Source: Spirochaetaceae bacterium | Lineage (GTDB): Bacteria > Spirochaetota > Spirochaetia > DSM-27196 > Alkalispirochaetaceae | Direction: 5' to 3' | Length of the DNA: 64,000 bases | Assembly (NCBI GenBank): GCA_046540995.1 | Contig: JBKHED010000005.1 | Span: forward strand, 32,052 to 96,051 | Shown here: piece after piece, positions 1 to 64,000 of the stretch | How positions within the stretch are numbered: position 1 is the stretch's first letter | How the letters are laid out: each line of letters starts with the position of its first letter | Position numbers and translations under genes: made by a program | Notes under the pieces: generated by a model | What the model was told of the DNA's origin: nothing | Seen by the model: the letters and a program-made list of their open reading frames with translations, nothing else | Databases searched by the model: none

Positions 1-48
1 AGGCGGAGAACGATTCCTCTGTTGATCTTTACGTCGGTTCTCATCTAT

Positions 49-66
49 TTGTACCAGCTTTCACAA
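49..66 (+). promoter_or_regulatory. Rex-like operator candidate TTGTACCAGCTTTCACAA overlapping the -35 of the hydrogenase promoter
   Basis: Matches 11 of 14 specified positions of the recalled Rex consensus TTGTGAA-N4-TTCACAA, with a perfect right half-site. It sits in the AT-rich region upstream of an NADH-linked hydrogenase operon. Confidence 0.3.
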
Positions 67-88
67 TAACGGATTTGAGTCTATAATA
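60..88 (+). promoter_or_regulatory. sigma70-type promoter P1 of the hydrogenase operon
   Basis: -35 TTCACA (60-65), 17-nt spacer, -10 TATAAT (83-88), in the only AT-rich stretch of the window. Confidence 0.45.
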
Positions 89-162
89 ATAAGCTATAGG
101 TTGCAACACAGAGTGCGTACTAGTCACTAAACAAACACGTATCGATAATTATATCCTAAGTG

Positions 163-191
163 TTGCAAAAATACGAGTGGCGGAATACAAT
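163..191 (+). promoter_or_regulatory. alternative promoter P2 upstream of hydC
   Basis: -35 TTGCAA (163-168), 17-nt spacer, -10 TACAAT (186-191). An AAGGAG SD follows at about 225. Confidence 0.3.
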
Positions 192-235
192 GACCGCACC
201 AATCCGGACATATCCATTAGTGTAAGGAGATCGCG

Positions 236-724
236 ATGGCAACCAGCGCCCCGGAACGCGTACAACTACCCCAGGAGCTTCTCGATTTCGTGGAGGAGTG
301 GAAGGATAAGCCGGGGAATCTCATAATGATTCTTCACCGGATGCAGCAGATTTACGGGTATATTCCCCGGGCGGAGGCTCTCGAGCTCGCTCATGTTCTT
401 GATATTCCCCTCGCTAAGATCTACGGCGTCATAACCTTCTACCACTTCTTTAAGCTCAATAAGCCCGGAAAGAACAAGGTTCAGGTCTGCATGGGCACCG
501 CCTGTTACCTCAAGGGCGGACAGGACCTCATTCAGGAGCTCGAGAACCTTCTCGGTATCGGGGTCAACCAGACTACTGCGGATCAGGAGTTTTCCATGGA
601 GGCTGTTCGCTGCGTCGGCTGTTGCGGTTTAGCGCCGGTGGTGGTTGTCAACGAAGAGGTCTACGGAAAGGTGAACAAGGAACGGTTGCCTGAAATCCTC
701 GCGGAGCACCGAGGAAAGAAGTAG
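236..724 (+). CDS. hydC: NuoE-like [2Fe-2S] subunit of NADH-dependent [FeFe]-hydrogenase (HydC)
   Basis: Motifs CMGTACYLKGG and CVGCCGLAP are typical of the 24-kDa NuoE family. SD AAGGAG lies upstream. It is first in the operon with NuoF-like and HydA genes. Confidence 0.9.
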   Translation: MATSAPERVQLPQELLDFVEEWKDKPGNLIMILHRMQQIYGYIPRAEALELAHVLDIPLAKIYGVITFYHFFKLNKPGKNKVQVCMGTACYLKGGQDLIQELENLLGIGVNQTTADQEFSMEAVRCVGCCGLAPVVVVNEEVYGKVNKERLPEILAEHRGKK

Positions 725-1296
725 TGCATTACACGGTGTGTGACCTGCTCCTCGATGTAGTTCAGAACTCCATCGAGGCAGAGGCGCGCAACGTTAGGGT
801 CTCTCTAGAAGAGAAGGACAATCGACTTCTTGTGGAAGTGGAGGATGACGGTCGAGGGATGGACGAAGAGACCCTTCGTCGCGCCCGCGATCCCTTTTAC
901 ACCGAGCCGGGCAAACACCCGGAGCGGCGAGTGGGGCTCGGGATTCCGTTTCTTATTCAGACCGTCGAGGCCTCCGGAGGGAACTATGAGATCAGCTCCG
1001 AGCCGAGTCGGGGTACGAGGCTCCGCTTCGACCTGGACCTCGGTAATGTCGATACCCCTCCCATGGGAGACCTTCCCGGGACTCTACGGCAGATGCTCTG
1101 CTATGACGGGTCCTATGAGATGGAAATTGTCCGACGGCGGGGTGAGCGCGGCTACGAGATAAAACGATCGGAGCTGATCGAAACCCTCGGAGAGTTGGAG
1201 CGTGTTGGAGTCCTCGGGCTCCTACAGGAGTTCCTGGAGTCTCAGGAAGCATGGATAAATGAGGAGGCTGAGCATGGCACGAATGACCCTCGCTGA
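724..1296 (+). CDS. small GHKL (histidine-kinase-like) ATPase domain protein embedded in the hydrogenase operon
   Basis: Contains the N-box-like QNSIEAEARN, the G1 DDGRGM and the G2 region GLGIPF. The GTG start overlaps the hydC stop. Confidence 0.75.
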   Translation: MHYTVCDLLLDVVQNSIEAEARNVRVSLEEKDNRLLVEVEDDGRGMDEETLRRARDPFYTEPGKHPERRVGLGIPFLIQTVEASGGNYEISSEPSRGTRLRFDLDLGNVDTPPMGDLPGTLRQMLCYDGSYEMEIVRRRGERGYEIKRSELIETLGELERVGVLGLLQEFLESQEAWINEEAEHGTNDPR

Positions 1297-1672
1297 GCTG
1301 CGCAAGCTGCGAGACCAGAAGCGCGGCGAGATGGATATGCGGGATAGCTCGAACAAGAACATTCAGATCATCGTTGGCATGGGCACGAGCGGTATCGCCA
1401 ACGGCGCAAAGGATACCCTCAACGCATTCGTGGAGATCCTTCGGAGAGAAGGGCTCACAAACGTGGCGGTTAAGCAGACCGGAGGTCTCGGCCTCGATCA
1501 CGCCGAGCCCACGGTGGAAGTCCGGATGCCGGAAATGCCCACCGTCATTTACGGCCGGGTTGACCGCAAAGTGGCGGAGCGTATCGTCAATGAGCACATC
1601 CAGGAGAAGAGGCTCGTGGATGAGCACGTCTATGATCGTCCGGCCCCGGATATTGTTGAAGAGCAGGAGTAA
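1274..1672 (+). CDS. thioredoxin-like [2Fe-2S]-ferredoxin-fold protein lacking all cysteines
   Basis: Aligns by eye to the N-terminal 2Fe-2S domain of HydB in this window (VGMGTSGIANG...TGGLGLDHAEP versus VCGGTACESS...TGCFGFCEQGP). SD GAGGAGG lies 6 nt before the ATG at 1274. The longest ORF starts at 1259. Confidence 0.7.
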   Translation: MARMTLAELRKLRDQKRGEMDMRDSSNKNIQIIVGMGTSGIANGAKDTLNAFVEILRREGLTNVAVKQTGGLGLDHAEPTVEVRMPEMPTVIYGRVDRKVAERIVNEHIQEKRLVDEHVYDRPAPDIVEEQE

Positions 1673-1675
1673 GGG

Positions 1676-3457
1676 ATGGCATTTAATCATTATTGCCTGG
1701 TCTGCGGTGGTACCGCATGTGAGTCGAGCAAATCGGATGAGATCTTTCAGAGTATTCGGCACGAGGTCCACGCCAAAGGCTTGAGCGAAGAGGTGCAGGT
1801 CGTAAAGACCGGCTGTTTCGGTTTCTGCGAGCAGGGTCCGATCGTCAAGATTCTCCCGGAGGACGCCTTCTACGTAGGGGTAAAGCCCGAGGACGCCGAG
1901 GAGCTTGTGGAAGAGCACCTGGTGAAGGGGCGACCGGTGGATCGGTTGCTCTATTCAGAGAGCAAAGAGCTCGCCCGGGTCGATGAGATCAGTTTCTACC
2001 AGAAGCAGTTCCGAATTGTCTTGCGGAACTGCGGCTTTATCAATCCTGAGAGTATCGACGAATATATCGCCCGGGACGGCTACGCCGCCCTGGAGAAGGC
2101 GCTCTTCGAGATGACCCCCGACGATATCCTCGCAGAGCTCGAGAAATCGGGCCTCCGAGGACGCGGGGGCGCGGGATTTCCTACCTGGAAGAAGTGGAAG
2201 TTTACGAAGGACGTAGAGGCGGACATAAAGTACGTTGTCTGTAACGCCGACGAGGGCGACCCCGGTGCGTATATGGACCGAAGCGTTCTCGAAGGCGACC
2301 CTCACTCGGTCCTCGAAGCGATGACGATTGCCGGCATTACCTGCGGTGCGAGCATGGGTTACATCTACATCCGCGCGGAGTATCCCTTGGCGATTCGACG
2401 ACTGAACAAGGCGATAGACCAGGCGAAGGAGATGGGCCTTCTAGGAGAGAAGATTCTCGGTTCCGATTTCTCCTTTGACATCGAGGTACGCCTCGGCGCG
2501 GGCGCCTTCGTCTGCGGTGAGGAGACCGCGCTGCTCGCCTCCATCGAGGGCGAGCGCGGTATGCCGCGACCTCGACCCCCCTTTCCAGCGGTCAAGGGGC
2601 TCTGGGATAAGCCGACAGTCATTAACAACGTGGAGACCTGGGCAAATATCCCGGTAATTATCACCCGTGGGGGTGACTGGTTCGCCAAGATCGGAACGGA
2701 GAAATCCAAGGGAACCAAGGTTTTCGCCCTCACCGGCAAAATCCGAAACAGCGGCCTCGTCGAGGTTCCCATGGGGACCCCGCTGCGGGACATCGTCTAC
2801 TCCATCGGCGGCGGTATCCCGAACGAGAAGAAGTTCAAAGCGGTGCAGACCGGTGGCCCTTCCGGGGGTACTATCACCCACGAGTACCTCGACACCCCGA
2901 TTGACTACGAGCACCTGCAGGAGCTCGGCTCGATTATGGGGTCCGGCGGAATGATCGTTATGGATGAGGACGACTGTATGGTGGACGTCGCCAAGTTCTA
3001 CCTGGAGTTTACCGTCGAGGAGTCCTGCGGCAAGTGCGCCCCCTGCAGAGTCGGTGGTCGGAAGCTGCACTCCATTCTCGATCGAATCACCAAGGGGAAG
3101 GGAGCGATGGAGGACTTGGAGAAGATCGAGGAGATCAGCCTGGCGATGCAGAAGGCGTCCCTCTGTGGTCTCGGGCAAACGGCGCCCAACCCGGTCATCT
3201 CCTCGATGCACTACTTTCGCGACGAGTATGAGGCGCACATCACCGACCATAGTTGTCCAGCGGGAGTGTGTAAGGATCTGGTCCGGTACTTCATCCTTCC
3301 GGACAAGTGTATCGGCTGTACCCTCTGCGCTCGGCGCTGCCCGGTAAACTGCATTTCCGGCGAACGTAAACAGGTGCACGAAATAGATCAGTCCCGCTGT
3401 ATCAAGTGCGGCGAGTGCTACAACGCCTGTAAATTCGGCGCCGTTGAACGGAAGTAG
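1676..3457 (+). CDS. hydB: NuoF-like NADH/FMN-binding subunit of [FeFe]-hydrogenase (HydB) with N-terminal 2Fe-2S and C-terminal 2x[4Fe-4S] domains
   Basis: Motifs GRGGAGFPTWKKW, ESCGKCAPCR, CIGCTLCARRCP and CIKCGECYNACK. Confidence 0.92.
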   Translation: MAFNHYCLVCGGTACESSKSDEIFQSIRHEVHAKGLSEEVQVVKTGCFGFCEQGPIVKILPEDAFYVGVKPEDAEELVEEHLVKGRPVDRLLYSESKELARVDEISFYQKQFRIVLRNCGFINPESIDEYIARDGYAALEKALFEMTPDDILAELEKSGLRGRGGAGFPTWKKWKFTKDVEADIKYVVCNADEGDPGAYMDRSVLEGDPHSVLEAMTIAGITCGASMGYIYIRAEYPLAIRRLNKAIDQAKEMGLLGEKILGSDFSFDIEVRLGAGAFVCGEETALLASIEGERGMPRPRPPFPAVKGLWDKPTVINNVETWANIPVIITRGGDWFAKIGTEKSKGTKVFALTGKIRNSGLVEVPMGTPLRDIVYSIGGGIPNEKKFKAVQTGGPSGGTITHEYLDTPIDYEHLQELGSIMGSGGMIVMDEDDCMVDVAKFYLEFTVEESCGKCAPCRVGGRKLHSILDRITKGKGAMEDLEKIEEISLAMQKASLCGLGQTAPNPVISSMHYFRDEYEAHITDHSCPAGVCKDLVRYFILPDKCIGCTLCARRCPVNCISGERKQVHEIDQSRCIKCGECYNACKFGAVERK

Positions 3458-3472
3458 GACAGGAGTTAAACG

Positions 3473-5224
3473 ATGAGCATGGTAACGCTGAAAATAAACG
3501 GAGAAGAGGTCAACGTTCCCGAGGGAACATCGATCTACAAAGCTGCGCTGCAGCTCAATACGAAGATCCCGGTGCTCTGTTACCACCCGGACCTGCCGGC
3601 CTGGGCGGCCTGCGGAATCTGTGTGGTTAAGATCGAGGGCTCCCCGAAGTTGGTCCGCGCCTGCGCCACCAGCGTGGAAGAAGGAATGAACGTCATTACC
3701 CACGATCCGGAGCTCCATCAGATTCGCAAGACCACGATCGAGCTCATTCTCTCGACCCATCCGAACTCCTGCCTCACCTGCCCGCGGAACCAGACCTGCG
3801 AGCTCCAGACGCTGGCGGCGGACTTCGGCATTAGGGAGATCCCCTTCGAGATGAACGTGGCGGAGATCGAGCGCGACGCCACGACGCCTTCCATCGTTCT
3901 CGATCCGGAAAAGTGCGTTAAGTGCGGCCGCTGCGTCGCCGTCTGCCAGGGGATGCAGGACGTCTACGCTCTGGAGTTCATCGGCCGGGGTGACGATGTG
4001 CGGATGGCTCCCGCCGGTGACATCGCGCTCAATGAGAGCCCCTGCATTAAGTGCGGTCAGTGCTCGGCGCACTGCCCGGTGGGTGCCATTTACGAGAAGG
4101 ACGACACGCGGGCGGTATTCCACGGACTGCGAGACAAGAGCAAGCACTCGGTAGTGCAGGTCGCCCCGGCTGTTCGCGTGGCGATCGGCGAGGCGTTCGA
4201 CTATGATCCCGGAGAAATCACCACCGGCAAGCTCTATGCGGCGCTTCGGAAGCTCGGATTCGACACCATCTTTGATACCAACTTTGCCGCGGACCTCACC
4301 ATTATGGAGGAGGCTACGGAGTTCGTTGAGCGCTTTGCCAAGGGTAAAGGGCCGATTCCGATGGTCACCACCTGCTGTCCCTCTTGGGTAGACTACATGG
4401 AGAAGTACTACCCGGAGATGATCCCCCACTTCTCCACGGCCAAGTCCCCTCAAATGATGCTTGCGGCGATGACCAAGAGCTACTACGCCGAGAAGATCGG
4501 CAAGAAGGCGGAGGAAATCTTTCACGTTTCCGTCATGCCCTGCACCTCAAAGAAGTACGAGATCTCCCGGGGTACGGACATGTATACCTCCGGGACCCAG
4601 GATATCGACGTTTCCATTACCACCCGGGAGCTCGCCAGAATGATTAAGTCCGCGGGCATCGACTTCCGGACCCTTCGCGAGGAAGAGGCGGATACCGCTC
4701 TCGGCATCTACTCCGGGGCAGGTACCATCTTCGGTGCCACCGGTGGCGTGATGGAGGCGGCCATTCGTTCCGCCCACTACTTTGTCACCGGTCGAAACAT
4801 GGAAAAGGTCGAATTCGAGCCGGTCCGAGGTCTCGAAGGGGTCAAAAAGGGCGTGGTCGATCTCGACGGTACTGAGGTGCGCGTAGCGGTGGCTCACTCT
4901 ATTAGCAACGTCCGCACCGTTATCGAGGAGGTCAAAGCGGCCCTGGAGCAGGGCGAGGAGCCACCCTACCACTTCGTAGAGGTGATGGCGTGCCGGGGTG
5001 GTTGTATCGGCGGCGGAGGACAACCCTACGGCGCCACCGATGCGATTCGCCGGAAGCGAATCGCCGGGATTTACAACGACGATACCGCCTCGAAGGTGCG
5101 CTGCTCTCACGACAATCCGCAGATCAAGGTGCTCTACGAGGAGTATCTCGGAGAGCCCTTGGGTGAAAAGAGTCACAAGTATCTGCACACCCATTACACG
5201 GCGCGAAAACTCTACCAACGGTAG
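3473..5224 (+). CDS. hydA: [FeFe]-hydrogenase catalytic subunit (HydA) with N-terminal ferredoxin-like cluster domains
   Basis: H-cluster motifs TTCCPSWV, MPCTSKKYE and EVMACRGGCIGGGGQP, plus several CxxCxxCxxxC clusters. Confidence 0.95.
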   Translation: MSMVTLKINGEEVNVPEGTSIYKAALQLNTKIPVLCYHPDLPAWAACGICVVKIEGSPKLVRACATSVEEGMNVITHDPELHQIRKTTIELILSTHPNSCLTCPRNQTCELQTLAADFGIREIPFEMNVAEIERDATTPSIVLDPEKCVKCGRCVAVCQGMQDVYALEFIGRGDDVRMAPAGDIALNESPCIKCGQCSAHCPVGAIYEKDDTRAVFHGLRDKSKHSVVQVAPAVRVAIGEAFDYDPGEITTGKLYAALRKLGFDTIFDTNFAADLTIMEEATEFVERFAKGKGPIPMVTTCCPSWVDYMEKYYPEMIPHFSTAKSPQMMLAAMTKSYYAEKIGKKAEEIFHVSVMPCTSKKYEISRGTDMYTSGTQDIDVSITTRELARMIKSAGIDFRTLREEEADTALGIYSGAGTIFGATGGVMEAAIRSAHYFVTGRNMEKVEFEPVRGLEGVKKGVVDLDGTEVRVAVAHSISNVRTVIEEVKAALEQGEEPPYHFVEVMACRGGCIGGGGQPYGATDAIRRKRIAGIYNDDTASKVRCSHDNPQIKVLYEEYLGEPLGEKSHKYLHTHYTARKLYQR

Positions 5225-5254
5225 ATTCGCATAGAGCCTCCTTCTACTATGGTT

Positions 5255-5287
5255 GGGCCGACTTCCTCCCGGGAGTCGGCCCTTTTT
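5255..5287 (+). terminator. rho-independent terminator after hydA
   Basis: Stem GGGCCGACT / AGTCGGCCC (extendable by 3 more pairs) followed by TTTTT (5283-5287). Confidence 0.75.
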
Positions 5288-5309
5288 CGCGACCATGGTG
5301 CAAACCCTC

Positions 5310-5338
5310 TTGTCGTCGGCGCGCGGCCATCGTAGCTT
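5310..5338 (+). promoter_or_regulatory. candidate promoter for the SBP lipoprotein / aroDE unit
   Basis: TTGTCG, 17 nt, TAGCTT, then 11 nt to the ATG at 5350. Confidence 0.3.
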
Positions 5339-5349
5339 TACAGCTACCC

Positions 5350-7179
5350 ATGGGACGTTTGAAGCCGCTCAGTGCCCTATTCCTCCTTCTTCTCGCGTTC
5401 TCCGGCTGCTCGAATGGGGGCGACCAGGGGGATGTCGACCCGGTCACCGGGGAGACACCGGCCGCCACCGGTTTCGTGGATAGCGGAGTCCTCCGAATGA
5501 CCCGCCTCCGGAGCCCGATTGAGACTCCGGAGCTCTCTCTGCTCCTCTTGGGGAGGGCGCCAGAAACTCTCAATCCCTGGCGGGATCCGAGCGACCTCGA
5601 GCTCCTGCTCTTTCCTCGCGCTATACGGAGGAACCCGGAAACTCTGGAGTGGGAGCCGTGGATGGCTGAGAGCTGGGAGGTCGGCGAGGAGCGGCGCAGC
5701 GTGGTGGTGACGATCCGAGACGGAGCGTTTTGGAGTGACGGGACGCCGGTGACCGCGGCGGATTGGGTTAGCCCGGCGAATCGGTACTTCACCGATAGGG
5801 CGCTTCGGACGCCGTACCGTGATCGACCGGAGCTCACCGGGCTCGCTCCGCGGTGGGAGTCCCTCGGAGAGCTGAGATTCCGCATTAGCGTCGGACACCC
5901 CGTCGATCGCAATACCCTTCTTTTCCTGCTCTATCTGCCCCCGCTCCCGTCCCGATTCTTGGAGGAGTCGGGGGGTGAACCGAGGGCGAGCCAGGAGCTC
6001 AACGAGCTATGGCGGTTGGACGCCGGCGCCGTCACGAGGGAGGAGATTACGCTTCCTCCCGCGGCGGGGCCCTACGAGCCGCGCTCGGTTAACCCCGCGC
6101 AGAATGGGGAGCTTGCGGTGAGCCTGGAGCGACGGAGTTCCTATCGCGATCCGCGGTACACCGCCTTCGGGGCGGAGCGTATCGTCTTTCGCTTCCAGTT
6201 CGGTCACTCCGGGGGGGAGGCAATCACGGAGAGCGGAGCGGCGAGCGACTTCGAGGAGTCTGGCGCGTTCGGAGAGGCCGATCTGATCTATGTTCCATCC
6301 CCTTCCCCTACCCTGAGTCCCGCCGAGGGGTATGAGCGAGTCTCCGTCGGCGCCGACATGACCCCGGCACTTTTGCTCTTTGCTCCCGCTCTGCCGAACG
6401 CCAGGGAGATCCGCGGGCTCGCCGCGGAGGCGAAGGAACGGTTCTTTCAGGCTATGGAGCGACCGGGAGTGGTTCGCCGGGACCTTCCTTCCCTGGGGAG
6501 TGGGCGCATTCTCTTCTCATCGCCGAGGGAGGGAGTTGAGGGAGAACCGCCCCCCCTCGGGGCGTCGGAGGGCGCCGGGGAGGGGGAGAGCTTGCGCTTG
6601 TTCGTGCTCGACCGGCCGCTCCACCGGGAGTATGTCGAGGGATTCCTGGGGCTCGCCGAGAGGGCGGGTATTCGTGTCGATCCGGAGTACCTGGGGGAGG
6701 AGGAGATCGCCGGCGCTCTCCTCTCATCCGAGAGCTGGGACCTGCTCCTGCTGGAGTTGCGGGAGCGGTTCGATCCGGTGGTGGGTGATCCGCTTCTCGG
6801 CAACGCCCTTCCTCTCACGGGGCAGTGGCGCCTTCTCGCCTCGGAGGCCCCGACCCGGAGCGTACTGAGCGAGCCCCTCTCCCCGACGGAGCTCTCGGAG
6901 CTTCGGGTCGGTGGGATCGAGGAGGCGGAGCTTCCCACCCTTCTTCCGCGTCTCTGGGCAAAGGTCGTCACCTCCCCTCGGGAGGCGGAACGGGAGCGGG
7001 CCCGGGACCTCCTCCAAACACTCTGGAAGCAGGAGGAGCCGTGGCTCTATCTCTATGACGAGGAGCGGCTGCACTACACCCGGAAGAGTCTCGGCAACCT
7101 GTTATTCCGGCATCTCCCGGGGGCCGAGCTCGGGACTCTGCTTCCTCTCATTTATGTCGACGCCGGAGGTGTTCGATGA
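5350..7179 (+). CDS. lipoprotein, family-5 ABC substrate-binding-protein-like (orphan, no permease nearby)
   Basis: Signal peptide with lipobox LLLAFSGC. The segment WMAESWEVGEERRSVVVTIRDGAFWSDGTPVTAADWV resembles the SBP_bac_5 core. Confidence 0.7.
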   Translation: MGRLKPLSALFLLLLAFSGCSNGGDQGDVDPVTGETPAATGFVDSGVLRMTRLRSPIETPELSLLLLGRAPETLNPWRDPSDLELLLFPRAIRRNPETLEWEPWMAESWEVGEERRSVVVTIRDGAFWSDGTPVTAADWVSPANRYFTDRALRTPYRDRPELTGLAPRWESLGELRFRISVGHPVDRNTLLFLLYLPPLPSRFLEESGGEPRASQELNELWRLDAGAVTREEITLPPAAGPYEPRSVNPAQNGELAVSLERRSSYRDPRYTAFGAERIVFRFQFGHSGGEAITESGAASDFEESGAFGEADLIYVPSPSPTLSPAEGYERVSVGADMTPALLLFAPALPNAREIRGLAAEAKERFFQAMERPGVVRRDLPSLGSGRILFSSPREGVEGEPPPLGASEGAGEGESLRLFVLDRPLHREYVEGFLGLAERAGIRVDPEYLGEEEIAGALLSSESWDLLLLELRERFDPVVGDPLLGNALPLTGQWRLLASEAPTRSVLSEPLSPTELSELRVGGIEEAELPTLLPRLWAKVVTSPREAERERARDLLQTLWKQEEPWLYLYDEERLHYTRKSLGNLLFRHLPGAELGTLLPLIYVDAGGVR

Positions 7180-8678
7180 TCTGTCTGACCGCTACCCAGA
7201 AGAGCCCCGCCGAGGCGGCGACGGCGATCGAGGCTAACCGTCCCTGGATCGACATGGTGGAGCTACGCCTCGATTTCTGGAATCTCCAGGACCCGAAGCT
7301 GTTCGAGGACGAGCTTCCCCGGGATCTTCCCCGGATTGTCACGCTCCGCAGGGTGAGCGATGGCGGGCGCTTCGCCCTGAGCGAGACGAAGCGTGCGGAT
7401 CTCCTCACGGTAGCTCTGGAGCGTCTCAGGCCGGAATACGTGGATTTGGAGGACGACTTCTGTAATACCCGGGAGGGCTCGGAGCTCCTCGCCTTTGCAC
7501 GCTCCCTCGGCTGCAGGATCGTTCGGTCGGTTCACGACTTCGAGGGAACCCCGGAAGAGTTGGCGGACCGAATACGCCGTCTCGATGCCGCCGAGGGAGA
7601 TGTGACGAAGTACGCCGTCACTACCGCCTCTACCGCGGATTTGCTTACCCTCCATAGGGCGGCGGAGGCGGTGTTCAGGGCGGAGCCCGGGCGAGAGCGG
7701 GTGCTTCTCGGCATGGGGACCTACGGCGTTCCCTCCCGGCTCCTTCCCAGTCGGTTCCACGCCGCGTGGACCTACTGCTCTGCCCCCGATCCCGGGACGA
7801 CTCCCGGGGCGCCGGGACATCTCTCCCCCCGGGAGCTGATCGAGCGTTTCGCTCACCGAGAGGCGGAGGCGGGAGAACCGCTCTTCGCGATTTTAGGGGA
7901 CCCGGTCCTCCACTCCGGATCGCCGAGTTACCACAACCGTCGCTTTCGGGAGAAGGGAGCGCCGGGAGCGTATATCGCCTTTCCAGCTGATCTGCTCGAC
8001 CCTACGATGGAGCTCCTCGATCGGCTCGGTTTTCGGGGCTTGTCGGTCACCATACCGCACAAGGAGGGGGTGATTCCCTTCCTCGAGAGAGCGGAAGAGT
8101 CCGTTCGTGCGATGGGGGCGTGCAACACGCTGCTGAGGAGCTCCGCCGGGGGGTGGCGCGGTCTCAACACCGACGTGCCGGGATTTCTCGGCCCCCTGAA
8201 GCGGGAGCTCCCGGAGTTGCGCGCTCTTCGGGCGCTGGTAATCGGCGCCGGCGGTGCGGCGAGGGCGGTGGTCTTCGCCCTTCTCCAGGAAGGGGTTGAG
8301 CTGACCGTGGCGAATCGCACGAGAATGAGGGGCGAGGCGCTCATCGAGGAACTGCTGGCCGGAGGCGGTGGCGCCGGGGGCGCCGGGGTTGCCCCCCGGG
8401 CGCTGAGTCTGAACGATCCGGTGCTACCGCGTACTCCTTTTGACATTATAGTGCAGACAACCAGCGTCGGCATGGATGGTCTCTCCGAACCGCTTCCGGA
8501 GCTTCCGATCGGACCGGGCCAGTTAGTCTACGATATCATCTACACCCCGCCGGAGACGCCGCTCATTCTCCGGGCCCGGGCCGCGGGGGCTCGGACCATC
8601 GCCGGCGGCAGGATGTTCGAGGCCCAAGCGGCGGCGCAGTTCGATGAGTTCCTCCGACTCGCTCGGGAGAGCGCATAG
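7176..8678 (+). CDS. aroDE: bifunctional type I 3-dehydroquinate dehydratase / shikimate dehydrogenase
   Basis: The N-terminal half is AroD-like (VHDFEGTP, TKYAVT). The C-terminal half is AroE-like (SVTIPHKE, NTDVPGF, GAGGAARAV). The ATGA start overlaps the upstream stop. Confidence 0.85.
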   Translation: MICLTATQKSPAEAATAIEANRPWIDMVELRLDFWNLQDPKLFEDELPRDLPRIVTLRRVSDGGRFALSETKRADLLTVALERLRPEYVDLEDDFCNTREGSELLAFARSLGCRIVRSVHDFEGTPEELADRIRRLDAAEGDVTKYAVTTASTADLLTLHRAAEAVFRAEPGRERVLLGMGTYGVPSRLLPSRFHAAWTYCSAPDPGTTPGAPGHLSPRELIERFAHREAEAGEPLFAILGDPVLHSGSPSYHNRRFREKGAPGAYIAFPADLLDPTMELLDRLGFRGLSVTIPHKEGVIPFLERAEESVRAMGACNTLLRSSAGGWRGLNTDVPGFLGPLKRELPELRALRALVIGAGGAARAVVFALLQEGVELTVANRTRMRGEALIEELLAGGGGAGGAGVAPRALSLNDPVLPRTPFDIIVQTTSVGMDGLSEPLPELPIGPGQLVYDIIYTPPETPLILRARAAGARTIAGGRMFEAQAAAQFDEFLRLARESA

Positions 8679-8703
8679 CGTGGGGGAGCGCATAGCGTGG
8701 GGG
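8670..8703. repeat. perfect 17-bp tandem duplication (AGCGCATAGCGTGGGGG x2) spanning the aroDE stop codon
   Basis: Direct reading: positions 8670-8686 and 8687-8703 are identical. Confidence 0.9.
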
Positions 8704-8710
8704 AGGGGGC

Positions 8711-10753
8711 TCAGAGTGTACGAATCAGCGTTCCGGTGAGCTTGCGTAGGAGAGCGATCTTTCGTACCTGTACCTTCACCGGTCTGTTCTCCGGCAGGGA
8801 GGTACCGTGCAGAATGACGTCATTACTCCCCTTTTCGAGGGAGCGGGGTCGAAGGAGCATTCGCTCCGGGTCCGCGCCGGGTTTTCGGGTAAGCACTTCC
8901 AGAAGATCCCCGGAGGCGGAGAGGGCAGCCTCGATAATTCTGATCTTGCCGAGGTAATCGAGCCCTCGAGCTTCCGCCGCGGCTCGACGGGCGGCCTCGT
9001 TTTCGAGCTGCTCCGAGTAGAGGAGTAGCTTCATATCCAATCGCCGGTTTAGCTCCTGCTTCACCTCTTCTCCGGTCCGTAACTCCCCGATCCGCCTGCG
9101 CAGGCGCTCGGTGAGCTGTTCAGCCTCTCGGGAGTCGCCGTCAGATGCTGTGCCGGGGCGGGTCAACTCCTCCGAGGTGGAGACGGCGAGGCGGTTTCGT
9201 TCCTGTGGGGGAGACTCGAACGGGTAGGACCCTGCGGCGCTCTCTCGCCGCTCCCGCTCCACCGGGGGAACCTGCTCGAATCCGATCTCCGCGAGAGCCC
9301 TTCGCCATTCCCGCTCCGGACCGCGCAGCAGGTAGACCCCGTCGGCCAGGCGCCGTCGAAGATAGGGCTGAATGGCCGGCGCGTGATCGAGGAGCGTGGC
9401 CTGCCGCCCATCGGCGACAAGGACGACCCCTTCCATGAGGCGAAAGGCTCCATACTCTGAGACCCAGGCGGCGAGGGTGGTGGCGATGTTCTGCGGGAGT
9501 TTCCCGGTGAGCCCCCGGAGCTCTTCGATTCGGTTTTCACCCTCCTCGCGACCCTCACACCCTTCGAGAAAGGAGTCCCGGGTAATCTCGTAGCGGCAGA
9601 ACCGGTCGTACCGGAGAATTCGGGCGAGCTTCGCGGCCCGGAGATGGGTCTCCATCGGCGCTTCCATGGGAAGGGTGATCTCGAAGTTCGGCGATAGGAG
9701 GCTACCCCCGACGGAGCGAGCCTCTCCTTCCCGGTTCTCCTCCCTCGGCGAGAGGGCGAGCTGCAGATATCCCTCCTCCCGAGCTTGGAGAAACCCCGCG
9801 TCGGTGAGGCTCTCGAGCAGCGCCTCCCCGCTCTCCGTTGCGCCCCCCTGGCCGGTTAAAATTATTCCCAGATATCGGCCGAGGCGCGTCGGCTCATAGG
9901 ATCGAGCCGGATCGAGGCGGCTGACGAGCTCCCGTATCCCGGCGACGCCGGCGTAGAGCTCTCGGGAGCCTCGGACCCCGGAAGCGGCGCAGATCCCCAG
10001 CAGCTCGATCCACTCCTCCGGGAACTCCGCAAGCCGCCGGATCCCTTCCTCCTCCAACTCCAGGGTGCCCGCCCCTTCTCGCAGGAGACCGAGATGGCGA
10101 AGGCCTCGGAGGAGGAAGGAGAGGCGAGGCGGCAGCCGCTCGCCTGCCGGGGCGAGTCCGGTCTCCTGCTCTTCTTCTGAGAGCAGAAGAGGAAAGCGCT
10201 GCGACAGCGCCTCCTCCGACTTCTTCTTGAGCTCACCGCTGCTCTTGAGGGGATCCGGAAACTCCCGTAGGAACGCCATAAACGCGGGTATCAGGGAGGG
10301 CCGAAACCACGGCTCCCGCCGCTTGTCGGCGTCCGCGGGGCGAGAGGGAACCAGGGAGGTCGCGGCCACGGCTTCCCGCAGATAGGGTTCCAGGAGCGGG
10401 TTCACTCGAAACCGGTGGGTGGCGCGGTTAGTTAGGAGAATGAGACGGTCTTGGAGATTCAGAAGCCGATTGTGAAGCTCCAGGTACCCGTGGGTATCCC
10501 CGAAGAAGAAGTGGAGATCGCGCTCGGTGGGTTCTCGAAAGTAGTGCACCGCCGCCAGGAGCTCCCGGTCCCGGAAGTCGAGAAACGCTTTGATCCGCCG
10601 AAGCGTCTCCTCCCGGGTGAGAAAGCGCTCGAGCCGTTGAATGAGGCTGTGCTTGTTGAAGGGGGTGGAGAGCGGGCCGAGGTAGTTGCGCATTACCGCG
10701 AAGAAATCCTCGTCTTCTAGAGAGAGGAGAAACTCCGAAAAGCCGTCATTCAC
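8711..10753 (-). CDS. XPB-helicase-associated protein containing an XPB-N-terminal-like domain (function unknown)
   Basis: Starts 5 nt after the XPB stop. Residues about 345-470 (SPNFEITLP...YEITRDSFL...LPQNIATTLAAWVSEYGAFRLMEG) align by eye to the N-terminal domain of the upstream helicase. Confidence 0.7.
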   Translation of the reverse strand: MNDGFSEFLLSLEDEDFFAVMRNYLGPLSTPFNKHSLIQRLERFLTREETLRRIKAFLDFRDRELLAAVHYFREPTERDLHFFFGDTHGYLELHNRLLNLQDRLILLTNRATHRFRVNPLLEPYLREAVAATSLVPSRPADADKRREPWFRPSLIPAFMAFLREFPDPLKSSGELKKKSEEALSQRFPLLLSEEEQETGLAPAGERLPPRLSFLLRGLRHLGLLREGAGTLELEEEGIRRLAEFPEEWIELLGICAASGVRGSRELYAGVAGIRELVSRLDPARSYEPTRLGRYLGIILTGQGGATESGEALLESLTDAGFLQAREEGYLQLALSPREENREGEARSVGGSLLSPNFEITLPMEAPMETHLRAAKLARILRYDRFCRYEITRDSFLEGCEGREEGENRIEELRGLTGKLPQNIATTLAAWVSEYGAFRLMEGVVLVADGRQATLLDHAPAIQPYLRRRLADGVYLLRGPEREWRRALAEIGFEQVPPVERERRESAAGSYPFESPPQERNRLAVSTSEELTRPGTASDGDSREAEQLTERLRRRIGELRTGEEVKQELNRRLDMKLLLYSEQLENEAARRAAAEARGLDYLGKIRIIEAALSASGDLLEVLTRKPGADPERMLLRPRSLEKGSNDVILHGTSLPENRPVKVQVRKIALLRKLTGTLIRTL

Positions 10754-10758
10754 CTGCC

Positions 10759-12435
10759 CTACTCCTGCCAGTACTCGATATGGTACTTGTACCCCTGTTC
10801 AGTGAGGAACTTCTGTCGATTTGCCGCGAAAGCTTCTTCTACACTCATCCTGGTGACGATTGTGTAGAAATAGGAGTTCCGGTTTTTCTTCGGACGAAGA
10901 ATGCGTCCAAGCCGTTGCGCCTCCTCCTGCCGTGAGCCGAAGGTGCCGGAGATCTGTATTGCCATGGAGGCGTCCGGGAGATCGATGGCAAAGTTGGCGA
11001 CCTTGGAGACGACGATGACCCGAAGCTCTCCCTTGCGAAAGGCGGCGTAGATCTCTTCCCGCCGCCTGTTCGGGGTCTTGCCGGTTATAATCGGCGCATT
11101 CAGGAGCTCGGCGATTTCGCTCAGTTGCTTGAGGTACTGGCCTATGACGAGAATTGCATCCTCTCGATGGTTCTCCACCAGCTGTCGGGCGACCTCGAGC
11201 TTCGTCGGGTTTTCGCTGGCGATGCGAAACTTTCCCCGCTTGTCCGCAACGGCGTACTCCACCCGCTTATCCTGGGGAAGCTCCAGTCTGATCTCGTAGC
11301 AGTTCGCCTCGGCGATCCACCCCTTCTTCTCGAGCTCCTTCCAGGGAACGTCGTACCGCTTAGGCCCCACCAGAGAGAAGACATCCTCCTCGTGACCATC
11401 CTCCCGGACCAGCGTAGCGGTGAGGCCGAGGCGCCGGACGGCCTGGAGTTCCGCGGTCACCCGAAACATCGGCGCCGGAACGAGATGCACTTCGTCGTAG
11501 ATAATGAGGCCCCAGTTACGGCTGCGAAAGAGATCGAAATGGGGGAAATCCTCCTCCCTGCTTGCCCGCCAGACGAGGATCTGGTAGGTCGCCACGGTGA
11601 TCGGCCTAATCTGCTTTCGATCCCCGGTGTACTCGCCGATCTCATCTTCCGTTAGGGTCGTCTTGTCCAGAAGCTCATCGATCCACTGGTGCACCGCCGC
11701 GACGTTGGTAGTGAGAATGAGAGTGTTGGTCTCCAGAAGCTCCATGGCGGCCATGCCGACGATCGTCTTTCCGGCGCCGCAGGGGAGGACTATGGTACCG
11801 AAGCCGTTGCCCCGGCGCCCCTCTCCGTAGAAGCTCTCGGCAGCCTCCCGCTGGTAGTCCCTGAGGATAAAGGTATCCCCGGAGCTCATCCTTTCGCGAA
11901 AGGTGAGGGGCTGATACTCCCCCTCTTCTAGCGGAGCGAGATCCTCCACCGGGTAGCCGATGCGGGTAAGCTCCTGTTTGAGGGTACCCCGGTCATAGAG
12001 GGAGACGAGAAAGCCCTCCGCCTCGCTCTCCGGCCTCAGGAGATTCGAAATCCGCTTCTGACTCAGTAGCTCCTGCCGCAGCTCCGGCTGGGAGAGTTCG
12101 AGACGGAGGGTGTGAGGGTCCCCGCTTTCGACCAGCTTCAGGATGCCGTATCGGGAAATGGTGTCTCGAACGGTGAAGGCGACGTTGTCCGGAACGGGAT
12201 ACCGGGCGTGGCGCTCCAGGGCGTCAATGACCTCCTCCGCGGTGGCGCCGGCGGAGGCGGCGTTCCAGAGTGAAAGGGGGGTCATTCGGTAGGTGTGCAT
12301 ATGCTCCGGAGACTTCTCGAGCTCCGCGAAGACTCCGATTTCCGCCCTGGCCTCCTCGGCTCCCGGGGCATGGACATCGAGAAGAAGAGAACCGTCGCTT
12401 TGTACGATGAGCGCGTCGCTGCGGGTTTGGGTCAT
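10759..12435 (-). CDS. xpb: XPB/ERCC3/Rad25-family SF2 DNA helicase
   Basis: Motifs VLPCGAGKT (I), IYDEVH (II) and GLTATLVRED (III). The N-terminal damage-recognition-like domain contains YRMTPLSLWNA. Confidence 0.9.
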   Translation of the reverse strand: MTQTRSDALIVQSDGSLLLDVHAPGAEEARAEIGVFAELEKSPEHMHTYRMTPLSLWNAASAGATAEEVIDALERHARYPVPDNVAFTVRDTISRYGILKLVESGDPHTLRLELSQPELRQELLSQKRISNLLRPESEAEGFLVSLYDRGTLKQELTRIGYPVEDLAPLEEGEYQPLTFRERMSSGDTFILRDYQREAAESFYGEGRRGNGFGTIVLPCGAGKTIVGMAAMELLETNTLILTTNVAAVHQWIDELLDKTTLTEDEIGEYTGDRKQIRPITVATYQILVWRASREEDFPHFDLFRSRNWGLIIYDEVHLVPAPMFRVTAELQAVRRLGLTATLVREDGHEEDVFSLVGPKRYDVPWKELEKKGWIAEANCYEIRLELPQDKRVEYAVADKRGKFRIASENPTKLEVARQLVENHREDAILVIGQYLKQLSEIAELLNAPIITGKTPNRRREEIYAAFRKGELRVIVVSKVANFAIDLPDASMAIQISGTFGSRQEEAQRLGRILRPKKNRNSYFYTIVTRMSVEEAFAANRQKFLTEQGYKYHIEYWQE

Positions 12436-12443
12436 GCTCGTGC

Positions 12444-12472
12444 AAGATAGCGATGGATTAACAAACTTTCAA
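12444..12472 (-). promoter_or_regulatory. promoter of the xpb operon (leaderless-type spacing)
   Basis: On the minus strand: TTGAAA, 17 nt, TATCTT, then 8 nt to the ATG at 12435. Confidence 0.45.
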
Positions 12473-12515
12473 CTGAGCGAGGAGTAGACTATGATTGGAG
12501 CGGGAGAGGAACGAA

Positions 12516-13817
12516 ATGCTTAACGGCAGCAAGATCTTCGTCATTGACACCAACGTTTTCATACACCGGCCGGAAGCGATCTTGAGCTTTAAGGACAACG
12601 AGGTGGTGGTCCCGCTCTGGGTCCTCGAGGAGTTGGACAAGCTCAAGACCTTCAGCGATGAGCGAGGAAGAAACGCCCGCCACGCCATCCGCTTTCTCGA
12701 CGAAGCCGGGCGCCATGGGGACTTGAGCAAAGGGGTCCGAATCGAGAATGGATCGGTGCTTCGTGTCGTGGCGAGTCAGCCCACCGACGTCCCTCACGAT
12801 ATGCTCCAGGAAAAGACGGACAACAAGATTATCCTTACCGCCTACCAACTACAGAAGGAAGGATGGCGGGTCTTCTTTGTTTCCAAAGATATTAACGCCC
12901 GGGTCAAGGCGACGGCGCTCGGTCTCAAGGCGGTGGACTACGAGAAGCAGAAAGTCAATATCGACAAACTCTACGCCGGCTATACCGCCATGGACACGAA
13001 GAGCGAGACCTATGAGGAGCTCAAGGAAGAGGGGGAGATACCCTGGCCCGAGGAGCTACCGCCGAACCACTTTCTCATTCTTCGGGAGAAGAACCGGGAA
13101 GAGCCGATTATCGGGCAGTACCACGCCGACAGCGGCTCCTTGCGCTACGTGAGCCACAAGTTTCCGTCGGTGGCCGGCGTGCGCCCCCTGAACGACGAGC
13201 AGCGAATGGCCTTCGAGCTACTGCTTGATGATTCGATTAACCTTGTCACCTTGCTGGGCAAGGCGGGCACGGGAAAGACCCTTCTCGCAATCGCCGCGGG
13301 GCTCAAAAAGGTGATGGAGGAGAAGAGCTACAGCCGGGTTCTGGTGAGCCGGCCGGTCATTCCCCTGGGCAAGGATATCGGCTACCTCCCGGGAGCAAAG
13401 AACGAGAAGCTCTCCCACTGGATGCAGCCGCTCTTCGACAACCTCGAGTTCATTCTCAGCGTCTATCAGCGTCCGAACATCCGCAACATGGAGCAGCTTC
13501 TCGGTTCCAATCACATCGAGCTCGAGGCGATTAGCTACATCAGAGGCCGCAGCCTGCCGAGCCAGTTTATTATTATCGATGAGGCGCAGAACCTCTCTCC
13601 CCACGAGATTAAGACCATCGTCTCCCGGGCGGGCACGGGGAGTAAGGTCGTACTCACCGGCGACCCCTATCAGATCGACAGTCCCTACCTTGACGCGAAC
13701 TCCAATGGGCTCTCCTACCTGGTCGAGGCGTTCAAGGGACAGCCGCTCTTTGGGCATGTAACTATGACCCGAAGCGAGAGGAGCCGCCTGGCGGAGCTTG
13801 CGGCGGAACTGCTCTGA
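12516..13817 (+). CDS. PIN-domain / PhoH-like ATPase fusion (PhoH2/YlaK type)
   Basis: PIN N-terminus IFVIDTNVFIH; Walker A LLGKAGTGKT; IIIDEAQN. The ATG at 12516 is preceded by GGAGAGGA. The longest ORF starts at a TTG at 12495. Confidence 0.85.
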   Translation: MLNGSKIFVIDTNVFIHRPEAILSFKDNEVVVPLWVLEELDKLKTFSDERGRNARHAIRFLDEAGRHGDLSKGVRIENGSVLRVVASQPTDVPHDMLQEKTDNKIILTAYQLQKEGWRVFFVSKDINARVKATALGLKAVDYEKQKVNIDKLYAGYTAMDTKSETYEELKEEGEIPWPEELPPNHFLILREKNREEPIIGQYHADSGSLRYVSHKFPSVAGVRPLNDEQRMAFELLLDDSINLVTLLGKAGTGKTLLAIAAGLKKVMEEKSYSRVLVSRPVIPLGKDIGYLPGAKNEKLSHWMQPLFDNLEFILSVYQRPNIRNMEQLLGSNHIELEAISYIRGRSLPSQFIIIDEAQNLSPHEIKTIVSRAGTGSKVVLTGDPYQIDSPYLDANSNGLSYLVEAFKGQPLFGHVTMTRSERSRLAELAAELL

Positions 13818-13863
13818 CGACGCCGGTCTCGGGCGGGAGATTGTGAAAAATCTCTTTCCGTCC

Positions 13864-13892
13864 TTGCGCGGGTAGTTGGACTATCCTATAGT
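13864..13892 (+). promoter_or_regulatory. candidate promoter for the 62-aa ORF / propeller-NodB / fliS unit
   Basis: TTGCGC, 17 nt, TATAGT, then 8 nt to the ATG at 13901. Confidence 0.35.
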
Positions 13893-13900
13893 GAGGCGTG

Positions 13901-14086
13901 ATGAGTGATCGCAGCGACGGCAGCTTTCACAGCCTCGATGAGCTCCTGGACTATCCCTTTGAGCGGATAGAGACGGAGCTAACCCCCACCCTCCTGGAGC
14001 GCCTGGAGCAACTCGAGCAGAGGCTGCAGGAGATGGATGACGAGCTAACGGAGTATCTCGACCGTTCCACCTGTACCATTCAGTAG
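13901..14086 (+). CDS. small acidic hypothetical protein
   Basis: ORF only. It is helical and acidic (LEQLEQRLQEMDDELTEY). A promoter-like element lies directly upstream. Confidence 0.4.
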   Translation: MSDRSDGSFHSLDELLDYPFERIETELTPTLLERLEQLEQRLQEMDDELTEYLDRSTCTIQ

Positions 14087-14139
14087 ATTCCCGGATTTCG
14101 TGTTAACATTTTCTCTGCGGTGCCGATTACCTACAGTAG

Positions 14140-16455
14140 ATGGGAAGATGGGGTAGTGTGTTGAAACGGGTTCTTTTTCTCTTCTTACTCGCGGCTCTGG
14201 TTCTCTTCTCCGTCAGCGGGGAAGTCACCTTTGGCGGGCTCGATCTCAATGGTAACAATCAGCTCGTTTTCTCGGCGATGGTCGACGCCCCGGAGTTCGG
14301 TGAGTACGCCACGCTCTTCGAGGCCGATCTGGTTCAGGGAAGAATGCGGCAACTCTCCTACTTTCCCGAGGAGATGATCTACCTCCGGGAGAGTGACCAG
14401 CTCCAGATTCAGAACCGCTTCGGGGTTTTTCGCTCCGCCGAGGGACTTACCGATTTCCAGCCACTCTCGGAGTTTCCTTCTTTCGTAACCGGAGACGAGG
14501 TGGCAACCGGAAAACTGCCACCGATCGCCTCTTCTCCCGACGGTTCGCATCTCGTCTTTATGGAAACGACTTCGGCGGCCTACGGAAACCTGATCCTCTA
14601 CAACATCGAGGAGGGGAGTCGACAGGTGCTCACCCGGGGGGTAGAGTTCGACGTGGAAAGCCCGCCGGTGCGCTGGGCCCCGGAGTCGGACTACCTGGTC
14701 TACGAGAAGGGCCGGGGACTCTACTACTATCCGCTGGAAGGTGAGGGCGGACGGGAGCTCGGTGAGGAGCAGCGACATATCGGCGAGGGCTCGATTAGAA
14801 ACGCCCGCTGGGGCCCGGACAACAACCTCTATTACATTCGCGGTTCCGTGGTATATCGCATTCTGAGCGTCGAGTTTTTCACCCGTTCCCTCTATCGGGA
14901 CCTGCTGCAGGTGGGCACCGTGGTTGGAAAGCTTCCCTACGATTTCGATCCGAACTTCGACGATTTCTGGATCGCTCCGGACGGCAGGAAGATTCTTCTG
15001 AGCAAGGAGGGGCGAAACGTTACCCTCTACTACCTACAGAACGACGACTTTCTCTCCACCGGAGAGACCGTATCACTTCCCTACCTCTTTCTTCCCAGGA
15101 ACAGCAGAGTTCTCGACGTTCTCTGGTCCCGGTCCGATGTCATTACGCTTATGGCCGGGAGCATCCGAAAAGGAGAGCGATCTCGAGCGCTCTATCGCCT
15201 CGACGCGCGGATCCCGGATCAGGCGACTCGGTTCCGCCGGGTGAGCGAAGAGCCGGTCCGGGGAGTGGTCCTCTCGCCGGATGAGCGGCAGGCGGCGGTG
15301 CTCACCAATGACCAGGTTATACTGCGGGACTACGAGAGCTGGAACCGGAGGCGGAGTTTTTCCTTTGTCTCTCCTCTCCACGCCGTCTGGACTCGGGAGA
15401 GTGACCTCGTTGTCGCCGGTGCCGACGCCACGGAGCTCATAGCGTTCTCCGAAGGCGTTCCGCAGCGCTCGATCCTTGCGTTCTCTCGGGTCGACGACTA
15501 CGCCCTCACCGAAGACGGCAGCGTCATCGCCCGCTCGGGTAGCGCAACTCGGAGCCATCTGGAGGGGTCTTGGAGCGAGGGCGGCGAGCTTCCCGAGGAG
15601 GAAGGCAACGTTGCCTCCGAAGAGTACCGGGTATACCTGCAGGATCTTCCCACCGGGAGCTATGAGAACATGGTCATGGTTCGCGATATTGAGGACCTGG
15701 GAACGGAGCCTCTCTTCTCCCGCCCGAGTCGTCGGTTCGAGCGCTTCCCAGACCGGGAGGAGCCGGTAGACCTGGACCATTTCAGCCACGGTTCGAGAAT
15801 TCGCCGTCGCGAGGTGGCGTTTGTCTTCAATGCCGTCGATTCCGTCGCCGGTCTCACGGAAATCTTAAACACCCTTGCTATATATGACGTCCGAGGGACC
15901 TTTTTCGTAAATGGGGAGTTTATTCGGCGCCATCCGGGGGCGGTGCGAGAGATTGCCGAGAGCGGGCAGGAAGTAGGATCTTTGTTCTACACCTATTTCA
16001 ATATGACCGATACTCGGTATAGAATAACTAACGACTTCATTAAGCAGGGACTCGCTCGCAACGAGGATGAGTACTTTCAGGTGACCGGGCAGGAACTTTC
16101 CCTGCTCTGGCACGCGCCTTACTATTTTGTGACTCCCGAGATAATCGAGGCGGCCGGAGAGATGAACTACGCCTATATCGGCCGAGACGTGGATAGCCTG
16201 GACTGGGTTCCTCAGCGGGACGAGAGAGGCATCTCCCGCCTCTACATGCCGACGGCGGAAATCATCGAGCGGGTTATGGAGGAGAAGAAGCCGGGCTCCA
16301 TAATCGCCATGACTGTAGGCAAACCCGGCGACGACACGCCCTACGGTGGGCGGGAAGACTACCTCTTTCAGAGGTTGGATGTGCTGTTGAACAACCTGAT
16401 CGAACGGGGCTACTCGGTGGTTCCGGTTTCGACACTAATGGACCGCGCGGAATAG
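14140..16455 (+). CDS. secreted beta-propeller (TolB-like) protein with a C-terminal NodB/polysaccharide-deacetylase-like domain that has degenerate catalytic motifs
   Basis: N-terminal signal/anchor LFLFLLAALVLFSV. The C-terminus VAFVFNAVDS...RGTFFVNGEFI...GQEVGSLFYTY matches the NodB fold pattern but lacks the TFDDG Asp pair and the H-x-x-x-H histidines. Confidence 0.7.
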   Translation: MGRWGSVLKRVLFLFLLAALVLFSVSGEVTFGGLDLNGNNQLVFSAMVDAPEFGEYATLFEADLVQGRMRQLSYFPEEMIYLRESDQLQIQNRFGVFRSAEGLTDFQPLSEFPSFVTGDEVATGKLPPIASSPDGSHLVFMETTSAAYGNLILYNIEEGSRQVLTRGVEFDVESPPVRWAPESDYLVYEKGRGLYYYPLEGEGGRELGEEQRHIGEGSIRNARWGPDNNLYYIRGSVVYRILSVEFFTRSLYRDLLQVGTVVGKLPYDFDPNFDDFWIAPDGRKILLSKEGRNVTLYYLQNDDFLSTGETVSLPYLFLPRNSRVLDVLWSRSDVITLMAGSIRKGERSRALYRLDARIPDQATRFRRVSEEPVRGVVLSPDERQAAVLTNDQVILRDYESWNRRRSFSFVSPLHAVWTRESDLVVAGADATELIAFSEGVPQRSILAFSRVDDYALTEDGSVIARSGSATRSHLEGSWSEGGELPEEEGNVASEEYRVYLQDLPTGSYENMVMVRDIEDLGTEPLFSRPSRRFERFPDREEPVDLDHFSHGSRIRRREVAFVFNAVDSVAGLTEILNTLAIYDVRGTFFVNGEFIRRHPGAVREIAESGQEVGSLFYTYFNMTDTRYRITNDFIKQGLARNEDEYFQVTGQELSLLWHAPYYFVTPEIIEAAGEMNYAYIGRDVDSLDWVPQRDERGISRLYMPTAEIIERVMEEKKPGSIIAMTVGKPGDDTPYGGREDYLFQRLDVLLNNLIERGYSVVPVSTLMDRAE

Positions 16456-16464
16456 GAGGGGACT

Positions 16465-16890
16465 ATGTCTTACTACGCTCATTCGGTGAACGCCTACAAG
16501 GAGACTCGGGTAAAGACCGCCGGGCGCGGGCGTATCATCGTCATGCTCTACGACGAAGCGATCAAGCAGCTGGACTCCGCCGTTGAGCTTCTGGAGCAGA
16601 AGACAAAGCAGCTCGATAAGGTCAACAACGCTATTACGAAGGCGCAGGACATAATTGCGGAGCTCATGGTTTCGCTGGACTTCGAGCAGGGCGGGGAGAT
16701 CGCCCGAAATCTCTTCCGCCTCTATCTCTACTTCAACGATGAGCTCATGGAGGCGAACATAAAGAAGGAAGTGGACCCGATCCGCGGGGTTCGGCGATAT
16801 CTCGCGGAGCTTAGAACCGCCTGGAAACAGATAGAGAGTCAAGCGTCCGGCCCCGCGGGCGGTGGGCAGGGCGTCAATATCGCCGGGTAG
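16465..16890 (+). CDS. fliS: flagellin-specific chaperone FliS
   Basis: Typical FliS sequence: AYKETRV...MLYDEAIKQL...AQDIIAELMVSLD...NLFRLYLYFNDEL. SD AGGAGG lies upstream. Confidence 0.9.
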   Translation: MSYYAHSVNAYKETRVKTAGRGRIIVMLYDEAIKQLDSAVELLEQKTKQLDKVNNAITKAQDIIAELMVSLDFEQGGEIARNLFRLYLYFNDELMEANIKKEVDPIRGVRRYLAELRTAWKQIESQASGPAGGGQGVNIAG

Positions 16891-16897
16891 GGGAATC

Positions 16898-17353
16898 ATG
16901 GTCGACGCCTACACCAAGCGAGAGCGCGTGGCGCTTCTCAATCGGCTGCGAGAGCAGTTAGTCGCGCAGCGAGAGAAGTTCGAAGAGTACCTGATCGTCC
17001 TGGAACAGCAGGAAGAGGCGATTTCCGAGGGAGACAGCGAAGGTCTCGCGCGCTACGTTGAGATGGAGACTCGGATTATCGGGGAGATCGAGGCGACACA
17101 ACGGGTGGTGGCTCCTCTATCGGCGGTCTATCGGGAAGTGACCGCCGAGCCGGACCCGGAAATCGTCGATCTTACGGAGAGCCTCGGCCGGCTCCATAAA
17201 GAGGCGAGTCAGCGCAATCGGCGTAATCAGGAACTCCTCCGAGGCGGCATCGAAACCCTGCGGCAGGAAATTGCGGCGGTTCGAAACTTTCAAAAGCCGC
17301 GCAACGTCTACTCGAGCCGGGACACCGCGACGGTTCTCGATATTTCTACCTGA
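16898..17353 (+). CDS. FlgN-like flagellar export chaperone candidate
   Basis: A 151-aa all-helical protein immediately after fliS, with an FlgN-like heptad pattern (LLNRLREQLVAQREKFEEYLIVLEQQEEAI). Confidence 0.5.
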   Translation: MVDAYTKRERVALLNRLREQLVAQREKFEEYLIVLEQQEEAISEGDSEGLARYVEMETRIIGEIEATQRVVAPLSAVYREVTAEPDPEIVDLTESLGRLHKEASQRNRRNQELLRGGIETLRQEIAAVRNFQKPRNVYSSRDTATVLDIST

Positions 17354-17379
17354 GCTTCCGAGAAAAGCGTACTACCTGT

Positions 17380-17910
17380 CTAGCTGCTCCGGCTCATGTA
17401 GACCTGGCTGGAGCGGTCGAATTTGGGGAAGGAGGCGATCTCCTCCGAGGAGTAGAGATTCGAGAGCGGCTCGGGCTCGGGTTTGTAGTCTCGAGAAATG
17501 CCCGGACTGAGCTCCTTTCGCCATCTGTAGTCCTCGTGGCTATCCTCGTACTGAATCCGCTTGCGAACGACGAGGCGCGTCTTTCCCCTGTCCTCTTCCT
17601 CGGCGACGATTCCGAACGCTCCTTTACCGAGATAGCAGATCCGCTCGTCCTCCTCGAGGGACTCTTGCTCCTCTAGTCGTTTGAGAACGCTCTCGAAATT
17701 GGCCGGTTTGCCGCTGTGGGGCTCGGCTATGGCGGAGTAGATATCCTCCACCGGTTCTCCGGTCAGAGGATCGGGCTCGTACTCCCGCTCCGGCACCGGA
17801 TCCGGCAGTTTGTGTTTCTCCGGATCAAAGGCGCGTTGCTGTTTGCGGCCCCGACGGCGCCCCCGCTTCGACCGCCCGCCGGAACCCTTTGAGGAAGAGT
17901 TCTTTCCCAT
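17380..17910 (-). CDS. hypothetical protein with a basic N-terminus
   Basis: ORF with MGKNSSSKGSGGRSKRGRRRGRK at the internal ATG 17910. A promoter-like element lies 9 nt upstream. Confidence 0.55.
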   Translation of the reverse strand: MGKNSSSKGSGGRSKRGRRRGRKQQRAFDPEKHKLPDPVPEREYEPDPLTGEPVEDIYSAIAEPHSGKPANFESVLKRLEEQESLEEDERICYLGKGAFGIVAEEEDRGKTRLVVRKRIQYEDSHEDYRWRKELSPGISRDYKPEPEPLSNLYSSEEIASFPKFDRSSQVYMSRSS

Positions 17911-17919
17911 TGCCCACCA

Positions 17920-17948
17920 AATATGCACCAAGAGGGCGCCTTTTTCAA
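17920..17948 (-). promoter_or_regulatory. candidate promoter for the 17380-17910 gene
   Basis: On the minus strand: TTGAAA, 17 nt, CATATT, then 9 nt to the ATG. Confidence 0.35.
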
Positions 17949-17953
17949 TAACC

Positions 17954-17983
17954 ATGACAGCCAAAATCAGGCCGTGGTATAAG
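17954..17983 (+). promoter_or_regulatory. candidate promoter for polA
   Basis: ATGACA, 18 nt, TGgTATAAG (extended -10), then 5 nt to the ATG at 17989. Confidence 0.3.
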
Positions 17984-17988
17984 AAGGT

Positions 17989-20793
17989 ATGAAAGAGCCC
18001 CTCTATCTTCTTGACGGTTACAGCGTCATTTACCGCTCATACTTCGCCTTTATTCGAAATCCTCTGCGGAATGGCCGGGGAGAAAACACCTCCGCGATTT
18101 TCGGCTTCCTCCGCACCCTCCTCAGTATTCTCAAGGAGTACGATCCAAAACGGTTCGCCGTAGTCCTCGACTCCATCGAGGAGACCTTTCGGCACACGCA
18201 GTACGAAGCGTATAAGGCGACGAGGGACAAGACTCCCGACGATCTGCACGCGCAGATACCCCGGATCGAGGCGATCCTCGAGGCGCTGAAGGTACCAAAG
18301 ATCCGGAGCGAAGGGTACGAAGCGGACGACGTGATGGCGACGTTTGCGCGGCGGTGTCGAGAAGAGGGAAGAGCGTGCTACGTAATATCCGGTGACAAAG
18401 ACCTGCTTCAGCTCGTCGACGGTCCCGTACGAATACTCAAGCCGACGCAGAAGGCGGGACTCGAGGAGCTCGACCGTGAGGGCGTGTACCATGAGTGGGG
18501 CGTATACCCGGAGCAGATTCTCGACTATCTCTCCCTGGTGGGGGACAGCTCGGACAACGTGCCCGGAGTCAGGGGAATCGGCGCCAAGACCGCGGCAAAA
18601 CTGCTCAACGACTTCGGCACCCTCGACAAGATCTACGAGAATCTCGATGCCCTCTCCTCCAAGAGTCAGCGAGAAAAGCTCGAGGAGGGACGAGAGAGCG
18701 CCTACATGAGCAAGGAGCTCATCACCCTCGCCTACGACGCCCCATTGAGTCTCTCCATCGATGAGCTCGAGCTCTCCAACCTAGAGGTCGAGGCGGCGGT
18801 ACCCCTGCTGCAGCAGGAGAATATGCAGAGCGTTATCGATGAGCTCCGGGAGGCTCTGGGAGGAGGACCCGCGTCACGGTCCGATGGAGAGCCGGGGAGC
18901 GAAGGGCACCCGACGCAGCCGGCGGCGAGAGGGGTCTCCGGGGCGGAGCCGGTCCCGGGATATGAGCCTCTCCGCACGCCGGAGCGGCTCTTGGGCAAGG
19001 GGAGCTACGAGACGGTTACCAGTATGGACCGAGCCCGGGAGCTGCTTCGGGAGGCGCGAGAGGCGGGGCGGTTTGCCTTCGACTCGGAGACCGACGCCTT
19101 GAGCGAGATGGTCGCTCGGCCGGTGGGATTTTCCATCTCTTGGGAGGCGAAGAGCGGCTTCTACTTTCCTCTCGTTGGCCCGGAGGGGCCGGTACTTCCG
19201 AGAGAGGAGATTCGCCCGTTGCTGAAGGAGCTCCTGGAAGATCCCAGGTGCGAGCTCGTGGGGCAGAATCTCAAGTACGACTACAAGGTTTTCTCCCGCT
19301 GGGGGATCGAAATGGCCTCCATCTACTTTGACACGATGATCGCCGCCTGGCTCATCGATAGCGCGGCGAACGGCTACGGTATGGATAGCCTCGCTCGGCG
19401 ATACCTCGGCTACGAGACGGTGCACTACGCCGAGCTCTTCGCGGGGAAGGGAGCGGGTGAAACACCCTTCTCGGAGGTGCCCCTGGAGACCGCGGGACAC
19501 TACGCGGCGGAGGATGCCGACATCACCTGGCGCCTCTACGAGCTCTTCGCCCCGGAAATCGAGCGTCGCGGTTATCAGAAGCTCTTCCACCAGGTCGAGA
19601 TGCCTCTGGTGGCCCTTCTCGGCCGAATGGAGCTCAGGGGCATTACCCTTCAGGTGGACGAGCTCGAGAGTTACAGTGCGGAGCTCGCCTCTGAACTCCG
19701 GGATCTAGAGAAGGCGATCTACGAGCTCTGCGGTCGGGAGTTCAATATCGGCTCCACCAAACAACTCCAGGAGGTGCTCTTCCAGGAGCGGAAGCTCCAG
19801 CCGGTAAAGAAGACGAAGACCGGATTCTCCACGGACAACGCCGTACTGCAGCAACTCGCCCGGGAGGATCCGGTGCCCGAGCGTATCCTCCGTCATCGAC
19901 AGCTGAGCAAGCTCAAGTCTACCTACGTCGACGCCCTGCCTAAGCTCGTGAATCCGGAGACCCGGCGACTTCATACCCACTATCAGCAGACCGGCACGGC
20001 AACCGGACGGCTCTCGAGTAAGGATCCAAACCTGCAGAACATCCCGATACGGGACGAAGAGGGAAGAAGGATCCGTCGAGCCTTCGTGGCGCCCCCGGAA
20101 TGGCGGATCGTAAGCGCCGACTATTCCCAGATAGAGCTCGTGGTTCTCGCGCACCTCTCCGACGATCCCGGCCTCAAGTCAGCCTTCTTTGAAGGAGTGG
20201 ATGTCCATCGAAGAACCGGGGCGCTCATATTCGGCGTGGAGACGGATCAGGTGACACCGGAGCAGCGGAGGATCGCCAAGACGATAAACTTCGGGGTGAT
20301 GTACGGCATGAGCAGTTTTCGCCTTTCCAACGAGCTTTCCATACCCCGACGGGAGGCGGAGGCGTTTATTCAAGCGTACTTCGCCACCTACTCCCGAATA
20401 CGGGAGTTTATCGACCACACCGTGGCGGAGGCTGAGAAGAGCGGCAGAGTTCGCACCCTCCTCGGTCGTGAGCGCCCTCTGCCGGACATCAATAGCAGGA
20501 ACCGGAACGTGAAAAGCGGGCAGGAACGCATCGCGGTGAACACGCCGATCCAGGGAACCGCCGCGGATATCGTGAAACTCGCCATGCTCAACGTCGATGA
20601 GCGGTTGACTCAGGAGAAAATGCGTAGTCGCATTCTGCTGCAGGTCCATGACGAGCTTATCCTCGAGGCGCCGGAGGCGGAGGTGGATCTGCTCACGGCG
20701 ATTCTCATGGAGGAGATGAGCACGGCTGTGGAGCTCTCAGTCCCCTTGCGGGTAAACGTGGAGAGCGGCACTAACTGGGGCGAGCTCCACTAA
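17989..20793 (+). CDS. polA: DNA polymerase I (5' nuclease, 3'-5' exonuclease and polymerase domains)
   Basis: Exo I FDSETD, LSSKDPNLQNIP, QVHDELILE, and an N-terminal FEN-like domain. Confidence 0.95.
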   Translation: MKEPLYLLDGYSVIYRSYFAFIRNPLRNGRGENTSAIFGFLRTLLSILKEYDPKRFAVVLDSIEETFRHTQYEAYKATRDKTPDDLHAQIPRIEAILEALKVPKIRSEGYEADDVMATFARRCREEGRACYVISGDKDLLQLVDGPVRILKPTQKAGLEELDREGVYHEWGVYPEQILDYLSLVGDSSDNVPGVRGIGAKTAAKLLNDFGTLDKIYENLDALSSKSQREKLEEGRESAYMSKELITLAYDAPLSLSIDELELSNLEVEAAVPLLQQENMQSVIDELREALGGGPASRSDGEPGSEGHPTQPAARGVSGAEPVPGYEPLRTPERLLGKGSYETVTSMDRARELLREAREAGRFAFDSETDALSEMVARPVGFSISWEAKSGFYFPLVGPEGPVLPREEIRPLLKELLEDPRCELVGQNLKYDYKVFSRWGIEMASIYFDTMIAAWLIDSAANGYGMDSLARRYLGYETVHYAELFAGKGAGETPFSEVPLETAGHYAAEDADITWRLYELFAPEIERRGYQKLFHQVEMPLVALLGRMELRGITLQVDELESYSAELASELRDLEKAIYELCGREFNIGSTKQLQEVLFQERKLQPVKKTKTGFSTDNAVLQQLAREDPVPERILRHRQLSKLKSTYVDALPKLVNPETRRLHTHYQQTGTATGRLSSKDPNLQNIPIRDEEGRRIRRAFVAPPEWRIVSADYSQIELVVLAHLSDDPGLKSAFFEGVDVHRRTGALIFGVETDQVTPEQRRIAKTINFGVMYGMSSFRLSNELSIPRREAEAFIQAYFATYSRIREFIDHTVAEAEKSGRVRTLLGRERPLPDINSRNRNVKSGQERIAVNTPIQGTAADIVKLAMLNVDERLTQEKMRSRILLQVHDELILEAPEAEVDLLTAILMEEMSTAVELSVPLRVNVESGTNWGELH

Positions 20794-21383
20794 TGGTCGT
20801 CGGCGTAAGTGGACGGTATTGCGCCGGAAAGAGCGAGGTGTCCCGGATGCTCGTGGAGGAAGGGTACGAGCGCCTCGACGTGGACCGGCAGGGTCATCAG
20901 GCGTTGGTGAGTGAGCGGGAGCGGGTGCTCGCGCTCTTCGGCGAGAGAATTATCGGCGAGAGCGGCGAGATCGACCGGCGTAAGCTAGGGGAGATCGTTT
21001 TTCGCGACGAGGAGGCTCGAACGCGGTTGGAGGAGATCGTTCACCCGGTGATGCGGGAGCGGGTGGGCGCCCGAGCGGAAGAGAGTCGGCGCCGGGAAGA
21101 GCGACTCGTCATCGACGCGGCGCTCCTTTTCTACATGGGGCTTCATACCGTCTGCGACAAGGTCCTCTGGGTCGACGCACCCGGTATCGTCCGGCTCTGG
21201 CGAGCGCTCAAACGGGATAAGTTGAGCCTCCCCCTGCTGCTCTCCCGCTTTAGGGCACAGCGCCAACTAACCCCTCAACCTTACATGCACGATGTCGATA
21301 TTAGAAGAGTGAACAATTGGGGTTCTCGCGCCCGGCTCTACAGGCAGGTCGCCGAGGTACCGGGAGTTTTACCTGAGAGATAG
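20793..21383 (+). CDS. coaE: dephospho-CoA kinase
   Basis: P-loop GVSGRYCAGKS and CoaE-like length. The start overlaps the polA stop in a TAATG junction. Confidence 0.85.
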   Translation: MVVGVSGRYCAGKSEVSRMLVEEGYERLDVDRQGHQALVSERERVLALFGERIIGESGEIDRRKLGEIVFRDEEARTRLEEIVHPVMRERVGARAEESRRREERLVIDAALLFYMGLHTVCDKVLWVDAPGIVRLWRALKRDKLSLPLLLSRFRAQRQLTPQPYMHDVDIRRVNNWGSRARLYRQVAEVPGVLPER

Positions 21384-21386
21384 CCT

Positions 21387-22148
21387 ATGGAACAGCAGAA
21401 GGTTCTAATAATCATAATCTCCGCGGCCCTCTTCATAGCCGCGGTTCTCGGTGTGGGCCTCGCGCTCTTCTACCCTGATGGCGAGCGGGGTGAGGTCGCA
21501 GCCTCAGCGCAGGAGTTCGATCCGATTGAGTATGCCCGACCGCCGGAGGCGGAGGAGGAGGAACCGCGGGAGGAGGAGTCGGTCATCGTCTATGGAGGCG
21601 ATGAGGAAGATACCTCCCCGAAGGAACGGGTCATTCTTCTTACCGAGGAGTTGGCGGAGGAGCATGAGCGGGAGCAGGAGAGGGAGCAGGAGAGTGAAAA
21701 GGAATCCTCCGAGCCCGATACCGCCGTCACAAGCCGCCGTGCCAGAGAACCGGCTACGCCCCGAGAGACAGCCCCTGAACCGGATAGAGTGGACGAACCC
21801 GTACCGACGGAGCGACCGGAACCACGAGAGTCCGCCACTGAGGCGAGCTACCGTACCGATCCGGAGCGCGAGCCTCGGCGAATCAGAGTGACCGAGCACT
21901 GGATACAGCTCATTTCCTCTCCTGCCAAGGAGCGGGTAGACCTGGTCCGGGAGCAACTGAGAGAAGAGTACAGCCTCGGCGCGCGGGTCACCACGAAAGA
22001 GGTGGACGACAGGACCTACTACCGCCTTCGCCTGGGCCCCTATGATGATCGAGGCGAAGCGGAGAAGTTTCTTTCCTGGATCCGGGAGATCGACGGCTTC
22101 GGCGAGGCGTACATCTCGGAAGAGTATCCGCTGCGGACGGTGCGGTAA
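21387..22148 (+). CDS. membrane-anchored SPOR-domain (peptidoglycan-binding) protein with an acidic low-complexity linker
   Basis: N-terminal TM IIIISAALFIAAVLGVGLALF. The C-terminus WIQLISSPAKERVDLVREQL...YYRLRLGPYDDRGEAEKFL is SPOR-like. Confidence 0.75.
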   Translation: MEQQKVLIIIISAALFIAAVLGVGLALFYPDGERGEVAASAQEFDPIEYARPPEAEEEEPREEESVIVYGGDEEDTSPKERVILLTEELAEEHEREQEREQESEKESSEPDTAVTSRRAREPATPRETAPEPDRVDEPVPTERPEPRESATEASYRTDPEREPRRIRVTEHWIQLISSPAKERVDLVREQLREEYSLGARVTTKEVDDRTYYRLRLGPYDDRGEAEKFLSWIREIDGFGEAYISEEYPLRTVR

Positions 22149-22207
22149 CCGAGGTCAGCGGCCCGCGCACTCCTGAGGGCTCACCATACCGCCGTCCCGA
22201 GACCCGC

Positions 22208-23122
22208 CTAAATCTGGTAATCCAGCCCCATCGTACGTTCTCGGCGCATTACGTAGTCCCCGGCCCGGGTGTAGATTCGGCTTCCGGGAGAGACTGACTC
22301 CGTGAGCCAGACGTTACCCCCAATGATCGAGTCGTGGCCAATAACAGTGTTGCCTCCGAGAATCGTCGCACCGGCGTAAATGGTGACGTTGTCCTCTATT
22401 GTCGGGTGTCGCTTCTGATCCACTTCGGACTTCTTTACGCTCAGGGCGCCGAGGGTGACCCCCTGGTAGATCTTGACGTGATCGCCGATTACCGTCGTCT
22501 CCCCGATAACAACCCCCGTGGCGTGGTCTATGAAGAAGTACTCCCCGATTTGGGCGGCGGGATGAATGTCGATTCCCGTTTTCCCGTGAATGACCTCACT
22601 CATTATGCGCGGGATGAGCGGTATCTCCCGAATCCAGATTTCGTGGGCGATACGGTGAACGATAATCGCCTCCACTCCGGGGTAGGCGAGGATTATCTCC
22701 TCCTCGGATCGAGCCGCGGGATCCCCGGCAAAAGCGGCTTCCACATCGAGCTTAACCGTCCGACGGATGTCCGGTATCATCCTGAGGATCTCCAGGGCAA
22801 GGCGCTTGGCTTCCTCCCGGCACCGGTCCATCGGCCTCCCTTCCTCGCAAAGGGACTCCTTGTAGCAAAGGCTCTTAAAGACTTCCGAGGATAGGGCGTT
22901 GAGGAGGCGGCTCGCCTTCTCGGAGACGACGTAGCGTACGGAGTCCTTCGTAACCGTGTCGTCGCTCTGGTAGCCCGGAAAGACGAGGGACTGCAGGTCG
23001 TTCAGAATCTTGACAATGCTCGGCCTAGAGGGGAGATTCGGGCCGTCGAGGTGGTTAATGCCACCGATTTGCTCATAGGAGTCGGCGATGTCGCCTACGA
23101 TGGTGGTCAGCTCTTCTACCAT
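22208..23122 (-). CDS. cysE: serine O-acetyltransferase (long N-terminal form)
   Basis: Left-handed beta-helix hexapeptide repeats (DHATGVVIGETTVIGDHVKIYQGVTLG...IGHDSIIGGNVWL) and a SATase N-domain. Confidence 0.85.
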   Translation of the reverse strand: MVEELTTIVGDIADSYEQIGGINHLDGPNLPSRPSIVKILNDLQSLVFPGYQSDDTVTKDSVRYVVSEKASRLLNALSSEVFKSLCYKESLCEEGRPMDRCREEAKRLALEILRMIPDIRRTVKLDVEAAFAGDPAARSEEEIILAYPGVEAIIVHRIAHEIWIREIPLIPRIMSEVIHGKTGIDIHPAAQIGEYFFIDHATGVVIGETTVIGDHVKIYQGVTLGALSVKKSEVDQKRHPTIEDNVTIYAGATILGGNTVIGHDSIIGGNVWLTESVSPGSRIYTRAGDYVMRRERTMGLDYQI

Positions 23123-23128
23123 TACTCA

Positions 23129-23157
23129 TCGATACACATCCGGAGACCCGGTGTCAA
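23129..23157 (-). promoter_or_regulatory. candidate promoter for cysE (leaderless-type spacing)
   Basis: On the minus strand: TTGACA, 17 nt, TATCGA, then 6 nt to the ATG at 23122. Confidence 0.4.
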
Positions 23158-23164
23158 CTGAAGC

Positions 23165-24658
23165 CTAGATCCGTTGGAACTGCTCGGAGGAGATTCCCGG
23201 TCGCATCGTCCGCGAGCCGGCGTAGTGCCAGGTGAAATCGAAGAGGTTCCCCGGGTTGAGCATCGGATACTCGTCTACGGTGAGTCCGTGAAGCCTGAGG
23301 TTACTCCGCCGTCGGAGCTCGGCGAGCTGCTCTTCCGTTGTCGGAGAGAGACGCGCCTCGCGGCTGTCGGTGACAAAGAGAATATCGCCCTCCTTCCACC
23401 CTTCCCGCTGCGCTTCCCGCAGTACCTCACGCAGGGCCGGTACCGCCGCCGCGCCGGAGCTGAACGCCTCGTCGAGGAACTCCGGCAGGGCTGCTACGTT
23501 CGGCGAGCCCGGTCGAAGCAGAAGTCGGCGAACGGAGGTCGAGAACACCGCCAACCTGAGCTCTCGACCACGGGTTACCGCGTGCCGCAGCAGGCCGAAG
23601 GCGACGGCGCGGGCCACCGACTCGCCCTCTCCGCGCATCGAACCGGTCGTGTCGAGGACCAGGGCTACCGGTGGCGTGTGCTTCGGTGGGGGTGGCTCTC
23701 TCCCGCTCATCTCTTCTCTCTGATCTGCTCGGTCATCCCGTTCGTCGGGGCGCCGTTCCGATTCCGCGAGAGAAAGACGTTGTGCCCGGCCTCTTCTTCT
23801 CAGAAGAAAGAGCTCTTCCGGTTCCAACTCGCCCCGAAGAGAGACCTCCGTCACGGGAATGCGCGGGCAGCGGGATTCGAAGCGGTTCGACGATCGTCGT
23901 CTCTTCTCCGGGTAAGCCGGCGCTTCGGAGCCTCCGTCGCCATCGGTGTCGCCGGCCCGCCGGATAGGTGCCAGCGCCACCGTCCGGGCGAGTCGTTCAA
24001 CCGTAGGTTCTCTCTCCAGAAGAGTGGCGAGCTCCTCGAGGCCGTTCCAGTCCGGGGGGGACCACCTTCCCTCGGAAGCGCTCCAGCCAAAGGAGCTCGC
24101 GGGCCAACTCATGCCGGAGCGGCGGAGGATGTGCAGATAGGCCGGTAGCTCCCGGGAGAGCATGTTCAGCGGGAGGCTCATTCGGTGGAAAGAGCGCCGC
24201 AGCGCCTCCTCTCTGGCGGCCTGCCGCATGAGGGGCGGAAGGAGCTCCCGAACTCTACTCTCCAAGGATGCTCCTCGGAGCGGGTCCCACCGTTCTCTCA
24301 GTAGCGCGATATCTCTAACGCACCCCTCTGCCCTAATGGAAGGGGGGAGTTCCCTAATGATCTCCTCCGCCTTTTCCAAGGCGGCATGGAGTTCAGGTTC
24401 CGACGGCTCCTTGCTCGAGAGCGGAGCGAGCGGCGCCAGACGAACCGCAATCTCCCGGCCGGCTTCCGGAAGCGATTCGTACCAAAGGCTTACCAGATAT
24501 TCTCCCAGAGCCTCGCCGACCTTCGAGACCGCAGGCTCTTCGGTCTCCTCGGTGATCGGCCTGGGCAAGCGGTGTAGCGCGAGCTCCAGAAGCCTGTTCG
24601 TCTCGTTCAGGGGAGGAAGGTAGCTCTTGAGTCTTTCTCGTAGCTCTTCCGCGATCAT
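23165..24658 (-). CDS. viaA: ViaA-like vWA-domain protein (partner of the RavA-like AAA+ ATPase)
   Basis: The C-terminal vWA VALVLDTTGSMRGEG...LAVFSTS...ILFVTDS aligns with my recollection of E. coli ViaA. The ATGA start overlaps the upstream stop. Confidence 0.75.
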   Translation of the reverse strand: MIAEELRERLKSYLPPLNETNRLLELALHRLPRPITEETEEPAVSKVGEALGEYLVSLWYESLPEAGREIAVRLAPLAPLSSKEPSEPELHAALEKAEEIIRELPPSIRAEGCVRDIALLRERWDPLRGASLESRVRELLPPLMRQAAREEALRRSFHRMSLPLNMLSRELPAYLHILRRSGMSWPASSFGWSASEGRWSPPDWNGLEELATLLEREPTVERLARTVALAPIRRAGDTDGDGGSEAPAYPEKRRRSSNRFESRCPRIPVTEVSLRGELEPEELFLLRRRGRAQRLSLAESERRPDERDDRADQREEMSGREPPPPKHTPPVALVLDTTGSMRGEGESVARAVAFGLLRHAVTRGRELRLAVFSTSVRRLLLRPGSPNVAALPEFLDEAFSSGAAAVPALREVLREAQREGWKEGDILFVTDSREARLSPTTEEQLAELRRRSNLRLHGLTVDEYPMLNPGNLFDFTWHYAGSRTMRPGISSEQFQRI

Positions 24659-26193
24659 TCTCGACTGAGGTCGAAGGCCTCCGCCTCATAGGCGCTCATT
24701 TCGCTCTCTAAGGCGATAAGAGCTTTCTCACTCTCCTTCAGCCCGTCGAGAAGCAACGTTGCGTACTCTCGCTTCACGAAAAGATGCTCAAAGGACTCGC
24801 TTTCTCCGGCGGCCCTCATGGCGCCGATCTCCTCGATTCGTTTTCGGCATATATCGACCAATCCCGAGAGCCGTTGTCGAAACTCCTTCGCCTCGCTACC
24901 GGAAAGCGGGCGGTGCTCTGCGACGCTGCGGCTCACGTCGGTACCTTTCAGGGGAAAGATATCGCCGTTTATTTCCACGCTCCCCTCTCCCTCGCGGCGA
25001 ACCATGAAGGTATCGGTGTGGGAGAGAACGTCATCCTCTCCGTAGAAGAAGAGCTCCACGGTCTTGGCGGTTTCGGTGGAGAGATTCTGGAAATCGTCGA
25101 TCCAGATGAGGGTGGTCAGGTCTTCTATAAACTCATCTATAACGAAGTACTCCCCCCGAAACCGCTCGAACTCTCGGACTTCCTCTTCGTGATAATCTAT
25201 CCGGTGGTTCTCGATCTCGTCCGAGAGGCGCCGAAACTCCAGGCGGAGCCGCTTGGTGTCGAAACGGTCCGACTGGGCGTGCTCCAGAATCGCTCTCCGA
25301 ATAATCGTGTTGACTTCGTCGATCTGTTCCGGCCGCTCCCAGAGACCGTGGCGGAGAAGCACGCAGTCCAGTGGATCAACATGGTTTCGGCCGTGAAAAA
25401 ACGCGGAGGCTTTGAGGAGCTTGGTGAGCTCATGCCACCGTCTGTCGGATACGTATATCGGGGGCTCGTTCCTTTCGCCGCGCTCCTGGTTGTGCTCGAT
25501 GAGCGCTTCTCTCACCCGACCGATGAGCCCCACGACTTCCTCGGTTAGCTCCACCGAGCTGATCCCCTCGCTCCAGCTTCGAAGCTCCTCGCTGGTGATC
25601 TTGAGCTCCTCCGGGATCTCTCCCGGCTCCTCCTTCAGGAGGAGCGCTCGAAAGCTCTCTGTCGAGCGTACCGGTTCGATGTCGACTCGAAAGAGAAATC
25701 GGTCCCAGAAGGGACGGCTCACCTCCTCGATCGGGGGCAGATAGTCCGCCGTCCCTACGAGGAGGTGCCAGGATACCTCCTCGACATCGGATCCGTTGCG
25801 CAGCTTACGGTCGGCGATGACCGGTAGGATTGCGTCACGCAGCGGCCGAGTGCCGTTCCAGATATTTTCGATGGCGATAAGCTCCGCCTCCGGGAGGTAG
25901 CCGGCGGTCTCCCGCGGGCGGGTCGCATTTCCCCTGAGAAACTCGAGGTTGACGGGACCGAAGAGCTCATCGGGAGTGGTAAAGCCGTCCAGGGCGGCCT
26001 CGAACCGCTTTGCGTCACGAAACGCACCCATTACCCGGCGGGATACGAGGCTCTTACCAACCCCGGCGGGTCCGAGAAGCGCGATACTCTCCCCGGTAAG
26101 GGCGGTAAGCAGGGCGAGACGAAGGGGTTCATCCCGTTCCACCAAGCCGGTGCGGAGGGATTCGACGAGGGAGCGAATGCGATCGTACACCAT
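24655..26193 (-). CDS. ravA: RavA-like MoxR-family AAA+ ATPase
   Basis: LLGPAGVGKS (Walker A), FTTPDELFGP, WDRFLFRV and YVSDRRWHELTKLLKASAFFHGR closely parallel E. coli RavA. The Walker B position reads IAIEN. Confidence 0.85.
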   Translation of the reverse strand: MVYDRIRSLVESLRTGLVERDEPLRLALLTALTGESIALLGPAGVGKSLVSRRVMGAFRDAKRFEAALDGFTTPDELFGPVNLEFLRGNATRPRETAGYLPEAELIAIENIWNGTRPLRDAILPVIADRKLRNGSDVEEVSWHLLVGTADYLPPIEEVSRPFWDRFLFRVDIEPVRSTESFRALLLKEEPGEIPEELKITSEELRSWSEGISSVELTEEVVGLIGRVREALIEHNQERGERNEPPIYVSDRRWHELTKLLKASAFFHGRNHVDPLDCVLLRHGLWERPEQIDEVNTIIRRAILEHAQSDRFDTKRLRLEFRRLSDEIENHRIDYHEEEVREFERFRGEYFVIDEFIEDLTTLIWIDDFQNLSTETAKTVELFFYGEDDVLSHTDTFMVRREGEGSVEINGDIFPLKGTDVSRSVAEHRPLSGSEAKEFRQRLSGLVDICRKRIEEIGAMRAAGESESFEHLFVKREYATLLLDGLKESEKALIALESEMSAYEAEAFDLSRE

Positions 26194-26199
26194 GGGCGC

Positions 26200-26228
26200 A
26201 TTCTTTCCCGATCCCAGGGGGGTGTCAA
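26200..26228 (-). promoter_or_regulatory. candidate promoter for ravA-viaA (leaderless-type spacing)
   Basis: On the minus strand: TTGACA, 17 nt, AAGAAT, then 6 nt to the ATG at 26193. Confidence 0.4.
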
Positions 26229-26236
26229 CACCTCAG

Positions 26237-26265
26237 TTGTAACCGGGCTCGGTTTCATCTACCCT
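26237..26265 (+). promoter_or_regulatory. candidate promoter for the Nudix gene
   Basis: TTGTAA, 17 nt, TACCCT, then 7 nt to the ATG at 26273. Confidence 0.3.
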
Positions 26266-26272
26266 GCGGACT

Positions 26273-26842
26273 ATGAGTCATCACCACCTACGTTGGAAGG
26301 AACGGCGACGAGAGCGGCTCTTGGACGCGGCGGTCTTTTCAGTGGACAAGAGCATTCAGGAGGGCCCCGAGGGGCGTTCGGCGGAGTACTTTCTCCTGAA
26401 CACCCCGGATTGGGGCAACGTGGTCGCCCTCACCACCGATGAGCAGGGGCGGGAGTGCTTCGTTATGGTCCGACAGTTCAGACACGGCAATATGAAGGTC
26501 TCCCTGGAGTTCCCCGGGGGCGTAATCGACCCTGGGGAGGATCCCAAGGAAGCCACCGCTCGCGAGCTTGCGGAGGAGACCGGCTATACTTCCGAGGAGT
26601 TCACCCTCATCGGGGAGATATACCCGAACCCCGCCTTTATGAACAACGTCTGCTACACCTACCTCGCTCGAGACCTTCGTCGCATACGGGACCAGAATCT
26701 CGATGAGAACGAGGTCATCGACGTGGAGCTCGTGCCGGTGGACTCCATTACCGTCGATCTACAGGGCTCCTTCTTTCACGCCATGATGGTGGTCGCCCTC
26801 CACTTCTATAACTGCTGGCGGGCGGATCACCCCACCCCCTGA
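26273..26842 (+). CDS. Nudix hydrolase (ADP-ribose pyrophosphatase-like)
   Basis: Nudix box GGVIDPGEDPKEATARELAEETGY. Confidence 0.85.
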   Translation: MSHHHLRWKERRRERLLDAAVFSVDKSIQEGPEGRSAEYFLLNTPDWGNVVALTTDEQGRECFVMVRQFRHGNMKVSLEFPGGVIDPGEDPKEATARELAEETGYTSEEFTLIGEIYPNPAFMNNVCYTYLARDLRRIRDQNLDENEVIDVELVPVDSITVDLQGSFFHAMMVVALHFYNCWRADHPTP

Positions 26843-26901
26843 GCAGAGAGGCGCCGACCGGAGGGCGCCACGCGCCCCCGGCTTGCAGATATGGCAAACG
26901 A

Positions 26902-26929
26902 AAACGGCCCACCGCTTGGTGGGCCGTTT
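26902..26929 (-). terminator. duplicated copy of the tRNA-Cys terminator hairpin (inside repeat copy 1)
   Basis: Stem AAACGGCCCACC / GGTGGGCCGTTT with a 4-nt loop. On the minus strand it is followed by TTTTCGTTT. Confidence 0.4.
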
Positions 26930-26996
26930 CTCAGTGAGCAGAGAGGCGCCGACCGGAGGGCGCCACGCGCCCCCGGCTTGCAGATATGGCAAACGA

Positions 26997-27024
26997 AAAC
27001 GGCCCACCGCTTGGTGGGCCGTTT
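26997..27024 (-). terminator. rho-independent terminator downstream of tRNA-Cys; possibly bidirectional for the Nudix gene
   Basis: 12-bp perfect stem and 4-nt loop. The T-rich tract on the minus strand lies 15 nt after the tRNA 3' end. Confidence 0.6.
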
Positions 27025-27038
27025 CTTAGTGAGCAGAG

Positions 27039-27111
27039 AGGCGCCGACCGGATTCGAACCGGTGAATGGAGGTTTTGCAGACCTCTCCCTTAGCCACTTG
27101 GGTACGGCGCC
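27039..27111 (-). tRNA. tRNA-Cys (anticodon GCA)
   Basis: Manual cloverleaf: acceptor GGCGCCG/CGGCGCC, anticodon stem GAGGT/ACCTC with loop CTGCAAA, T arm ACCGG-TTCGAAT-CCGGT, discriminator U. It is 73 nt and no CCA is encoded. Confidence 0.93.
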
Positions 27112-27191
27112 GTATGTGATGCAAGGTTACAAAAAAGCCGCGCCATTGTAAAGAGCGCGCCGCTGAAGGCGCGCCCGCGGGACGCGCCCCG

Positions 27192-28961
27192 CTATTCCAG
27201 CCTGGCCGCAACGGCCCGACGAAACCGCTCTTCGAAGCTCCTGATTAGGGAGATCCCGGAGCGCCAGAACTCCGGCGACTCGAGGTCGAAGCCGGCGCTT
27301 CTGGCCACCTCCTGCGCGGAGGCGGCGCCGGTAAGCTTGAGGAGCTCCCGGTACCTTCTGGGAAACCCCTTCGGATCCTCCAGATACTGCGCGTAGAGTC
27401 CCAGGCCGAAGAGCTGGCCGAAGGCGTAGGGAAAGTTGTAGAACCCGAGCTCCGGACGGTAGTAGTGACCCTTTACCGCCCACATGTACGGATGGCGGAG
27501 GTCCCGGTCCATTCCATCACCGTAGGTGCGCTCCTGGGCGTCGAGCATAAGCTCCTTGAGGCGCCCCGGGGAGACGAAGCCGCTCTCCCGCTCCGCGAAG
27601 AGCGACTTTTCGAAGTAGAATCGCGAGAGGATGTCCACGATCACCTGGGTGCTCTCCTGCAGAAAGTGCTCGAGAATCGGGAGGGGATTGTCCCCCTCCT
27701 CTTCGACCCGGGTGTAGAAGATGTGAGTCTCGCAGAAGATCGACGCCGTCTCCGCCAGCGTCATCGGGTACTCCCTGAGGAGCGCCGGCTCCTCCTTGAT
27801 CACCTCGAAGTGGTAGGCGTGGCCGAGCTCGTGGGCGAGAGTGGAGACGGCGGAGAAGCTCCCGTCGAAGTTCGCGAGAATCCGGCTCTCTCCGAAAGCG
27901 GGCAGAGAAGTGCAGTACGCGCCTCCCACCTTGCCTTGCCGTGGTTGGCCGTCAATCCACTCCTCGGTAAACGCCTTCTCTGCCAGCGCCGCGAGATCAG
28001 AGGAGAATCGTCCGAAGCGGTCGAGGATGAACGCCTTCGCTTCGTCCCAGCTCCAGGATTTCTCCTCACCTCCAACGGGGGCGAAGAGATCGAAAAAGGC
28101 GACGCGTTCGAGGCCGAGGAGTTTCGCCTTCTCCCGCAGGTAGCTTCTGAATAGCGGCAGAGACTCCTCCATAACGCCAATCATCGCGTCCAGGCCTTTC
28201 CGACTCAGTCGAGACTGCATGACCGCCCGCTCGAGATCGCTCCGGTGACCCCGCCGCTTGTTGATTGTCGCGGCGAACCCCTTTACTCCGTTTAGGGCGT
28301 GAGCGAGGGGTGTTTCCATGCTCTTCCAGAGCTTCAGCTCTTCCTGATAAGCGCGTTCACGAACCGCCCGGTCACGGTCGAAGGCGAGGGCCCGGAGTTC
28401 GGTAACGCTCTTTCGCTCGCCCCTCTCCCGATCCCAAAGAGTGGAGAGCTCCGAGGAAACGGACTCCTGGAGACGACTCCAGAGCTCTCCACCGGACCTA
28501 TTGAGGTCCGCCCCGAGGTTTTCCTCTTCAACCCCCATCTGATACCCGGCGAAGGTGATCTCCTCCTCGAGGATTTCGGCGTACGCTTCGAGCTCACCAC
28601 CGGAGTGCCAGAGCTTCCTGAGGGAGTCGGCCTCTCTTGCCAGGCGGCTCCGCAGCCGCACGCGACCATCCCGTAGCCCGACCATGAGTTCGTTGAGCTG
28701 GTCCAGCTCCTTGAGGGCTTGGCTCTCACCTGTGTCGGTGGAGTAGGTAGCATATGCAAAGGATTCGAGGGTCTCGGCGAGGGTGGTTGCGTCGTTTAGT
28801 CGTTCCAACGCGCGTTGAAGCCACGCCCCCTGGGAATCCACCGCTTCTCGGAGAGCGGTGATCTCCTCTCCGAGTGTCGAGATGGCGTTCCGATACCCTT
28901 CGGAATCGAAGCCGCGGTAGATGGTATCAAGTCTCCACCGCGGAGCGCCGGCTGCTCTCAT
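27192..28961 (-). CDS. pepF: oligoendopeptidase F family (M3B) metallopeptidase
   Basis: HELGHAYH zinc motif and M3B length. The ATG at 28961 shares one nt with the ndk stop (TAATG). The longest ORF starts at a GTG at 28973. Confidence 0.88.
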   Translation of the reverse strand: MRAAGAPRWRLDTIYRGFDSEGYRNAISTLGEEITALREAVDSQGAWLQRALERLNDATTLAETLESFAYATYSTDTGESQALKELDQLNELMVGLRDGRVRLRSRLAREADSLRKLWHSGGELEAYAEILEEEITFAGYQMGVEEENLGADLNRSGGELWSRLQESVSSELSTLWDRERGERKSVTELRALAFDRDRAVRERAYQEELKLWKSMETPLAHALNGVKGFAATINKRRGHRSDLERAVMQSRLSRKGLDAMIGVMEESLPLFRSYLREKAKLLGLERVAFFDLFAPVGGEEKSWSWDEAKAFILDRFGRFSSDLAALAEKAFTEEWIDGQPRQGKVGGAYCTSLPAFGESRILANFDGSFSAVSTLAHELGHAYHFEVIKEEPALLREYPMTLAETASIFCETHIFYTRVEEEGDNPLPILEHFLQESTQVIVDILSRFYFEKSLFAERESGFVSPGRLKELMLDAQERTYGDGMDRDLRHPYMWAVKGHYYRPELGFYNFPYAFGQLFGLGLYAQYLEDPKGFPRRYRELLKLTGAASAQEVARSAGFDLESPEFWRSGISLIRSFEERFRRAVAARLE

Positions 28962-29422
28962 TAGATAAACCACTCCTCATTCGGGTCCGTCCACTCGAGG
29001 ATCTCGTCCTCTTCGAACCAGAGGGAGATCTCTCGCTCCGCGCTCTCGGGGCTGTCTGAGGCGTGGATGATATTCTTCGTGGTTGCCGCGGCGAAATCTC
29101 CACGGAGCGTTCCCGGAACGGCTTGGTCTACCTTGGTAGCCCCGCAGAGAAGGCGAAGCATCGGAATGGCGTCCTCCCCGGCAACCACCATCGCGAGCAC
29201 CGGCGAGGAGGAGACGTAGGAAACGAGGTCCTCGAAAAAGGGTTTGCCCTGGTGTTCGGCGTAGTGTTCCTGAAGCAGTTTCTCCGAGGCCCTCATGAGC
29301 TTCATGCCCACAATTCTGAGCCCCTTTCGTTCCATTCGTGTAATGAGTTCTCCGACGATTCGACGCTGCAGAGCACCGGGTTTGAGCATTGCAAAGCTCT
29401 TCTGATATGCCACGTATTGCAC
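28961..29422 (-). CDS. ndk: nucleoside diphosphate kinase
   Basis: FAMLKPGALQRR, active-site NIIHASDS, and about 150 aa. Confidence 0.9.
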   Translation of the reverse strand: MQYVAYQKSFAMLKPGALQRRIVGELITRMERKGLRIVGMKLMRASEKLLQEHYAEHQGKPFFEDLVSYVSSSPVLAMVVAGEDAIPMLRLLCGATKVDQAVPGTLRGDFAAATTKNIIHASDSPESAEREISLWFEEDEILEWTDPNEEWFI

Positions 29423-29479
29423 CTCTTTGGTATGTGTTGCCCCGGAGTCTACTCAAGCAATCAGCTTTTGGAAAGGGCG

Positions 29480-29959
29480 TTACTCAGGTTCGGCGAGCTG
29501 CTCCTCTAACTGATACGGATAGATGAGCTCGCCGGACCAGACCCTCTCTCCGTTTCTCTCCATCGAGAGAAGCGTTAGGGTCGAAAGAACCATGGGCTCC
29601 CTGGGCAGGAATGGGAAGGGTGAGTCAAACGTTACCTCGACAACTCCCGTCCGGGGATCCAGAGCCGTTACCCTCCTCGTCGCCTTCCGCTTCGTCGATA
29701 GCTTCTCGACCTCTTCCTCATCCCGTTCCGCGGTGGCCGGGGAGCTTTCGATTTCGAAACGGAGGGAGACCTTCTCCGGAAGCGGCGTCTCCCGCATCCG
29801 GAGGTGGAGCTCTACCCGGTGTCGCTCCTCGGGATAGAGTCGTTCGAAGCTCGCTCCCAGGAGAATGCAGGGGGGCGCTTCGGGAGGCGAAAGCAGCTCA
29901 CAGGAGGCGCTCAACGAGAGAAGGAGGAGAGAAAGAAGCTCACACCAGGGGACTCTCAC
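29480..29959 (-). CDS. lipoprotein, last gene of the secretion-system operon
   Basis: Signal plus lipobox LLLLSLSASC. The GTGA start overlaps the upstream stop. Confidence 0.5.
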   Translation of the reverse strand: MRVPWCELLSLLLLSLSASCELLSPPEAPPCILLGASFERLYPEERHRVELHLRMRETPLPEKVSLRFEIESSPATAERDEEEVEKLSTKRKATRRVTALDPRTGVVEVTFDSPFPFLPREPMVLSTLTLLSMERNGERVWSGELIYPYQLEEQLAEPE

Positions 29960-30516
29960 CGGAGCGTCCCTTCGACGGCGCGCAGGAGATCCTCACTTCT
30001 GCGTCGGCCGAGCTTTCCGGAGAGCGAGGCGAGCTCATCCCTCCACCCCTCCTCCGCGGTGGCGGCCCTCAGGAGGGCGTGCACCAGGGATCGCTCCTCC
30101 CGGCTCGCCTTCGCCGCTTCGAGAAGAGTCAGAAGCTCCGCGAGAGCGGCGGTGTTCTTCTCCAGAAACGCCTCGGCGCAGACCGGACCGAGGGGGCGAA
30201 GAGTGACGTAGAGAATCTGCGTAGCGTTGCGGAAGCTGAAACCGACCAGCTCCGGCGCGAATCCCGGAGCGGAGACGAGGAGTTCATACTCCCCCGCCCG
30301 CAGCCCCGGCACTACCAACCGTCCGAAAGAGTCCGTACCGCCGAGGCTTCTTCGCCCGTCGCGAATAGTACCGTTGGTCACCGGCTCGTGATCAGTCGAG
30401 TAGACCATGAGGAGGAGATCCCCCTCAACAAAGTGATCCGGTCCTCCGGCGCAACTCAGCGAAATGATCAGAACCGCCGCCGGAAGGACGACGATTGCTC
30501 TTCCGGCCACTCTCAT
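29956..30516 (-). CDS. lipoprotein with a carboxypeptidase-regulatory-like (prealbumin-fold) domain
   Basis: Lipobox IISLSCAG. The segment VTNGTIRDGRRSLGGTDSFGRLVVPGLRAGEYELLVSAPGF is typical of CarboxypepD_reg-like domains. ATGA coupling. Confidence 0.55.
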   Translation of the reverse strand: MRVAGRAIVVLPAAVLIISLSCAGGPDHFVEGDLLLMVYSTDHEPVTNGTIRDGRRSLGGTDSFGRLVVPGLRAGEYELLVSAPGFAPELVGFSFRNATQILYVTLRPLGPVCAEAFLEKNTAALAELLTLLEAAKASREERSLVHALLRAATAEEGWRDELASLSGKLGRRRSEDLLRAVEGTLR

Positions 30517-30875
30517 CGTCTGCGCACAAAGATCATCGCTTTGCCTCCCGCAAGCCGTAGATAGCCCACCTCTCGTCCCTCCCGGCGGGACGTTTTTGCA
30601 TCCCTCATCGGCTCATCAACACCCATCCCTGAGTCCGCCGCCTCGGTCCGCTCCGGTTCCGGCGTCGGGGAGGGAAAGAGCCGTTCCATGTCGGTCGCCT
30701 CCGGAACTGAGGGCAGTGAACCGGCTACTCGTGCCGTTTCGGAGGGCGCCTTCAGCGAAGGCGCCCGGGCCCCCCTGGGAGGATCGGAAACCGCCGACCA
30801 CCGGCGAGCCACGAAGAGAGCGAGGGAAGTGAGAACGAGAAGGAGAGAGAGAAGCCGCAGGAGACGCTCATTCAT
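30513..30875 (-). CDS. bitopic membrane protein (possible GspC/PilP analogue)
   Basis: MNERLLRLLSLLLVLTSLALF TM followed by a Pro/Glu-rich periplasmic part. The start lies 4 nt upstream of the previous stop. Confidence 0.45.
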   Translation of the reverse strand: MNERLLRLLSLLLVLTSLALFVARRWSAVSDPPRGARAPSLKAPSETARVAGSLPSVPEATDMERLFPSPTPEPERTEAADSGMGVDEPMRDAKTSRREGREVGYLRLAGGKAMIFVRRR

Positions 30876-31293
30876 CCCTGAACCGCACCGAGAGGCGATA
30901 CCGTCCATCCTCGCGATGGAGGTGGAAACTGAGCAGTTCTCGAGCTGCCGCCAGCGCGTAGAGTGCAAGCACGAGCTCCGCCGGCTCTCCCCAGCTCTCC
31001 ACGGCTACCGAGGTTTCTCCTCCCGCTGAGGTACTCCGATAGGTTGCTCCATCGACTCCGCCAAAGGCGGCTCGTAGCGCCGCTGGTCCTTCCCACTCGC
31101 AGCGGCGTTCCGTTTCTTCCGGGAGCTCCTCCCTACGCCCCGCCGCTTCCGAGCCCGGCGCCTCATCGCCGCCTTCGGAGGGAACCTTCGGTGGGGTGAG
31201 GAGCAGGGCGGCCGAGAGCAGGGCAGCCGCCGAGAGAATGAGGAGCACCCAGCCCAGGAGCGTAGCCGCTCCCTGTGAAGCTTCTTTCTTCAT
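30868..31293 (-). CDS. bitopic membrane protein (possible GspM/PilO analogue)
   Basis: One TM (LLGWVLLILSAAALLSAALLL) plus a roughly 90-aa periplasmic domain. ATGA coupling. Confidence 0.45.
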   Translation of the reverse strand: MKKEASQGAATLLGWVLLILSAAALLSAALLLTPPKVPSEGGDEAPGSEAAGRREELPEETERRCEWEGPAALRAAFGGVDGATYRSTSAGGETSVAVESWGEPAELVLALYALAAARELLSFHLHREDGRYRLSVRFRDE

Positions 31294-32213
31294 TGCAGTT
31301 CTATAGTACAGAGAATGGTTCCTGCCGCTTCAGCTAAGAGCCAGTTGGAGCTCCGGATCTCCAACATCGCCGACTGATACCGCTTTTCCAGTAGTGTCTT
31401 AACTCCATCGACGTCGGTTACCCGCAGCGACAGGCGCAGCGCATCGCTACTTCCCTCGATCACCTCGACGGTAACCTCCCCGGGCGCTCGGAAGAGGAGG
31501 GTAAGAAGCTCGGTGAGCTCCGGCAGAGCACGGCTTGCCTCGGTCGGTGCGAGCGCCGGTTCCGGGACCGGCGGCTCAGGGCGCTCCGTAGAGGAGGGTT
31601 GCGATCGCATGGCCGCCGGTGTGGTGAGAAGCAGAAGCAGTGCCGAAAGGAGAGCCAAACCCGCATAGAGGTTGAAGGAGCCGTGCCGAGGCTTCCGCAC
31701 GGAGAGCAGCAGAACCGGGAGGAGCCGGAGGTGGCAGAGCAGCAGGAGCAGCAGCCTCAGCGGCCGACGTCGAGCGAGAGCTAGAAGCGCGGTGGCCCGC
31801 AGAACCCGCGGGCGAGACGCGTGAGGATCCTCGTCCGGTACGACGGCCGCTCCCGGAAGGGGCTCCCGATGCGTGCCCCACTCCACCTGAACCGGCCGAT
31901 TACCGCGGCGGAGGAGGAGGGCGAAGAGAAGGGGGTGGAGAAAGATCCGGCCCTTACCGGGGGCGCTCTCCGAGCTTCCGGACGGTGGAGCCTGCTCCGC
32001 GGCGGCCGCCGGCGCTTCGGGGCGGAGAATGAGGTATGGAGTCCGGTGAAGCGGATCGCCCGGTAGGGAGCGATACGCCCTGCGGACCGTGCACCCCTGG
32101 AGCCGGAAGGGGACTCGCTGCCGCAGATACTCGCTCTCTCCCTTCGGTCGTACTCCCCTGGGCAGCAGGAGGAGGGTCGCCGCCTCCGGGGCGAGAAGCC
32201 TCAGCTCATTCAT
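31290..32213 (-). CDS. membrane protein with a cytoplasmic N-domain, central TM and periplasmic alpha/beta domain (possible GspL/PilMN analogue)
   Basis: Assigned from architecture and operon position only. No confident motif. Confidence 0.45.
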   Translation of the reverse strand: MNELRLLAPEAATLLLLPRGVRPKGESEYLRQRVPFRLQGCTVRRAYRSLPGDPLHRTPYLILRPEAPAAAAEQAPPSGSSESAPGKGRIFLHPLLFALLLRRGNRPVQVEWGTHREPLPGAAVVPDEDPHASRPRVLRATALLALARRRPLRLLLLLLCHLRLLPVLLLSVRKPRHGSFNLYAGLALLSALLLLLTTPAAMRSQPSSTERPEPPVPEPALAPTEASRALPELTELLTLLFRAPGEVTVEVIEGSSDALRLSLRVTDVDGVKTLLEKRYQSAMLEIRSSNWLLAEAAGTILCTIELQ

Positions 32214-32370
32214 CGAGAGGCTCCAGACGTGATTCGATCCGCTCCATTAGTAGCTCCGCGGCGGTGATGCCGCGGAGGAGCGAGCCGATTTGCAGGCTCA
32301 GAACGGTCAACGCCGCAACCGTCAGGATGAGTGCGGCGGTTACGAATCCTCCCGATGAGTTACCGCTCAC
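32206..32370 (-). CDS. unlisted 54-aa ORF, possible minor pseudopilin-like peptide
   Basis: My translation is VSGNSSGGFVTAALILTVAALTVLSLQIGSLLRGITAAELLMERIESRLEPLDE. The GTGA start overlaps the upstream stop, and its own stop overlaps the next ATG. Confidence 0.35.
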   Translation of the reverse strand: MSGNSSGGFVTAALILTVAALTVLSLQIGSLLRGITAAELLMERIESRLEPLDE

Positions 32371-32795
32371 CGCGACTCCTTCCGGGGGACCCTCAGGTAG
32401 AAGGTTATCCGCGCTCTCCCCGCTCGGCCCGGCGGGAACGGAACCAGCAGAGTGACCTCATACCGTTCATCCGTGAGCCGCCTGAGTCGCAGATCCGCAC
32501 CCCCCGGCACCCTCCGGCTGCCCCTAAACTCGAGCGCCTCTTCGGTGAGCGCGGCAAGCTGCCCGACCGCTCGGAGCAGTCGGAGACTCTCCTCGAGCCG
32601 GCCGGCGCTCTGCCTCAGCTCGGCCATCAGGGAAGCCACCGGTAGAAACAGCTCGCCGGCTGCAAGAATCGCAACCGACAGGAGGAGTCCTCCCAGAGGG
32701 GAGAGAAACCCGTGATTATCGGGGAATCTCAAGAGTCCTTCCCTGGAGCTCCGTGAGAAACTCCTCCACGCCGATAAGACGTGAGCGAGCCTCAC
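32367..32795 (-). CDS. hypothetical membrane protein, possible non-canonical pseudopilin (start uncertain)
   Basis: NHGFLSPLGGLLLSVAILAAGE resembles a prepilin N-terminus without Glu+5. An alternative TTG start lies near 32732. Confidence 0.45.
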   Translation of the reverse strand: MRLAHVLSAWRSFSRSSREGLLRFPDNHGFLSPLGGLLLSVAILAAGELFLPVASLMAELRQSAGRLEESLRLLRAVGQLAALTEEALEFRGSRRVPGGADLRLRRLTDERYEVTLLVPFPPGRAGRARITFYLRVPRKESR

Positions 32796-32874
32796 TCAGG
32801 GCGGTTGAAATCCGAATCGCCGCCCCGTGTAAGATGAGCAGCAGCAGCAGGAGCAACGCCGCCCTCGGTATCAT
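32716..32874 (-). CDS. unlisted 52-aa ORF with an N-terminal hydrophobic helix
   Basis: My translation is MIPRAALLLLLLLILHGAAIRISTALSEARSRLIGVEEFLTELQGRTLEIPR. The ATGA start overlaps the gspG stop. It conflicts with the 5' end of the 32367-32795 ORF. Confidence 0.3.
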   Translation of the reverse strand: MIPRAALLLLLLLILHGAAIRISTALSEARSRLIGVEEFLTELQGRTLEIPR

Positions 32875-33302
32875 CGGGGAGCCTCGTAGAGGTACACGCT
32901 CTCTTCCTCCCCGGGAGGGCCCAGGGAGTAGAGCTCGTACGGAAGTCCGTCTCGCTCCCTCCTTCGATAGACGTAGGGTCGCCCCCAGGGGTCCTCGCTG
33001 GCCGGACCGTTGAGGTAGGGGCCGTTCCAGCTCTCCGGGACGGGATGAAGATAGGGCGGCTCATAGAGGGCGATCAGACCCTGCTCGGTTGTGGGATACT
33101 CCCCGCAGTCGAAGGCGTAGGAGTCGAGGGCCACGGCGAGGGCCGTGAGCTCCCCCTTGGCGGCGGCGCGACGGGCGTCGTCGATATATCGGTACGCCGC
33201 GACCCCGGTTGTGCTCGAGAGAACGAGGATAATCCCGACGGTGATAACCGTTTCGACGAAGGTCCAGCCGCCGTCGTCACTCAGGACTCGTAGAATATTC
33301 AT
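32871..33302 (-). CDS. gspG: GspG-type major pseudopilin
   Basis: Prepilin signal ...SDDGG/WTFVETVITVGIILVLS (Glu+5) and a GspG-like C-terminus DPWGRPYVY...YELYSLGPPG. SD GAAGGAG lies upstream. Confidence 0.85.
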   Translation of the reverse strand: MNILRVLSDDGGWTFVETVITVGIILVLSSTTGVAAYRYIDDARRAAAKGELTALAVALDSYAFDCGEYPTTEQGLIALYEPPYLHPVPESWNGPYLNGPASEDPWGRPYVYRRRERDGLPYELYSLGPPGEEESVYLYEAPR

Positions 33303-33350
33303 AACGCGCTCCTTCTATGAGAAGAGGTAGCCCGAAAGGGAGCTGCTGCT

Positions 33351-34376
33351 TCAGCCAAGAAGCATAAAACCTTCCATGAGCGGAATTACGACCAGGAGTC
33401 CCGCCAGAAGTAGGAGCACGCCGACGAGGAAAAGGGCGACTGTCGGAAGGAGCTGAGCTGCTCGCTCCTCCCGGCGCTTCTCGCAAAGCTCACCGTGGCG
33501 AATGAGAGCGTTCAGGAGGGCCGCCGCGGCGCTCCGTTCAGGATGGGTCTCGATGAGTCGAAGGTCCTCTCTGGTCAGTGGCGGTAGCAGGTATTCGAGA
33601 GCGAAGGAGAGGGAGCGCCCTTCTTCCAGACGCCCTTCCGCCGCTTCCAAGGGCGCCCAGTGGAGTCCCCGGGAGGCGAGGGACTTTCGCAGCGTACGAA
33701 GCGAAGCCGCCAGGGAGGGAGAAAGAAGCAGCGATTCCCGGAACAGGAGGAGGAACTCCATTCTGCCGGGGAGCTCCCGCTTTCGGGTGGAGATGAACAC
33801 CCCCAGGGGCAACGCGGCGGATAAGAGGACGCCGGAGAGGATGTGAAGCGGGATCAGATGCGCGGGAAGGGGCGGTCCTTCCCCGGGGAGAGCAAGGGCG
33901 CCGGAGAAGAGCGAGAACTGCAGGGCGGCTAGAGCAGCGGAGAGAAAGAGCGATAGGAGTACCGGGTAGACTATTCCCTGAAGCAGGTTCTCTCTCCGCC
34001 GTCGGAAGCTTCTCCCTTCGGAGGCGGTAGTGCGCAATGCTTCAACCGTTCCTCTCGCCTCGAGCCGGAGCTCGAAGAGGGCGAGCTCCCGAGCCTTCCA
34101 CCCCCTCTCCTCGAGAACAGTCAGGACCTGCTCTTCCGACCTCGCTGAGAAGGCGCCATGGAGCTTGCCGAACCGGCGGCGCGGCCGCTCCTCCGGGATC
34201 GCTTTGAGCCCCGACTCCTCGACGTCCGCGAGTTCCTCCAGGAGCTCGGGAATGGAGCGGCTAGGCAAAGCGATACCCCCGGGCCGCCGCCTCCCGTCGG
34301 TAGCTTCCGAACGTGCGGTACCGGTTGCGACTGAGGTAGCGGCGCCACCACGCCCCGGTGAGCTCGTTTCCATCAA
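33351..34376 (-). CDS. gspF: divergent GspF/PilC-type platform protein (true start probably the TTG near 34268)
   Basis: Three hydrophobic helices separated by helical cytoplasmic domains. It sits between the ATPase and the pseudopilin. The long form would overlap gspE by 116 nt. Confidence 0.65.
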   Translation of the reverse strand: MMETSSPGRGGAATSVATGTARSEATDGRRRPGGIALPSRSIPELLEELADVEESGLKAIPEERPRRRFGKLHGAFSARSEEQVLTVLEERGWKARELALFELRLEARGTVEALRTTASEGRSFRRRRENLLQGIVYPVLLSLFLSAALAALQFSLFSGALALPGEGPPLPAHLIPLHILSGVLLSAALPLGVFISTRKRELPGRMEFLLLFRESLLLSPSLAASLRTLRKSLASRGLHWAPLEAAEGRLEEGRSLSFALEYLLPPLTREDLRLIETHPERSAAAALLNALIRHGELCEKRREERAAQLLPTVALFLVGVLLLLAGLLVVIPLMEGFMLLG

Positions 34377-35526
34377 AGGGTGCGCTCGCCAGGTTGACGA
34401 TCTCGAAGAGCACTACCCGCCTCGGGAGCTCTCCCCCCGGCGGTACCGCCGAGACCAGCCGCTGGCTTATCACCCCTCCTAGGGCGTGCTCCAGAGCGCA
34501 GGGGTCCGCCTCGAGCTCGAGGAGCCGTTCCACCGCCCCCGCCGCGGAGGGTGCGTGGAGGGTGGTTAGAACGAGATGCCCCGTGAGAGCCGCTTCGATC
34601 GCATACCGGGTGGTCTCGGGACTGCGAACTTCTCCCAGGACGATAATGTCCGGGTCCTGCCGCAAGGCGGCTTCCAGCAGCACCCGCCCCTCCGTCACCT
34701 TTCGCAGATTCAGCTGGAGAAAACGCTCCTCTTCCTGTTCCACCGGGTCCTCGATTGTGACGACCCGCCTCCCCCGGTCGGCCTCGGGCCGCAGCATGGC
34801 GTGGAGGGTGGTGCTCTTTCCGGAACCGGTGGGGCCGCAGAGGAGTATCAATCCGTCATCGCGAGAAGCGAGAAAGGCGAGTTCCTCTCGAGCTTCCGGG
34901 AGGAGGGCGATCTCATCGAGGGAGAGGCGCTTTTCACTGGGTGGGAAGAGGCGGAGGGCAACGGAAAGGTTCTCCCGCCGCCGCCTCAGGAGCGAGAGGC
35001 GTGCGTCGTAGGTACCCGCGGCTCCCTGGAAGCTGAAGCTTCCCTCCTGAGCCGCTTCGCCGGAGTAGGGGTCGAGGTCGGCGAGAGAGAGAAGCCGCCG
35101 AATCACCGCGGTTCCCAGGGGCTCGGCGAAACGCAAGTGCTCCTCCAATCGTCCCTCCCGTCGAAGGGCCGTCATCAGGGATCCTTCCATGAGACGAAGG
35201 TGGAGATCCGAAGCCCCGAGGGCCGCTGCCTCGCCGAGGAGACCGTTTACCACCACCACCGCCGGCGCCTCCGGGGAGGCGAGCTCCTCCGCCCCGGCGG
35301 GGCCTTCGGATTCGGGCTTCCGGGGACCGGAGAGCATTCGAGCGTGCTGCGCGAGAAACTCCTCCCGGCTGATACGCTTTACCGCTACCGGGGCACCAAA
35401 GGCGGCCCGTAGGCGAAGCCGCTCCTCCTCGGGAAGCTCCTCGGTTGCTCCGAGGAGGACCTGGTGGGAACCGCGTTGCAAAACGACCACCCCCCAGTGG
35501 AGGGAGTACGCCCGGCTCAGCTCCAT
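34261..35526 (-). CDS. gspE: GspE/PilB-family secretion ATPase
   Basis: Walker A CGPTGSGKSTT, VTIEDPVE, Walker B DPDIIVLGEVRSPET, His box TGHLVLTTLHA. TAATG junction with the upstream gene. Confidence 0.9.
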   Translation of the reverse strand: MELSRAYSLHWGVVVLQRGSHQVLLGATEELPEEERLRLRAAFGAPVAVKRISREEFLAQHARMLSGPRKPESEGPAGAEELASPEAPAVVVVNGLLGEAAALGASDLHLRLMEGSLMTALRREGRLEEHLRFAEPLGTAVIRRLLSLADLDPYSGEAAQEGSFSFQGAAGTYDARLSLLRRRRENLSVALRLFPPSEKRLSLDEIALLPEAREELAFLASRDDGLILLCGPTGSGKSTTLHAMLRPEADRGRRVVTIEDPVEQEEERFLQLNLRKVTEGRVLLEAALRQDPDIIVLGEVRSPETTRYAIEAALTGHLVLTTLHAPSAAGAVERLLELEADPCALEHALGGVISQRLVSAVPPGGELPRRVVLFEIVNLASAPFDGNELTGAWWRRYLSRNRYRTFGSYRREAAARGYRFA

Positions 35527-38240
35527 TATCGTGCCCCTCTCTCTCCGAGGGATTCGACCAGCTCCTCCACCGTGGCGGCGAATCCCACGGTTTCGCTGCG
35601 CTCGATGTGGGGAACCAGGTAGATTACCAGCTCCGTTACCTCCTCGTCCTTCCTCCCCGGGCGAAGGAGTTCCTTGAAGAGGGGAATGCGGTGGAGAAGG
35701 GGAAGGGGGCGTCGCTCTTCCTCCCTCTCCCGCTGGAGAAGACCCGCAAGAATGATCGGCTCCCCCGCTTCGGTCCGCACCGTTGTCTCTACCCGCTTCT
35801 CCGAGGTCGGGGGAGGGTCGTCGCCCTCGGCGAGCTCTACGCCCTGCTTCGAGTACTCCGCGGTTATTCTCATGCGCACCTGCTCCTGCTCCACCACCTC
35901 TCCGAGGACCCTGAGGCGAATGCCCGAGGTAATCTCCCTGGTCACCCCGGTGGGCAGAATCTTCGCCTCTTCCTCGTTGTAGGCGAGATCCCGGTAGCGG
36001 AACGTTTGGGTGTTGGTGAAGGCGACCTCCGTGCCGTCCAAGCCGTAGAGTGTCGTATCAGCGAGGAGGCGCGCGGACTGTTCCGAGAGTCCCCGACTTA
36101 TGGTTGCCGCGAGACGATGGCCTAGGAGGGCGATGGCGTCGAAGCGGAGGGTGAGAAGCTGATCGAACATGCCACTAAGGGCGACCGCCCCGCCTCGGGC
36201 CCTGTCGTCCAGCTCGCCGGCCAGGTCATAGGAGGAACCCTCCCGGTGCTGCCGCTGGAGAATGAGAAGGTCGTAGCGAATCTGTCTGGCCGGTCGGTCA
36301 ATCGTGAGGAGCAGCTCCCGGAGAGTGGCGATCTCTCCCTCTTTGCCCCAGGCGACCAGCCCTCGGCCACCGGGGGCGCTCCGGAGGCTCGGCATGCCCG
36401 CTTCACCACCGAAACGCTCCACGAACTCTTCACCACGGAGCGCGGTCAGGCGGAAAAAGCGAGTGCTCTCTTCCCGGTCGAAGAGTGCGACGAACTCTCT
36501 CAGCTCCGAGAGCGCCCTTTCCGGCAGCGCTGCGAGAATGGCCGAGTCGTCCGGGGTGGAGCTCATATGAAACCCCTCGAAGCGGCTCGGCAGGGCGAGA
36601 AGGAGCTCCGAGGCGGAGGTATGCCGGAGCTCCAGGAGCTCAAAGGGTGTGCCTTCGAGCTCTCGTCGGTCCACCGCGGAGAGGAGGGTTGCCGCCCGCG
36701 CAACCTCAGCGGGCGCTCCGGAAAGTAGGACACGGTTGCGTCCCGGATCCGGAAGCGCCCGTAGCCGTCCGGAGAGCTCCGGGCCGAGTAGCGTGAGCAA
36801 GGGTGAAGGGGCCCAGTGGTGAAGCGGAACCGATAGCTCCAACGGATGCGCCCCGGCACCGGTGGTCGGAACTATCTCGGTGTATCCGGAGCGCTCTCGC
36901 GCCACAGCCTTCACGGAGTCGAGGAGGACGGCAAGGATTTCCTCGAAGGTACGGTCCCGGAGAACCAGCTCCTCCACCGGTAGCTCCTCCCTGGGCGAGT
37001 AGAGGTAACTCCGGCTCTCCGCCGCGAAGAGACGATCGAGAACCTCCCGAAGGGAGGTTTGGTGGACAAAGAGGGAGTACCGACCCTCATCCTCCGCCCG
37101 CAGCTCCACAGCGGAGCCGTGCCGCCGGTGGGCGGCGAAGGAGGAGCGCTCCGCCGGGAGCTCCGAGAACCCCCCGGGCCGCTGGTCGGAAGAGGCGAGG
37201 AGTATGTGCGTCCTCCTCGATTCCACTCGGAGCCTCGGCTCTTCCGCCAGCAGCGCCGTTAGCAGCTCCTCCAACGGCATGGGGCCGCCATGAAAGCTCA
37301 CGGCGCGATCCTGTAGATCTACGGCACGAATCGGCGTGTTCGCCACGTGAGAGAGCCGTTGGAGCACCGTGGCGAGGGGCGCCTCCACGGCGTCGAGGCT
37401 GTACGACTCCTCCCCAACTTTCCGGACCCGGATCCTGGAGACCAGGGTGACCCCGTTTCCCCGGGGCAGAAGATAGAGATCGAAGGCGTCACAGAACGCT
37501 TCCAGGGCCCCCTGAAGCGGTATGGAGGAGAAGAAGTAGGAGGCTCTGCCGCTCACCGTCTGATCCGGGATTATCGTTCTTTCCGTGGCGGCGGCGAGGA
37601 GCAGGAGAATCTCCCGAATCGGCTGATCCCGAAACTCCATTTCCACGATCTGCGGCTCCTCGGCGGAGGCGGAGGTTTCGGAATCGGAGGTTTGGGAGCC
37701 GGGGGATTCCGGAAAGAGCTCCAACGCCGGGAGAAGGAGCATGCTGAGGCCGAACATGAGCACCGCTGCCTCCCGCAGCGCCTCCCGGAAGGAGGCGAAC
37801 CCGCGGAGCGCCGAGGCGGCAACGAGAAACGGAGCGAAGGGATAGCGTCGCGGTACCCCGGGGAGCTCCTCACCACGCCGGAGCCGGTTCACGAGGAGCA
37901 ACAGGAGCGCGGAGAGAACCAGGGCGTCGCACCAGCCGGGGCCGCCGAGATAGGCGGCGAGCATGAGGGAGAGGGCGAGGTCGCCGCCTCCGACAGCGTG
38001 GGGCATGGTGAGGCGGAAAGGTCCGAGGGCGAACAGGGGCCAGAGGAGCGCCGGGAGTTGCGAACCCCGGGGACCAATCAGAAGAAGGGCGACAAGACCG
38101 CCCAAGGAGATCCAGTGCGGTACTCGCAGCGTTCTCTGATCCCAGAACGCCGCCAAGAGGCCGAAGAGGAGAAACAGCAGGGCACGAAACAGTGGAAGCA
38201 TTATTGAGAAGAGACAGCGGCCGCGACGTTCCCGCTTCAA
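35526..38240 (-). CDS. in-frame fusion of an A24-type prepilin peptidase core (aa ~1-160) with a PilQ/GspD-type secretin (aa ~200-904)
   Basis: The peptidase part has WDQRTLRVP and GGGDLAL in a polytopic hydrophobic N-terminus. The secretin part has an N0-like IVEMEFRDQPIREILLLLAAATERTIIPDQ and a C-terminal secretin domain (ITSGIRLRVLGEVV...VRTEAGEPIILAGLL...HRIPLFKELL). Confidence 0.8.
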   Translation of the reverse strand: MKRERRGRCLFSIMLPLFRALLFLLFGLLAAFWDQRTLRVPHWISLGGLVALLLIGPRGSQLPALLWPLFALGPFRLTMPHAVGGGDLALSLMLAAYLGGPGWCDALVLSALLLLLVNRLRRGEELPGVPRRYPFAPFLVAASALRGFASFREALREAAVLMFGLSMLLLPALELFPESPGSQTSDSETSASAEEPQIVEMEFRDQPIREILLLLAAATERTIIPDQTVSGRASYFFSSIPLQGALEAFCDAFDLYLLPRGNGVTLVSRIRVRKVGEESYSLDAVEAPLATVLQRLSHVANTPIRAVDLQDRAVSFHGGPMPLEELLTALLAEEPRLRVESRRTHILLASSDQRPGGFSELPAERSSFAAHRRHGSAVELRAEDEGRYSLFVHQTSLREVLDRLFAAESRSYLYSPREELPVEELVLRDRTFEEILAVLLDSVKAVARERSGYTEIVPTTGAGAHPLELSVPLHHWAPSPLLTLLGPELSGRLRALPDPGRNRVLLSGAPAEVARAATLLSAVDRRELEGTPFELLELRHTSASELLLALPSRFEGFHMSSTPDDSAILAALPERALSELREFVALFDREESTRFFRLTALRGEEFVERFGGEAGMPSLRSAPGGRGLVAWGKEGEIATLRELLLTIDRPARQIRYDLLILQRQHREGSSYDLAGELDDRARGGAVALSGMFDQLLTLRFDAIALLGHRLAATISRGLSEQSARLLADTTLYGLDGTEVAFTNTQTFRYRDLAYNEEEAKILPTGVTREITSGIRLRVLGEVVEQEQVRMRITAEYSKQGVELAEGDDPPPTSEKRVETTVRTEAGEPIILAGLLQREREEERRPLPLLHRIPLFKELLRPGRKDEEVTELVIYLVPHIERSETVGFAATVEELVESLGERGAR

Positions 38241-38262
38241 TTAGGCGAAGGATCCCTCTTTT

Positions 38263-38271
38263 TGGTATACT
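38263..38271 (+). promoter_or_regulatory. extended -10 element TGgTATACT 6 nt upstream of the pncB ATG
   Basis: Direct reading. No SD lies between the element and the ATG at 38278. Confidence 0.35.
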
Positions 38272-38277
38272 GCCGGT

Positions 38278-39726
38278 ATGATACCTCGCTACCACGCGAC
38301 GAGTGGGCTCCTAACGGATCTCTACGAGCTCACGATGATGCAGGGCTATTACCAGTACAAGATGAACGAGTGCGCCGTCTTTGACATGTTCTTTCGGCGG
38401 CAACCCTTTGACGGAGGGTTTTCCATCTTCGCGGGTTTGGAAGACCTGGTGGAGACTCTGGAAAACCTCAGTTTCGAGGAGGAGGAGATCGAATACCTCC
38501 GTTCCACGGGGTACTTCAACGAGGAGTTCCTCGGGTTCCTCCGGAAGTTTCGGTTCCAGGGGGAGCTCTGGTCCGTCTCGGAGGGTTCGGTTGTCTTTCC
38601 CGGGGAGCCTCTTATCCGGGTCCACGCCACCCTTATGGAGGCGCAGCTCATAGAGAGCCTCCTGCTCAATATCATTAACTATCAAACCCTCGTCGCCACT
38701 AAGACCGCCCGAGTCTACCTCGCCTCGAACGAGGGAAAGATCCTGGAGTTTGGTCTGCGCCGCGCTCAGGGGTGGAACGGCGCTCTCCAGGCGAGCCGGG
38801 CAGCGTACGTCGGCGGCGCCTCGGCGACTTCAAACACCCTGGCGGGCAAGCTCTTCGGTATTCCCGTAAGCGGCACTATGGCCCACAGCTGGGTTATGGC
38901 CTTTGGGGACGAGGAGGAGTCCTTTCGTCGCTACGCCGATCTCTACCCGACCTCCACGATTCTTCTCATAGATACCTTCGAGACCCTTGGTAGCGGGCTT
39001 CGCCACGCCATAGCCATCGGAAAGGAGCTCCAGCGCAAAGGCCACCAGTTCGGTGTCCGCCTCGACAGCGGCGACATTCAGTATCTCAGCAAGGAGGTTC
39101 GCAAGGCGCTGGACGCGGAGGGGCTCTCGGATGCGAAGATCGCGGTGAGCAATGAGCTCAACGAGGAGATTATTCATCAGCTTGTTACCGCCAACAGCCC
39201 CATAGATCTCTGGGGCGTCGGTACCCAGCTCGTTACCGGAGGTGACGAATCCTCCCTCGCGGGGGTGTACAAGCTCGCGGCGATATTCCGGAACGGCAGT
39301 TGCGAGCCTACGATGAAGATCTCGGACAATCCGGAGAAATCCACGAACCCCGGCATCAAGCAGCTGCACCGCTTCTACGACAAGAACGGACAGCCCGTGG
39401 CGGACCTCGTCTCCCTGGAAGAGGAGGAGATCGTCAAAGGCGGAAGTTACACCTTCTACCACCCCGCCATTGACTACCGGCACTTCCGAATCGAGAACGC
39501 CCGGAATATCGAGCCCCTGATTCACCGAGTTATGAAGGAGGGAAAGCGGTGCCGGGAGCTCCCCGCGCTGCAGGAGATACAGGATCGGACCAAGTCCCAG
39601 CTCAGCTCTCTCGATGAGACGTATAAGCGAATAATCAATCCGCACATCTACAAGGTCTCCATCTCTTCGAAGCTCAAAGGGCTGAAGCAGGATATTCTCC
39701 AGCGAGTCTTTGAGGAGGAGGAGTAG
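38278..39726 (+). CDS. pncB: nicotinate phosphoribosyltransferase
   Basis: LLTDLYELTMMQGY N-terminus, SGTMAHSWVM, and about 480 aa. Confidence 0.9.
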   Translation: MIPRYHATSGLLTDLYELTMMQGYYQYKMNECAVFDMFFRRQPFDGGFSIFAGLEDLVETLENLSFEEEEIEYLRSTGYFNEEFLGFLRKFRFQGELWSVSEGSVVFPGEPLIRVHATLMEAQLIESLLLNIINYQTLVATKTARVYLASNEGKILEFGLRRAQGWNGALQASRAAYVGGASATSNTLAGKLFGIPVSGTMAHSWVMAFGDEEESFRRYADLYPTSTILLIDTFETLGSGLRHAIAIGKELQRKGHQFGVRLDSGDIQYLSKEVRKALDAEGLSDAKIAVSNELNEEIIHQLVTANSPIDLWGVGTQLVTGGDESSLAGVYKLAAIFRNGSCEPTMKISDNPEKSTNPGIKQLHRFYDKNGQPVADLVSLEEEEIVKGGSYTFYHPAIDYRHFRIENARNIEPLIHRVMKEGKRCRELPALQEIQDRTKSQLSSLDETYKRIINPHIYKVSISSKLKGLKQDILQRVFEEEE

Positions 39727-39733
39727 TAGGGCA

Positions 39734-40537
39734 ATGAGCTGGTTCGGAAAGATCCTCGGAGGCACCTTCGGTCTCTTCCTCGGCGGGCCTCTCGGCGCCG
39801 TCGCAGGAGCTGCGCTGGGACACCTCTTCTTCGACTCAGCCCAGGAGCAGCTCCGGGAGGAAGAGCAGGGGCGACCCCGTTTCACCGCCTCCGCGGAGCG
39901 CATCCAAGCCGCATATTTTATCGCGCTCTTTTCGCTCCTCGGTAAAATCGCCAAGGCCGACGGCAGGGTGACTAAGGATGAAGGAGACCTGGTGGTTCGC
40001 TTCCTCGACCAGATGCGGGTGACCGGGCGACAGCGGGAGTTTGCCATACAGGTTTTCAACGAAGCGAAGGGAATCCACTACTCCGTGGAGGAGCTCGCCC
40101 AGCAGTTTCGCCAGGTTACCGGCGGGCGCCGGGACCTCGCCTTCGGCCTTATGGAGATGCTCTTTCAGGTGGCCATGGCGGACGGCACCTTTCACCCTCA
40201 GGAGGAGGAGCGGATTCGCCGGGTCGCCGGGATCGTCGGTCTCGGGCAGTACGAGTGGAACACGCTCTACCATCGCTACGTAGCGGGTCCGGGGGGCGCA
40301 GAAGGATACGGCGGTGCCCGGCGCCCCTCCCTAGAGGAGCATTACGAGACCCTCGGGGTCTCCGAGAACGCCTCGGATGATGAGGTGCGAAAGGCGTACC
40401 GAAGGCTCGCCAAGGAGAACCACCCCGATACTCTTATCGCCAAGGGGCTGCCGGAGGAGTTCGTGGAGTACGCCACCGAGCGCTTTCAGCGGATTCAGAA
40501 CGCCTGGGATGAGATAAAGAAAGAGCGGGGGATCTGA
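39734..40537 (+). CDS. djlA: DjlA-type co-chaperone (TM, TerB-like domain, C-terminal J domain)
   Basis: N-terminal Gly-rich TM FGLFLGGPLGAVAGAALG. J domain HYETLGVSENASDDEVRKAYRRLAKENHPD. Confidence 0.8.
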   Translation: MSWFGKILGGTFGLFLGGPLGAVAGAALGHLFFDSAQEQLREEEQGRPRFTASAERIQAAYFIALFSLLGKIAKADGRVTKDEGDLVVRFLDQMRVTGRQREFAIQVFNEAKGIHYSVEELAQQFRQVTGGRRDLAFGLMEMLFQVAMADGTFHPQEEERIRRVAGIVGLGQYEWNTLYHRYVAGPGGAEGYGGARRPSLEEHYETLGVSENASDDEVRKAYRRLAKENHPDTLIAKGLPEEFVEYATERFQRIQNAWDEIKKERGI

Positions 40538-40582
40538 TTCCGAAACCGGCTCCTCCGTCGCCGTGGCGGTCGGCCGGACCGG

Positions 40583-41890
40583 TTATCCGCTGTTTCCCAG
40601 AACCGGAAAGGCGGTCGTTCCGAGAGGACGGATACCGGTTAGGGTGACGCACCCGTTGCCGAAGAGTCGCTCCATCTGCTCTACAAAGGACTCCTCCATC
40701 TGAGTCGGTAGGAAGACCTGCATGGTTCCCGCGAAGCCGCCCCCGTGTACTCTGGCGACCCCTCGGCCGCGGAGGATCGTCTCCGCCACGGCCAAACCGG
40801 TGGCCAGGGGCTGGTCCGCCGGATCTCCGGGGCTCACGCAGTTCTGGAGAAAGCGCCAGGATGAGAGTCCGGACTCCCGGGCGAGGGTGAGAAAGCGTTC
40901 CAGATCGCCTGCGGCCAGCGCCTCCCGTTGCTCCTGGGCGCGCCGGTTCTCCGAGACGAAGTGAAGGGCCCGGAGGAGCGCCCGGTCTCCCACGCTCTCG
41001 CGGAGATCCGGCCCTCTCTCAATGATCTCCTCCTCCGTAACTCCCCGGAGGTACTCCTTGCCGAAGACGCGAGCCACCGCCCGCATCTCCCTTGGAACCG
41101 CGGCGTATGCGTCGGTGAGCTCCGCGTGGCTTCCTCCGGTGTCGACAATGGCGAGGCGGTATCCCCGGGCGAGCAGATCCACCTCCATGCCCGTCACTTC
41201 TGGATCGTCGGCGCGCTCGAAGTCTATGCCTACCACTCCGCCGTGGGCACACGCTATTTGGTCCATGAGGCCGCACGGTTTGCCCATGTAGTTGTTTTCG
41301 GCGTACTGACCGATCTTGGCGAGCTCAATCGGCCCGATGGCGGCGTCGTTGTAGAGTTGGGAAAGAATGGTTCCGAGGAGTACTTCGATCGCCGCGGAGG
41401 AGCTCATGCCGGAACCCGGCAGGACCCGGCTCTCCAGGTAGGCGGCGAACCCGCCGATCTGGTGGCCGAGCTCCTCGAACCGTGCGGCCACCCCCCGAAT
41501 GAGGGCCTGAGTTCCGCTCTCTCCGGATTGTGGTTCCGCCTTGGACAGATCGACGTCGAAGAGGGCGTCGAACCCCTTCGAGCGGAGCCGCACCCGGTTA
41601 TCTCCGGTGGGAACCACCGCGGCGAGGGCGTCGAGCTCGATACTGCCGGCAACGACGCAGCCGAGATTGTGGTCCGTGTGGTTTCCGCCGAGCTCGCTCC
41701 GGCCGGGGGTCGAGACGAAGCGGAGCTTCTCCGGTTCCGCCTCCGGAAACTCCCGCAGGAGCGCTTCGGCAGCCGAGGCGAAGCGGTTGAGGATCGCTTG
41801 TCGGGAGGTGCCGGCGTAACAGCCTGAAAGGAGAGGCTTGATCCTCTGATCGTTCAGGTAGGAGTCGATTCGCTCTCTGAGGTTTGACAC
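40583..41890 (-). CDS. galK: galactokinase-family GHMP kinase
   Basis: PGRSELGGNHTDHN (galactokinase signature variant) and the GHMP motif LPGSGMSSSAA. Confidence 0.8.
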   Translation of the reverse strand: MSNLRERIDSYLNDQRIKPLLSGCYAGTSRQAILNRFASAAEALLREFPEAEPEKLRFVSTPGRSELGGNHTDHNLGCVVAGSIELDALAAVVPTGDNRVRLRSKGFDALFDVDLSKAEPQSGESGTQALIRGVAARFEELGHQIGGFAAYLESRVLPGSGMSSSAAIEVLLGTILSQLYNDAAIGPIELAKIGQYAENNYMGKPCGLMDQIACAHGGVVGIDFERADDPEVTGMEVDLLARGYRLAIVDTGGSHAELTDAYAAVPREMRAVARVFGKEYLRGVTEEEIIERGPDLRESVGDRALLRALHFVSENRRAQEQREALAAGDLERFLTLARESGLSSWRFLQNCVSPGDPADQPLATGLAVAETILRGRGVARVHGGGFAGTMQVFLPTQMEESFVEQMERLFGNGCVTLTGIRPLGTTAFPVLGNSG

Positions 41891-41896
41891 GGCGAT

Positions 41897-41925
41897 ACGG
41901 TAGAACGGCGTCGGGACGCTGTCAA
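41897..41925 (-). promoter_or_regulatory. candidate promoter for galK
   Basis: On the minus strand: TTGACA, 17 nt, TACCGT, then 6 nt to the GTG at 41890. Confidence 0.3.
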
Positions 41926-41967
41926 CCTACGGTGCGGTTGGCGCGGTAGAGACTCAGCCGAAAAACA

Positions 41968-42456
41968 TCAGCTCTCCGACTCTTCCTCGCTCTCCCGGTC
42001 GGTGCGCTCTTCTCTCCCTTCCGGAGTGATCTGCTCCAACAGCCCCTCTTCCTGTTCGGCGATACGTTCATTCACCGTGCTCAGAATCTTTTCGGAGAGG
42101 ATTTCAACCCAGGGGGGTAGAGTATCGTCCTCATCCTCCTCATACTTCAGAAGCAGTTCCTCGAAGAGCTCCCGGGAGGTGCGATACTCCTCCATCTTGT
42201 AATGGATAAAGGCTATCTCATACTCCGCGGCGGCTATGTTCGCCTCGTCATCGGGGTATCGCTCGATAAAGGTCTCGTAGTAGTGAAGGGCGACCTCCCA
42301 CTCGTTGTCGTCCGCCGCATCCTGGGCGCGCTGAAAGAACTCCGCCTGGGAGAGGTCTTCGGGTATTTCCGGTAGCTCGGTCTGACAAGCGGAAAGGAGG
42401 AGCAGCAGTAGAAGTGCCGCTCCAAGCCCGCCACGTCGTTCTAAATGACTTTTCAT
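41968..42456 (-). CDS. TPR-like lipoprotein
   Basis: Internal ATG followed by LLLLLLLSAC (lipobox). Helical repeats FFQRAQDAADDNEWEVALHYYETFIERYPDD. Confidence 0.6.
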   Translation of the reverse strand: MKSHLERRGGLGAALLLLLLLSACQTELPEIPEDLSQAEFFQRAQDAADDNEWEVALHYYETFIERYPDDEANIAAAEYEIAFIHYKMEEYRTSRELFEELLLKYEEDEDDTLPPWVEILSEKILSTVNERIAEQEEGLLEQITPEGREERTDRESEEESES

Positions 42457-42499
42457 GGTACTCCTGCCGATAGTAGCAGCGGCTTTCGTCGCGGTCAAC

Positions 42500-45043
42500 C
42501 TAATCCGCCCAGACCACGTAACCCGGTACAAAGCGGTGGACCAAGTCCGGATGATTGGGAAGGACGCGAATTGCCAGGCCCTGCCGGCCCGCCTGCCGAC
42601 ACGGTATGCGAGCCTTAAACAGCTGCATGCCATTCTCGGCGCTCGCCGCTTTTAGGGTAAGCCGTTCGGGGTCTTCCAGGGAGCCGTCCGCAGCGACCCG
42701 TCCGAAGAGCGCCTCCACGGTTACCTGCTCCGGGGTGAGGGACCCGAGAGCGATATGGGCGGAGACCGAAACGGTGTCGCCCACATTGAGCTCCCGCTTC
42801 TGTCCACCGTCGATCTTGGCCACCTCTATCTCTTGCCACGCCGTTTCGAGTTTGTGGACGTACTCCGCCACGGACTTCGCCCGGGCGTGCTCATCCTTCC
42901 CGAAGCGGTCGGCGTTTCTGAGGGCGGGGAGGTAGAACTGGTTCGAGTAGTCCATGAGCATTCGGTGGGTGGAGAACTCCTTGCCCACGGTGCTCATTGA
43001 GTTCTTCATCATGGTGATCCAGTCCCTCGGAAGGCCGTCGTGGCCGCGTTCGAAAAAGGTAGGAATGATCTCCCGCTCCAGGAGGTCGTAGAGGGCGGTG
43101 CTCTCGATCTCGTCCTGCAGCTCCTCGTCTTCGTACTCCTCACCGTGGCCAATGGCGAACCCGTTGTTTCCGTCATACCCCTCGGCCCACCATCCGTCGA
43201 GGACCGAGCAGTTGAGCACGCCGTTGAGGCCTGCCTTCATGCCACTGGTGCCGCTCGCCTCCAGGGGGCGCCTCGGCGTGTTGAGCCAGAGGTCGCTTCC
43301 GGAAACCATCTGTTTGGCGATGGTCATATCGTAGTTTTCGAGAAACACGATCTTGCTTCGGAGCTCCGGATCACTGGCGAAGTGGACTATGTCCTTAATG
43401 AGGTTTTTGCCCGGAATATCGTGGGGATGCGCTTTGCCGGCGAAAATCAGCTGCACCGGGTACTCCGTATTCGAGAGGAGCCGCTTGAGGCGCTCGGGAT
43501 CCCGAAAGAGCAGGGTCGCTCGCTTATAGGTGGCGAATCGTCGGGCAAAGCTTATGGTGAAGGCGTAGGGAGAGAGCACCTCCTCGGCGTGAAGAAGTTG
43601 GGAGTGTGATCCCCCGCGGCTCTCCAGCTGCTCCCTGAGTCGCTTCCGTGCGAAGGCGACAAGGCGGTTCTTCCGCGCCTCATGGGTACGCCAGAGCTCC
43701 TCGTCGGAGATGCGGTCGATGCGGTCCCAGATCTCGAGATAGGTGGGGTCGTCGTAGAACCGGGGCCCGAAGTACCGGTCCAGGAGGTCGGTCATCTCCT
43801 CGGAAAGGAAATTCCTCGGATGAACGCCGTTGGTGATGTGGCCGATGGGCACCTCCTCCACCGGGAGCCCGCCCCAGACGTTTTTCCACATATCTCGGGA
43901 GATATCGCCGTGGAGCTCACTGACGCCGTTGTTGTACGCCGAAAGCTTGAGGGCGAGGACGGTCATGCAGAAGTGCTCTAGGGGGTCTTCCGGGTTCTCC
44001 CGGCCGAGGGCCATGAACGCTTCCCAGCTCAAACCGGTACCGTCGGTGACGTTATGAAAGTACTTCTGCATCAGCTCCACCGGAAAACGCTCGTTTCCAG
44101 CGGGCACCGGCGTGTGGGTGGTAAAGATGTTGGTCGGCCAAACCGCCTGTCGCGCCTGATCGAAGGAGAGTCCCTCATCCTGCATGTAATTCCGGATTCG
44201 CTCTATACCGAGAAAGGCGGAGTGCCCCTCGTTCATGTGGGTTACCGCGGGCTCGATGCCGAGCGCCTTCAGGGCGCGGATACCGCCGATACCGAGGAGG
44301 ATCTCCTGCCGCATTCTGGTTTCCCGGTCCCCCCCATAGAGCTGGGCGGTAATCGAGCGGAACTCTTCCCGGTTCTCGTCAATGTTGGTGTCGAGCAAGT
44401 AGAGGCTGTTACGCCCTACCTTTACTTCCCAGATCCGCGCGACGACGACGCTGTCGAGGATCTTGACGGTAATCTTTACATCCTCTCCCGATTTATCGGT
44501 ACACCGGTTAACCGGCATGTTGTACCAGTCGTTCTCCGGGTACCGTTCCTGCTGAAAGCCGTCGGCGTTGAGGTACTGCTGAAAGTATCCCTGCTGGTAG
44601 AGGAGTCCGACGCCGACCAGGGGGAGGCCGAGGTCCGAGGCGGTCTTCATGTGGTCACCTGAGAGGACCCCGAGGCCTCCGGAGTAGATCGGGAGGCTCA
44701 CGTCGAGGCCGTACTCCATGGAGAAGTAGGCGATGGTCTTGTTCCTGCTTCCGGTGTACCAGGTATCCTTACTCTGCTTGTACCGCTGGAACTTCTCGTT
44801 CACCTCGTGGAGGGAGGCGAGATAACTGTCGTCCCGGGCGAGTTGTTCGTACCGTTCCTGGGGAATCATGCCCAGCATGCGCACCGGGTTCTGGTGCGAG
44901 GCGATCCAGGCGTCGAAGTCGAGTCTGGTGAAGAGAGTAACCGCATCGTGATTCCAGCTGAGCCACACATTGTGGGCGATTTCCTGCAACGGCTTGAGAG
45001 GCTTTGGAATCTGGGGACTGACGGTGTACTTAATAATCTGCAT
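42500..45043 (-). CDS. glgP: alpha-glucan phosphorylase (GT35, GlgP family)
   Basis: PLP-lysine motif EASGTSGMKAGLNG, about 850 aa, and typical N-terminal FSMEYGL. Confidence 0.92.
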   Translation of the reverse strand: MQIIKYTVSPQIPKPLKPLQEIAHNVWLSWNHDAVTLFTRLDFDAWIASHQNPVRMLGMIPQERYEQLARDDSYLASLHEVNEKFQRYKQSKDTWYTGSRNKTIAYFSMEYGLDVSLPIYSGGLGVLSGDHMKTASDLGLPLVGVGLLYQQGYFQQYLNADGFQQERYPENDWYNMPVNRCTDKSGEDVKITVKILDSVVVARIWEVKVGRNSLYLLDTNIDENREEFRSITAQLYGGDRETRMRQEILLGIGGIRALKALGIEPAVTHMNEGHSAFLGIERIRNYMQDEGLSFDQARQAVWPTNIFTTHTPVPAGNERFPVELMQKYFHNVTDGTGLSWEAFMALGRENPEDPLEHFCMTVLALKLSAYNNGVSELHGDISRDMWKNVWGGLPVEEVPIGHITNGVHPRNFLSEEMTDLLDRYFGPRFYDDPTYLEIWDRIDRISDEELWRTHEARKNRLVAFARKRLREQLESRGGSHSQLLHAEEVLSPYAFTISFARRFATYKRATLLFRDPERLKRLLSNTEYPVQLIFAGKAHPHDIPGKNLIKDIVHFASDPELRSKIVFLENYDMTIAKQMVSGSDLWLNTPRRPLEASGTSGMKAGLNGVLNCSVLDGWWAEGYDGNNGFAIGHGEEYEDEELQDEIESTALYDLLEREIIPTFFERGHDGLPRDWITMMKNSMSTVGKEFSTHRMLMDYSNQFYLPALRNADRFGKDEHARAKSVAEYVHKLETAWQEIEVAKIDGGQKRELNVGDTVSVSAHIALGSLTPEQVTVEALFGRVAADGSLEDPERLTLKAASAENGMQLFKARIPCRQAGRQGLAIRVLPNHPDLVHRFVPGYVVWAD

Positions 45044-45128
45044 AACGTTCTTCCTTTACACTATCGACACTACGCAGTGCGGTGCACAGATGTCAACGCG
45101 AGGGCCCCCATAGCATGCGGTGGTGAGC

Positions 45129-46451
45129 TCAGACGAGCTCCTCCGGGTGCTCGTCGAGAATGGGAATAACCGTGCTCCTCGATCCCGTTCCGGGGAGCGC
45201 ATCAATCAGGGCAACCGCCTCTCTCACGCTGCGTTCCTGGGCACGGTGCGTGGTGATCACAACGGGGACTAAGGTGCCGCTCTGGGGCGCTTCTTCGGGC
45301 AGCTCGTTTTGGAGGACGCTGGCGATACTAATGGCGTGCTCCGCGAATATGGAAGAGAGCTTGGCGAGCATCCCCGGGGAGTCGGTTACCATGGTGCGAA
45401 TGTAGAAGCGTCCCGCGGTCTCTTCTACGTGGACCTGTCTGGAGAGGGTGTTGATGTCCTGCCACTGCCCCGCGGCCTGAAAGACCTTCTCGAAGGTACC
45501 GAGACCGAGACTTACCACATCGGAGACCACGGCGCTCGCCGTCGGTTGGCCTCCCGCACCCCGGCCGTAGTAGAGGGTGTGCCCCGTGGCGTGACCGTAT
45601 ACGCTCACGGCGTTAAAGGGTCCCTTTACCCAGGCAAGGGGATGCTCCCGGGATATGAACGCCGGCCGTACCCAGAGGGTAACGCCGTCGGTGGTACGGT
45701 AGGAGACTGCGAGGAGCTTTACCATGTAGCCGAGGGTGCTCCCGAAGGCGACGTCCACCTCCGAAAGGCCGTCTATGCCCTCAACCGGGATCGCGTCGAA
45801 GTCGACCTTGAGGCCGAAGGCGAGGGCGCTCATAATGGCGATCTTGTGGGCCGAGTCCATTCCGCCGACATCGAGGGCCGGATCCGCCTCGGCGAGCCCC
45901 CTCGCCTGGGCATCCGCCAGTGCCGCCTCATAGCTCTTGCCTTCCTCGATCATCTCGGTGAGTATAAAGTTGCAGGTACCGTTGACGATGCCGTAGAGCG
46001 CGTCCACCTCGTTCGCCACGAGCCCCTCCACGAGGGAGCGGATAATCGGGATTCCCCCGCCGCAGCTCGCCTCGAAGGCGATCGCCCTTCCCCGGGTCCG
46101 TGCGAGGGCCCAGAGCTCCTCCCCGTGATGCGCGAGGAGCGCCTTGTTCGCCGTGACCACATGCTTCCCCGCTTCCAGGGCGCTCTCGATGAGCTCCTTG
46201 GCAAATCCAGTTCCGCCGACCAGCTCGATGACAATCTCCACCTCCGGATCGGCGAGGGCCTTCTCCAGCTCCTCGGTAAAGGTTTCTTCCGGAAGCCCGA
46301 GCGAACGGGCCACGTCGAAGTTCTTGTCCACGATGTAGCGAAGCTCCAGGTCGAGCCCGCTCTTTCGGCGGAGGAGCTCCCGGTCCCGGGTGAGCAGCTG
46401 TGCCGTGGCGCCTCCAACGGTGCCGCAGCCGACAAGGGCGATTCCAACCAT
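45129..46451 (-). CDS. hom: homoserine dehydrogenase with a C-terminal ACT domain
   Basis: NAD motif LVGCGTVGG and the Hom catalytic-domain pattern. The start at 46451 is supported by a promoter 7 nt upstream. Confidence 0.9.
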   Translation of the reverse strand: MVGIALVGCGTVGGATAQLLTRDRELLRRKSGLDLELRYIVDKNFDVARSLGLPEETFTEELEKALADPEVEIVIELVGGTGFAKELIESALEAGKHVVTANKALLAHHGEELWALARTRGRAIAFEASCGGGIPIIRSLVEGLVANEVDALYGIVNGTCNFILTEMIEEGKSYEAALADAQARGLAEADPALDVGGMDSAHKIAIMSALAFGLKVDFDAIPVEGIDGLSEVDVAFGSTLGYMVKLLAVSYRTTDGVTLWVRPAFISREHPLAWVKGPFNAVSVYGHATGHTLYYGRGAGGQPTASAVVSDVVSLGLGTFEKVFQAAGQWQDINTLSRQVHVEETAGRFYIRTMVTDSPGMLAKLSSIFAEHAISIASVLQNELPEEAPQSGTLVPVVITTHRAQERSVREAVALIDALPGTGSRSTVIPILDEHPEELV

Positions 46452-46458
46452 GGCGCAC

Positions 46459-46487
46459 ATCGTATGTGGCGGTCTATGCCATGTCAA
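46459..46487 (-). promoter_or_regulatory. promoter of hom (leaderless-type spacing)
   Basis: On the minus strand: TTGACA, 17 nt, TACGAT, then 7 nt to the ATG at 46451. Confidence 0.5.
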
Positions 46488-46545
46488 CTGAGGCGGCAGC
46501 TCGTCGCCGGCCCCTCCTACCAGGTTCCCCGGAACCGTCTTGATC

Positions 46546-46554
46546 TGATACTAT
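46546..46554 (+). promoter_or_regulatory. extended -10 element TGaTACTAT 6 nt upstream of the ParB-like gene ATG
   Basis: Direct reading. No SD lies before the ATG at 46561. Confidence 0.35.
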
Positions 46555-46560
46555 GAGCGT

Positions 46561-47448
46561 ATGCGTCACATTTCGGTTGCCGAACTCCTTCGGCTCCCCC
46601 GGCCTTTTGCGTTTCTCCGGGAGAAAGCGGTCCCCACCCCGGTGGCCGTGGAGCGGGAGCTCTACCAGCCGCCGGTGGTGGCGGTGGTGGAGGAAGGGCG
46701 TTCCCTCCTCTGGGGAAGGGAGACGGTGCGAGTGGCCCGAGAAGCGGGAAGGAGAGAGCTCTGGTGCCGGGAGCTAAAAGGGACGGAACCCCTCGAAGCT
46801 GCAAAGGCGGCCCTGGCGGCGGAGAACCGGCCCGGAGAGTGGGAGCTCGATGAGCTCGTGGCGCTCCTTGCCTTTATCGAGGGGAGGGGGGCTGCGCCCG
46901 ACGAGCCCCTGCGGGAGCTCATCGACGGCTCAAAGCGGGGGCTTCTAGAGCAGGCGCGCAAAGCCGCATCTCTGCCGAAACAGGTTCGGGAGCTGGTGCT
47001 CCGAGGAGCCCTGACGCTTCGGCACGGCGAGGAGCTGGCGCAGCTGCCGGCTCCGCTGGCGGAGGCGGTGGTAGCGGCCCTGGGGGAGGGGAGCTTCAGC
47101 ACCAGGAGAGAGCTGGTGCAGATGAGCGTGGAGCTCTTTAAGCGGTATCAGGAGGAGGATCCGGGAATCGAAGCACGGCTAATCGAAGCGCTCGGGAGCG
47201 CAGACCCCCGACGGACGCTCTACGCGTTGCGATACCCGAGCTACAGCGGCGCCCGGGAAACCCTCGACTCCTTTCGTAGCCGTTTCCTCAAAGGAACCGG
47301 GGTACGCCTCGAGGAGCCGCCGTACCTCGAGGGCGATAGCTTCTCCCTGGTTATTCCTTTTTCCACGCCCCGGGAGCTGGAGAAACGACTCGATGCGGTC
47401 CGGCGAGCGGCGAAAGAGATTGAAGCGGTTACGGAGCTACTCGGATGA
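46561..47448 (+). CDS. ParB/Srx-fold N-terminal domain protein with a degenerate arginine patch
   Basis: PPVVAVVEEGRSLLWGRETVRVAREAGRRELWCREL...ALAAENRPGEWEL parallels the ParB pattern (GERRxRAA...ENxxRxxL). GERR is replaced by GRET. Confidence 0.6.
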   Translation: MRHISVAELLRLPRPFAFLREKAVPTPVAVERELYQPPVVAVVEEGRSLLWGRETVRVAREAGRRELWCRELKGTEPLEAAKAALAAENRPGEWELDELVALLAFIEGRGAAPDEPLRELIDGSKRGLLEQARKAASLPKQVRELVLRGALTLRHGEELAQLPAPLAEAVVAALGEGSFSTRRELVQMSVELFKRYQEEDPGIEARLIEALGSADPRRTLYALRYPSYSGARETLDSFRSRFLKGTGVRLEEPPYLEGDSFSLVIPFSTPRELEKRLDAVRRAAKEIEAVTELLG

Positions 47449-48539
47449 TCTCCTACGGCGCGCATACGCGGTTTGCCCGAGCCTACGTGGAAGAGGCGGT
47501 AGTCCACACCCTTGCCGCGGAACGGGCCAGGGAGTTTCTCGGGGAGCGCGTTCCCCTCACGGTGATTGCGAACCGGGAGGAGATTCCCGAGGAGGATCGG
47601 AACCAGCACACGCTCTTCGTGGCGCGCTCGCCCTCGGGGATGTTCAAGCGATGCCCCGGCAGCCGGGGGCATCTCTGCTGCAACTACCTCACTATCGACC
47701 TCTACGCGGGGTGCACCCTCGGCTGTAGCTACTGCATTATGAAAAGCTATCTCTCCTTCTCCCCGATCACCGTCTACGCCGATCTCTCTCCGGCCATTGC
47801 GGGGCTCAGAGAGGTGGCGCGGCGCAATCCGGATAAGGAGATCAGGGTGGGAACCGGAGAGGTGGGGGACTCCCTTCTCTACGACCCGATCTTTCGGCTC
47901 TCCGAGGAGCTCATTAAGGGTGTGGCGGACCTACCGAATGTACGCCTCGAACTCAAGACAAAGAGTGACTTCGTCGATCACCTCCTCGATCTCGAACCGA
48001 AGGGGCGGAGCGTGATAGGCTTCTCCCTGAATCCTCAGGAGATCATCGATCGGGAAGAGGGGTGGGCGGCCTCCCTAACGGCCCGGCTCGATGCGGCGCG
48101 GCGGGTCGCCGAAGCGGGGTACGCGGTGGCCTTCCACTTCGATCCGATTATTCGCCTGAGTAACTGGCGGGAGCTCTATGAGCAGGTGGTACGGGAGCTC
48201 GAGCCATTTCGTTCTCGGGAGGTCGCCTGGGTAAGCCTCGGCACCGTGCGCTTTACCCGGGCTCTCCGGGAGAAGATAGAGGAGCGCCCCTATCTCTACG
48301 ATGAGTTTTATCCCTCCCGGGACGGCAAGCTGCGCTATCTTCAGAAGGAGCGGGTAGAGGTGTACCGTGCCATGAGTCGGTGGCTCGAGGAGAGCGTGGG
48401 AGCCCGGGTCTATCTCTGCATGGAGTCCGCCGCGGTCTGGCGGCGCGCCTTCGGCGGTGAGCCGAGCACCCTCTCCCGAGGGGTTGCGGAGCTCTTCCGC
48501 TGGCCTCTGGGGATGCCGGAGGAGGAGAAGAAGGAATGA
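47445..48539 (+). CDS. splB: spore-photoproduct-lyase-like radical SAM protein
   Basis: CPGSRGHLCCNYLTIDLYAGCTLGCSYCIM carries the CxxxCxxC radical-SAM triad in an SPL-like context. ATGA coupling to the ParB-like gene. Confidence 0.75.
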   Translation: MISYGAHTRFARAYVEEAVVHTLAAERAREFLGERVPLTVIANREEIPEEDRNQHTLFVARSPSGMFKRCPGSRGHLCCNYLTIDLYAGCTLGCSYCIMKSYLSFSPITVYADLSPAIAGLREVARRNPDKEIRVGTGEVGDSLLYDPIFRLSEELIKGVADLPNVRLELKTKSDFVDHLLDLEPKGRSVIGFSLNPQEIIDREEGWAASLTARLDAARRVAEAGYAVAFHFDPIIRLSNWRELYEQVVRELEPFRSREVAWVSLGTVRFTRALREKIEERPYLYDEFYPSRDGKLRYLQKERVEVYRAMSRWLEESVGARVYLCMESAAVWRRAFGGEPSTLSRGVAELFRWPLGMPEEEKKE

Positions 48540-49495
48540 TACGAGAACGGAGACGACGAGTAAGCACGCTCTTTCTGGCTCTGCTCTTCCTCGCGGCGGT
48601 CCTGCAGGGAGAGGAAATCGGCCGGGTGGCGGCTCTGGCGGATTCAGTCTCGATTGTCCGGGCCGGGGAGCCGATTCCGGGGGCCGTGGAGGGTGGAACG
48701 GCTCTGAAGGCGGAGGACCTGCTCCTAACCGGAGAGGGTTACGGAGAGGTGATTCTCGACGGCCTCGGAAGGCTCCGGCTCTGGCCGGAAACGGTCGTCC
48801 ATCTGCGCGGAAGCGTGGAAATCGAGTTGCTCACGGGGACGGTACAGTTTCGACGGCTCGGCGGAAGCGGCCCGGTACCGATTCTCTCGGGAGCGGTCAC
48901 GGTCCGGATACGATCCGGAGAGGCGACGGTGAGTGCAGGCGCCGGCGACCTCCGTCTCGTCCTATCGGAGTCGGGGCGCCAGCCGGTACTGAGTGAGACC
49001 GGGGTGCGCCGTTTTGCGGAGCCCGGCCGGCCGGTGGGGTTCTACCGGCGCCTCTCGAACATCGAGGGCGCCCCGCTGGAGTGGAGGGAAGCCGCCCTCA
49101 AGACCTTCGCCACCCGGGGTCCTGGGGAGATGGCCGATCGCTTTCAAGAGTACCGGGAGCTCCGGGAACGATTCGATACGGCCTATGAGGAACTTCTCCG
49201 TTATCGAAGCACGCTGAACCGTTGGAGAAGCGAGTTCCGACGTGGCCTCGACCCGAAGGTGGAAGAGACCCTAACCGGAGAACCTGAGCTCTCCGCTGCT
49301 CTGGATGGGGTGCTCGGGGTGAGTGAGGAGATGGAGAGGCGCTACTATCAACTCCGTCTCGACGCCCCTTACCTTCGAGAGGAGTTCCGGGAGTATTTGC
49401 GGCAGGAGGATGCGTACCTAACCGATCGGCTCCATTTCGTTCGCTTTCTGCGCGCCCTTCTGCCCGCCGGCGCGCTCGACCAGGAGAGTGCTTAG
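48536..49495 (+). CDS. secreted FecR-domain-like protein
   Basis: Signal peptide RRRRVSTLFLALLFLAAVLQG. FecR-like VSIVRAGEPIPGAVEGGTALKAEDLLLTGEGYGEVILDGLGRLRLWPETVV. ATGA coupling. Confidence 0.55.
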   Translation: MIRERRRRVSTLFLALLFLAAVLQGEEIGRVAALADSVSIVRAGEPIPGAVEGGTALKAEDLLLTGEGYGEVILDGLGRLRLWPETVVHLRGSVEIELLTGTVQFRRLGGSGPVPILSGAVTVRIRSGEATVSAGAGDLRLVLSESGRQPVLSETGVRRFAEPGRPVGFYRRLSNIEGAPLEWREAALKTFATRGPGEMADRFQEYRELRERFDTAYEELLRYRSTLNRWRSEFRRGLDPKVEETLTGEPELSAALDGVLGVSEEMERRYYQLRLDAPYLREEFREYLRQEDAYLTDRLHFVRFLRALLPAGALDQESA

Positions 49496-50082
49496 AAGAG
49501 GGTGACCTCTCCGCGCTTTTTCTTGTTCCGCTCTTCCCGGAGCTTCTTGAGGTACTCCGTTTCTTCCTCTTCCACCTCATGGACCGTGGTGGTGGCGGTA
49601 ATTCTCTTGAGGAGAACCTTTGCGGTGGTGGGGTAGAAAAAGAGCTTTCGCGCCTGGATTCCTCCGACGTCCGATGCGCTGATCGGTATACCTTCGGTCT
49701 TGAGAAACTCCATGGCAAACTCTACGTTGCTCCGGGGTACATTGCCGGCGGTGGAAGCATGGAGGACGTGGCCCCCGCCGAAGACCTTGGCGACCATCCT
49801 CTGTTTACTTCCGCCGAGCTTGAATAGCTCGTTTATGAGAACCTCCATGGCGTAGAGGCCATACTTGGCGCTCTCCTGGTTAAATCCTCGGTGCGCCTCC
49901 AGGGAGCCGGGAAGCATAAAGTGGTTCAGGCCGCCTACCTTGGCGTTGTCGTCATAGAGCGCTACTGCCACGCAGGAACCGAGGATGGTCGAAATGATCG
50001 TCTCTTCCCCGGTGGCGTAGTACTCACCGGGATGGATAATGATCACATCAGACTGGAACTTGCTGTTGAAATGCCGGTACAT
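49492..50082 (-). CDS. cheD: chemoreceptor glutamine deamidase CheD with a ~35-aa C-terminal extension
   Basis: LGSCVAVALYD, GGLNHFMLP, KVFGGGHV. The tail ends ...KKKRGEVTLF. Confidence 0.85.
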   Translation of the reverse strand: MYRHFNSKFQSDVIIIHPGEYYATGEETIISTILGSCVAVALYDDNAKVGGLNHFMLPGSLEAHRGFNQESAKYGLYAMEVLINELFKLGGSKQRMVAKVFGGGHVLHASTAGNVPRSNVEFAMEFLKTEGIPISASDVGGIQARKLFFYPTTAKVLLKRITATTTVHEVEEEETEYLKKLREERNKKKRGEVTLF

Positions 50083-50096
50083 TCAGTTTACTTTTC

Positions 50097-51872
50097 TCAA
50101 AAGAGTGTCAGCTCGCCGGAGGTTGCTCCGGTCTCGACTTCAATTCCCGCCAGGGCTCCCGCCCGTTGCTTATGGGTAAATATCGTGAATCTATCGATCA
50201 TTGACTGCAGGCGCTCGCTCTGGATCTCCCAGCTCTCGAGACCGACTTCCTCAAGCAGTGGCTCCATCTGGTTGCGAGCGCTCTCCTCGACTCTCGAGAG
50301 CTCGTCTTCGATCTCTTCGATCTGCCGACCAAGATCTTCCAGGCGGGAGAGCTCCTCTTCGGACTGCCCGAAGAGATCAAAGAATCGGTTCGTGAAGAGG
50401 GAGAACCCCTGGACGAAGGAGGCGATCTCCTCGAACTCCCTGTTGAGCCGGTCGTACCGGTTCTGGATCTCCCCTCGAAAGGAGAGAACCAGCGCTTCCT
50501 CCTGATTAAAGAGTCCCCGAAAGTGCTCCACAGCGCTGGACACCTTCTCAATGAACGCCTGGGTGGAGGTAAGGGAGGTCTCCACGTCGTGTTCGATCTT
50601 TCTGGTGAGTTGGGTCATCTCGCCGACGGTGTCGGACATCTGCCGTAGTACTTCCTGCTTTGCTACTTCGATGCGAGAGGCGATATCGATGGAGTGAAAC
50701 CTATTTATGAGGGTCGAAAAGGACTTGAAGTCTCCCTCCAGCTGGTTGATGTCCCGCATGAGCTGTACCGACCGCCGAGAGATGCGCTCTTTGAGCTCCA
50801 TCATCCGGTCCACGTCCGCGAGAACTCGTTCCAAGAGATGGAGCGCCCCCTGTCGCTGCGCGGCCATGCTACCGGTGATTTCGGGGTTCTCCGTCAGTTG
50901 GAGGTACTCCTGCCGCTCCCTCTCGAAGGTGTCGGTAAGCTCCCTTGCCTCACCTATGTGTCCCCGCAACTGCTGGAGGCTCTCCTGGAGCTGCCTCTTA
51001 ACGTCCGCAAGAACCTCCTTGCCGAGGTTCGGTACAAGGGCGACAAAGGAGAGCTCGTCGAGGCGCTGCTCCGTGGAACCAACCTCGCCGGTCTCCTGGA
51101 GCCCCTCGAGGGAGATAATCACGTGGTCCACGGATTGTCTGATAATATCCTGGAGCTGAACGCTCTCCATAATGGAGCGAACGGGGTTCCGAATCGAGCT
51201 GGACCGGTCCTGAAGCCCCTTCATTCCGTTCGTTAGCTCTCGGGTGGCGTTCTGCAGCTTTTCGAAACTGCCAAAAAGCTCCTTCCGAAGCCGGTTAAAG
51301 AGCTCTTCCTCGAAGGATCGGACCTCGTCAATGGTAGAGCGGAACTCCTGGAAGTCCTCCAGGAGCTGCTGCCCTCGCCGGGTGATCTCATCGGAGAGCT
51401 CTATGGTTCTCGCCGAGAGCCGTTTGAGCTCCTCGGTTATGTAGGAAAAGGCCCGACCCGCGGAGCCCGCCTTGAGAGCGACGGTCATAGCGTTGAGTGA
51501 GATGAGCTCCATATCCTCCGAGTCGTGTCTAATAGCGGCGATGAGCTCCTCCAGAGAGGAGAGATTCTCAATCGCCTCCCGGAGCTGCTGGTAAAACGCC
51601 TCGTCCTCCTCGTGCATCGCCGAAAGCTTAGCCGTAGATTCCTCGAGAGCGTGTCTGGTCTCTTCCAAGAGTGCTCCAAGGGCGGCTTCGCCGCTCTCCG
51701 TGGCGGCGAGACCGGCGATTGTCGACTCCGAGCGGTTGAGGGAGTGCTCCATCTCCTGCATGAGCTTCGGAAAGGTCTCTCCCAGTCTGAGAAAGACCCG
51801 CTCCGTCTCGGAGACAAAGCCCTTTAGGGTGTCAATAATCCGGTCTCGGAGCTCGACGGTCTGCCTATCCAT
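50097..51872 (-). CDS. soluble methyl-accepting-chemotaxis-like protein with a divergent signalling tip
   Basis: ISLNAMTVALKAGSAGRAFSYITEELKRLSARTIE parallels the MCP hairpin consensus LALNAAIEAARAGExGRGFAVVAxEVRxLAERS. It has no hydrophobic helices and is coiled-coil throughout. Confidence 0.7.
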   Translation of the reverse strand: MDRQTVELRDRIIDTLKGFVSETERVFLRLGETFPKLMQEMEHSLNRSESTIAGLAATESGEAALGALLEETRHALEESTAKLSAMHEEDEAFYQQLREAIENLSSLEELIAAIRHDSEDMELISLNAMTVALKAGSAGRAFSYITEELKRLSARTIELSDEITRRGQQLLEDFQEFRSTIDEVRSFEEELFNRLRKELFGSFEKLQNATRELTNGMKGLQDRSSSIRNPVRSIMESVQLQDIIRQSVDHVIISLEGLQETGEVGSTEQRLDELSFVALVPNLGKEVLADVKRQLQESLQQLRGHIGEARELTDTFERERQEYLQLTENPEITGSMAAQRQGALHLLERVLADVDRMMELKERISRRSVQLMRDINQLEGDFKSFSTLINRFHSIDIASRIEVAKQEVLRQMSDTVGEMTQLTRKIEHDVETSLTSTQAFIEKVSSAVEHFRGLFNQEEALVLSFRGEIQNRYDRLNREFEEIASFVQGFSLFTNRFFDLFGQSEEELSRLEDLGRQIEEIEDELSRVEESARNQMEPLLEEVGLESWEIQSERLQSMIDRFTIFTHKQRAGALAGIEVETGATSGELTLF

Positions 51873-51878
51873 TGCTCA

Positions 51879-51907
51879 AGTATACCTGTACTTCCGCCTT
51901 CTTCCAA
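51879..51907 (-). promoter_or_regulatory. promoter of the MCP-like / cheD unit (leaderless-type spacing)
   Basis: On the minus strand: TTGGAA, 17 nt, TATACT, then 6 nt to the ATG at 51872. Confidence 0.45.
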
Positions 51908-51921
51908 GTTCTCCGATTCGC

Positions 51922-51952
51922 ACAATAAAAAGGCCGTCCGAGCGGACGGCCT
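51922..51952 (-). terminator. rho-independent terminator after the ABC ATPase gene
   Basis: Stem AGGCCGTCC / GGACGGCCT with a 4-nt loop. On the minus strand it is followed by TTTTTATTGTG. Confidence 0.7.
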
Positions 51953-51991
51953 TGGTCATTTCTGCACACGGCACTGAGCACGCCCGTGTTC

Positions 51992-53116
51992 TTAGACGGG
52001 ATCAGCGGCACGAACACCTTCGACGTTCAGGGCTTCTTCAGTCTCCAGGTCAAAGAGGATCGCTCGCTCCATGTGAGGTACGAACTTCGCCTTGTCACCA
52101 ACGCTGAGGTGAACGTCCGGTTGGGTTCGAACGATTATCTGGTGGCTTCCGGTATTCACGTAGTGGTGGATTTCGGCTCCCAGGGGTTCGACAACCTCCA
52201 CGGTTACCGGCACGAAGGAGTGCTCCTTCGGGTTCTCCTCGTAGGAGAGGTCCTCGGGACGGATGCCGAAGGTGAGCTTCTTGCCTACTCTGCTCTTGGC
52301 GACTTCCGCGGCCTTGCCGGTGAGCTCGATGGTAAAGTTGCCCTCATCGGCGAGGTATTTGCCGTTCTCCTCCCTGACATCCACGACCATGAAGTTCATC
52401 GGGGGAGAGCCGATAAAGCCCGCCACGAAGCGGTTAATCGGCTTGTTGTAGAGGGTCAGGGGGTCACCAATCTGCTGAATAAAACCGTCCTTCATGACAA
52501 CGATCTTGTCGCCCATGGTCATGGCCTCTACCTGGTCATGGGTAACATAAACCATCGTTGCCTGAAGGCGGTTGTGCAACGCGGAAATCTCGGCCCGCAT
52601 CTGCACTCGTAGCTTGGCGTCCAGGTTGGAAAGGGGCTCGTCAAAGAGGAATACCTTTGGCTGTCGCACTATGGCGCGACCGACGGCGACACGCTGCCGC
52701 TGTCCACCCGAAAGCGCCTTGGGCTTACGCTCGAGAAGCATCCCGATATCGAGGATCTTCGCCGCCTCGTCGACCCGTTTTTTAATTTCCTCCTTATCGA
52801 ACTTGCGGATCTTGAGACCGAAGGCCATGTTGTCGTAGACACTCATGTGCGGGTATAGAGCGTAGTTCTGAAAGACCATCGCGATGTCCCGGTCCTTCGG
52901 GGGTACGTCGTTAACCCGTTTGCCATCGATAATCAGGTCACCGCCGGAAATATCTTCGAGACCTGCGATCATTCGGAGGGTGGTGGTCTTTCCACAGCCC
53001 GAGGGGCCGACCAGTACCACAAACTCCTTGTCTGCAATCTCAATGTTCGCGTCTTTGACCGCGGTAACATTGCCCTCATAAACCTTTGTCAGGTTTTTCA
53101 ACTGAACATTTGCCAT
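51992..53116 (-). CDS. sugar-type ABC transporter ATP-binding protein (MalK/UgpC/MsmK-like), orphan
   Basis: [34 protein letters not shown], and a C-terminal TOBE-like regulatory domain. Confidence 0.92.
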
Positions 53117-53154
53117 CTGAGGTCCTCCGTTGGCAATTATTTTATTGTCTGCCT

Positions 53155-53183
53155 AGTGTACGGGGAGATTCACGACCTGTCAA
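53155..53183 (-). promoter_or_regulatory. promoter of the ABC ATPase gene
   Basis: On the minus strand: TTGACA, 17 nt, TACACT, followed by a ~30-nt leader with GGAGGA before the ATG at 53116. Confidence 0.5.
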
Positions 53184-53246
53184 ATCGAATTTCCTGCGGA
53201 ATTGTGGAGAATTTGGAGTAGGCGCTTCTGCGAAAGGGCGGCGGCC

Positions 53247-54494
53247 TCAGAGCCCCCGGGCGCGGTACCACTGATCGATCGCTTCTCCTAGGTCGGTGTC
53301 GGGCGCCCGAGGCTCCTCACCGGAGTGAAGACGTATAGACTCTCTAAGCCAAGGGCCCACAACGTCCTCCTCCACTACGCTCCAGTTGAGAGGCGTCCGG
53401 CGGGGAAAGGCGAGGCGCTCCGTCGGGGGGATGCTTCCGAGGAGAGCGGGATGGATCTCGGTGATGATTGTACGATTCACCTCGGGAAGGGAGGAGAGTC
53501 CTCGGAGAAATCCGAAGCTGTCGATCTGCCGGTCCGTACTGGTTTCCATGAGTCGCTGCTGGACCGCGGGATCGAGCAACCAGCGGAGAAAGTCCACACC
53601 CTGTCGCCGATTCTGGGCTCGGTTTGGAATAGCGGCGTAGACGATTTCCGGGAGAACCGGTATCGCCTCGTCGCCACTGAGCCAGCGAATCGACATGTCC
53701 CGGGTCTCCCGGTCCGGTCGGGAGAGAAACTCTCCGGCGGTAGTATAGTAGAAGCCGATTCGCCCGCGACGAAGGAGCTTCTCCGCCGGGTCGTATAGGT
53801 AGCGCTCCGAGAACGCCTCGGCGGCGTCGTTTCCTCCGTTTACCTCTTGTCGCCAGCTGACGCCTGACTCGAGCAGCTGCTCCAAGGCACTCTGATCCCA
53901 AGCGACCCTGAGCTCCGCGATTTCGGTAAATGCGGTTCCCTGGAGTTGCGCCCAGGCGAGGAGAAAGCGCTCGTCCCAGAGCGGGGAGAAACCCATCCTC
54001 ACGTATCGTTCCGATTCCAGTTCGTTAAACGCCTCTGCTCGGGTTCTCAACTCATCGATGGTAATCCTCCGCGTCGACTGTTCCGGAAGGGTGACATCGA
54101 GAAACTGGACCGCCGGAAGGTCGAAGGAGAGTGGAAGAAAGCGAAGAGCGTCGCGATAGCGGCCCAGGGCGAGCAAATCAGGGTAGATCCTCTCGGCAGC
54201 GTCGTCCGCCGTTGACGGGAGCTCCTGCATGTACTCGGCGAGGTTCCGGTTGGCCAGACCCCGACCAATGATTACGTCCGGTTCCCCACCCTCGGTAAGG
54301 ACCGCTTCCGCCACGTCAGTTCGGAAGACGACCTTGACCTTTGTCTGCTCCCGTTCGGCGTTGTAGAGCTCCGCGTAGAGAGCCATCAGGGGCTGATCTG
54401 TCCAGAGCTCTACGAACTCCGTGGTTTCGTGCCGATCGCAGCCGGACAACAGCATGGCGGCGACGAGGGGCAAAAGAAGAAGTCGCGGTTTCAT
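53247..54494 (-). CDS. lipoprotein, extracellular solute-binding-protein-like
   Basis: Internal ATG followed by LLLLPLVAAMLLSGC (lipobox). The size and alpha/beta pattern fit SBP family 1. No strong motif. Confidence 0.55.
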   Translation of the reverse strand: MKPRLLLLPLVAAMLLSGCDRHETTEFVELWTDQPLMALYAELYNAEREQTKVKVVFRTDVAEAVLTEGGEPDVIIGRGLANRNLAEYMQELPSTADDAAERIYPDLLALGRYRDALRFLPLSFDLPAVQFLDVTLPEQSTRRITIDELRTRAEAFNELESERYVRMGFSPLWDERFLLAWAQLQGTAFTEIAELRVAWDQSALEQLLESGVSWRQEVNGGNDAAEAFSERYLYDPAEKLLRRGRIGFYYTTAGEFLSRPDRETRDMSIRWLSGDEAIPVLPEIVYAAIPNRAQNRRQGVDFLRWLLDPAVQQRLMETSTDRQIDSFGFLRGLSSLPEVNRTIITEIHPALLGSIPPTERLAFPRRTPLNWSVVEEDVVGPWLRESIRLHSGEEPRAPDTDLGEAIDQWYRARGL

Positions 54495-54519
54495 GATCGG
54501 GAGGAGCTCCTGGCGGTTG

Positions 54520-55827
54520 TCACGGCTGGGCAAGCTCCTCCGCGGCGGCGTATATCTCGTCATAGAGCTCAGGGAGGGAGTCCGCATCAACGCTGGCGAA
54601 GGCGACCCTGAGGTAGCTTCCGTCTATTGAGATGGTCCCGATGCCTCGGTCGAGAAGTAAGAGTCGTAGCTCTTCGGCGTCGATGCCGCGGCAGCGAAAG
54701 CTCATAAAGTAGCCCGAGTTGAACGGGAGCGGCTCGAGAGGGGAAGCGTGATGAAGGGGCGCCTTTTCTGCGAGCCAGCGCTTAATGATTCCGTACCGCT
54801 CTCTTAGCACTTCTCGCGCTTTCTCCTTCTGCTCGTAGTAACTCGGGTCGTTCATCACCTTGAGAAGCAGATGCTGTGAGAGGTTGCTAGTGTTGGAGAC
54901 GATCGCCCGAAGAGAGCCGACAAACTTCTGTTCCAAGGCGTCGATCGCCTCACGCCCCAGTGCCGGATTTCCGAAGGTGAGAAAGCCGACTCGCAGCCCC
55001 CAGGCAAAGTCCTCCTTCGTCGCCCCGTCGATTTTGATCGCCAGGATCCGCTCGTGGACGTCCACGAGGGAGGCGAAAATCGACTCCTCGGCGAGTTCGG
55101 GCTCGAAGAAGAGGCCGAAATAGGCGTCGTCGGAGATTACGAGGATGTCCACCCCGCTGTCCGCGAGCTTCGTTAACCGCTCCACGATGCCCCGCACCTC
55201 CGCCGTCGAAGGCGAGTATCCGGTGGGGTTGTTGGGAAAATTGAGAAGCAGCACGACTTTCCTTCGTTCCGCGGCGGCAGCCTCCAGGGAGACCGAGAAA
55301 CCCTCGAGGTTAAAGCCTCCCTCCTCGGAGAAGAAGGGAAAGGTCTCTATTCGCGCCTCTTTGCGATGCTCGAAGATGAGCCGGTAGTTGCCCCAGAACA
55401 TATCTGGCATAACCACCGGGTCGCCCGTATTCACAAAGAGCTCCGCCACATGAACGATACCGTTGGTCAGGCCCGAGGTGACCATGGGTGTCGAGGTGGT
55501 CTTCCCGCGCAAGGAGGGGTTTTTCGCGATCATTTCCTCTTTCCACCGCTTCCTAAGCTCCGCCACTCCCGGAGTGGGGGCGTAGGCGACGCTTTCGGAA
55601 GGGTGAAAGTGATGGGTCAGCGCCGCGGCGCTCGGCAGGATCAGCGGGACCCCTTCCTTATACGCCATGCCGGCAGTGGCGTTAAAACGGTGCGCTCTGC
55701 TCTTCGCCTCCGCGGACTGCGCCACGATCCCCTTCGGAAAGAAGAGGCGTCTTCCTGTTTCCGAGAGGAGGCGGCCAACAACGGTCGGTTCGAGGCTTTT
55801 GTTGAGCTTCTCAGCCAGAGAGTTCAT
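54520..55827 (-). CDS. class I/II PLP-dependent aminotransferase
   Basis: NFPNNPTGY and the PLP-lysine context DGATKEDFAWGLRVGF. The start at 55827 is supported by a promoter 7 nt upstream. Confidence 0.8.
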   Translation of the reverse strand: MNSLAEKLNKSLEPTVVGRLLSETGRRLFFPKGIVAQSAEAKSRAHRFNATAGMAYKEGVPLILPSAAALTHHFHPSESVAYAPTPGVAELRKRWKEEMIAKNPSLRGKTTSTPMVTSGLTNGIVHVAELFVNTGDPVVMPDMFWGNYRLIFEHRKEARIETFPFFSEEGGFNLEGFSVSLEAAAAERRKVVLLLNFPNNPTGYSPSTAEVRGIVERLTKLADSGVDILVISDDAYFGLFFEPELAEESIFASLVDVHERILAIKIDGATKEDFAWGLRVGFLTFGNPALGREAIDALEQKFVGSLRAIVSNTSNLSQHLLLKVMNDPSYYEQKEKAREVLRERYGIIKRWLAEKAPLHHASPLEPLPFNSGYFMSFRCRGIDAEELRLLLLDRGIGTISIDGSYLRVAFASVDADSLPELYDEIYAAAEELAQP

Positions 55828-55834
55828 AAGGCCC

Positions 55835-55863
55835 ACTATACAAAGCGCTCCAGCTCTGTGCAA
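55835..55863 (-). promoter_or_regulatory. promoter of the aminotransferase gene (leaderless-type spacing)
   Basis: On the minus strand: TTGCAC, 17 nt, TATAGT, then 7 nt to the ATG at 55827. Confidence 0.45.
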
Positions 55864-55874
55864 TCACGGGGAGA

Positions 55875-55903
55875 TTGACCCCGGCGGGGTAACAAAGTAT
55901 GGT
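55875..55903 (+). promoter_or_regulatory. promoter of the 525-aa hypothetical gene (leaderless-type spacing)
   Basis: TTGACC, 17 nt, TATGGT, then 6 nt to the ATG at 55910. Confidence 0.45.
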
Positions 55904-55909
55904 AGCACC

Positions 55910-57487
55910 ATGGCTAAGGGCGATGTGGAGGAGCCGAGAGGCGCACCCCCATCGGAAGAAACCGACGGCTTGGGGTTCGTCGAAAAGATCATCGCAATTC
56001 TTTTCGGAGGCAACGATCCCGAGCGGCAAAAGCGTAGGCTCCTCAAACAGGTTGCGAAAGACCTGAACAAGTCCAAATACAACTTCTACAAGCCTCGAAG
56101 CAAGGAAGCTCTGCCCGGCTTTGCCAAGTTCTTCTACGCCCATTACAGGGTGGTTGGTCCGGCGCAACAGCTCCTGCAGAACGCCGCCGGCTCCAAGAGC
56201 CTCAAATCACTCGTTATCGACTCCTACCTCACGGAGAAACAGCGGGAGCTACGGGACCAGTTCGATGAGGAGTCCATCCGAGAGCGGGCGAAGGAGATCG
56301 ACACCAAGCAGCTCGCCGAGGAGCTCAAGGACGGGATGATCAACTTTTACGGCTCCTTCGACGCGGAGCTCGTAAAGCGGATTAACAACGCCTACAACCT
56401 GGCGCAGCTCTTTCTTCGATTCGTCAATTTCGACTACTACTTCGCCCTTCGCAAGTTCGACTCCGCCATTACGGAGAACAACTTCACCTATAAGCCGAGC
56501 TTCGACGCAATAAGCGCGGAGTACGTGGTCGACGATATTCGCGACTTTCTAGAGACCGCTCTGGTACTCGACCCGAAGGCTGCCTGGGACCCGGTAATCG
56601 ACATACTCAAAGAGTACCGCGCCGTGGAAGTGGTTGACCGCGATGCCTTCAAGAAGAGTATAAAGGATGTTGCCGCAGTGGTGCGCGACAACGTCCTGGA
56701 GCTCATGGTACGGCACATTACCGATGATCCCTTCTGGAAGGCGAAAGGGGTCGGTTCTAACGAGCGAATCGTGGAGCCCTATCTCAACGCCCTCAAGACA
56801 ACCACCGAGGCGAATGTACAGAAGCTCCTGAACGAGCGTCGGGAGAAGAAGATCGACGCCCTGGTGCAGCAGGTGTTCGGCACAACCGTCGTTGCCCGTA
56901 CCAAGAACTACACCGAAAAGGGCAACCTCATGTTCGCCAAGCGGGCGATGGCAGGGTTCACGCACACTCAGGCGCTCAATTTTCTCAAAGCGTATCTCCT
57001 CGACTACTTCAAGAAGGATGTCCGGGAGCTGGTGCAGGACATGCTCCTGGTTCGAGGAAAATGGGTCACCAACATCCAGTCCCAGCAACTATCCGACGCC
57101 TACCATCAGGTAATGCAGATCTCCGAGAGCCTGGTCTCCTTTGATGAGAGTCTCGGGGAAGAGGGTGAACGGGGCATGAAGCTCAAGAAAGCCGCGGGGC
57201 GAGTCGTTGAGCGAGACCCTGCCACCGCGAAGCTCTTAAAGGAACAGCTCAATAGCATTAACAAGGAGGCGCAGCGGCTCATTTCCGAAGCCTCCAGCAA
57301 CCTGGTGACAATCGGTAAATTCCTCAAAATGTTGGTAGCGGACTACGATCAGACCGAGCACGACCTGGTGAACAACTGGAAGGAGCTGGACGGGATGATC
57401 GAGGAGCCGATCCGGGAGAGAATGGTGGAGACCTACAAACAGCTCTACCGTTTTTTGCAGCTCATGCAGGTTCTTGCCAAGCGGTAG
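55910..57487 (+). CDS. all-helical hypothetical protein (525 aa)
   Basis: Long ORF with coding-like composition. The start is chosen from the promoter geometry. No recognisable motif. Confidence 0.6.
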   Translation: MAKGDVEEPRGAPPSEETDGLGFVEKIIAILFGGNDPERQKRRLLKQVAKDLNKSKYNFYKPRSKEALPGFAKFFYAHYRVVGPAQQLLQNAAGSKSLKSLVIDSYLTEKQRELRDQFDEESIRERAKEIDTKQLAEELKDGMINFYGSFDAELVKRINNAYNLAQLFLRFVNFDYYFALRKFDSAITENNFTYKPSFDAISAEYVVDDIRDFLETALVLDPKAAWDPVIDILKEYRAVEVVDRDAFKKSIKDVAAVVRDNVLELMVRHITDDPFWKAKGVGSNERIVEPYLNALKTTTEANVQKLLNERREKKIDALVQQVFGTTVVARTKNYTEKGNLMFAKRAMAGFTHTQALNFLKAYLLDYFKKDVRELVQDMLLVRGKWVTNIQSQQLSDAYHQVMQISESLVSFDESLGEEGERGMKLKKAAGRVVERDPATAKLLKEQLNSINKEAQRLISEASSNLVTIGKFLKMLVADYDQTEHDLVNNWKELDGMIEEPIRERMVETYKQLYRFLQLMQVLAKR

Positions 57488-57498
57488 AGCCGCTACGT

Positions 57499-58035
57499 TC
57501 AGATTGCCCCTTCCAATTTGAGCAGAAACCGCTTCATGCGACTGCCGCGCTCCTCCGGTAACGCTCGTCGGGCGTAGCTGCCGACGTCCCCGGAGGCGGG
57601 GATCACCCGGTGGCACGGTATGACAATTGCGATCGGGTTGGCGGCGACGGCGTTTCCCACCGCCTGTGCGGCGTCCCGACGGCCGATTTTCTGGGCCAGG
57701 AGCCCGTAGGTTATCGTTGTGCCGTACTCCACCTTCCGCAACCGCCCCCAGACGGCGCGCTGAAAGCCCGTTCCATCGTACTCCACTGCGATGTCGAACT
57801 GTCTGAGCTCTCCGGCAAAGTAGCGGTCCAGCTGCCACTCCACCTCACCGCAGGCGTACTTGTTCTCCTCTATCTCTTCGTTCTGCGGGAGGTCGGTGAT
57901 AGGAGCGTAGCTGAGCCGCACCACGGCGCCTCGGCGATTTACGGCCAGGTGGATGGGTCCGGCCGGCGAACGGTACGTATGGGTGTAAATCACAATCCTA
58001 CATGGGAGTGTAACGGCGTTACCTCCGCCGGGCAA
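57499..58035 (-). CDS. ogt: methylated-DNA-protein-cysteine methyltransferase
   Basis: Active site IPCHRVI and the upstream helix-turn-helix TYGLLAQKIG. Confidence 0.85.
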   Translation of the reverse strand: MPGGGNAVTLPCRIVIYTHTYRSPAGPIHLAVNRRGAVVRLSYAPITDLPQNEEIEENKYACGEVEWQLDRYFAGELRQFDIAVEYDGTGFQRAVWGRLRKVEYGTTITYGLLAQKIGRRDAAQAVGNAVAANPIAIVIPCHRVIPASGDVGSYARRALPEERGSRMKRFLLKLEGAI

Positions 58036-58078
58036 GGGTCCGTGGGCCGGTGCGTCCCGGCACGGCGCTTTCGCTGCC

Positions 58079-59347
58079 CTATTCGGTCTCGACCTCGAAC
58101 TCCGCCAGTCGATGTTCCAGGGCTCCGGGAACTCTGGCCCTGAGGGTTACGCTATCGCCGTTATACTCCTCCTTTTCCACCCGGCCGTGCTCGTAGACTC
58201 GGGCGACTAGATCATACCGATTTAGGGGCAGTCGATAGCTGCGAGGTGCCATCAGAGTGTCTACAGAGTTCTGGACCTCGGAGACGAGTTCCGTAAGGCC
58301 CTCTCCGCTGGTGGCGGAGGTAAAGATCACTGGGACCGAGGGCTCGATACGGCTGATGTCCGCCAGGAGCGTACCACGATCGTGAGGGCGGTCGGCTTTG
58401 TTGACCACCACGAGTCGCGGTTTCTGCTCGGCGCCTAGTTTCTTGAGAACCTCTTCCGTCGTCTTGAGCTGTTCCGCCCGTTCCGGATCCGAGGCGTCCA
58501 CAATTAGAAGCAGAATATCCGCCTCCAGCGTTTCCTCCAGGGTGGAGGCGAAGGCGTCTACCAGATGGTGTGGGAGCTTTCGGACGAAGCCGACGGTGTC
58601 GGTGAGGAGGCAGTCGGTGCCGTTGGGTAGGTGGAGTCGCCGGGTAGTCGGATCCAGAGTGGCAAAGAGCTGGTCCTCTACCAACACCTTTGCCCTGGTG
58701 AGGGCGTTGAGGAGGGAAGACTTGCCGGCGTTGGTGTAGCCCACTAGGCTCACCGAGGGAACCGGCACCGACCGGCGTCTATCGCGGCGGGTCCGTCGCT
58801 GCCGTTCCAGGGAGCGGAGCTCCCGACGGATCTGGGCGATTCGGTCCACCACCATGCGTCGGTCCATTTCGAGCTGTTTCTCTCCCTCGCCTCGGGTGCC
58901 TCTCGCTCCTCCGCGCTGCCGCGAGAGGTGAGTCCATGCGTTTCTCAGCCGGGGGAGGGCGTACTCCAGACGAGCGAGCTCCACTTGCAGGGCGGACTCC
59001 TTGCTCTCGGCGTGCTCGGCGAAAATGTCGATTATCACACCCTCTCGATCAAGGGTGGTGGCGCCGGTGAGGCGATCCCAGTTTCGCTGCTGCGCCGGCG
59101 TGAGGTCAACGTCGAAGACGACGATGTCGTACTGCTCTTCTTCCACCCGAGCGGCGATCTCATCAGCCTTGCCCCGGCCGATGTAGTAGGCTGGATGAAT
59201 ATCTCCAACTCGAACCACGAGCTCTTCGGAGACGTCGATGCCGAGGGTATCGCAGAGCCGTCGGAGCTCCCGGCCGTAGGCGCGGGCCTGCTCTTCGCTC
59301 TCGTCGCTATGTCTGGGAATTACCAGAAGGGTGCTGTTGCTGCTCAT
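58079..59347 (-). CDS. hflX: GTPase HflX
   Basis: G1 GYTNAGKSSLLNAL, G3 DTVGF, G4 NKAD, and an HflX N-domain with a coiled linker. Confidence 0.9.
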   Translation of the reverse strand: MSSNSTLLVIPRHSDESEEQARAYGRELRRLCDTLGIDVSEELVVRVGDIHPAYYIGRGKADEIAARVEEEQYDIVVFDVDLTPAQQRNWDRLTGATTLDREGVIIDIFAEHAESKESALQVELARLEYALPRLRNAWTHLSRQRGGARGTRGEGEKQLEMDRRMVVDRIAQIRRELRSLERQRRTRRDRRRSVPVPSVSLVGYTNAGKSSLLNALTRAKVLVEDQLFATLDPTTRRLHLPNGTDCLLTDTVGFVRKLPHHLVDAFASTLEETLEADILLLIVDASDPERAEQLKTTEEVLKKLGAEQKPRLVVVNKADRPHDRGTLLADISRIEPSVPVIFTSATSGEGLTELVSEVQNSVDTLMAPRSYRLPLNRYDLVARVYEHGRVEKEEYNGDSVTLRARVPGALEHRLAEFEVETE

Positions 59348-59412
59348 AGTGGAGTGGTGCCGGCGCCGAGGGGCCACGGGCCGAAGGCGTTCTGCACCGT
59401 TACTTTTCTCCC

Positions 59413-60330
59413 TCAGTCCACAAAGGGCTGAATGCTCGGCTCCGGGGTCGCCACGCCGACATAGAAGCTGATCTGTTGAACGCGAGAGCTATTACCTACT
59501 CGATCCGTGGCGCGACCGCGAATCGAGTAGAAACCGGACTCCGAGACCTGAATCGGCGCCGTATAGCTCTGGAAAGGACGGCCGTTCAGGGAGACTTCGA
59601 TGCTCTCCACTCCGGATAGGCGATCATTTGCCCGTAGGAGGATCTCGCTCCCAGCGGCTAGGTAGCGTTCCCCCCCGAAGGTGCGGAAGGGACGGCTCGG
59701 CAACAGCGACACCGACGGAGGCGTGTTGTCAACAACACCGTTGGCCTGAAAGGTCTCGGTCCGATTGCCGACGTTGTCAACGGCGTAAGCGTAACCGGTC
59801 AGCTCTCCCTCCTCCTCGAACCGCGTGGGCCCGGTGTAGGGTACAAACTCCTCGTTATCCATGCTGACGTAGATACGGCGAACGCCGGACAGACGATCCG
59901 CAGCTTCGAGAACCACTGCACTCTCGCTCGTAAGATAGGCGGTTCCTTCCTCGTCTACGTACGCGGGGCCCACCGCACCGGCGGAAACGAAAGGCGGAGT
60001 GGTGTCGATCACCACGGTGTACACCTTTTCCCGGGAGACGTTACCGGTGATGTCGACCGCACGATAGGTGATGAAGTGGCGCCCCTCCTCCTCGATGCGA
60101 ATCGGCTCCTCGTAGCGCGCCAGTTCTCCGCCGTCTACGCTGTACTCGATATAGTCGAGGTTCTCCGTCAGATCGCCGGCTTCAAGCACGAACCGCGCCT
60201 CTTTGGGGGCATAGTCGATGCCGTCGGAGCTGTAGATCCGCCTCTCCTGAGCCGACAGGGCAGAGGCGAGGAGAAAGAAGGAGAGCCCGAGGGCCGCTGC
60301 CTTTGCTGTCCAAGAAGGGTGATAGTTCAT
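59413..60330 (-). CDS. secreted protein with three tandem Ig-like (OmpL47/Big-type) repeats
   Basis: Signal peptide AAALGLSFFLLASALSAQ. Three ~85-aa repeats with the pattern Y..PI...EG....YRA.D..GN.S......V.D.TPP. Confidence 0.65.
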   Translation of the reverse strand: MNYHPSWTAKAAALGLSFFLLASALSAQERRIYSSDGIDYAPKEARFVLEAGDLTENLDYIEYSVDGGELARYEEPIRIEEEGRHFITYRAVDITGNVSREKVYTVVIDTTPPFVSAGAVGPAYVDEEGTAYLTSESAVVLEAADRLSGVRRIYVSMDNEEFVPYTGPTRFEEEGELTGYAYAVDNVGNRTETFQANGVVDNTPPSVSLLPSRPFRTFGGERYLAAGSEILLRANDRLSGVESIEVSLNGRPFQSYTAPIQVSESGFYSIRGRATDRVGNSSRVQQISFYVGVATPEPSIQPFVD

Positions 60331-60343
60331 GCTACTCGGTTGC

Positions 60344-60371
60344 AGTATACGGTGCTCCCGGCCAAAGTCAA
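60344..60371 (-). promoter_or_regulatory. candidate promoter of the Ig-like repeat gene
   Basis: On the minus strand: TTGACT, 16 nt, TATACT, then 13 nt to the ATG at 60330. Confidence 0.35.
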
Positions 60372-60397
60372 GGATCGGCTCTTGAGTGAGCCGATCC
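60372..60397 (-). terminator. hairpin downstream of the 253-aa gene (possible terminator)
   Basis: 10-bp perfect stem GGATCGGCTC / GAGCCGATCC with a 6-nt loop. The T tract after it on the minus strand (TTGACTTTGG) is weak. Confidence 0.4.
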
Positions 60398-60433
60398 CGA
60401 GTTCGTACTCGTTCCGAACGGCCTGCTCCGGCG

Positions 60434-61195
60434 TTAGAGAACCATCGCCGACCGGCCCCAGTGGAAATGATTCTGCCGGATCTCCTCAACACTGGGCATC
60501 TTATACTCCACCAGAATGTCGCCGGCGCCAACGTAAATCCCATGATCTATGATCTGGTAGGAGAAGGAGGCGATAGAACGTTCCACATTCTTGTTCGGCT
60601 TTTCTGGATTGGTAAGGACGTCTTTGACGCAGTCCTTTAGGTGCTCGAGGTTGCGGTCGTAGGCGCCGCCGATGTTGCCGGAGTCTTCAGGATTGTTGAA
60701 GTCGATCACCTTCAGGTCCGCAAAGACAACCTTTGGGACGGTCACCTTGTTCGTCGGGTCCGTCATGTAGGCGGCGAACTTCCTCGGATCGTAAACGCTT
60801 GCCACCAGCGGCGTGAGGGGGCAGAGTTCCTGGTAAACGTAATACTCTTTCTTCTTGCCGGAATACTCGCCCTTTTCCAGAGCGAGGCTGCGGCCGTCCT
60901 TGGTGGTGAGATAGAGATTGCCGAGGGCTTTCTCGGGCACGTGCTCGAGGACACGGTAGACCGACATCCAGACGGAGTGCTTCGGCTCACCGCTCTCGTG
61001 CTGGACGCACCGCTCTTTGGCGTAGTCCCAGTCGAAGTAGTCGCCAAAACCGCCTTCTACTTCGAAGAACATGATCATCTCATAGGACCCGTTCTTTGAG
61101 CCGATCGCCATGTACTGGCCGAACTGCTCCGGCTCCAACTGTGATGCGATAAGAGCTTCGATCGGGAAAACTGAAAGGTAGTAGTGTGTCTGCAT
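60434..61195 (-). CDS. conserved-looking hypothetical cytoplasmic protein (253 aa)
   Basis: ORF from an internal ATG with an upstream AGAGAGGGG SD. No recognisable motif. Confidence 0.6.
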   Translation of the reverse strand: MQTHYYLSVFPIEALIASQLEPEQFGQYMAIGSKNGSYEMIMFFEVEGGFGDYFDWDYAKERCVQHESGEPKHSVWMSVYRVLEHVPEKALGNLYLTTKDGRSLALEKGEYSGKKKEYYVYQELCPLTPLVASVYDPRKFAAYMTDPTNKVTVPKVVFADLKVIDFNNPEDSGNIGGAYDRNLEHLKDCVKDVLTNPEKPNKNVERSIASFSYQIIDHGIYVGAGDILVEYKMPSVEEIRQNHFHWGRSAMVL

Positions 61196-61285
61196 AAGCC
61201 CCTCTCTGTTGATTAGTCCTGGCTTAATCGTAAGACTTGCGGGTAACGGTTGTAAAGCGAATTTTGGGGATACCGAGGCTCGAGC

Positions 61286-61492
61286 ATGGAAAAGAGAGAA
61301 CGGCCGCCGGACTGCCTGAGCTGCGTCCACTTTTACGTTACCTGGAACCCCTCTTTCCCCCGGGGGTGCCGTGTTTTCGGATTACAGTCGAGGGAGCTCC
61401 CGAGCCGGGTGGTCTATCGAAACACCGGTCACCACTGTCCGAGCTACCGGCGCCGCCCGGAGAAACGACGTCCCTCGGGACAAGACTCTTAG
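61286..61492 (+). CDS. small Cys-rich basic protein (68 aa)
   Basis: CLSC...FPRGCRVFG...HHC pattern with four Cys plus His. I recall similar small CxxC...FPxGC proteins in other bacteria but cannot verify this. Confidence 0.45.
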   Translation: MEKRERPPDCLSCVHFYVTWNPSFPRGCRVFGLQSRELPSRVVYRNTGHHCPSYRRRPEKRRPSGQDS

Positions 61493-62460
61493 CCGGGACG
61501 GTACGCCTTCCAGCTCGTGGAAACTAGAGTCTCCACGTCGCTGTAGTGCGCCTCCCAGCTGAGCAGTTCTCGGGCGAGTCCAGCGGAGGCGACCAGTCGC
61601 GCAGGGTCTCCCGGACGGCGGGAGACCACCTTCGCCGGGATCGGCTCGCCGGTTACTCGCCGCGCAACCTCCACCATCTCCCGTACGGATATTCCGTTCT
61701 CGCTGCCGAGATTTACGACGAGATCCTTCTCCTCTCGATCGATGTACTCCATCGCCGACACGTGGGCCTCGGCGAGGTCCGTTACGTGGATGTAATCCCG
61801 TATTCCCGTACCGTCCTCCGTGGCGTAGTCCTCTCCGAAGATTTGCAGCGTCTTGCGCTTGCCCACGGCGACTTCCATGATCACCGGCAGGAGGTTCGCC
61901 GGGTTCTGCTCCAGGCCGGTGATCTCCCCTTCCGGATCGTAGCCGGCGGCGTTGAAGTAGCGCAGGGCGGCGTAACGCAGACCTCTCAGCTTCGAGTACC
62001 AGTACAAGAGGCGCTCGATTTCGAGCTTGGTGAAACCGTAGAAGTTCTCAGGCTTCGTAGGATGCGCCTCGTCCACCGGAAGGTACTCCGGCTCACCGTA
62101 GACCGCCGCGGAGGAGGAGAAGACGATCCGCGCCACTCCCGTGTGGGTCATTGCGTTCAGGAGTGCCACGGTGCCACCAATGTTGTTTCGGCTGTACTTC
62201 TCGGGAATGATCATAGACTCCCCGGCGGCCTTGAAGGCGGCGAGGTGGACCACCGCCTCGATCCCGGAGGAAGCGATGAGATCTCGCAGCTTGAGCTCGT
62301 CGGCGATCTCTCCGTGGACGAACTCGCTCTTTGGGAGGAGGTTCTCACGGAGCCCGCTGGAGAGGTTATCGTAGACGGTTACCTCGTGCCCGCGGCTGAG
62401 AAACGCCTTGGCAACGTGACTCCCGATGTAGCCGGCTCCGCCGACGATTAGAACGCGCAT
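61489..62460 (-). CDS. galE: UDP-glucose 4-epimerase
   Basis: GGAGYIGSH Rossmann motif, catalytic YGFTK, and SDR extended-family length. Confidence 0.92.
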
Positions 62461-62575
62461 AGTACTGCCCCCGGGTCAGTCGGTATGCTGCAGAGTAAAT
62501 CGCCCCCGGCCCTTGGTCAATGGAGGCCACTCTAACTCGGTTCACGGGGGGACTTGGCCAACCGGCGAAGGAGCG

Positions 62576-62584
62576 TGCTATCTT
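62576..62584 (+). promoter_or_regulatory. extended -10 element TGcTATCTT 6 nt upstream of the pfk ATG
   Basis: Direct reading. No SD lies before the ATG at 62591. Confidence 0.35.
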
Positions 62585-62590
62585 TACCCC

Positions 62591-63949
62591 ATGAGGTACG
62601 ATTTTCAGATTCCCAGGCTCGGGGAACCGAAGGCCCCTTCTCCTATTCAGTACTCCCGGGTGCAGGGCGATGCGCTGGCAAACTACGTTAAGGATGAGGA
62701 GAGGATCGTCTTTGATATCGAGGCGAGTAACCGGGAGGGCGACTGTTATGAAGAGGGCAATCTACTGGAGAAGGCTGGGCCCAGGGAGAAGATCTACTTC
62801 ACCCCGCAGCACGTCCACGCGGGGATTGTGACCTGCGGTGGGCTCTGTCCGGGACTAAACGACGTGATTCGGGCGATCACCCGCTGTCTCTGGTACCGGT
62901 ACGGGGTGCAGCGCATCTCCGGTATTCGCTTCGGCTATCAGGGTCTCCTGCCGGACAACAACTTGGCCACCGTACCCCTCGACCCGGATAAGGTGGACGA
63001 TATTCATCGGATCGGCGGCTCGGTCCTCGGCTCCTCCCGGGGCGGTGGTGACCGCACGGAGGATATCGTCGATACCCTGGAGCGGCTCAACCTCACCATG
63101 CTCTTTACCATCGGGGGAGACGGTACCCAGAAGGGAGCGCTCAAGATCGCCGAGGAGATAGAACGAAGGGGGCTGAAGATCGCAGTCGTCGGCATACCCA
63201 AGACCATCGACAACGACCTCAGCTTTATTCAGAAGTCCTTCGGCTTCGAGACCGCCGTGGCCCAGGCCACCGGTGCGGTCTACAGCGCCCATACCGAGGC
63301 GCACTCGGCGATTAACGGCGTGGGGCTGGTAAAGGTCATGGGTCGGGCGTCGGGGTTTATCGCGGCGCACACAGCTCTGGCCAGTCACGAGGTGAACTTC
63401 GTCCTCATTCCAGAGGTTCCCTTCGAGCTCCATGGGGAAAATGGGCTTCTCCGCCATCTCAAGAAGCGGCTCGAGCGACGCAACCACGCCGTAATAGTCG
63501 TGGCCGAAGGGGCGGGGCAGGTTCTCCTCGAAGCGTCGAACGAGAAAGCCACCGATGCCTCCGGAAACGTGAAGCTCGGCGATATCGGTGTCTACCTAAA
63601 GAAGGAGATCGAGCGGCAGTTCAAGCAGCAGGGGTGGCCGATCAATCTCAAGTACATCGATCCGAGCTACATCGTCCGGAGTGCACCGGCTGCGCCGACG
63701 GACTCCGTGTACTGCTCCCGTCTCGGAAACAACGCGGTCCACGCCGCCATGGCTGGAAAGACCAAGATCCTCATAAGCCTGGTCAATAACACCTTCGTGC
63801 ACATTCCGATCAAGGTCGCCGTTTCCGAGCGTAACTTCGTGGAGCCCGAAGGACCTCTTTGGCGAGATGTGATAGAGGCAACCCATCAGCCCCTTCGGAT
63901 GGTGAACAACGAGGAGGGCGCCGACGGTCAACGCCGTGGCTCCCCCTGA
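62591..63949 (+). CDS. pfk: 6-phosphofructokinase of the long PPi-PFK-like lineage (phosphoryl donor uncertain)
   Basis: [40 protein letters not shown]. About 450 aa from the ATG at 62591. Confidence 0.9.
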
Positions 63950-64000
63950 GGACCCTCCCGGGAGCGTTATCCGTTTTTCTTCGCGAAATCTCTCATGTAA

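Follow-up and report, generated by a model that had tools for sequence, protein, structure and literature searches.

Why should a tRNA gene be followed by repeated copies of its own 3′ end? In a 64,000-nucleotide stretch of a Spirochaetaceae genome (hereafter the window), tandem 95-bp repeats lie between a tRNA-Cys gene and a convergent Nudix hydrolase gene, and each ends in a copy of the last nucleotides of the tRNA. Duplicated tRNA 3′ ends bring integrase attachment sites to mind, and a scar of repeated integration or a cluster of attB sites had been suggested for this locus. We propose instead, with moderate confidence, that they belong to a spirochaete family of tRNA-linked repeats, of which they are the form seen at this locus, and that they constitute an RNA module in the tRNA trailer that has been amplified by unequal recombination.

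The repeat array at the tRNA-Cys gene

Tandem Repeats Finder placed the array at positions 26840-27052 of the window, with a period of 95, 2.2 copies, 99% matches and a score of 419. The 22-mer GAGCAGAGAGGCGCCGACCGGA, composed of an 8 nt trailer and the final 14 nt of tRNA-Cys (T60-U73), occurs three times at 95-bp spacing (starts 26841, 26936 and 27031) and has no match in shuffled sequences. Tandem 95-bp repeats with the tRNA-Cys 3′ end, and a single C/T between the two full copies, had been read from the sequence beforehand; Tandem Repeats Finder, the 22-mer count and ARAGORN bear out the first point, and the one mismatch, 26932 (C) versus 27027 (T), bears out the second. The array had also been placed immediately after the Nudix stop codon. 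It does abut the stop, but it overlaps it as well: the complement of a partial third unit supplies the TGA at 26840-26842, which coincides with the first 3 nt of the repeat. The features of the locus are as follows.

26273..26842, + strand: Nudix hydrolase gene, convergent with the tRNA gene (open reading frame list; Pfam NUDIX, E = 1.7e-20)
26840..26848, - strand: partial third unit, CTCTGCTCA, 9 nt
26849..26943, - strand: unit 2, 95 nt, equal to unit 1 except for the C/T (Tandem Repeats Finder, repeat search, model R1)
26849-26862: copy of tRNA-Cys nt 60-73 in unit 2
26857..26882, - strand: second hairpin (H2) of unit 2
26882-26894, - strand: CCA-N4-TGCAAG, conserved single-stranded motif, in unit 2
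26902..26929: terminator-type hairpin of unit 2, 12-nt perfect arms, 4-nt loop (repeat search)
26944..27038, - strand: unit 1, tRNA-proximal, 95 nt (Tandem Repeats Finder, repeat search, covariance model R1)
26944..26957, - strand: copy of tRNA-Cys nt 60-73, TCCGGTCGGCGCCT, at the end of unit 1
26952..26977, - strand: H2 of unit 1, GCCGG-G-GGCGC GTG GCGCC-C-T-CCGGT (fold, -21.6 kcal/mol; family covariation)
26977..26989, - strand: CCA-N4-TGCAAG in unit 1
26997..27024: terminator-type hairpin of unit 1, 12-bp perfect arms, loop AAGC (repeat search; -24.7 kcal/mol)
27039..27111, - strand: tRNA-Cys(GCA), 73 nt, discriminator U73 at 27039, CCA not encoded (ARAGORN; Rfam RF00005, 62.8 bits)
27039-27052: original of tRNA-Cys nt 60-73
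27192..28973, - strand: M3-family oligopeptidase gene, 5′ of the tRNA on the same strand, not an integrase (Pfam Peptidase_M3)

Unit 1 begins at the base next to U73 of tRNA-Cys, on the same strand, and runs through the trailer CTCTG, the terminator hairpin, CCA-N4-TGCAAG and H2 to the copy of tRNA nt 60-73; covariance model R1 matches it at 26944-26998 with 56.9 bits. The base of H2 copies both T-stem strands of tRNA-Cys, with an inner stem in place of the T-loop, and the whole forms a perfect 11-pair helix that keeps a G.T conserved in the family. On the tRNA strand the 12-bp hairpin is followed by UUUUCGUUUG, and because an A-tract precedes it and a T-tract follows it, the hairpin could act in both directions. 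Its assignment as a terminator was made by inspection; a simple promoter and terminator scan of 26600-27400 called nothing, and missed the hairpin because part of the T-run sits within the stem. Repeat search and folding thus agree with the sequence-only reading that each unit combines a 12-bp terminator hairpin with a second GC hairpin, and that terminators are stacked between the convergent Nudix and tRNA genes. The Nudix 3′ UTR would run antisense to unit 2. By eye, a putative weak promoter, TTTACA-17-TAACCT, can be seen 5′ of tRNA-Cys, a candidate on which we place no weight.

Within the 3.14-Mb draft genome the 95-bp repeat is found at this locus only, and tRNA-Cys is the only one of the 39 tRNA genes detected that bears units. 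An assembly artefact is disfavored because the copies differ by a C/T and because homologous arrays are present in a one-contig genome (G003), where two units follow tRNA-Val(CAC), and on an independent metagenome contig (L174).

A structured family behind spirochaete tRNA genes

That the repeat might be unique to this assembly had been considered. Model R1, built from relatives, detects homologous units in 32 of the 99 genomes of the order, spread over 15 of its 26 genera, and in 13 further genomes from other orders of the class Spirochaetia. A motif pattern matched 11 of the 99 genomes, compared with none for the reversed control. When the motif was scanned across a genome collection, nearly all of the matches listed were chance single matches in high-GC genomes, and three spirochaete matches were informative. 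A Cys-specific double-tail pattern had 0 matches in 401 genomes of the phylum; it is blind to the tails of other tRNAs and also to the window array, because the 85-nt gap there exceeds its range of 45-75, and it therefore says little beyond the order.

All family members examined adjoin a tRNA gene, and none were found elsewhere. They follow tRNA-Cys, Val(TAC/CAC/GAC), Leu(GAG/TAA/CAA), Thr(GGT/TGT) and Pro(GGG/CGG), at least 11 isoacceptors, in 1 to at least 8 copies per locus in relatives of the window genome. In tRNA orientation the layout is NUNUG, a hairpin H1, CCA-N4-(U/G)GCAAG, H2, and then the tRNA acceptor 3′ strand with the discriminator. H2 is a 12 bp helix in which the lowest 5 bp repeat the T-stem of the neighboring tRNA, both strands included, and every unit terminates in the T60-N73 of its own tRNA, the base of H2 always matching that tRNA's T-stem; the length of tRNA identity in the other arrays is 14-17 nt. 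Even tRNA-Cys units from other families of the order carry the tail of their own genome (CCCGT in G032, CCGGT elsewhere). The intervening motif is nearly invariant among 60 distinct units (C28 57/57, C36 56/58, A37 58/58, A38 57/58, G39 58/59).

A typical unit is 60-69 nt long, and those of the window measure 95 nt because this genus has an intrinsic bidirectional terminator in place of H1: the 12-bp hairpin takes the H1 position, and H1 is deleted in the model alignment. Terminator-type units like these also occur in five other genomes (G044, G566, G590, G551 and G518). H1-type arrays have no terminator between the tRNA and the first unit. Clear intrinsic terminators lie 3′ of the arrays in G045, G088, G020 and G072, and a clean terminator directly after the array was seen in 3-5 arrays only. 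The genes further 3′ encode Nudix or ThuA-like proteins or glpK.

Across the family, the structure of the unit is clearly under selection, as judged from the pattern of substitutions. In 103 distinct units, 92.0% of paired cells are complementary, compared with 67.4% after shuffling (0 of 500 shuffles as high) and 34-44% after sliding the partner, and 14 of 18 pairs vary on both sides. The alignments behind these largest covariation counts were fitted to the covariance model; an alignment made with MAFFT only (A1) gives 92.7% versus 80.5% for H2. Compensated differences occur even between adjacent units of a single array (L174; G053). Among variable pairs, G.T outnumbers A.C by 29 to 9, and two positions are G.T in ~80% of units. 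This 3:1 excess points to folding of the tRNA-sense strand. One mid-helix T that forms no Watson-Crick pair is near-invariant across units.

These observations bear on the simplest alternative, that the window array is a neutral by-product in which slippage or unequal crossing-over recently duplicated the tRNA tail with its terminator, with a role limited to extra termination. The 99% identity of the copies speaks for this reading, as does the presence of only one degenerate unit, behind a terminator, in another genome of the same genus (G001), together with the restriction of units to a single tRNA in the window genome; a bidirectional terminator in each copy should also allow little transcription to reach H2. 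Yet an intact 11-pair H2, the conserved G.T and CCA-N4-TGCAAG are unexpected for drifting DNA, structural selection extends over the whole family, and similarly built small RNAs of E. coli do arise by terminator read-through. We regard neutrality as fairly unlikely. The earlier suggestion of amplification by replication slippage stands in part: the two near-identical copies probably arose directly from slippage or unequal exchange, but behind this recent duplication lies a unit that is old and conserved.

Integration and mobility as alternatives

The copies could in principle be scars of the attL/attR type, left by an element that integrated and excised repeatedly, or a landing pad with multiple attB sites at tRNA-Cys. 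Integrases acting at tRNA genes typically leave the tRNA 3′ end duplicated, the identity block shared by the copies (tRNA-Cys plus trailer) is 23 nt, the size of an att core, and islands do integrate at tRNA genes within the order (G004 and G070). It had been noted, correctly, that no integrase or cargo lies between or beside the copies: by Pfam, the locus neighbors are the Nudix and M3 peptidase genes, a MoxR-type ATPase and a hexapeptide-repeat transferase, with no integrase among them. The attP of a tRNA-Cys-targeting element would carry TCCGGTCGGCGCCTCTCTG, and a search for a matching core in 50,697 phage records, 72,556 plasmids and 2.9 million viral contigs gave no match; the 19-mer core had 0 matches in the viral contigs, and the four matches of the motif there were not linked to tRNA genes. 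Integrases that use tRNA genes cross over in the anticodon-loop and T-loop segments, both of which are excluded from the copied block T60-N73, and the tails are only 81 nt apart. The spacer between them is the conserved, covarying structure common to units behind at least five kinds of tRNA.

A genuine attachment-site duplication in the same order makes the difference plain. In G004 a tyrosine integrase gene lies 105 nt downstream of an intact tRNA-Val(CAC), and the displaced 3′ part of the old gene, 45 nt from the anticodon arm on, is located on another contig. The repeat unit sits behind this displaced part and not behind the restored gene; it is thus a chromosomal feature of the tRNA locus and not a product of integration. 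The att reading is largely refuted, and we consider it highly improbable for the window. In annotation, short tandem copies of a tRNA tail are best not taken for att sites by default.

The conserved hairpins and the G.T pairs would be compatible with a single-stranded DNA intermediate as well, and it is conceivable that the units are mobile or selfish hairpin DNA without genes of their own, set behind tRNA genes by an enzyme acting in trans or by template-switching. Each event would re-create the copy of the tRNA tail, and the hairpins would be kept for propagation, not for an RNA function. A common core (H1, CCA-N4-TGCAAG, H2) behind at least 11 isoacceptors, with ends re-matched to each, is consistent with such an origin, as are the patchy distribution of the family (32 of 99 genomes) and the integrity of H2 where a terminator precedes it (the window, G044 and G566). 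The single-stranded DNA recombination sites of attC and IS608 have extrahelical bases, which the near-invariant mid-helix T recalls, and one H1 sequence, GCCTTCGTTGAGAAGGC, is shared without change by Cys units (G040) and Leu units (G072). No partner enzyme has been found, however, and no integrase is adjacent; genomes that carry Y1 transposases overlap with unit-bearing genomes in 12 cases, against 10.3 expected. The units are also confined to tRNA genes, and the arrays end in partial units of variable phase, not in clean element ends with target duplications. Finally, outside the tRNA-derived part, two tRNA loci within a single genome have units no more similar to each other (identity 0.62) than those of different families (0.61). 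There is consequently no sign of recent spread, and recent intragenomic movement between tRNA loci was rejected; the equal divergence fits old, locus-resident elements. Mobility seems to us an unlikely explanation.

A proposed tRNA-trailer module and its known counterparts

In the trailer-RNA model that we favor, the tRNA linkage, the conserved layout, the covarying helices, the strand asymmetry of wobble pairs, the terminators after or inside arrays and the lack of an integrase or att partners are directly supported, whereas we infer that the units are transcribed and processed at the copied 3′ end, and likewise any role in regulation. The array would belong to the tRNA-Cys transcription unit. 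Polymerase that passes terminator 1 by read-through would transcribe unit 1, and onward likewise, as in the T1-rrB-T2 arrangement of E. coli rrnB, and each unit would fold on the tRNA-sense strand. The end of a unit shares the T-stem, acceptor-strand, discriminator and trailer context of the tRNA, and because of this context its 3′ end could be set by the tRNA 3′-end machinery, presumably RNase Z and exonucleases in the window genome. There, none of the 39 tRNA genes detected encodes CCA; an RNase Z was identified (346 bits), and RNase E/G was not detected. The outcome would be short, folded RNAs from the trailer, in amounts that follow tRNA transcription. Copy number would change when the 23-nt direct repeats recombine unequally or slip, which would have given the two near-identical copies of the window.

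Several observations fit the trailer-RNA model less easily. A strong terminator precedes H2 in each window unit, so that H2 would be reached only by read-through, and the decayed unit of G001 suggests that this genus may be able to do without the module, or may be losing it. RNase Z requires an acceptor helix, and since no partner for the acceptor 3′ strand is conserved in the units, the mechanism of the processing step is unclear. In Cys arrays, and only there, the palindromic GGCGCC of neighboring units can pair. Overlapping tRNA-like cloverleaves, with GGCGCC as the 5′ acceptor strand of the next unit, were predicted by RNAfold for the window; this cannot be a family feature because the acceptor strands of Val, Leu, Thr and Pro are non-palindromic. 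Mimicry of tRNA-Cys toward CysRS, with UGCAA as the Cys anticodon loop and U73 as an identity element, was also rejected, as (U/G)GCAAG is found behind Val, Leu, Thr and Pro as well.

A bolder version, which we consider improbable, sees in the units, with two covarying helices in ~65 nt, the smallest and clearest case of a widespread and convergent class of RNAs that trail tRNAs, in which a pseudo-T-arm together with the free acceptor 3′ strand makes each unit a conditional substrate of the tRNA 3′ machinery. RNase Z, for example, would act once a free 5′ acceptor strand has base-paired to its complement in the unit, for which the heptamer guide RNAs of tRNase Z offer a model, and the release of small RNAs would track tRNA transcription or tRNA damage. 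If true, this would provide a general function for repeats of the E. coli type.

Several known systems resemble the array in part. Att duplications and CIME-like remnants are likewise direct repeats of a tRNA 3′ segment that flank non-tRNA DNA, with an intact tRNA upstream, but the window lacks integrase, cargo and attP, and the stretch copied there is too short and leaves out the loops in which crossover takes place. In the 3′ETS-leuZ sponge of E. coli, which PMC8144298 also cites, and in plant dicistronic tRNA-snoRNA genes, functional small RNAs are freed by tRNA-processing nucleases; the spirochaete units may similarly ride on a tRNA promoter, although the trailers in those systems occur singly, are not repeated and carry no copy of the tRNA 3′ end. 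ToxI, of type III toxin-antitoxin loci, consists of tandem short structured repeats, as do the arrays, but no conserved toxin gene lies downstream of them, and antitoxin arrays of this type were ruled out. REP and BIME sequences are hairpin repeats at gene 3′ ends with structure conserved over sequence, a likeness that stops at their dispersal in the genome and their Y1/RAYT association. Y1 transposase (PF01797) occurs in 32 of the 99 genomes and is absent from the array-rich G040, G067-G070 and G072; RAYT/IS200-type mobilization was excluded for want of an association and by the confinement of units to tRNA genes. Integron attC sites were dismissed by inspection, the base of H2 being G-CCGG...CCGG-T (the T-stem), without AAC/GTT triplets.

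The closest known relatives appear to be the tRNA-linked repeats (TLRs) of E. coli, which are similar in build, with no detectable homology. They have been known since 1978, and were reportedly described by Egan and Landy in that year and by Rudd in 1999. To our knowledge, a role has been proposed only for the three that are linked to rRNA. E. coli has 22 TLRs, distributed over ten loci with 1-5 at each, and every one ends with 18-19 bp of the upstream tRNA or rRNA; rrA, rrB and rrF lie between dual terminators, arise from read-through and are processed 3 nt past the copied end (Stenum et al. 2021, PMC8144298). Both kinds of unit are arranged in tandem directly 3′ of a tRNA gene (in E. coli also 5S rRNA), on the same strand, and both end in the 3′ end of the upstream gene, starting within the T-loop (A58 in tyrT, T60 here). 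In both, the copied tail is paired to an internal complement, GGGGAAGG in tyrT and a G plus the T-stem 5′ strand here; we confirmed the layout of the tyrT-tyrV unit on its sequence. The window has the rrA/rrB/rrF layout, a unit between two terminators.

The differences are also clear. Spirochaete units are 60-95 nt long, compared with 100-178 nt, their tRNA identity covers 14 nt without CCA, which is not encoded, and RNase E, the proposed processing enzyme in E. coli, was not found in the window genome. The Rfam family RtT (RF00391; RtT/rttR of tyrT-tyrV) had no match in the window at E<=10, nor in four other arrays, whereas the positive control recovered four E. coli units at 133-138 bits; conversely, model R1 found no match in E. 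coli. RtT and rrA/rrB/rrF are known as processed transcripts, the spirochaete units from DNA sequence.

A full-text search of open-access papers with a single phrase matched no report of TLRs outside enterobacteria. The spirochaete family extends this build to a whole bacterial class and to at least five tRNA specificities, and its small units offer a convenient model for the role of the copied 3′ end. The recurrence of the same build without detectable homology, its class-wide spread over these specificities and the signs of structural selection argue that the tRNA-trailing arrangement is a recurrent, selected solution, as opposed to an enterobacterial oddity or the debris of integration.

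Organization of the repeat behind tRNA-Cys

The sequence downstream of tRNA-Cys(GCA) is a 95-bp tandem repeat, as the sequence-only reading had described (TRF: window 26840-27052, 2.2 copies, 99% matches, score 419), and the locus is arranged as follows.

27039-27111, minus strand: tRNA-Cys(GCA)
27038-26944, tRNA direction: unit 1, its first base directly following discriminator U73
26943-26849, tRNA direction: unit 2, following unit 1
26848-26840, tRNA direction: partial third unit of 9 nt, following unit 2
26273-26842: Nudix gene, convergent to tRNA-Cys

A 22-mer composed of 8 nt of trailer and tRNA nt 60-73, the last 14 nt of the gene, occurs three times at 95-bp spacing and never in shuffled sequence, and the only difference between the two full units is at 27027/26932, the single C/T already reported. 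The array had been placed immediately after the Nudix stop codon; it does adjoin the stop, but the TGA itself is supplied by the partial third unit. Each unit contains both hairpins noted earlier, one with perfect 12-nt arms and UUUUCGUUUG after it, the other GC-rich (H2), giving the order tRNA, terminator, motif-H2-tail, terminator, motif-H2-tail. Searching the rest of the 3.14-Mb draft genome found no second locus, and of the 39 tRNA genes detected there, tRNA-Cys is alone in having downstream copies of its tail. Amplification had been offered as one origin, and this stands in part: a recent duplication, probably by unequal exchange, accounts for the last step only. That the array is a duplicate without local function is unlikely in our judgment.

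On the other side of the tRNA, between it and the M3 peptidase stop (window 27112-27191, minus strand), a terminator-like hairpin (GCCGCGC...GCGCGGC then TTTTTT) overlaps a weak promoter-like site for the tRNA, TTTACA-17-TAACCT; the scan tool made no call there.

A conserved, covarying unit behind several tRNAs

The Nudix/tRNA-Cys/M3-peptidase neighbourhood is shared across the family, and tandem units follow tRNA-Cys in several genomes from other families of the order, each ending in its own genome's tRNA tail. A motif pattern matched 11 of 99 genomes of the order (reversed control, 0), as well as metagenome-assembled genomes assigned by NCBI to Spirochaetales/Spirochaetaceae. R1, a covariance model trained on 17 Cys-linked units, located units in 32 of the 99 genomes, representing 15 of 26 genera; outside the order, 13 more genomes of the class also gave hits. 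The core is not restricted to tRNA-Cys, being found also behind tRNA-Val (TAC, CAC, GAC), tRNA-Leu (GAG, TAA and a decayed CAA case), tRNA-Thr (GGT, TGT) and tRNA-Pro (GGG, CGG); in every context T60-N73 of the preceding tRNA forms the end of the unit, and the base of H2 matches the T-stem of the same tRNA. UGCAA as a mimic of the Cys anticodon is ruled out by this range of tRNAs. One relative (G040) carries an array of at least 8 units, and since the one-contig genome G003 also has an array, arrays are not assembly artefacts. The repeat is old and conserved, as the relatives show.

The assembly of a congener (G002) breaks at this locus: contig C14 ends at 31377, exactly the tRNA-Cys 3′ end, and C279 starts at 1, some 45 nt within the 3′ end of the Nudix gene, a pattern that would fit a repeat array left unresolved. 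In the window's genome three contigs stop 0-2 nt from a tRNA 3′ end (C108:7802-7874, C6:66077-66147, C23:2-74; Val-CAC, Gly-CCC and Thr-CGT), where unassembled arrays may sit, because Val-CAC bears arrays in many relatives. The reversed control (TCCGCGGCTG, 45-75 nt, TCCGCGGCTG) of a separate, Cys-specific double-tail pattern gave 52 and 3 matches in two genomes (G125 and G150) of genus g64, from another family of the phylum, which hints at an abundant unrelated repeat in that genus.

Units are usually 60-69 nt long and consist of NTNTG, a first hairpin (H1, ~6 bp), CCA-N4-(T/G)GCAAG, H2 (12 bp), the acceptor 3′ strand and the discriminator. H2 has the tRNA's T-stem as its five lowest pairs and, where the T-loop would be, an inner stem of 6 bp and a 3-nt loop. 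Whereas the single-stranded CCA-N4-UGCAAG is almost invariant, the inner stems of H1 and H2 vary freely among genomes and even between adjacent units of one array, yet stay complementary (G053, G040, metagenome contig L174). In a model-fitted alignment of 103 distinct units, 92.0% of cells form standard pairs, against 67.4% after shuffling (0 of 500 as high) and 34-44% with the partner slid, and 14 of 18 pairs changed on both sides (467 cells). For H2 alone in 17 units aligned by MAFFT only, the values are 92.7%, 80.5% and 27-51%, with 6 of 12 pairs changed on both sides. Variable positions hold 29 G.T against 9 A.C, and at two H2 positions G.T occurs in ~80% of units; this excess places the fold on the tRNA-sense strand, as RNA or single-stranded DNA.

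Integration, spread and co-transcription

Duplicated tRNA 3′ ends had been read as att scars or a landing pad. As that reading itself observed, no integrase lies among the genes neighbouring the array, and the proposed search for a matching attP found nothing for the repeat or its 19-nt core in phage, plasmid and viral collections. A positive control for real integration is provided by G004, where the gene for a tyrosine integrase of 423 aa (Pfam Phage_integrase) lies 105 nt downstream of an intact tRNA-Val(CAC) (L217, C81:9723-9794), and the displaced 3′ part of the tRNA (about nt 28-72, from the anticodon arm) lies on another contig (L202, C107:36990-37034) with its repeat unit still attached. 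The same truncated tRNA and units occur in G070 (L194, C40:1456-1497), and a genuine integrative element is present at tRNA-Val(CAC) in these two relatives. Since true integration leaves the unit with the displaced part, and a conserved, covarying unit follows several tRNAs, att scars or a landing pad are a very improbable explanation.

The arrays could instead be selfish DNA that depends on its structure. Y1 (IS200/RAYT) transposases are, however, not associated with arrays (12 genomes with both, 10.3 expected), and within one genome, units from separate tRNA loci differ as much as those of different families do, so that no recent spread is seen; we regard this explanation as quite improbable. 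Separately, an ~85-nt insert (GACGAAGCCGCGCAGCGCAATCGTCAG...GAGCCGGCCCAG), almost identical in two genomes, separates tRNA-Val(TAC) from a unit, or one unit from another (L189, G067:C9; L193, G069:C246; L223, G069:C341), and resembles a further small repeat targeting the unit junction.

We lean towards a structured trailer RNA module, a reading drawn from sequence comparison. Arrays of the H1 type have no terminator between tRNA and units, and clear intrinsic terminators lie downstream of several (G045, G088, G020, G072), a placement that would fit co-transcription. In the window's genus a terminator hairpin stands in place of H1, and in the congener G001 a single decayed unit of that type remains; in the window's genome other solitary tRNA genes also have terminators directly behind them. 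Terminator-type units arose elsewhere too (G044, G566, G590, G551), and in G518 they are mixed with H1-type units. Of the 39 tRNA genes detected in the window's genome, none has an encoded CCA; the genome has RNase Z (C93:2763-3674, 346 bits), and an RNase E/G domain was not found. Maturation of tRNA 3′ ends should therefore depend on RNase Z together with a CCA-adding enzyme. Should the copied tail serve as a processing signal, it would have to be read by an enzyme other than RNase E/G.

Relation to E. coli tRNA-linked repeats

E. coli K-12 has 22 tRNA-linked repeats (TLRs) at ten loci, 1-5 at each, and the final 18-19 bp of every repeat match the 3′ terminus of the preceding tRNA or rRNA gene exactly (Stenum et al. 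2021, PMC8144298). No function is known for them beyond the in vitro binding of Hfq and CsrA by rrA/rrB/rrF. In three rrn operons these RNAs are encoded between the two terminators and arise by T1 read-through; the 173-nt form of RrB has its mapped 3′ end 3 nt past the copied sequence, which the authors credit to RNase E (PMC8144298). In the E. coli tyrT-tyrV sequence we find one 175-nt and three 178-nt units, all of them closing with the final 19 nt of tRNA-Tyr and containing an internal GGGGAAGG complementary to the copied tail. Rfam RtT (RF00391) matches these units; neither it nor any other Rfam family matches the spirochaete units, and R1 does not match those of E. coli. Although homology is not detectable, the two kinds of repeat share the same build, and on this architecture the repeat in the window is a spirochaete counterpart of the E. 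coli tRNA-linked repeats.

Follow-up and report, generated by a model that had tools for sequence, protein, structure and literature searches.

The question raised by this locus is which type of machine it encodes. An initial reading, referred to here as the original prediction, described a compact, highly divergent and translationally coupled type II secretion system (T2SS) or type IV filament operon of 12 to 13 genes. The listing of open reading frames (ORFs) and analysis of their junctions identified 12 co-directional genes, A to L, on the minus strand at 38201..29480 of the window, which is the whole 64,000-nucleotide stretch of DNA analysed. The compact, coupled architecture is thus borne out, with 12 genes rather than 13. 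Overlaps of 1 to 17 nt are present at 10 of the 11 junctions, the exception being C/D. From A onwards the distances are -1 (TAATG), -8, +48, -4 (ATGA), -17 and -4 (GTGA), followed by G/H at -8 (ATGAATGA), H/I at -4, I/J at -8, J/K at -4 and K/L at -4. No paralogues of the operon genes were found in the window.

Comparison among relatives, which had been proposed with the original prediction, found the same 12-gene operon and the same chromosomal neighbours in at least nine independent assemblies, all Spirochaetaceae/Alkalispirochaetaceae MAGs, between which the secretin is 43-99% identical. The host clade is an uncultured spirochaete lineage of salt- or soda-lake type. The whole gene chain with the same overlaps is found in L001, L002, L004, L006, L008 and L010, and is partly present in L003, L005 and L007. 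Since the gene chain and its overlaps recur in the loci of relatives, the arrangement is not due to chance and this is a single conserved, tightly coupled operon. Against L001, dN/dS is 0.10-0.57 over all 12 genes, including the three tiny ORFs, and it is below 1 for each gene in three comparisons (window-L001, L004-L006 and L004-L005). The small ORFs are also called by independent gene callers in the relatives' records and have dN/dS of 0.17-0.31.

The expected poor coverage by standard models was also found. D alone scores above the cut-off of a curated equivalog model. For seven proteins out of 12 (E, F, G, H, I, J and L), Pfam and NCBIfam give no match at E <= 0.1, and the ATPase orthologues form an isolated group, with scores dropping from 396 to 199 bits outside the clade, where identity is no closer than about 35-43%.

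A prepilin peptidase fused to a secretin

Gene A (35526-38201, minus strand) encodes a single protein of 891 aa. It opens with a short membrane domain of the A24 prepilin-peptidase kind and continues, after a linker, with N0-like modules, three copies of Secretin_N and the pore domain of a secretin. The reading frame extends to 38240, and the start was set at the Met at 38201, where all relatives begin. Pfam scores are 82 bits for Secretin, 46 bits for Secretin_N and 21.7 bits for Peptidase_A24. The original prediction had noted a secretin fusion; the fusion stands, and its partner, which had not been recognised, is the A24 prepilin peptidase. A is kept as a single ORF of 874-897 aa in six relatives (52-99% identity), and also in L002, L008 and L010.

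The membrane domain, a GxGD aspartyl protease, occupies 37713..38201 (minus strand). Its residues 142-160 are an additional hydrophobic stretch, which the protein in the window has and those of L002 and L010 lack. Numbered from the Met at 38201, the motifs D21...IP, GGGD74 and PFAPF122-126 are invariant throughout the clade and also across free-standing A24 peptidases and GspO of E. coli, and both predicted catalytic Asp residues are intact. When a profile of the domain was searched exhaustively against 1.84 billion cluster representatives, it matched 121 A24 proteins that stand alone. These are 110-392 aa long, and a single one exceeds 266 aa; the nine top-ranked were checked and all are above the Pfam cut-off. 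Only two long matches were found (878 and 885 aa), both from this clade and both with a secretin, and the fused representative P0131 is itself above Pfam's A24 cut-off. Among these 1.84 billion representatives, the A24-secretin fusion therefore appears only in this clade. When the domain was aligned with E. coli GspO and A24 peptidases that stand alone, the resulting profile had FlaK (3s0x) as its top PDB match (E = 0.0017). The fusion is real: every clade member has it, across independent samples, its catalytic motifs are invariant and its N-terminal domain has genuine A24 peptidases as nearest relatives.

Three tandem N0-like periplasmic modules are placed at 36855..37661 (minus strand) on weak evidence: the first has a weak type_II_gspD_N0 match (E = 0.01, 16 bits), and hhalign puts module 1 in register with module 2 (P = 4e-4) and module 2 with module 3 (P = 6e-4). 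The three Pfam Secretin_N (N1-N3-like) stretches, at residues 465-720, and the C-terminal secretin pore domain, at residues 719-879, span 35604..36845 (minus strand). The best nine solved relatives of the secretin part are all GspD (58-45 bits), with PilQ at 41 bits or less. On NCBIfam the PilQ and GspD scores are nearly equal (67.8 vs 65.9 bits), and the score is far under the GspD equivalog cut-off.

Core and accessory components

The assembly ATPase, B (34261-35526, minus strand; 421 aa), is GspE/ComGA-like, with a Pfam T2SSE score of 196 bits and intact Walker motifs. Its NCBIfam scores, all under their cut-offs, are 200.9 bits for ComGA, 198.3 for GspE, 154 for PilB and 143 for PilT. With B as query, the best PDB matches are EpsE/GspE (169-170 bits) against 129-134 for PilB/PilF and 97 for PilT, which puts the solved GspE structures ahead of PilB by about 36 bits and of PilT by about 73. 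B has no tetracysteine motif, which GspE and PilB typically carry; its translation has just two isolated Cys. C (33351 to about 34268, minus strand) is a shortened GspF-like inner-membrane platform protein of about 270-305 aa, with an uncertain start and three hydrophobic spans. It scores 20 bits for T2SSF (E = 7e-4; cut-off 25.2), aligns with E. coli GspF by hhalign at P = 0.0012 and has ComGB as its sole NCBIfam match (E = 0.007); PF00482 matches of its relatives are labelled 'faint'. The scores of B and C are far under the GspE and GspF equivalog cut-offs.

The major pseudopilin is encoded by D (32871-33302, minus strand). Its prepilin motif, DDGG|WTFVE with Trp at +1, is invariant in eight loci, and it scores 91 bits for GspG (TIGR01710; cut-off 88.85) and 87 bits for T2SSG, with 35% identity to E. 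coli K-12 GspG (E = 6e-17). By these matches D is a GspG-type prepseudopilin. It is the only canonical prepilin, as originally noted: F (DNHG|FLSPL) and G (SSGG|FVTAA) have an invariant Gly ahead of a hydrophobic helix and lack Glu+5. F (32367-32732, minus strand) is pilin-like with a short charged leader and dN/dS of 0.26; its length was taken as 121 aa and not as the maximal ORF of 142 aa. It has no Pfam or PDB match, and hhalign against E. coli GspI gives a probability of 0.9%. G (32206-32370, minus strand) is a 54-aa mini pilin-like protein, the mature part of which is essentially one helix; in an alignment of nine loci the Gly is followed by F/Y/V, and dN/dS is 0.17. E (32716-32874, minus strand), of 52 aa, starts with a membrane helix, ahead of which no Gly is conserved, and also has an amphipathic helix; it is conserved and called in nine loci (dN/dS 0.31 against L001). 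Neither E nor G has a family match.

Three membrane proteins had been proposed as positional analogues of GspL/M/C or PilN/O/P, and the GspL/M/C proposal is borne out in part. H (31290-32213, minus strand) has a small cytoplasmic N-domain, one or more membrane spans and a periplasmic alpha-beta-beta-alpha-beta-beta domain, with no sequence match. In its AF2 model, which is poor overall (mean pLDDT 44.5), only residues about 228-307 reach pLDDT 70-80. The top Foldseek matches are XcpY (5n7l/6ghu), PulL (5hl8/8a9w) and EpsL (2w7v), from three different T2SSs, followed by PilO and EpsM; the GspL matches have TM-scores by target of 0.61-0.74, probability 1.00 and E = 0.009-0.055. The C-terminal part of H is thus a GspL-type periplasmic domain by predicted fold. 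I (30868-31293, minus strand), which is bitopic with a small periplasmic alpha/beta domain, is a putative GspM analogue by position and hydropathy, with no sequence similarity to E. coli GspM, PDB entries or the H C-domain. J (30513-30875, minus strand) is bitopic, 120 aa long, and has a linker rich in Pro; its C-terminus carries a conserved motif resembling a beta-hairpin (G.EVGRI.LAGG.AMIFVRRR). It has no match to E. coli GspC and is the fastest-evolving gene (dN/dS 0.57).

The last two genes encode lipoproteins. K (29956-30516, minus strand) has a signal peptide and invariant Cys22. The CarboxypepD_reg-like domain originally suggested scores 21 bits, under the cut-off, and the predicted fold is a transthyretin-like beta-sandwich joined to a helical bundle (AF2 mean pLDDT 86.5, pTM 0.77). 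Foldseek matches the transthyretin-like (TTL) domains of carboxypeptidases D/N and the SusC NTE domain, and neither PilP nor GspC HR is in the top 50. L (29480-29959, minus strand) has a signal peptide, invariant Cys20, conserved D.PF.FLP and W.GEL.YPY motifs and dN/dS of 0.28, with no Pfam, NCBIfam or PDB match. Canonical GspH/I/J/K, GspC, GspM and pilotin are not detectable in the operon by sequence, in agreement with the reported lack of GspK/I/J and pilotin, and in their places the operon has three mini-proteins together with the bitopic pair I and J and the lipoproteins K and L.

The type of machine

The major pilin, ATPase, secretin and GspL-like predicted fold, together with the gene order, lean the operon to T2SS over T4aP, Com or Tad. 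The order secretin, E, F, G, small pilin-like, L-like, M-like is that of E. coli gspD-M. The function was originally left open; it is not entirely so, as these core markers and the order favour T2SS. The preferred reading, given a probability of roughly 60%, is a lineage-specific, streamlined type II secretion-type machine with a pseudopilus piston under a secretin pore, a clade-restricted T2SS variant for which protein secretion would be the likeliest function.

A competence-type (ComG-like) pseudopilus and secretin, in which a short filament pulls DNA through the secretin for ComEA/ComEC import, is an unlikely alternative that nevertheless has B and C in its favour, with ComGA and ComGB as their best NCBIfam matches. 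ComGA, like B, is short, and it is not known to have the Cys4 motif that B lacks; the B. subtilis comGA-GG order of ATPase, platform, major pilin and several small pilin-like genes resembles that seen here. However, neither Com score comes near its cut-off (300 and 240), D matches as a GspG equivalog rather than ComGC, and among solved structures GspE and GspD are the best matches. The C-domain of H has a predicted GspL fold, and ComG operons are not known to have L/M-like genes. Nor are comEA, comEC or dprA evident among the window ORFs, most of which were inspected by eye.

It is rather improbable that D builds a surface filament, as a type IV pilus-like adhesin or motility organelle. Type IV filaments are the superfamily to which the machine belongs, and NCBIfam scores its secretin nearly alike for PilQ and GspD. 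Against this, PilB and PilQ structures score under GspE and GspD, D is small, GspG-type and above the GspG cut-off, and Pfam and NCBIfam show no PilM/N/O/P, AMIN or Flp signatures. The window has no second T2SSE-type ATPase, of PilT/PilU type, which upholds the original statement that a PilT-like retraction ATPase is lacking. A decaying, non-functional T2SS remnant, its losses and perhaps its fusion the result of gene loss and accidental read-through, would fit the undetectable canonical components, the strongly reduced C, H and minor pilin-like genes and the fast-evolving I and J (dN/dS 0.5-0.57), but is scarcely credible given 12 reading frames, overlaps and a fusion kept down to 43% secretin identity, dN/dS below 1 for each gene in the three comparisons, and intact catalytic and Walker motifs.

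In the proposed type II secretion-type machine, the A24 domain of A would sit in the inner membrane and cut the D leader at Gly|Trp; the invariant Gly of F and that of G would probably be cleavage sites as well. B, as a hexamer seated on platform C and on the small cytoplasmic domain of H, would power the insertion of D into a short pseudopilus in the periplasm, with miniaturised F, G and perhaps E at its tip in place of GspH/I/J/K. H and I would make up a periplasmic L/M-like collar, and the pseudopilus would drive folded substrates from the periplasm through a secretin ring that the C-terminal halves of A build. With every secretin covalently joined to an inner-membrane domain, each pore subunit would be tethered to the inner membrane. 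The tether may do the job of GspC and GspB, which make non-covalent HR-N0 contacts in classical systems, and may also set a ring of peptidase domains round the assembly site. In the L002 lineage the linker, the proposed tether, is only about 10 residues. In this putative topology the C-terminus of the A24 domain would face the periplasm. A could be cleaved after membrane insertion, in which case the tether would be gone. K, L and the hairpin-tailed J would be accessory, and possibly pilotin-like, secretin-supporting or substrate-handling.

Comparison with known systems

The classical proteobacterial T2SS (Gsp/Eps/Pul/Xcp), for which E. coli K-12 gspC-O is the reference, has the same order of secretin, GspE, GspF, GspG, pilin-like, L-like and M-like genes, and likewise has an A24 peptidase in a single locus with no retraction ATPase. 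It differs in having a separate GspO, whereas here the peptidase is on the N-terminus of the secretin, has no N-terminal methyltransferase region and aligns just to residues ~70-225 of GspO. In place of classical GspH/I/J/K there are proteins of 52, 121 and 54 aa, the cytoplasmic domain of GspL (roughly 240 aa) is reduced to roughly 70-130 aa in H, and the GspF-like protein has ~300 aa rather than ~400. Unlike in the classical T2SS, the ATPase is without a Cys4 motif and position +1 of the pseudopilin is Trp. The operon has neither GspC (HR/PDZ) nor a GspS-type pilotin, and has two unrelated lipoproteins instead. The Leptospira T2SS differs in being a conventional multi-gene Gsp cluster. It is a secretin-based T2SS of the phylum to which the present clade also belongs, with GspD as its secretin (PMC7941034).

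Type IV filament systems classed as 'generic' or atypical, among them the reduced T2SS of chlamydiae, fall outside specific models (Denise et al. 2019, PMC6668835), and T2SS in Spirochaetes are mentioned in that study only via citation of earlier work. Compared by description, the operon is like these in being outside specific models, but keeps positional L/M analogues, one with a GspL-type predicted fold, and has the peptidase-secretin fusion.

It is established for GspB/OutB that a separate HR-domain protein anchors the secretin to the inner membrane (PMC9239104). Together with GspC, this is the functional analogue of the proposed tether, which would likewise join the N-terminal end of the secretin to that membrane. 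GspB/OutB and GspC are separate proteins that act non-covalently, whereas here the secretin would be linked covalently to an enzyme domain that is polytopic, and the operon has no detectable HR domain. The nearest sequence relatives of the N-terminal domain are the short A24 peptidases of the TadV/CpaA/FppA and archaeal FlaK type, which are alike in their ~150 aa, lack of a methyltransferase domain and D...GxGD...PFxPF motifs. All 121 matches from outside the clade are stand-alone and a secretin is joined to the domain only in the two clade representatives, the peptidase-secretin fusion being the most unusual feature of the operon.

Operon structure, conservation and chromosomal context

The T2SS-type locus is an unbroken chain of 12 ORFs on the minus strand, running from window position 38240 to 29480, with starts refined against relatives. 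It opens with a peptidase-secretin fusion (gene A, 35526-38201, 891 aa), for which a Met 13 codons inside the maximal ORF is the start in every relative. This is followed by an ATPase (B, 34261-35526, 421 aa), a candidate platform protein of uncertain start (C, 33351 to about 34268, about 270 to 305 aa), and the major pseudopilin (D, 32871-33302, 143 aa). Three mini-proteins come next (E, 32716-32874, 52 aa; F, 32367-32732, 121 aa; G, 32206-32370, 54 aa), then three membrane proteins (H, 31290-32213, 307 aa; I, 30868-31293, 141 aa; J, 30513-30875, 120 aa) and two lipoproteins (K, 29956-30516, 186 aa; L, 29480-29959, 159 aa). Overlaps of 1 to 17 nt, including TAATG, ATGA, GTGA and ATGAATGA, are present at 10 of the 11 junctions, and the sole spacer is one of 48 nt between C and D. 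The original prediction had described a compact, translationally coupled operon here, and this ORF chain with its overlapping junctions bears out that anatomy. A promoter scan found no sigma-70-like promoter, and terminator-like sites are not above expectation.

For the secretin protein A, an NCBI 'Spirochaetaceae bacterium' MAG encodes a match at 99% identity, and five more relatives are 52-75% identical; the more distant members of the clade carry the label Alkalispirochaetaceae. The 12-gene set was recovered from two GTDB-representative MAGs (L001 and L002), one more NCBI assembly (L010) and six Logan contigs from different sequencing runs (L003 to L008), with gene order and overlapping junctions unchanged throughout. 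Both flanks are conserved, with a divergent NAPRTase-DjlA-galactokinase group upstream and ndk-pepF downstream. The operon has a G+C content of 64-66% (window 30001-38000), against 59-62% in the adjacent 2-kb bins. The clade-wide synteny of the flanks argues against recent horizontal acquisition, and the operon is thus a vertically inherited chromosomal locus rather than a mobile island.

For the window against L001, dN/dS by the Nei-Gojobori method is 0.10-0.57 over all 12 genes, these estimates being rough because dS is 0.8-1.6. The values indicate that the operon frames are under purifying selection. Those of the three tiny ORFs are 0.31 (E), 0.26 (F) and 0.17 (G), and all three are called in every relative by independent gene callers. 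The possibility that these small ORFs are untranslated, which would have weighed against the original prediction, is thus countered as far as sequence alone goes. Antisense plus-strand ORFs of 200-317 aa are also seen, at 29611-30564, 34358-35412, 37347-38207 and elsewhere, as is typical of high-G+C DNA. We regard them as non-coding shadows of the genes opposite, because it is the minus-strand frames that purifying selection and synteny track.

Beyond a 57-nt spacer, ndk and pepF (encoding an M3 oligoendopeptidase) lie on the same strand as the operon (27192-29422). Their own junction overlaps by 13 nt, and the arrangement is kept in every complete locus. The two may be co-transcribed with the secretion genes; by eye they have no signal peptides and appear to be housekeeping neighbours. 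Further along, a 95-nt unit is repeated in tandem (2.2 copies, 99-100% identity, 26840-27052) beside a minus-strand tRNA-Cys (27038-27111), with a partial third copy overlapping the tRNA 3' end. Each unit contains a GC-rich hairpin and then a T-run. An att-like duplication, duplication of a terminator or an artefact of assembly could each explain the repeat. Judged by eye from translations, 49492-51872 and the remainder of the window resemble ordinary chromosome, including DNA polymerase I, coaE, a glycogen phosphorylase-like gene, homoserine dehydrogenase, galactokinase, cheD, a chemoreceptor and ABC transporter genes. No additional filament or competence genes were seen in the window by this means.

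The system is a narrow, divergent branch. Orthologues of B with at least 53% identity form ten clusters; the next matches, a mix of PilB, GspE and tandem PilT proteins outside the clade, score no more than 199 bits and cover only part of the protein, at 35-43% identity. In JGI metagenomes, a scan based on the GspG profile yielded 80 loci, all ordinary GspG with at most 48% identity, and none of them has relatives of C, of E to L or of the peptidase domain of A.

The peptidase-secretin fusion

Gene A encodes Secretin (82 bits) and Secretin_N domains above the Pfam cut-offs. Against NCBIfam it scores 65.9 bits on GspD (TIGR02517, cut-off 351) and about equally on PilQ. Among solved structures, the nine that score highest for the secretin are without exception GspD, with PilQ and RcpA ranking lower, and the first periplasmic module has a weak GspD-type N0 match.

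At the N-terminus of A is a prepilin peptidase domain of the GspO kind, of family A24 and with two catalytic Asp residues. The Peptidase_A24 score of the window copy is 21.7 bits, just below the cut-off of 26.5, and that of a fused orthologue (P0131) is 27.4 bits, above it. The N-terminal 135 residues or so align with both E. coli GspO and stand-alone A24 peptidases, and the nearest relatives are all A24 peptidases. Invariant in this alignment, and in all clade members, are the first catalytic Asp (D...IP), GxGD and a C-terminal PFxPF. FlaK is the top PDB match of a profile joining the A24 domain, the stand-alone peptidases and GspO. The A24 domain of A belongs to the short kind, which lacks a methyltransferase region.

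An exhaustive search of 1.84 billion cluster representatives with a profile of the A24 domain found 123 proteins. Of these, 121 are stand-alone, at 110-392 aa, with all but one being 266 aa or shorter, and the nine top-ranked stand-alone matches that were checked all pass the Pfam A24 cut-off. The only two long matches (885 and 878 aa) are both from this clade. With its invariant motifs, and with only two long matches among the 123, the fusion is real and catalytically plausible, and unique to the clade as far as the databases searched show. A genome scan for unfused or intermediate relatives returned two clade members only. The nearest stand-alone A24 protein (P0132) is on a 2.4-kb contig adjoining miaA and rpoZ, which is uninformative. 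In the literature that could be searched, no report of a peptidase-secretin fusion, or of a T2SS in Alkalispirochaeta, came up, which is not proof of absence.

Beyond the membrane domain, A consists of three N0-like modules that resemble one another (P about 5e-4), then three Secretin_N domains, and last the pore domain. In L002 and L010 the first N0-like module starts about 10 residues past the last A24 helix. The window copy has an extra hydrophobic segment and an acidic linker between the A24 core and this module. The segment (37722-37778, residues 142-160 counted from the Met at 38201) is also present in L001, L003 to L005 and L008, and is absent from L010 and from L002 (compared at L002 positions 10040-10600).

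Components of the assembly machinery

The ATPase B matches T2SSE (PF00437) with 196 bits. On NCBIfam models it scores 198.3 bits for GspE (TIGR02533, cut-off 630) and 200.9 for ComGA (cut-off 300), and among solved structures 169-170 bits for EpsE/GspE, 129-134 for PilB/PilF and 97 for PilT. It has no tetracysteine (Cys4) motif. The candidate platform protein C has a single detectable T2SSF repeat out of two (PF00482, 20 bits, under the cut-off of 25.2) and a similarity to E. coli GspF by hhalign (P = 0.0012). Its only NCBIfam match is ComGB (E = 0.007, 15.7 bits, cut-off 240), and a PDB profile search with it gave nothing significant. The major pseudopilin D scores above the equivalog cut-off for GspG (TIGR01710, 91 bits against 88.85; PF08334, 87 bits) and is 35% identical to E. 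coli K-12 GspG. Its +1 residue (33264-33266) is an invariant Trp at all loci (DDGG|WTFVET), where Phe or Met is usual. This Trp co-occurs with a peptidase that is without the N-methyltransferase region.

The mini-proteins E, F and G are in the position of GspH/I/J/K, without detectable similarity to them. Neither these three nor H, I, J and L have any Pfam or NCBIfam match at E <= 0.1. F starts with a short charged leader, after which come an invariant Gly and a hydrophobic helix (D-x-x-G|x-L-x-P-L); G has an invariant Gly followed by F/Y/V and a mature part of about 45 aa; E has no conserved Gly. Glu+5 is absent from all three. A PDB profile search with F gave nothing significant, and the operon encodes no globular protein of GspK or GspJ size. 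F and G may be peptidase substrates that form a minimal pseudopilus tip.

In H, a small N-terminal domain that is conserved and one or two hydrophobic stretches precede a C-terminal domain of about 85 aa. As a profile search found four orthologous proteins only, the alignment for structure prediction was shallow. The AlphaFold2 model from five sequences is poor overall (mean pLDDT 44.5), with the cytoplasmic half remaining unmodelled. Residues 228-307, approximately, are modelled with moderate confidence, at a pLDDT of 70-80 and with an alpha-beta-beta-alpha-beta-beta topology. In a Foldseek search of the PDB, GspL periplasmic domains rank top for this C-domain, followed by PilO and EpsM. By target length the TM-scores are 0.61-0.64 for XcpY (5n7l, 6ghu), 0.62-0.74 for PulL (5hl8, 8a9w) and 0.66 for EpsL (2w7v), each with a probability of 1.00. 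The E-values are weak (0.009-0.055), yet the agreement across three T2SSs is persuasive, and the model makes a GspL with a shortened cytoplasmic domain the best reading of H. Neither Pfam, NCBIfam nor the PDB shows sequence similarity for H.

I is bitopic with a small periplasmic alpha/beta domain, in a GspM-like position and with GspM-like topology. Pfam, NCBIfam and the PDB hold no sequence link for it, and it is an analogue of GspM only by position. J, likewise bitopic, carries a Pro-rich linker as well as a C-terminal hairpin-like motif that is conserved, and no Pfam match to GspC (HR domain, with or without PDZ) was found. With hhalign, H was compared with GspL of E. coli, I with GspM, J with GspC and F with GspI, and all probabilities are 1% or lower (0.1% for J, 0.9% for F). 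The periplasmic domains of H and I were also compared as possible paralogues, like those of GspL/M or PilN/O, and no similarity was found.

K and L each have a signal peptide and then an invariant Cys. K has a sub-threshold CarboxypepD_reg match, nothing significant in a PDB profile search, and a confident model (pLDDT 86.5, pTM 0.77) of a seven-stranded beta-sandwich with a helical bundle. The Foldseek matches of this model are to transthyretin-like domains found in carboxypeptidases D/N and to the NTE (N-terminal extension) domain of SusC transporters, and PilP and HR entries are absent from the top 50; a replacement of PilP or GspC by K is therefore unsupported. L has no match in Pfam, NCBIfam or the PDB. 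A pilotin-like or secretin-supporting role is possible for either lipoprotein.

Assignment of the machine and comparison with known systems

Four components (A, B, D and H) have T2SS-type affinities, and the gene order of secretin-E-F-G-small pilin-like-two bitopic proteins mirrors gspD-E-F-G-H-I-J-K-L-M of E. coli. The leaning towards a T2SS follows from the GspG equivalog, the solved relatives of the ATPase and secretin, the weak N0 match, this gene order and the lack of a second, retraction ATPase in the window. Some signals run counter to it: B scores 2.6 bits higher on ComGA than on GspE, C matches ComGB, there is no Cys4 motif, and A scores alike on PilQ and GspD. For this reason the operon is described as T2SS-type and not as a certified T2SS.

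A ComG competence system would account for the ComGA and ComGB matches, which are both far below their cut-offs; D is a GspG equivalog, and no match to ComGC or to ComGD-GG is found in the operon. The PilQ score could suggest a type IVa pilus, for which no retraction ATPase is found in the window; PilB structures score under GspE for the ATPase, and no operon protein has a Pfam or NCBIfam match to PilM/N/O/P or AMIN. Likeness to Tad/Flp is limited to the short peptidase type, which resembles TadV, with B reaching 43.6 bits (E = 2e-11, cut-off 373) on the TadA-family model, A scoring 28 bits for RcpA, below GspD and PilQ, and the Flp motif (G|xxxxEY) absent from E, F and G.

In a T2SS-type machine, D, F and G would be processed by the fused peptidase where assembly takes place. 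The D pseudopilus would be built by B, C, H and I, and folded substrates would be expelled through the pore of A. In Dickeya, GspC/GspB and the N0 domain anchor the secretin to the inner membrane non-covalently (PMC9239104), and the covalent A24-secretin link may stand in for this. A further, more novel reading is that A is a single polypeptide in both membranes, a polytopic aspartyl protease in the inner and a secretin pore in the outer, making this a natural minimal T2SS with a covalently tethered secretin; we put its probability at a little under one half (about 0.45). If it is right, the oligomeric secretin would carry a matching ring of peptidases around the site of pseudopilus assembly. 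Pilin maturation, the envelope-spanning scaffolding of GspC/GspB and pore formation would then be merged in one gene product, with the rest of the machine miniaturised down to 50-aa 'pilins' that are a bare helix. Should A stay intact, it would join the very few proteins known to span both membranes, a class for which VirB10 from type IV secretion systems is usually cited.

The fusion bears on two open questions, namely at what place, with respect to the assembly platform, prepilins are processed and by what means the secretin is connected to the inner membrane, and makes both secretin tethering and the processing site testable. The operon is an example of how far the reduction and rewiring of a T2SS-type machine can go under purifying selection. 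It is of use in defining the true minimal set of T2SS components and in improving TXSScan-type models, under which the system would probably be classed as 'generic'. Its 12 genes in 8.7 kb are a compact target for structural studies and heterologous reconstitution. The lineage is uncultured, known only from MAGs and assembled reads, and so the near-term experimental impact depends upon heterologous expression.

Atypical 'generic' T2SSs without recognisable minor pilins or GspL/M are already known, for example in chlamydiae (PMC6668835). Within the Spirochaetes a T2SS is already known from Leptospira (PMC7941034). Set beside these systems, the operon is a variation on a well-understood machine, and what surprises is that its accessory set is so extremely reduced and its prepilin peptidase fused to the secretin.

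Follow-up and report, generated by a model that had tools for sequence, protein, structure and literature searches.

In this study, we describe a small group of uncultured spirochaetes in which a pair of adjacent type II secretion genes is fused and encodes a single conserved protein. The protein joins an A24 prepilin peptidase to a secretin, a fusion for which we found no description in the literature. It is encoded in a 64,000-nucleotide stretch of DNA from a Spirochaetaceae bacterium, hereafter the window, and its features are listed in Table 1. The fusion is genuine and evolutionarily fixed. As to the fate of the polypeptide, our best explanation, to which we give somewhat more credence than doubt, is that it would remain one chain and form an inner-membrane-tethered secretin.

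Table 1. Features of the fused gene and its operon in the window (aa, residues of the fused protein).
Feature	Coordinates	Strand	Basis or remark
Conserved upstream block TTCGCCTAATTGAAGC	38234..38249	-	Divergent promoter region
Fused gspO-gspD gene	35526..38201	-	891 codons plus stop; start ATG 38201
A24 prepilin-peptidase core, aa 1-134, six helices	37800..38201	-	Pfam PF01478, profile search, invariant columns, AF2
SD-like GGGAGG 37768-37773, GTG 37761-37763, ATG 37755-37757	37757..37773	-	Internal start suggested by the first-pass annotation
Helix 7, aa 139-163 (SFREALRE-AAVLMFGLSMLLLPALELF)	37713..37787	-	Hydrophobicity, alignment to unfused signal peptides
Acidic, low-complexity linker, aa 164-184 (PESPGSQTSDSETSASAEEPQ)	37650..37712	-	Alignments
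N0-like first periplasmic domain, aa 185-262 (IVEMEFRDQPIREIL...)	37416..37649	-	PilQ N0 match (4ar0)
Further periplasmic alpha/beta N-domains, aa 263-640	36282..37415	-	XcpQ N0-N2 profile match
C-terminal secretin (outer-membrane channel) domain, aa 706-866	35604..36086	-	PF00263, E 4.8e-23
GspE/ComGA-like assembly ATPase	34261..35526	-	Its start and the fused-gene stop codon overlap
Divergent GspF-like platform protein	33351..34376	-	Weak T2SSF match
GspG major pseudopilin	32871..33302	-	TIGR01710, 91 bits (cut-off 88.85)
Three small ORFs (52, 142 and 54 aa)	32206..32874	-	
Five syntenic ORFs (307, 141, ~120, 186 and 159 aa), membrane/lipoprotein-like	29480..32213	-	

The first-pass annotation of the window had described a single uninterrupted ORF of 904 aa with both Asp motifs. 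The ORF (35526..38240, minus strand) is indeed intact, with no internal stop, and contains both WDQRTLRVP and GGGDLAL, but its length had to be corrected. The Met encoded by ATG 38201 is equivalent to the first residue in all orthologues, and in one of them (L001) the frame upstream of this Met is closed by a stop. The true start is almost certainly ATG 38201 and not TTG 38240, which gives a protein of 891 aa. The uninterrupted fused ORF was present in eight independent assemblies (Spirochaetaceae/Alkalispirochaetaceae MAGs) at 43-99% identity. The fused members comprise the window, P0001-P0007, L005 and L006, and were drawn from NCBI, ENA, Logan and GTDB assemblies. Synteny is kept throughout the fused loci, with NAPRTase followed by the fused D gene, E, F, G, the small ORFs and NDK.

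By sequence, aa 1-134 is a minimal TadV/CpaA-like A24 prepilin peptidase lacking the methyltransferase. The catalytic D21 is encoded at 38139-38141, the GGGD74 motif ends at 37980-37982, and a PFAP motif occupies aa 121-124. The Pfam Peptidase_A24 match covered 101 of 104 profile positions, with 21.7 bits for the whole protein and 26.2 for the N-terminus alone; the window protein thus scores slightly under the gathering cut-off of 26.5, which counts against this assignment. The same family was matched by all six fused N-termini tested (the window and five orthologues), and PF01478 was matched by all 92 aligned relatives. A profile of the fused N-termini retrieved 126 matches from 1.84 billion proteins, two of them being the fused clades. 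Among the other 124, 119 were 110-223 aa in size, and all 85 of these that were scanned match Pfam A24. D21, G71, G73, D74, F122 and P124 are invariant in the fused sequences. In the alignment of 92 A24 sequences, D21, G71 and D74 are invariant, while conservation reaches at least 90% for P28, G73, F122 and P124. The AF2 pLDDT was mostly above 90 over aa 1-130, and a Foldseek search with the N-terminal model gave no significant structural match (top, presenilin, E = 1.2). The Pfam matches, and the profile search, which retrieved only A24 peptidases, bear out the earlier assignment of the N-terminus. The Lys after GxGD, found in 78 of 85 stand-alone enzymes, is absent from all seven fused proteins, in which the Asp/Asn after Ile-Pro is also replaced by His or Arg. 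With both residues lost, the activity of the fused enzyme might be reduced or altered. An HMM built on the 92 A24 sequences detected no other A24-like ORF in the window or in six orthologous loci, in agreement with the earlier statement that the operon holds no second peptidase gene.

The part of the protein from aa 185 to 891 is a GspD-type secretin. The Pfam Secretin domain scored 82 bits (cut-off 27.5); this region also had PDB profile matches to XcpQ, PulD and GspD and is supported by Foldseek. Secretin_N was matched within aa 263-640, best over aa 458-514, with 46.3 bits (cut-off 28.2). The NCBIfam GspD and PilQ equivalog scores were far under their cut-offs. Its first, N0-like domain lines up with the N-terminus that unfused secretins have in their mature form. 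These have no counterpart of the linker that precedes it, the length of which differs among the orthologues. The Pfam domains and the conserved fused ORF together uphold the headline of the first-pass annotation, an A24 core covalently joined to a PilQ/GspD-type secretin.

Downstream, the real start of the GspF-like ORF probably lies further inside the frame; its orthologues measure 269-306 aa. GspG is the likely substrate of the fused peptidase, with a leader and cleavage site (arrow) reading MNILRVLSDDGG↓WTFVE, a motif conserved in five loci. Of the three small ORFs, those of 142 and 54 aa encode putative minor pseudopilins, with a prepilin-like N-terminus of the form G↓F/V-hydrophobic. A family search of the five syntenic ORFs gave no match, and GspC, GspL, GspM and PilP were not detected in the operon.

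The origin of the fusion was apparent from unfused relatives. In these, an A24 gene abuts or overlaps a distinct secretin gene. L008, L010/L011, L013 and the P0013 contig encode an A24 peptidase of 150-152 aa and a secretin of 716-738 aa in genes that share 1-11 nt and are followed by T2SSE, T2SSF ... T2SSG, the same order (A24, D, E, F ... G) as in the fused loci. The alignment of these unfused secretins spans window aa 185-891 from end to end, at 28-31% identity (E 3e-70 and 1e-79), and such homologous, unfused spirochaete secretins form at least 190 clusters. These T2SS-like operons share with the window the order A24, secretin, GspE, GspF ... GspG; their secretins of ~720 aa, named 'general secretion pathway protein D' at source, are colinear with aa 185-891, and aa 1-134 has its closest relatives among their peptidases. 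They differ from the window in encoding two separate proteins, of which the secretin starts at a Met of its own, with a cleavable signal peptide immediately ahead of N0. The single ORF of the window has lost this Met, contains the signal peptide internally and has gained an acidic linker. The fusion arose from neighbouring genes, coupled in translation, of a T2SS-like operon of spirochaetes. Their stop/start overlap was lost, so that the peptidase C-terminus now runs into the former Sec signal peptide, followed by a newly expanded acidic linker and then the mature secretin.

We counted seven hydrophobic helices before the periplasmic part, six of the A24 core and one extra, rather than the 5-6 given previously. 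Helix 7 is the most hydrophobic segment after TM1, and its Hessa-scale sum is 1.8 (strongly TM-like), compared with 8.0 for helix 6 (marginal). L157 is invariant in seven of seven fused sequences, and P158 within the window clade. The Met and n-region of the unfused secretins align to 'LRE' of the fused proteins, and their h-region aligns to helix 7, which identifies this helix as the relic of the secretin's Sec signal peptide, now internal. At the ancestral Met position, all fused proteins that align there have Leu, Ile or Val. Residue 133 is Arg in six of seven fused proteins and mostly A, S, V, G or T in stand-alone enzymes, the sole fused exception being the clade without a separate helix 7. 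In the sister clade (P0007/L006), 21 residues are deleted and helices 6 and 7 are merged into one. The AF2 confidence was only ~70 over aa 131-160.

FlaK has six TM helices with both Asp residues cytoplasmic (PMC4985597). Since the canonical A24 core has six helices and is N-out/C-out, a full seventh crossing would place the secretin in the cytoplasm. The extra helix therefore creates a topological parity problem, as only one of helices 6 and 7 can cross the membrane. We propose that helix 6 (PFAPFLVAASAL, 12 residues), short and marginally hydrophobic, would stay as a half-helix at the active site, its end held on the cytoplasmic side by the clade-specific R133 and the RE..RE stretch.

We then weighed other explanations. 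Joining of two real genes by a frameshift or a lost stop codon is known to occur in this family, as P0224/L014 appears fused on a long-read contig with its A24 half split over two frames. However, the eight assemblies come from different samples and pipelines and share the uninterrupted frame, and the junction has diverged, with a start codon lost, a linker gained and the deletion in the sister clade. No frameshift was present in any of the eight, so a sequencing error does not account for the fusion; all orthologues were fused down to 43% identity, which answers the question of the first-pass annotation whether they are fused or split. As the same ORF recurs across all four sources, chance is not an issue, and an artefact is effectively refuted. 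Internal initiation alongside the full-length chain, giving a separate secretin precursor with helix 7 as its signal peptide, is very unlikely. The GGGAGG, 5 nt before GTG 37763, and ATG 37757 do exist in the window as described earlier, and a recent in-frame fusion of overlapping genes would at first retain the downstream start, but L001, L003 and L004 lack these start codons. L003 has no ATG, GTG or TTG from codon 100 to 157, and L001 and L004 have no start codon where helix 7 begins. The Leu, Ile or Val at the ancestral Met position also speaks against it, GGGAGG is explained as the codons of a conserved Arg-Glu pair, and initiation at V147 or M149 would give a product devoid of any positively charged n-region. 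Dual expression is therefore unsupported.

It is also improbable that the A24 domain cleaves nothing, its sole role being that of a polytopic inner-membrane anchor or an assembly factor for the secretin, with another peptidase, encoded elsewhere in the genome, processing the pseudopilins. Both replaced residues, the Lys of GxGD-x-K and the Asp/Asn of I-P-D/N, occur in ~92% of stand-alone relatives, and a distant peptidase is conceivable, as the genome was inspected over 64 kb. However, no substitution occurs in either catalytic Asp, GxG or PFAP across 43-99% identity, the core (33-73% identity) is conserved about as well as the whole protein (47-75%), GspG retains the canonical G↓xxxxE site, and the upstream gene of the unfused relatives is the operon's peptidase. 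A more serious alternative, although still unlikely, is a polyprotein, translated whole, in which helix 7 is an internal signal sequence cut after its hydrophobic core by signal peptidase I or another protease. This would yield free mature secretin and a peptidase of ~160 aa at a strict 1:1 ratio, the fusion being extreme translational coupling. Helix 7 shares ancestry with a cleavable signal peptide, the merged helix of P0007/L006 ends in ...VLALA↓APQ, a plausible A-x-A site, and P0004 and P0005 offer G-E-S↓A-like and A-D-A↓G-like options; secretins are not known to require an inner-membrane anchor otherwise. However, by inspection of the alignment, a small-x-small site 3-7 residues past the h-region is not conserved: the window reads PALELF-PES↓P and P0002 LF-SES↓P, with Pro at +1 or -3. 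As canonical signal-peptidase sites are not conserved, the envelope-spanning fusion is favoured over release after the last helix. An acidic linker of 7-20 aa is also inserted between helix 7 and N0 relative to unfused proteins, as would be expected of a tether that is kept and not of a c-region that is cut off.

In the favoured, tethered form, the protein would be made as a single chain, with the A24 core inserted N-out. Its active site would face the cytoplasm and there cleave GspG (DDGG↓WTFVE) and the minor pseudopilins. Helix 7 would act as an uncleaved signal-anchor (N-in, C-out) exporting ~730 C-terminal residues, and the C-terminal domain would oligomerise in the outer membrane. VirB10 of type IV secretion and TonB are single polypeptides that bridge both membranes. 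By analogy, they too are anchored in the inner membrane by the N-terminus, and their C-terminal portion lies within or next to the outer membrane, but their folds are unrelated, their anchor is a single helix without an enzyme, and bridging by the fused protein is only predicted. TadV, CpaA and FppA are minimal prepilin peptidases (see PMC10499894) that share its core size (about 135-150 aa, six helices), Asp positions (about 21 and about 74), GxGD and PFAPFL motifs and lack of a Cys-rich N-methyltransferase domain. Unlike them, the fused protein is attached to a secretin, has the Lys after GxGD and the Asp/Asn after Ile-Pro replaced, and belongs to a GspG/GspE-type rather than Flp/TadA-type operon.

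Classical T2SS and T4P machines have the same two functions in GspO/PilD and GspD/PilQ, and the secretin and N-domains of the window match XcpQ, PulD, GspD and PilQ structures. However, GspO/PilD is a bifunctional, 8-TM protein separate from the secretin, and the inner-membrane link of classical secretins is non-covalent, via GspC or PilP. If our reading is correct, each subunit of the secretin ring would carry its own peptidase as an inner-membrane tether. This would place the peptidase at the machine's base, in 1:1 stoichiometry, and the tether would supply the inner-membrane link given elsewhere by GspC or PilP.

In the first-pass annotation, an A24-type prepilin peptidase core and a secretin were read as one ORF (35526-38240, minus strand). 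We confirmed that this frame runs without interruption, with the WDQRTLRVP and GGGDLAL motifs inside the run of hydrophobic helices and the secretin downstream in the same ORF. As a check for sequencing error, the frame was compared among assemblies, and it was equally uninterrupted in those from NCBI, ENA, Logan, and GTDB. The start at 38240 had to be corrected. Every orthologue starts at the Met that corresponds to ATG 38201, and a stop closes the upstream frame in the orthologous locus L001; the protein is therefore 891 aa long. It consists of the peptidase core (aa 1-134), a further hydrophobic helix (helix 7, aa 139-163), and the secretin (aa 185-891). Fused ORFs of 874-897 aa were found in six protein clusters (52-99% identity) from NCBI, ENA, and Logan assemblies, and also in two genomes that represent uncultured Spirochaetaceae in GTDB (75% and 43% identity). 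The NCBI members of the most distant fused cluster are assigned to Alkalispirochaetaceae. Synteny was conserved across the fused loci, with a divergent NAPRTase gene followed by the fused gene, GspE, a GspF-like gene, GspG, small ORFs, and NDK. As far as seen, the fusion is confined to one lineage of uncultured spirochaetes. P0224 (831 aa; positions 3760-6496 of locus L014) was considered as a second independent fusion and rejected as an indel artefact of a long-read contig. Its secretin ORF opens inside the A24 domain, with the front half of the peptidase in a different frame. P0224 still has its internal Met and a complete signal peptide, whereas the window clade does not.

The peptidase assignment was checked with profile searches. 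The window protein matched Peptidase_A24 (PF01478) at 21.7 bits as a whole and at 26.2 bits with the N-terminus alone, just under the cut-off of 26.5, and the match covered 101 of the 104 profile positions. All six fused N-termini tested matched PF01478 (best E 2.9e-6), and P0007, from a sister clade, is listed with this family in the precomputed domain table. An exhaustive search of 1.84 billion representative proteins with a profile of six fused N-termini yielded 126 matches, two of which were fused clades (885 and 878 aa). The other 124 were mostly small proteins (119 of 110-223 aa; longest 392 aa), and most stand-alone matches stop about 5-15 residues past profile position ~133. When 92 sequences were aligned (7 fused, 85 stand-alone), every one matched PF01478 (best E 2.9e-22). 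D21, G71, and D74 of GGGD74 were invariant in this alignment, PFAP was conserved, and P28, G73, G86, F122, and P124 were kept in at least 90% of the sequences. Two positions near the catalytic residues set the fused proteins apart. The Lys two residues after the second Asp (GxGD) was present in 0/7 fused versus 78/85 stand-alone sequences, and the residue after Ile-Pro was His or Arg in the fused proteins and Asp/Asn in 78/85 stand-alone ones.

An AF2 model of the N-terminus from the 92-sequence alignment had pLDDT mostly >90 over aa 1-130, with helices at 2-24, 29-42, 48-65, 72-85, 87-107, and 123-134, plus an extra one at 139-161. Foldseek of this model against the PDB returned nothing significant (top match presenilin, E 1.2; FlaK absent), and the N-terminal alignment found no match when used for a sequence-profile search of the PDB. 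The fold claim therefore rests on sequence. A PilD/GspO-type Cys-rich N-methyltransferase domain is absent, as there was no DiS_P_DiS match and only 20 residues precede D21. We thus describe the N-terminal domain as a predicted A24 prepilin peptidase of the minimal type without a methyltransferase. An HMM of the 92 sequences picked up no further A24-like ORF, either in the window or in the six orthologous loci examined, in agreement with the earlier remark that the operon has no other peptidase gene.

In the window protein, Secretin (PF00263) scored 82 bits against a cut-off of 27.5 (E 4.8e-23), and Secretin_N scored 46.3 bits against 28.2. A PDB profile search with aa 185-891 matched XcpQ, PulD, GspD, and ExeD (best 5.6e-19), followed by PilQ, RcpA, and InvG, and the proposed PilQ/GspD type was upheld. 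Profile matches to the N-domains were obtained with PilQ N0 (4ar0; E 4.8e-4) and XcpQ N0-N2 (E 1.7e-5). Foldseek matched the secretin part to the N-domains of XcpQ and GspD with probability 1.0; the full-length AF2 model from 7 sequences was poor (pLDDT 54.8) and was useful for secondary structure and these N-domain matches only. The scores were below the NCBIfam equivalog cut-offs for both GspD (TIGR02517; 65.9 bits against 351) and PilQ (TIGR02515; 67.8 bits against 284). The window secretin is a divergent spirochaete branch. A cleavable N-terminal Sec or lipoprotein signal peptide is not present in it; the homologous segment is internal (aa 139-163), Met-less, and placed behind the six-helix domain.

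The nearest stand-alone A24 genes lie directly upstream of a separate secretin gene, overlapping it by 1-11 nt. Such pairs were P0011 in locus L008, P0140 in L010/L011, a 152-aa gene in L013, and P0013, each followed by T2SSE, T2SSF, and, further on, T2SSG. The unfused secretins (716-738 aa) aligned end to end with window aa 185-891 at 28-31% identity (E 3e-70 and 1e-79). With these secretins as seeds, a search gave at least 193 clusters, nearly all of 690-750 aa, with the source name GspD and from Spirochaetia. Because nearly all of these clusters have that length, two genes are the ordinary state, and fusion, seen in a clade of seven 90%-identity clusters, is the derived one. At the start of the unfused secretins stands a classical signal peptide, immediately before the conserved N0 motif, as in MKPAILAFALLIGAAGTGSA↓QQVKELEFRDQPI and MSRKILLGLFLFITLLPLHTQS↓INQMHFQDQPI. 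For an alignment with the fused proteins, the C-terminus of each peptidase was then joined to the N-terminus of its secretin. The n-region of the unfused secretins, with the Met, coincided with the fused 'LRE' and the h-region with helix 7 (AAVLMFGLSMLLLP); helix 7 is thus the relic signal peptide of the secretin. The acidic linker that follows (aa 164-184) is an insertion found only in the fused proteins when these are compared with unfused ones.

As described in the passages of PMC4985597 on the FlaK crystal structure, the A24 core has six TM helices with both Asp residues at the cytoplasmic face. Such a core is therefore N-out and C-out, in line with the logic known from presenilin. In the sister clade (P0007, locus L006), the sixth helix (PFTPFLFVAALAVLALAAP) leads directly into N0, and this layout fits the six-helix core directly. 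Compared with it, the window clade has 21 extra residues and two hydrophobic segments at the junction. Since both flanks are homologous between the clades, only one of helix 6 and helix 7 can cross the membrane. In a crude Hessa-scale sum, helix 7 (1.8) and TM1 were the most TM-like segments and helix 6 (8.0) the least, and helix 6 has only 12 residues in the AF2 model. R133, at the end of helix 6, occupies a position that has Arg in 6/7 fused proteins and A, S, V, G, or T in most stand-alone enzymes; among the fused proteins, only the clade that lacks a separate helix 7 departs from this. A strongly acidic segment follows helix 7. From these Hessa sums, the short helix 6, R133, and the acidic segment, we infer that helix 6 would persist at the active site in the form of a half-helix, and helix 7 would cross from N-in to C-out, as a signal-anchor. 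The sister clades have apparently resolved the topological frustration in two ways, one by an Arg-capped half-helix and a new TM and the other by a 21-residue deletion that merged the helices.

We then considered the fate of the chain. Signal-peptidase sites were judged by eye with the -3/-1 rule, and no conserved site was found past helix 7 among the fused proteins. The corresponding stretch is PALELF-PES-P in the window protein and LF-SES-P in its orthologue P0002, where Pro falls at +1 or -3. Because a conserved site is lacking and a linker has been inserted, we tilt toward a secretin that on balance probably stays uncleaved and tethered to the inner membrane. The main rival is a polyprotein processed by signal peptidase, for which possible sites are of the GES↓A type in P0004 and P0005 and ALA↓AP in P0007; we consider it rather unlikely. 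We also considered that the A24 domain might cut helix 7 in cis, as a pilin-like pseudo-substrate, at G↓PLREAV, a sequence seen in four orthologues. This was rejected because the window protein lacks the Gly, P0002 has it at a shifted position, and the Glu stands at +4 instead of +5.

Dual expression had been proposed from an internal GGGAGG with GTG 37763 and ATG 37757. These elements are indeed present in the window, but expression of a separate secretin from them is unsupported by the orthologous loci L001, L003, and L004, which have no starts there. L003 contains no ATG, GTG, or TTG anywhere in codons 100-157, and neither L001 nor L004 has a start codon where helix 7 begins. The position of the former Met is Leu, Ile, or Val in all fused proteins aligned there, and GGGAGG is just the codon pair for Arg-Glu. 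To return to the uncleaved tether, its strict form would have every outer-membrane secretin subunit linked covalently, by way of a flexible acidic linker and what used to be the signal peptide, to an active six-helix inner-membrane prepilin peptidase that is never removed. We hold this form tentatively, at somewhat less than even confidence.

Judged by its genes, the secretin locus is a T2SS-like operon with GspE, a GspF-like protein, and GspG. The GspE/ComGA-like ATPase lies downstream of the fused gene (T2SSE, E 7.6e-58). The GspF-like proteins of the fused-clade orthologues have 269-306 aa, versus 330-401 aa for GspF of unfused relatives; the listed 341-aa window ORF overlaps GspE, and its start is probably too far upstream. 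The class III leader of GspG, DDxG↓WTFVET (window DDGG↓WTFVE), is kept in five loci. This leader is unusual in being acidic, with DD at -4 and -3, and in having Trp at +1, not Phe or Met. It may co-vary with the loss of the Lys and Asp that neighbour the catalytic residues in the fused peptidase. G↓F/V-hydrophobic N-termini occur in two small ORFs, whose products, together with GspG, are candidate substrates of the peptidase. GspC, GspL, GspM, and PilP were not detected in the operon with Pfam and NCBIfam, where the remaining seven to eight ORFs had no match. Candidates for GspL, GspM, GspC, or pilotin functions, which are missing, are the five family-less ORFs downstream of the pseudopilins (307, 141, ~120, 186, and 159 aa). 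Those of 186 and 159 aa are lipoprotein-like, the former with a faint CarboxypepD_reg match. The divergent intergenic region between the fused gene and NAPRTase has 76 nt (38202-38277), and no obvious SD precedes the fused gene in several orthologues. A comparison of this region in the window, L001, L003, L004, L005, and L006 revealed two conserved blocks, probably shared elements of a promoter or operator; only a few nt separate the second from the ATG of NAPRTase.

Features of the window other than the fused ORF, with their coordinates
Feature	Position	Strand	Evidence or remark
tRNA-Cys (GCA)	27038-27111	-	Sole Rfam/ARAGORN match in the 64-kb window; far from the fused gene
Five syntenic ORFs downstream of the pseudopilins	29480-32213	-	No family match
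GspG pseudopilin	32871-33302	-	TIGR01710, 91 bits against a cut-off of 88.85
GspF-like platform protein	33351-34376	-	One weak T2SSF domain match, 20 bits
Conserved block TTCGCCTAATTGAAGC	38234-38249		Fused gene/NAPRTase interval; kept even in the 43%-identity locus
Conserved block AGTATACCAAAAAG	~38257-38270		Fused gene/NAPRTase interval; kept even in the 43%-identity locus

Searches of the full-text literature found no account of a protein that joins a prepilin peptidase to a secretin. The two domains and the operon each belong to known kinds, and the novelty lies in the covalent arrangement and in what it entails for topology. In databases the fused proteins go under 'hypothetical protein' or, in the case of the 878-aa form, under 'prepilin peptidase'; at present they are mis-annotated, and inconsistently so. 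P0001, which is 99% identical to the window protein, carries the former name. The 878-aa proteins of the sister clade (P0135-P0138) carry the latter, and their 700-aa secretin part is ignored.

To our knowledge, the position and stoichiometry of the prepilin peptidase in type IV filament machines are poorly known, and the enzyme is usually absent from structural models. It was left out of the Tad model (PMC10499894). If the chain is never cleaved, the fused protein would form a single-polypeptide cage across the envelope, in which 12-15 peptidase active sites ring the site of pseudopilus assembly. The machine would then do without GspC/PilP, and pseudopilins would be processed in situ. A Sec signal peptide would have been turned into a permanent transmembrane helix, and the final helix of a GxGD protease reduced to a half-helix. 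A cleavable signal peptide trapped behind a C-out polytopic domain is a clean natural experiment in membrane-protein evolution. The natural fusion of a peptidase to a secretin argues for physical coupling of pseudopilin processing with the envelope-spanning conduit, and it makes this coupling testable.
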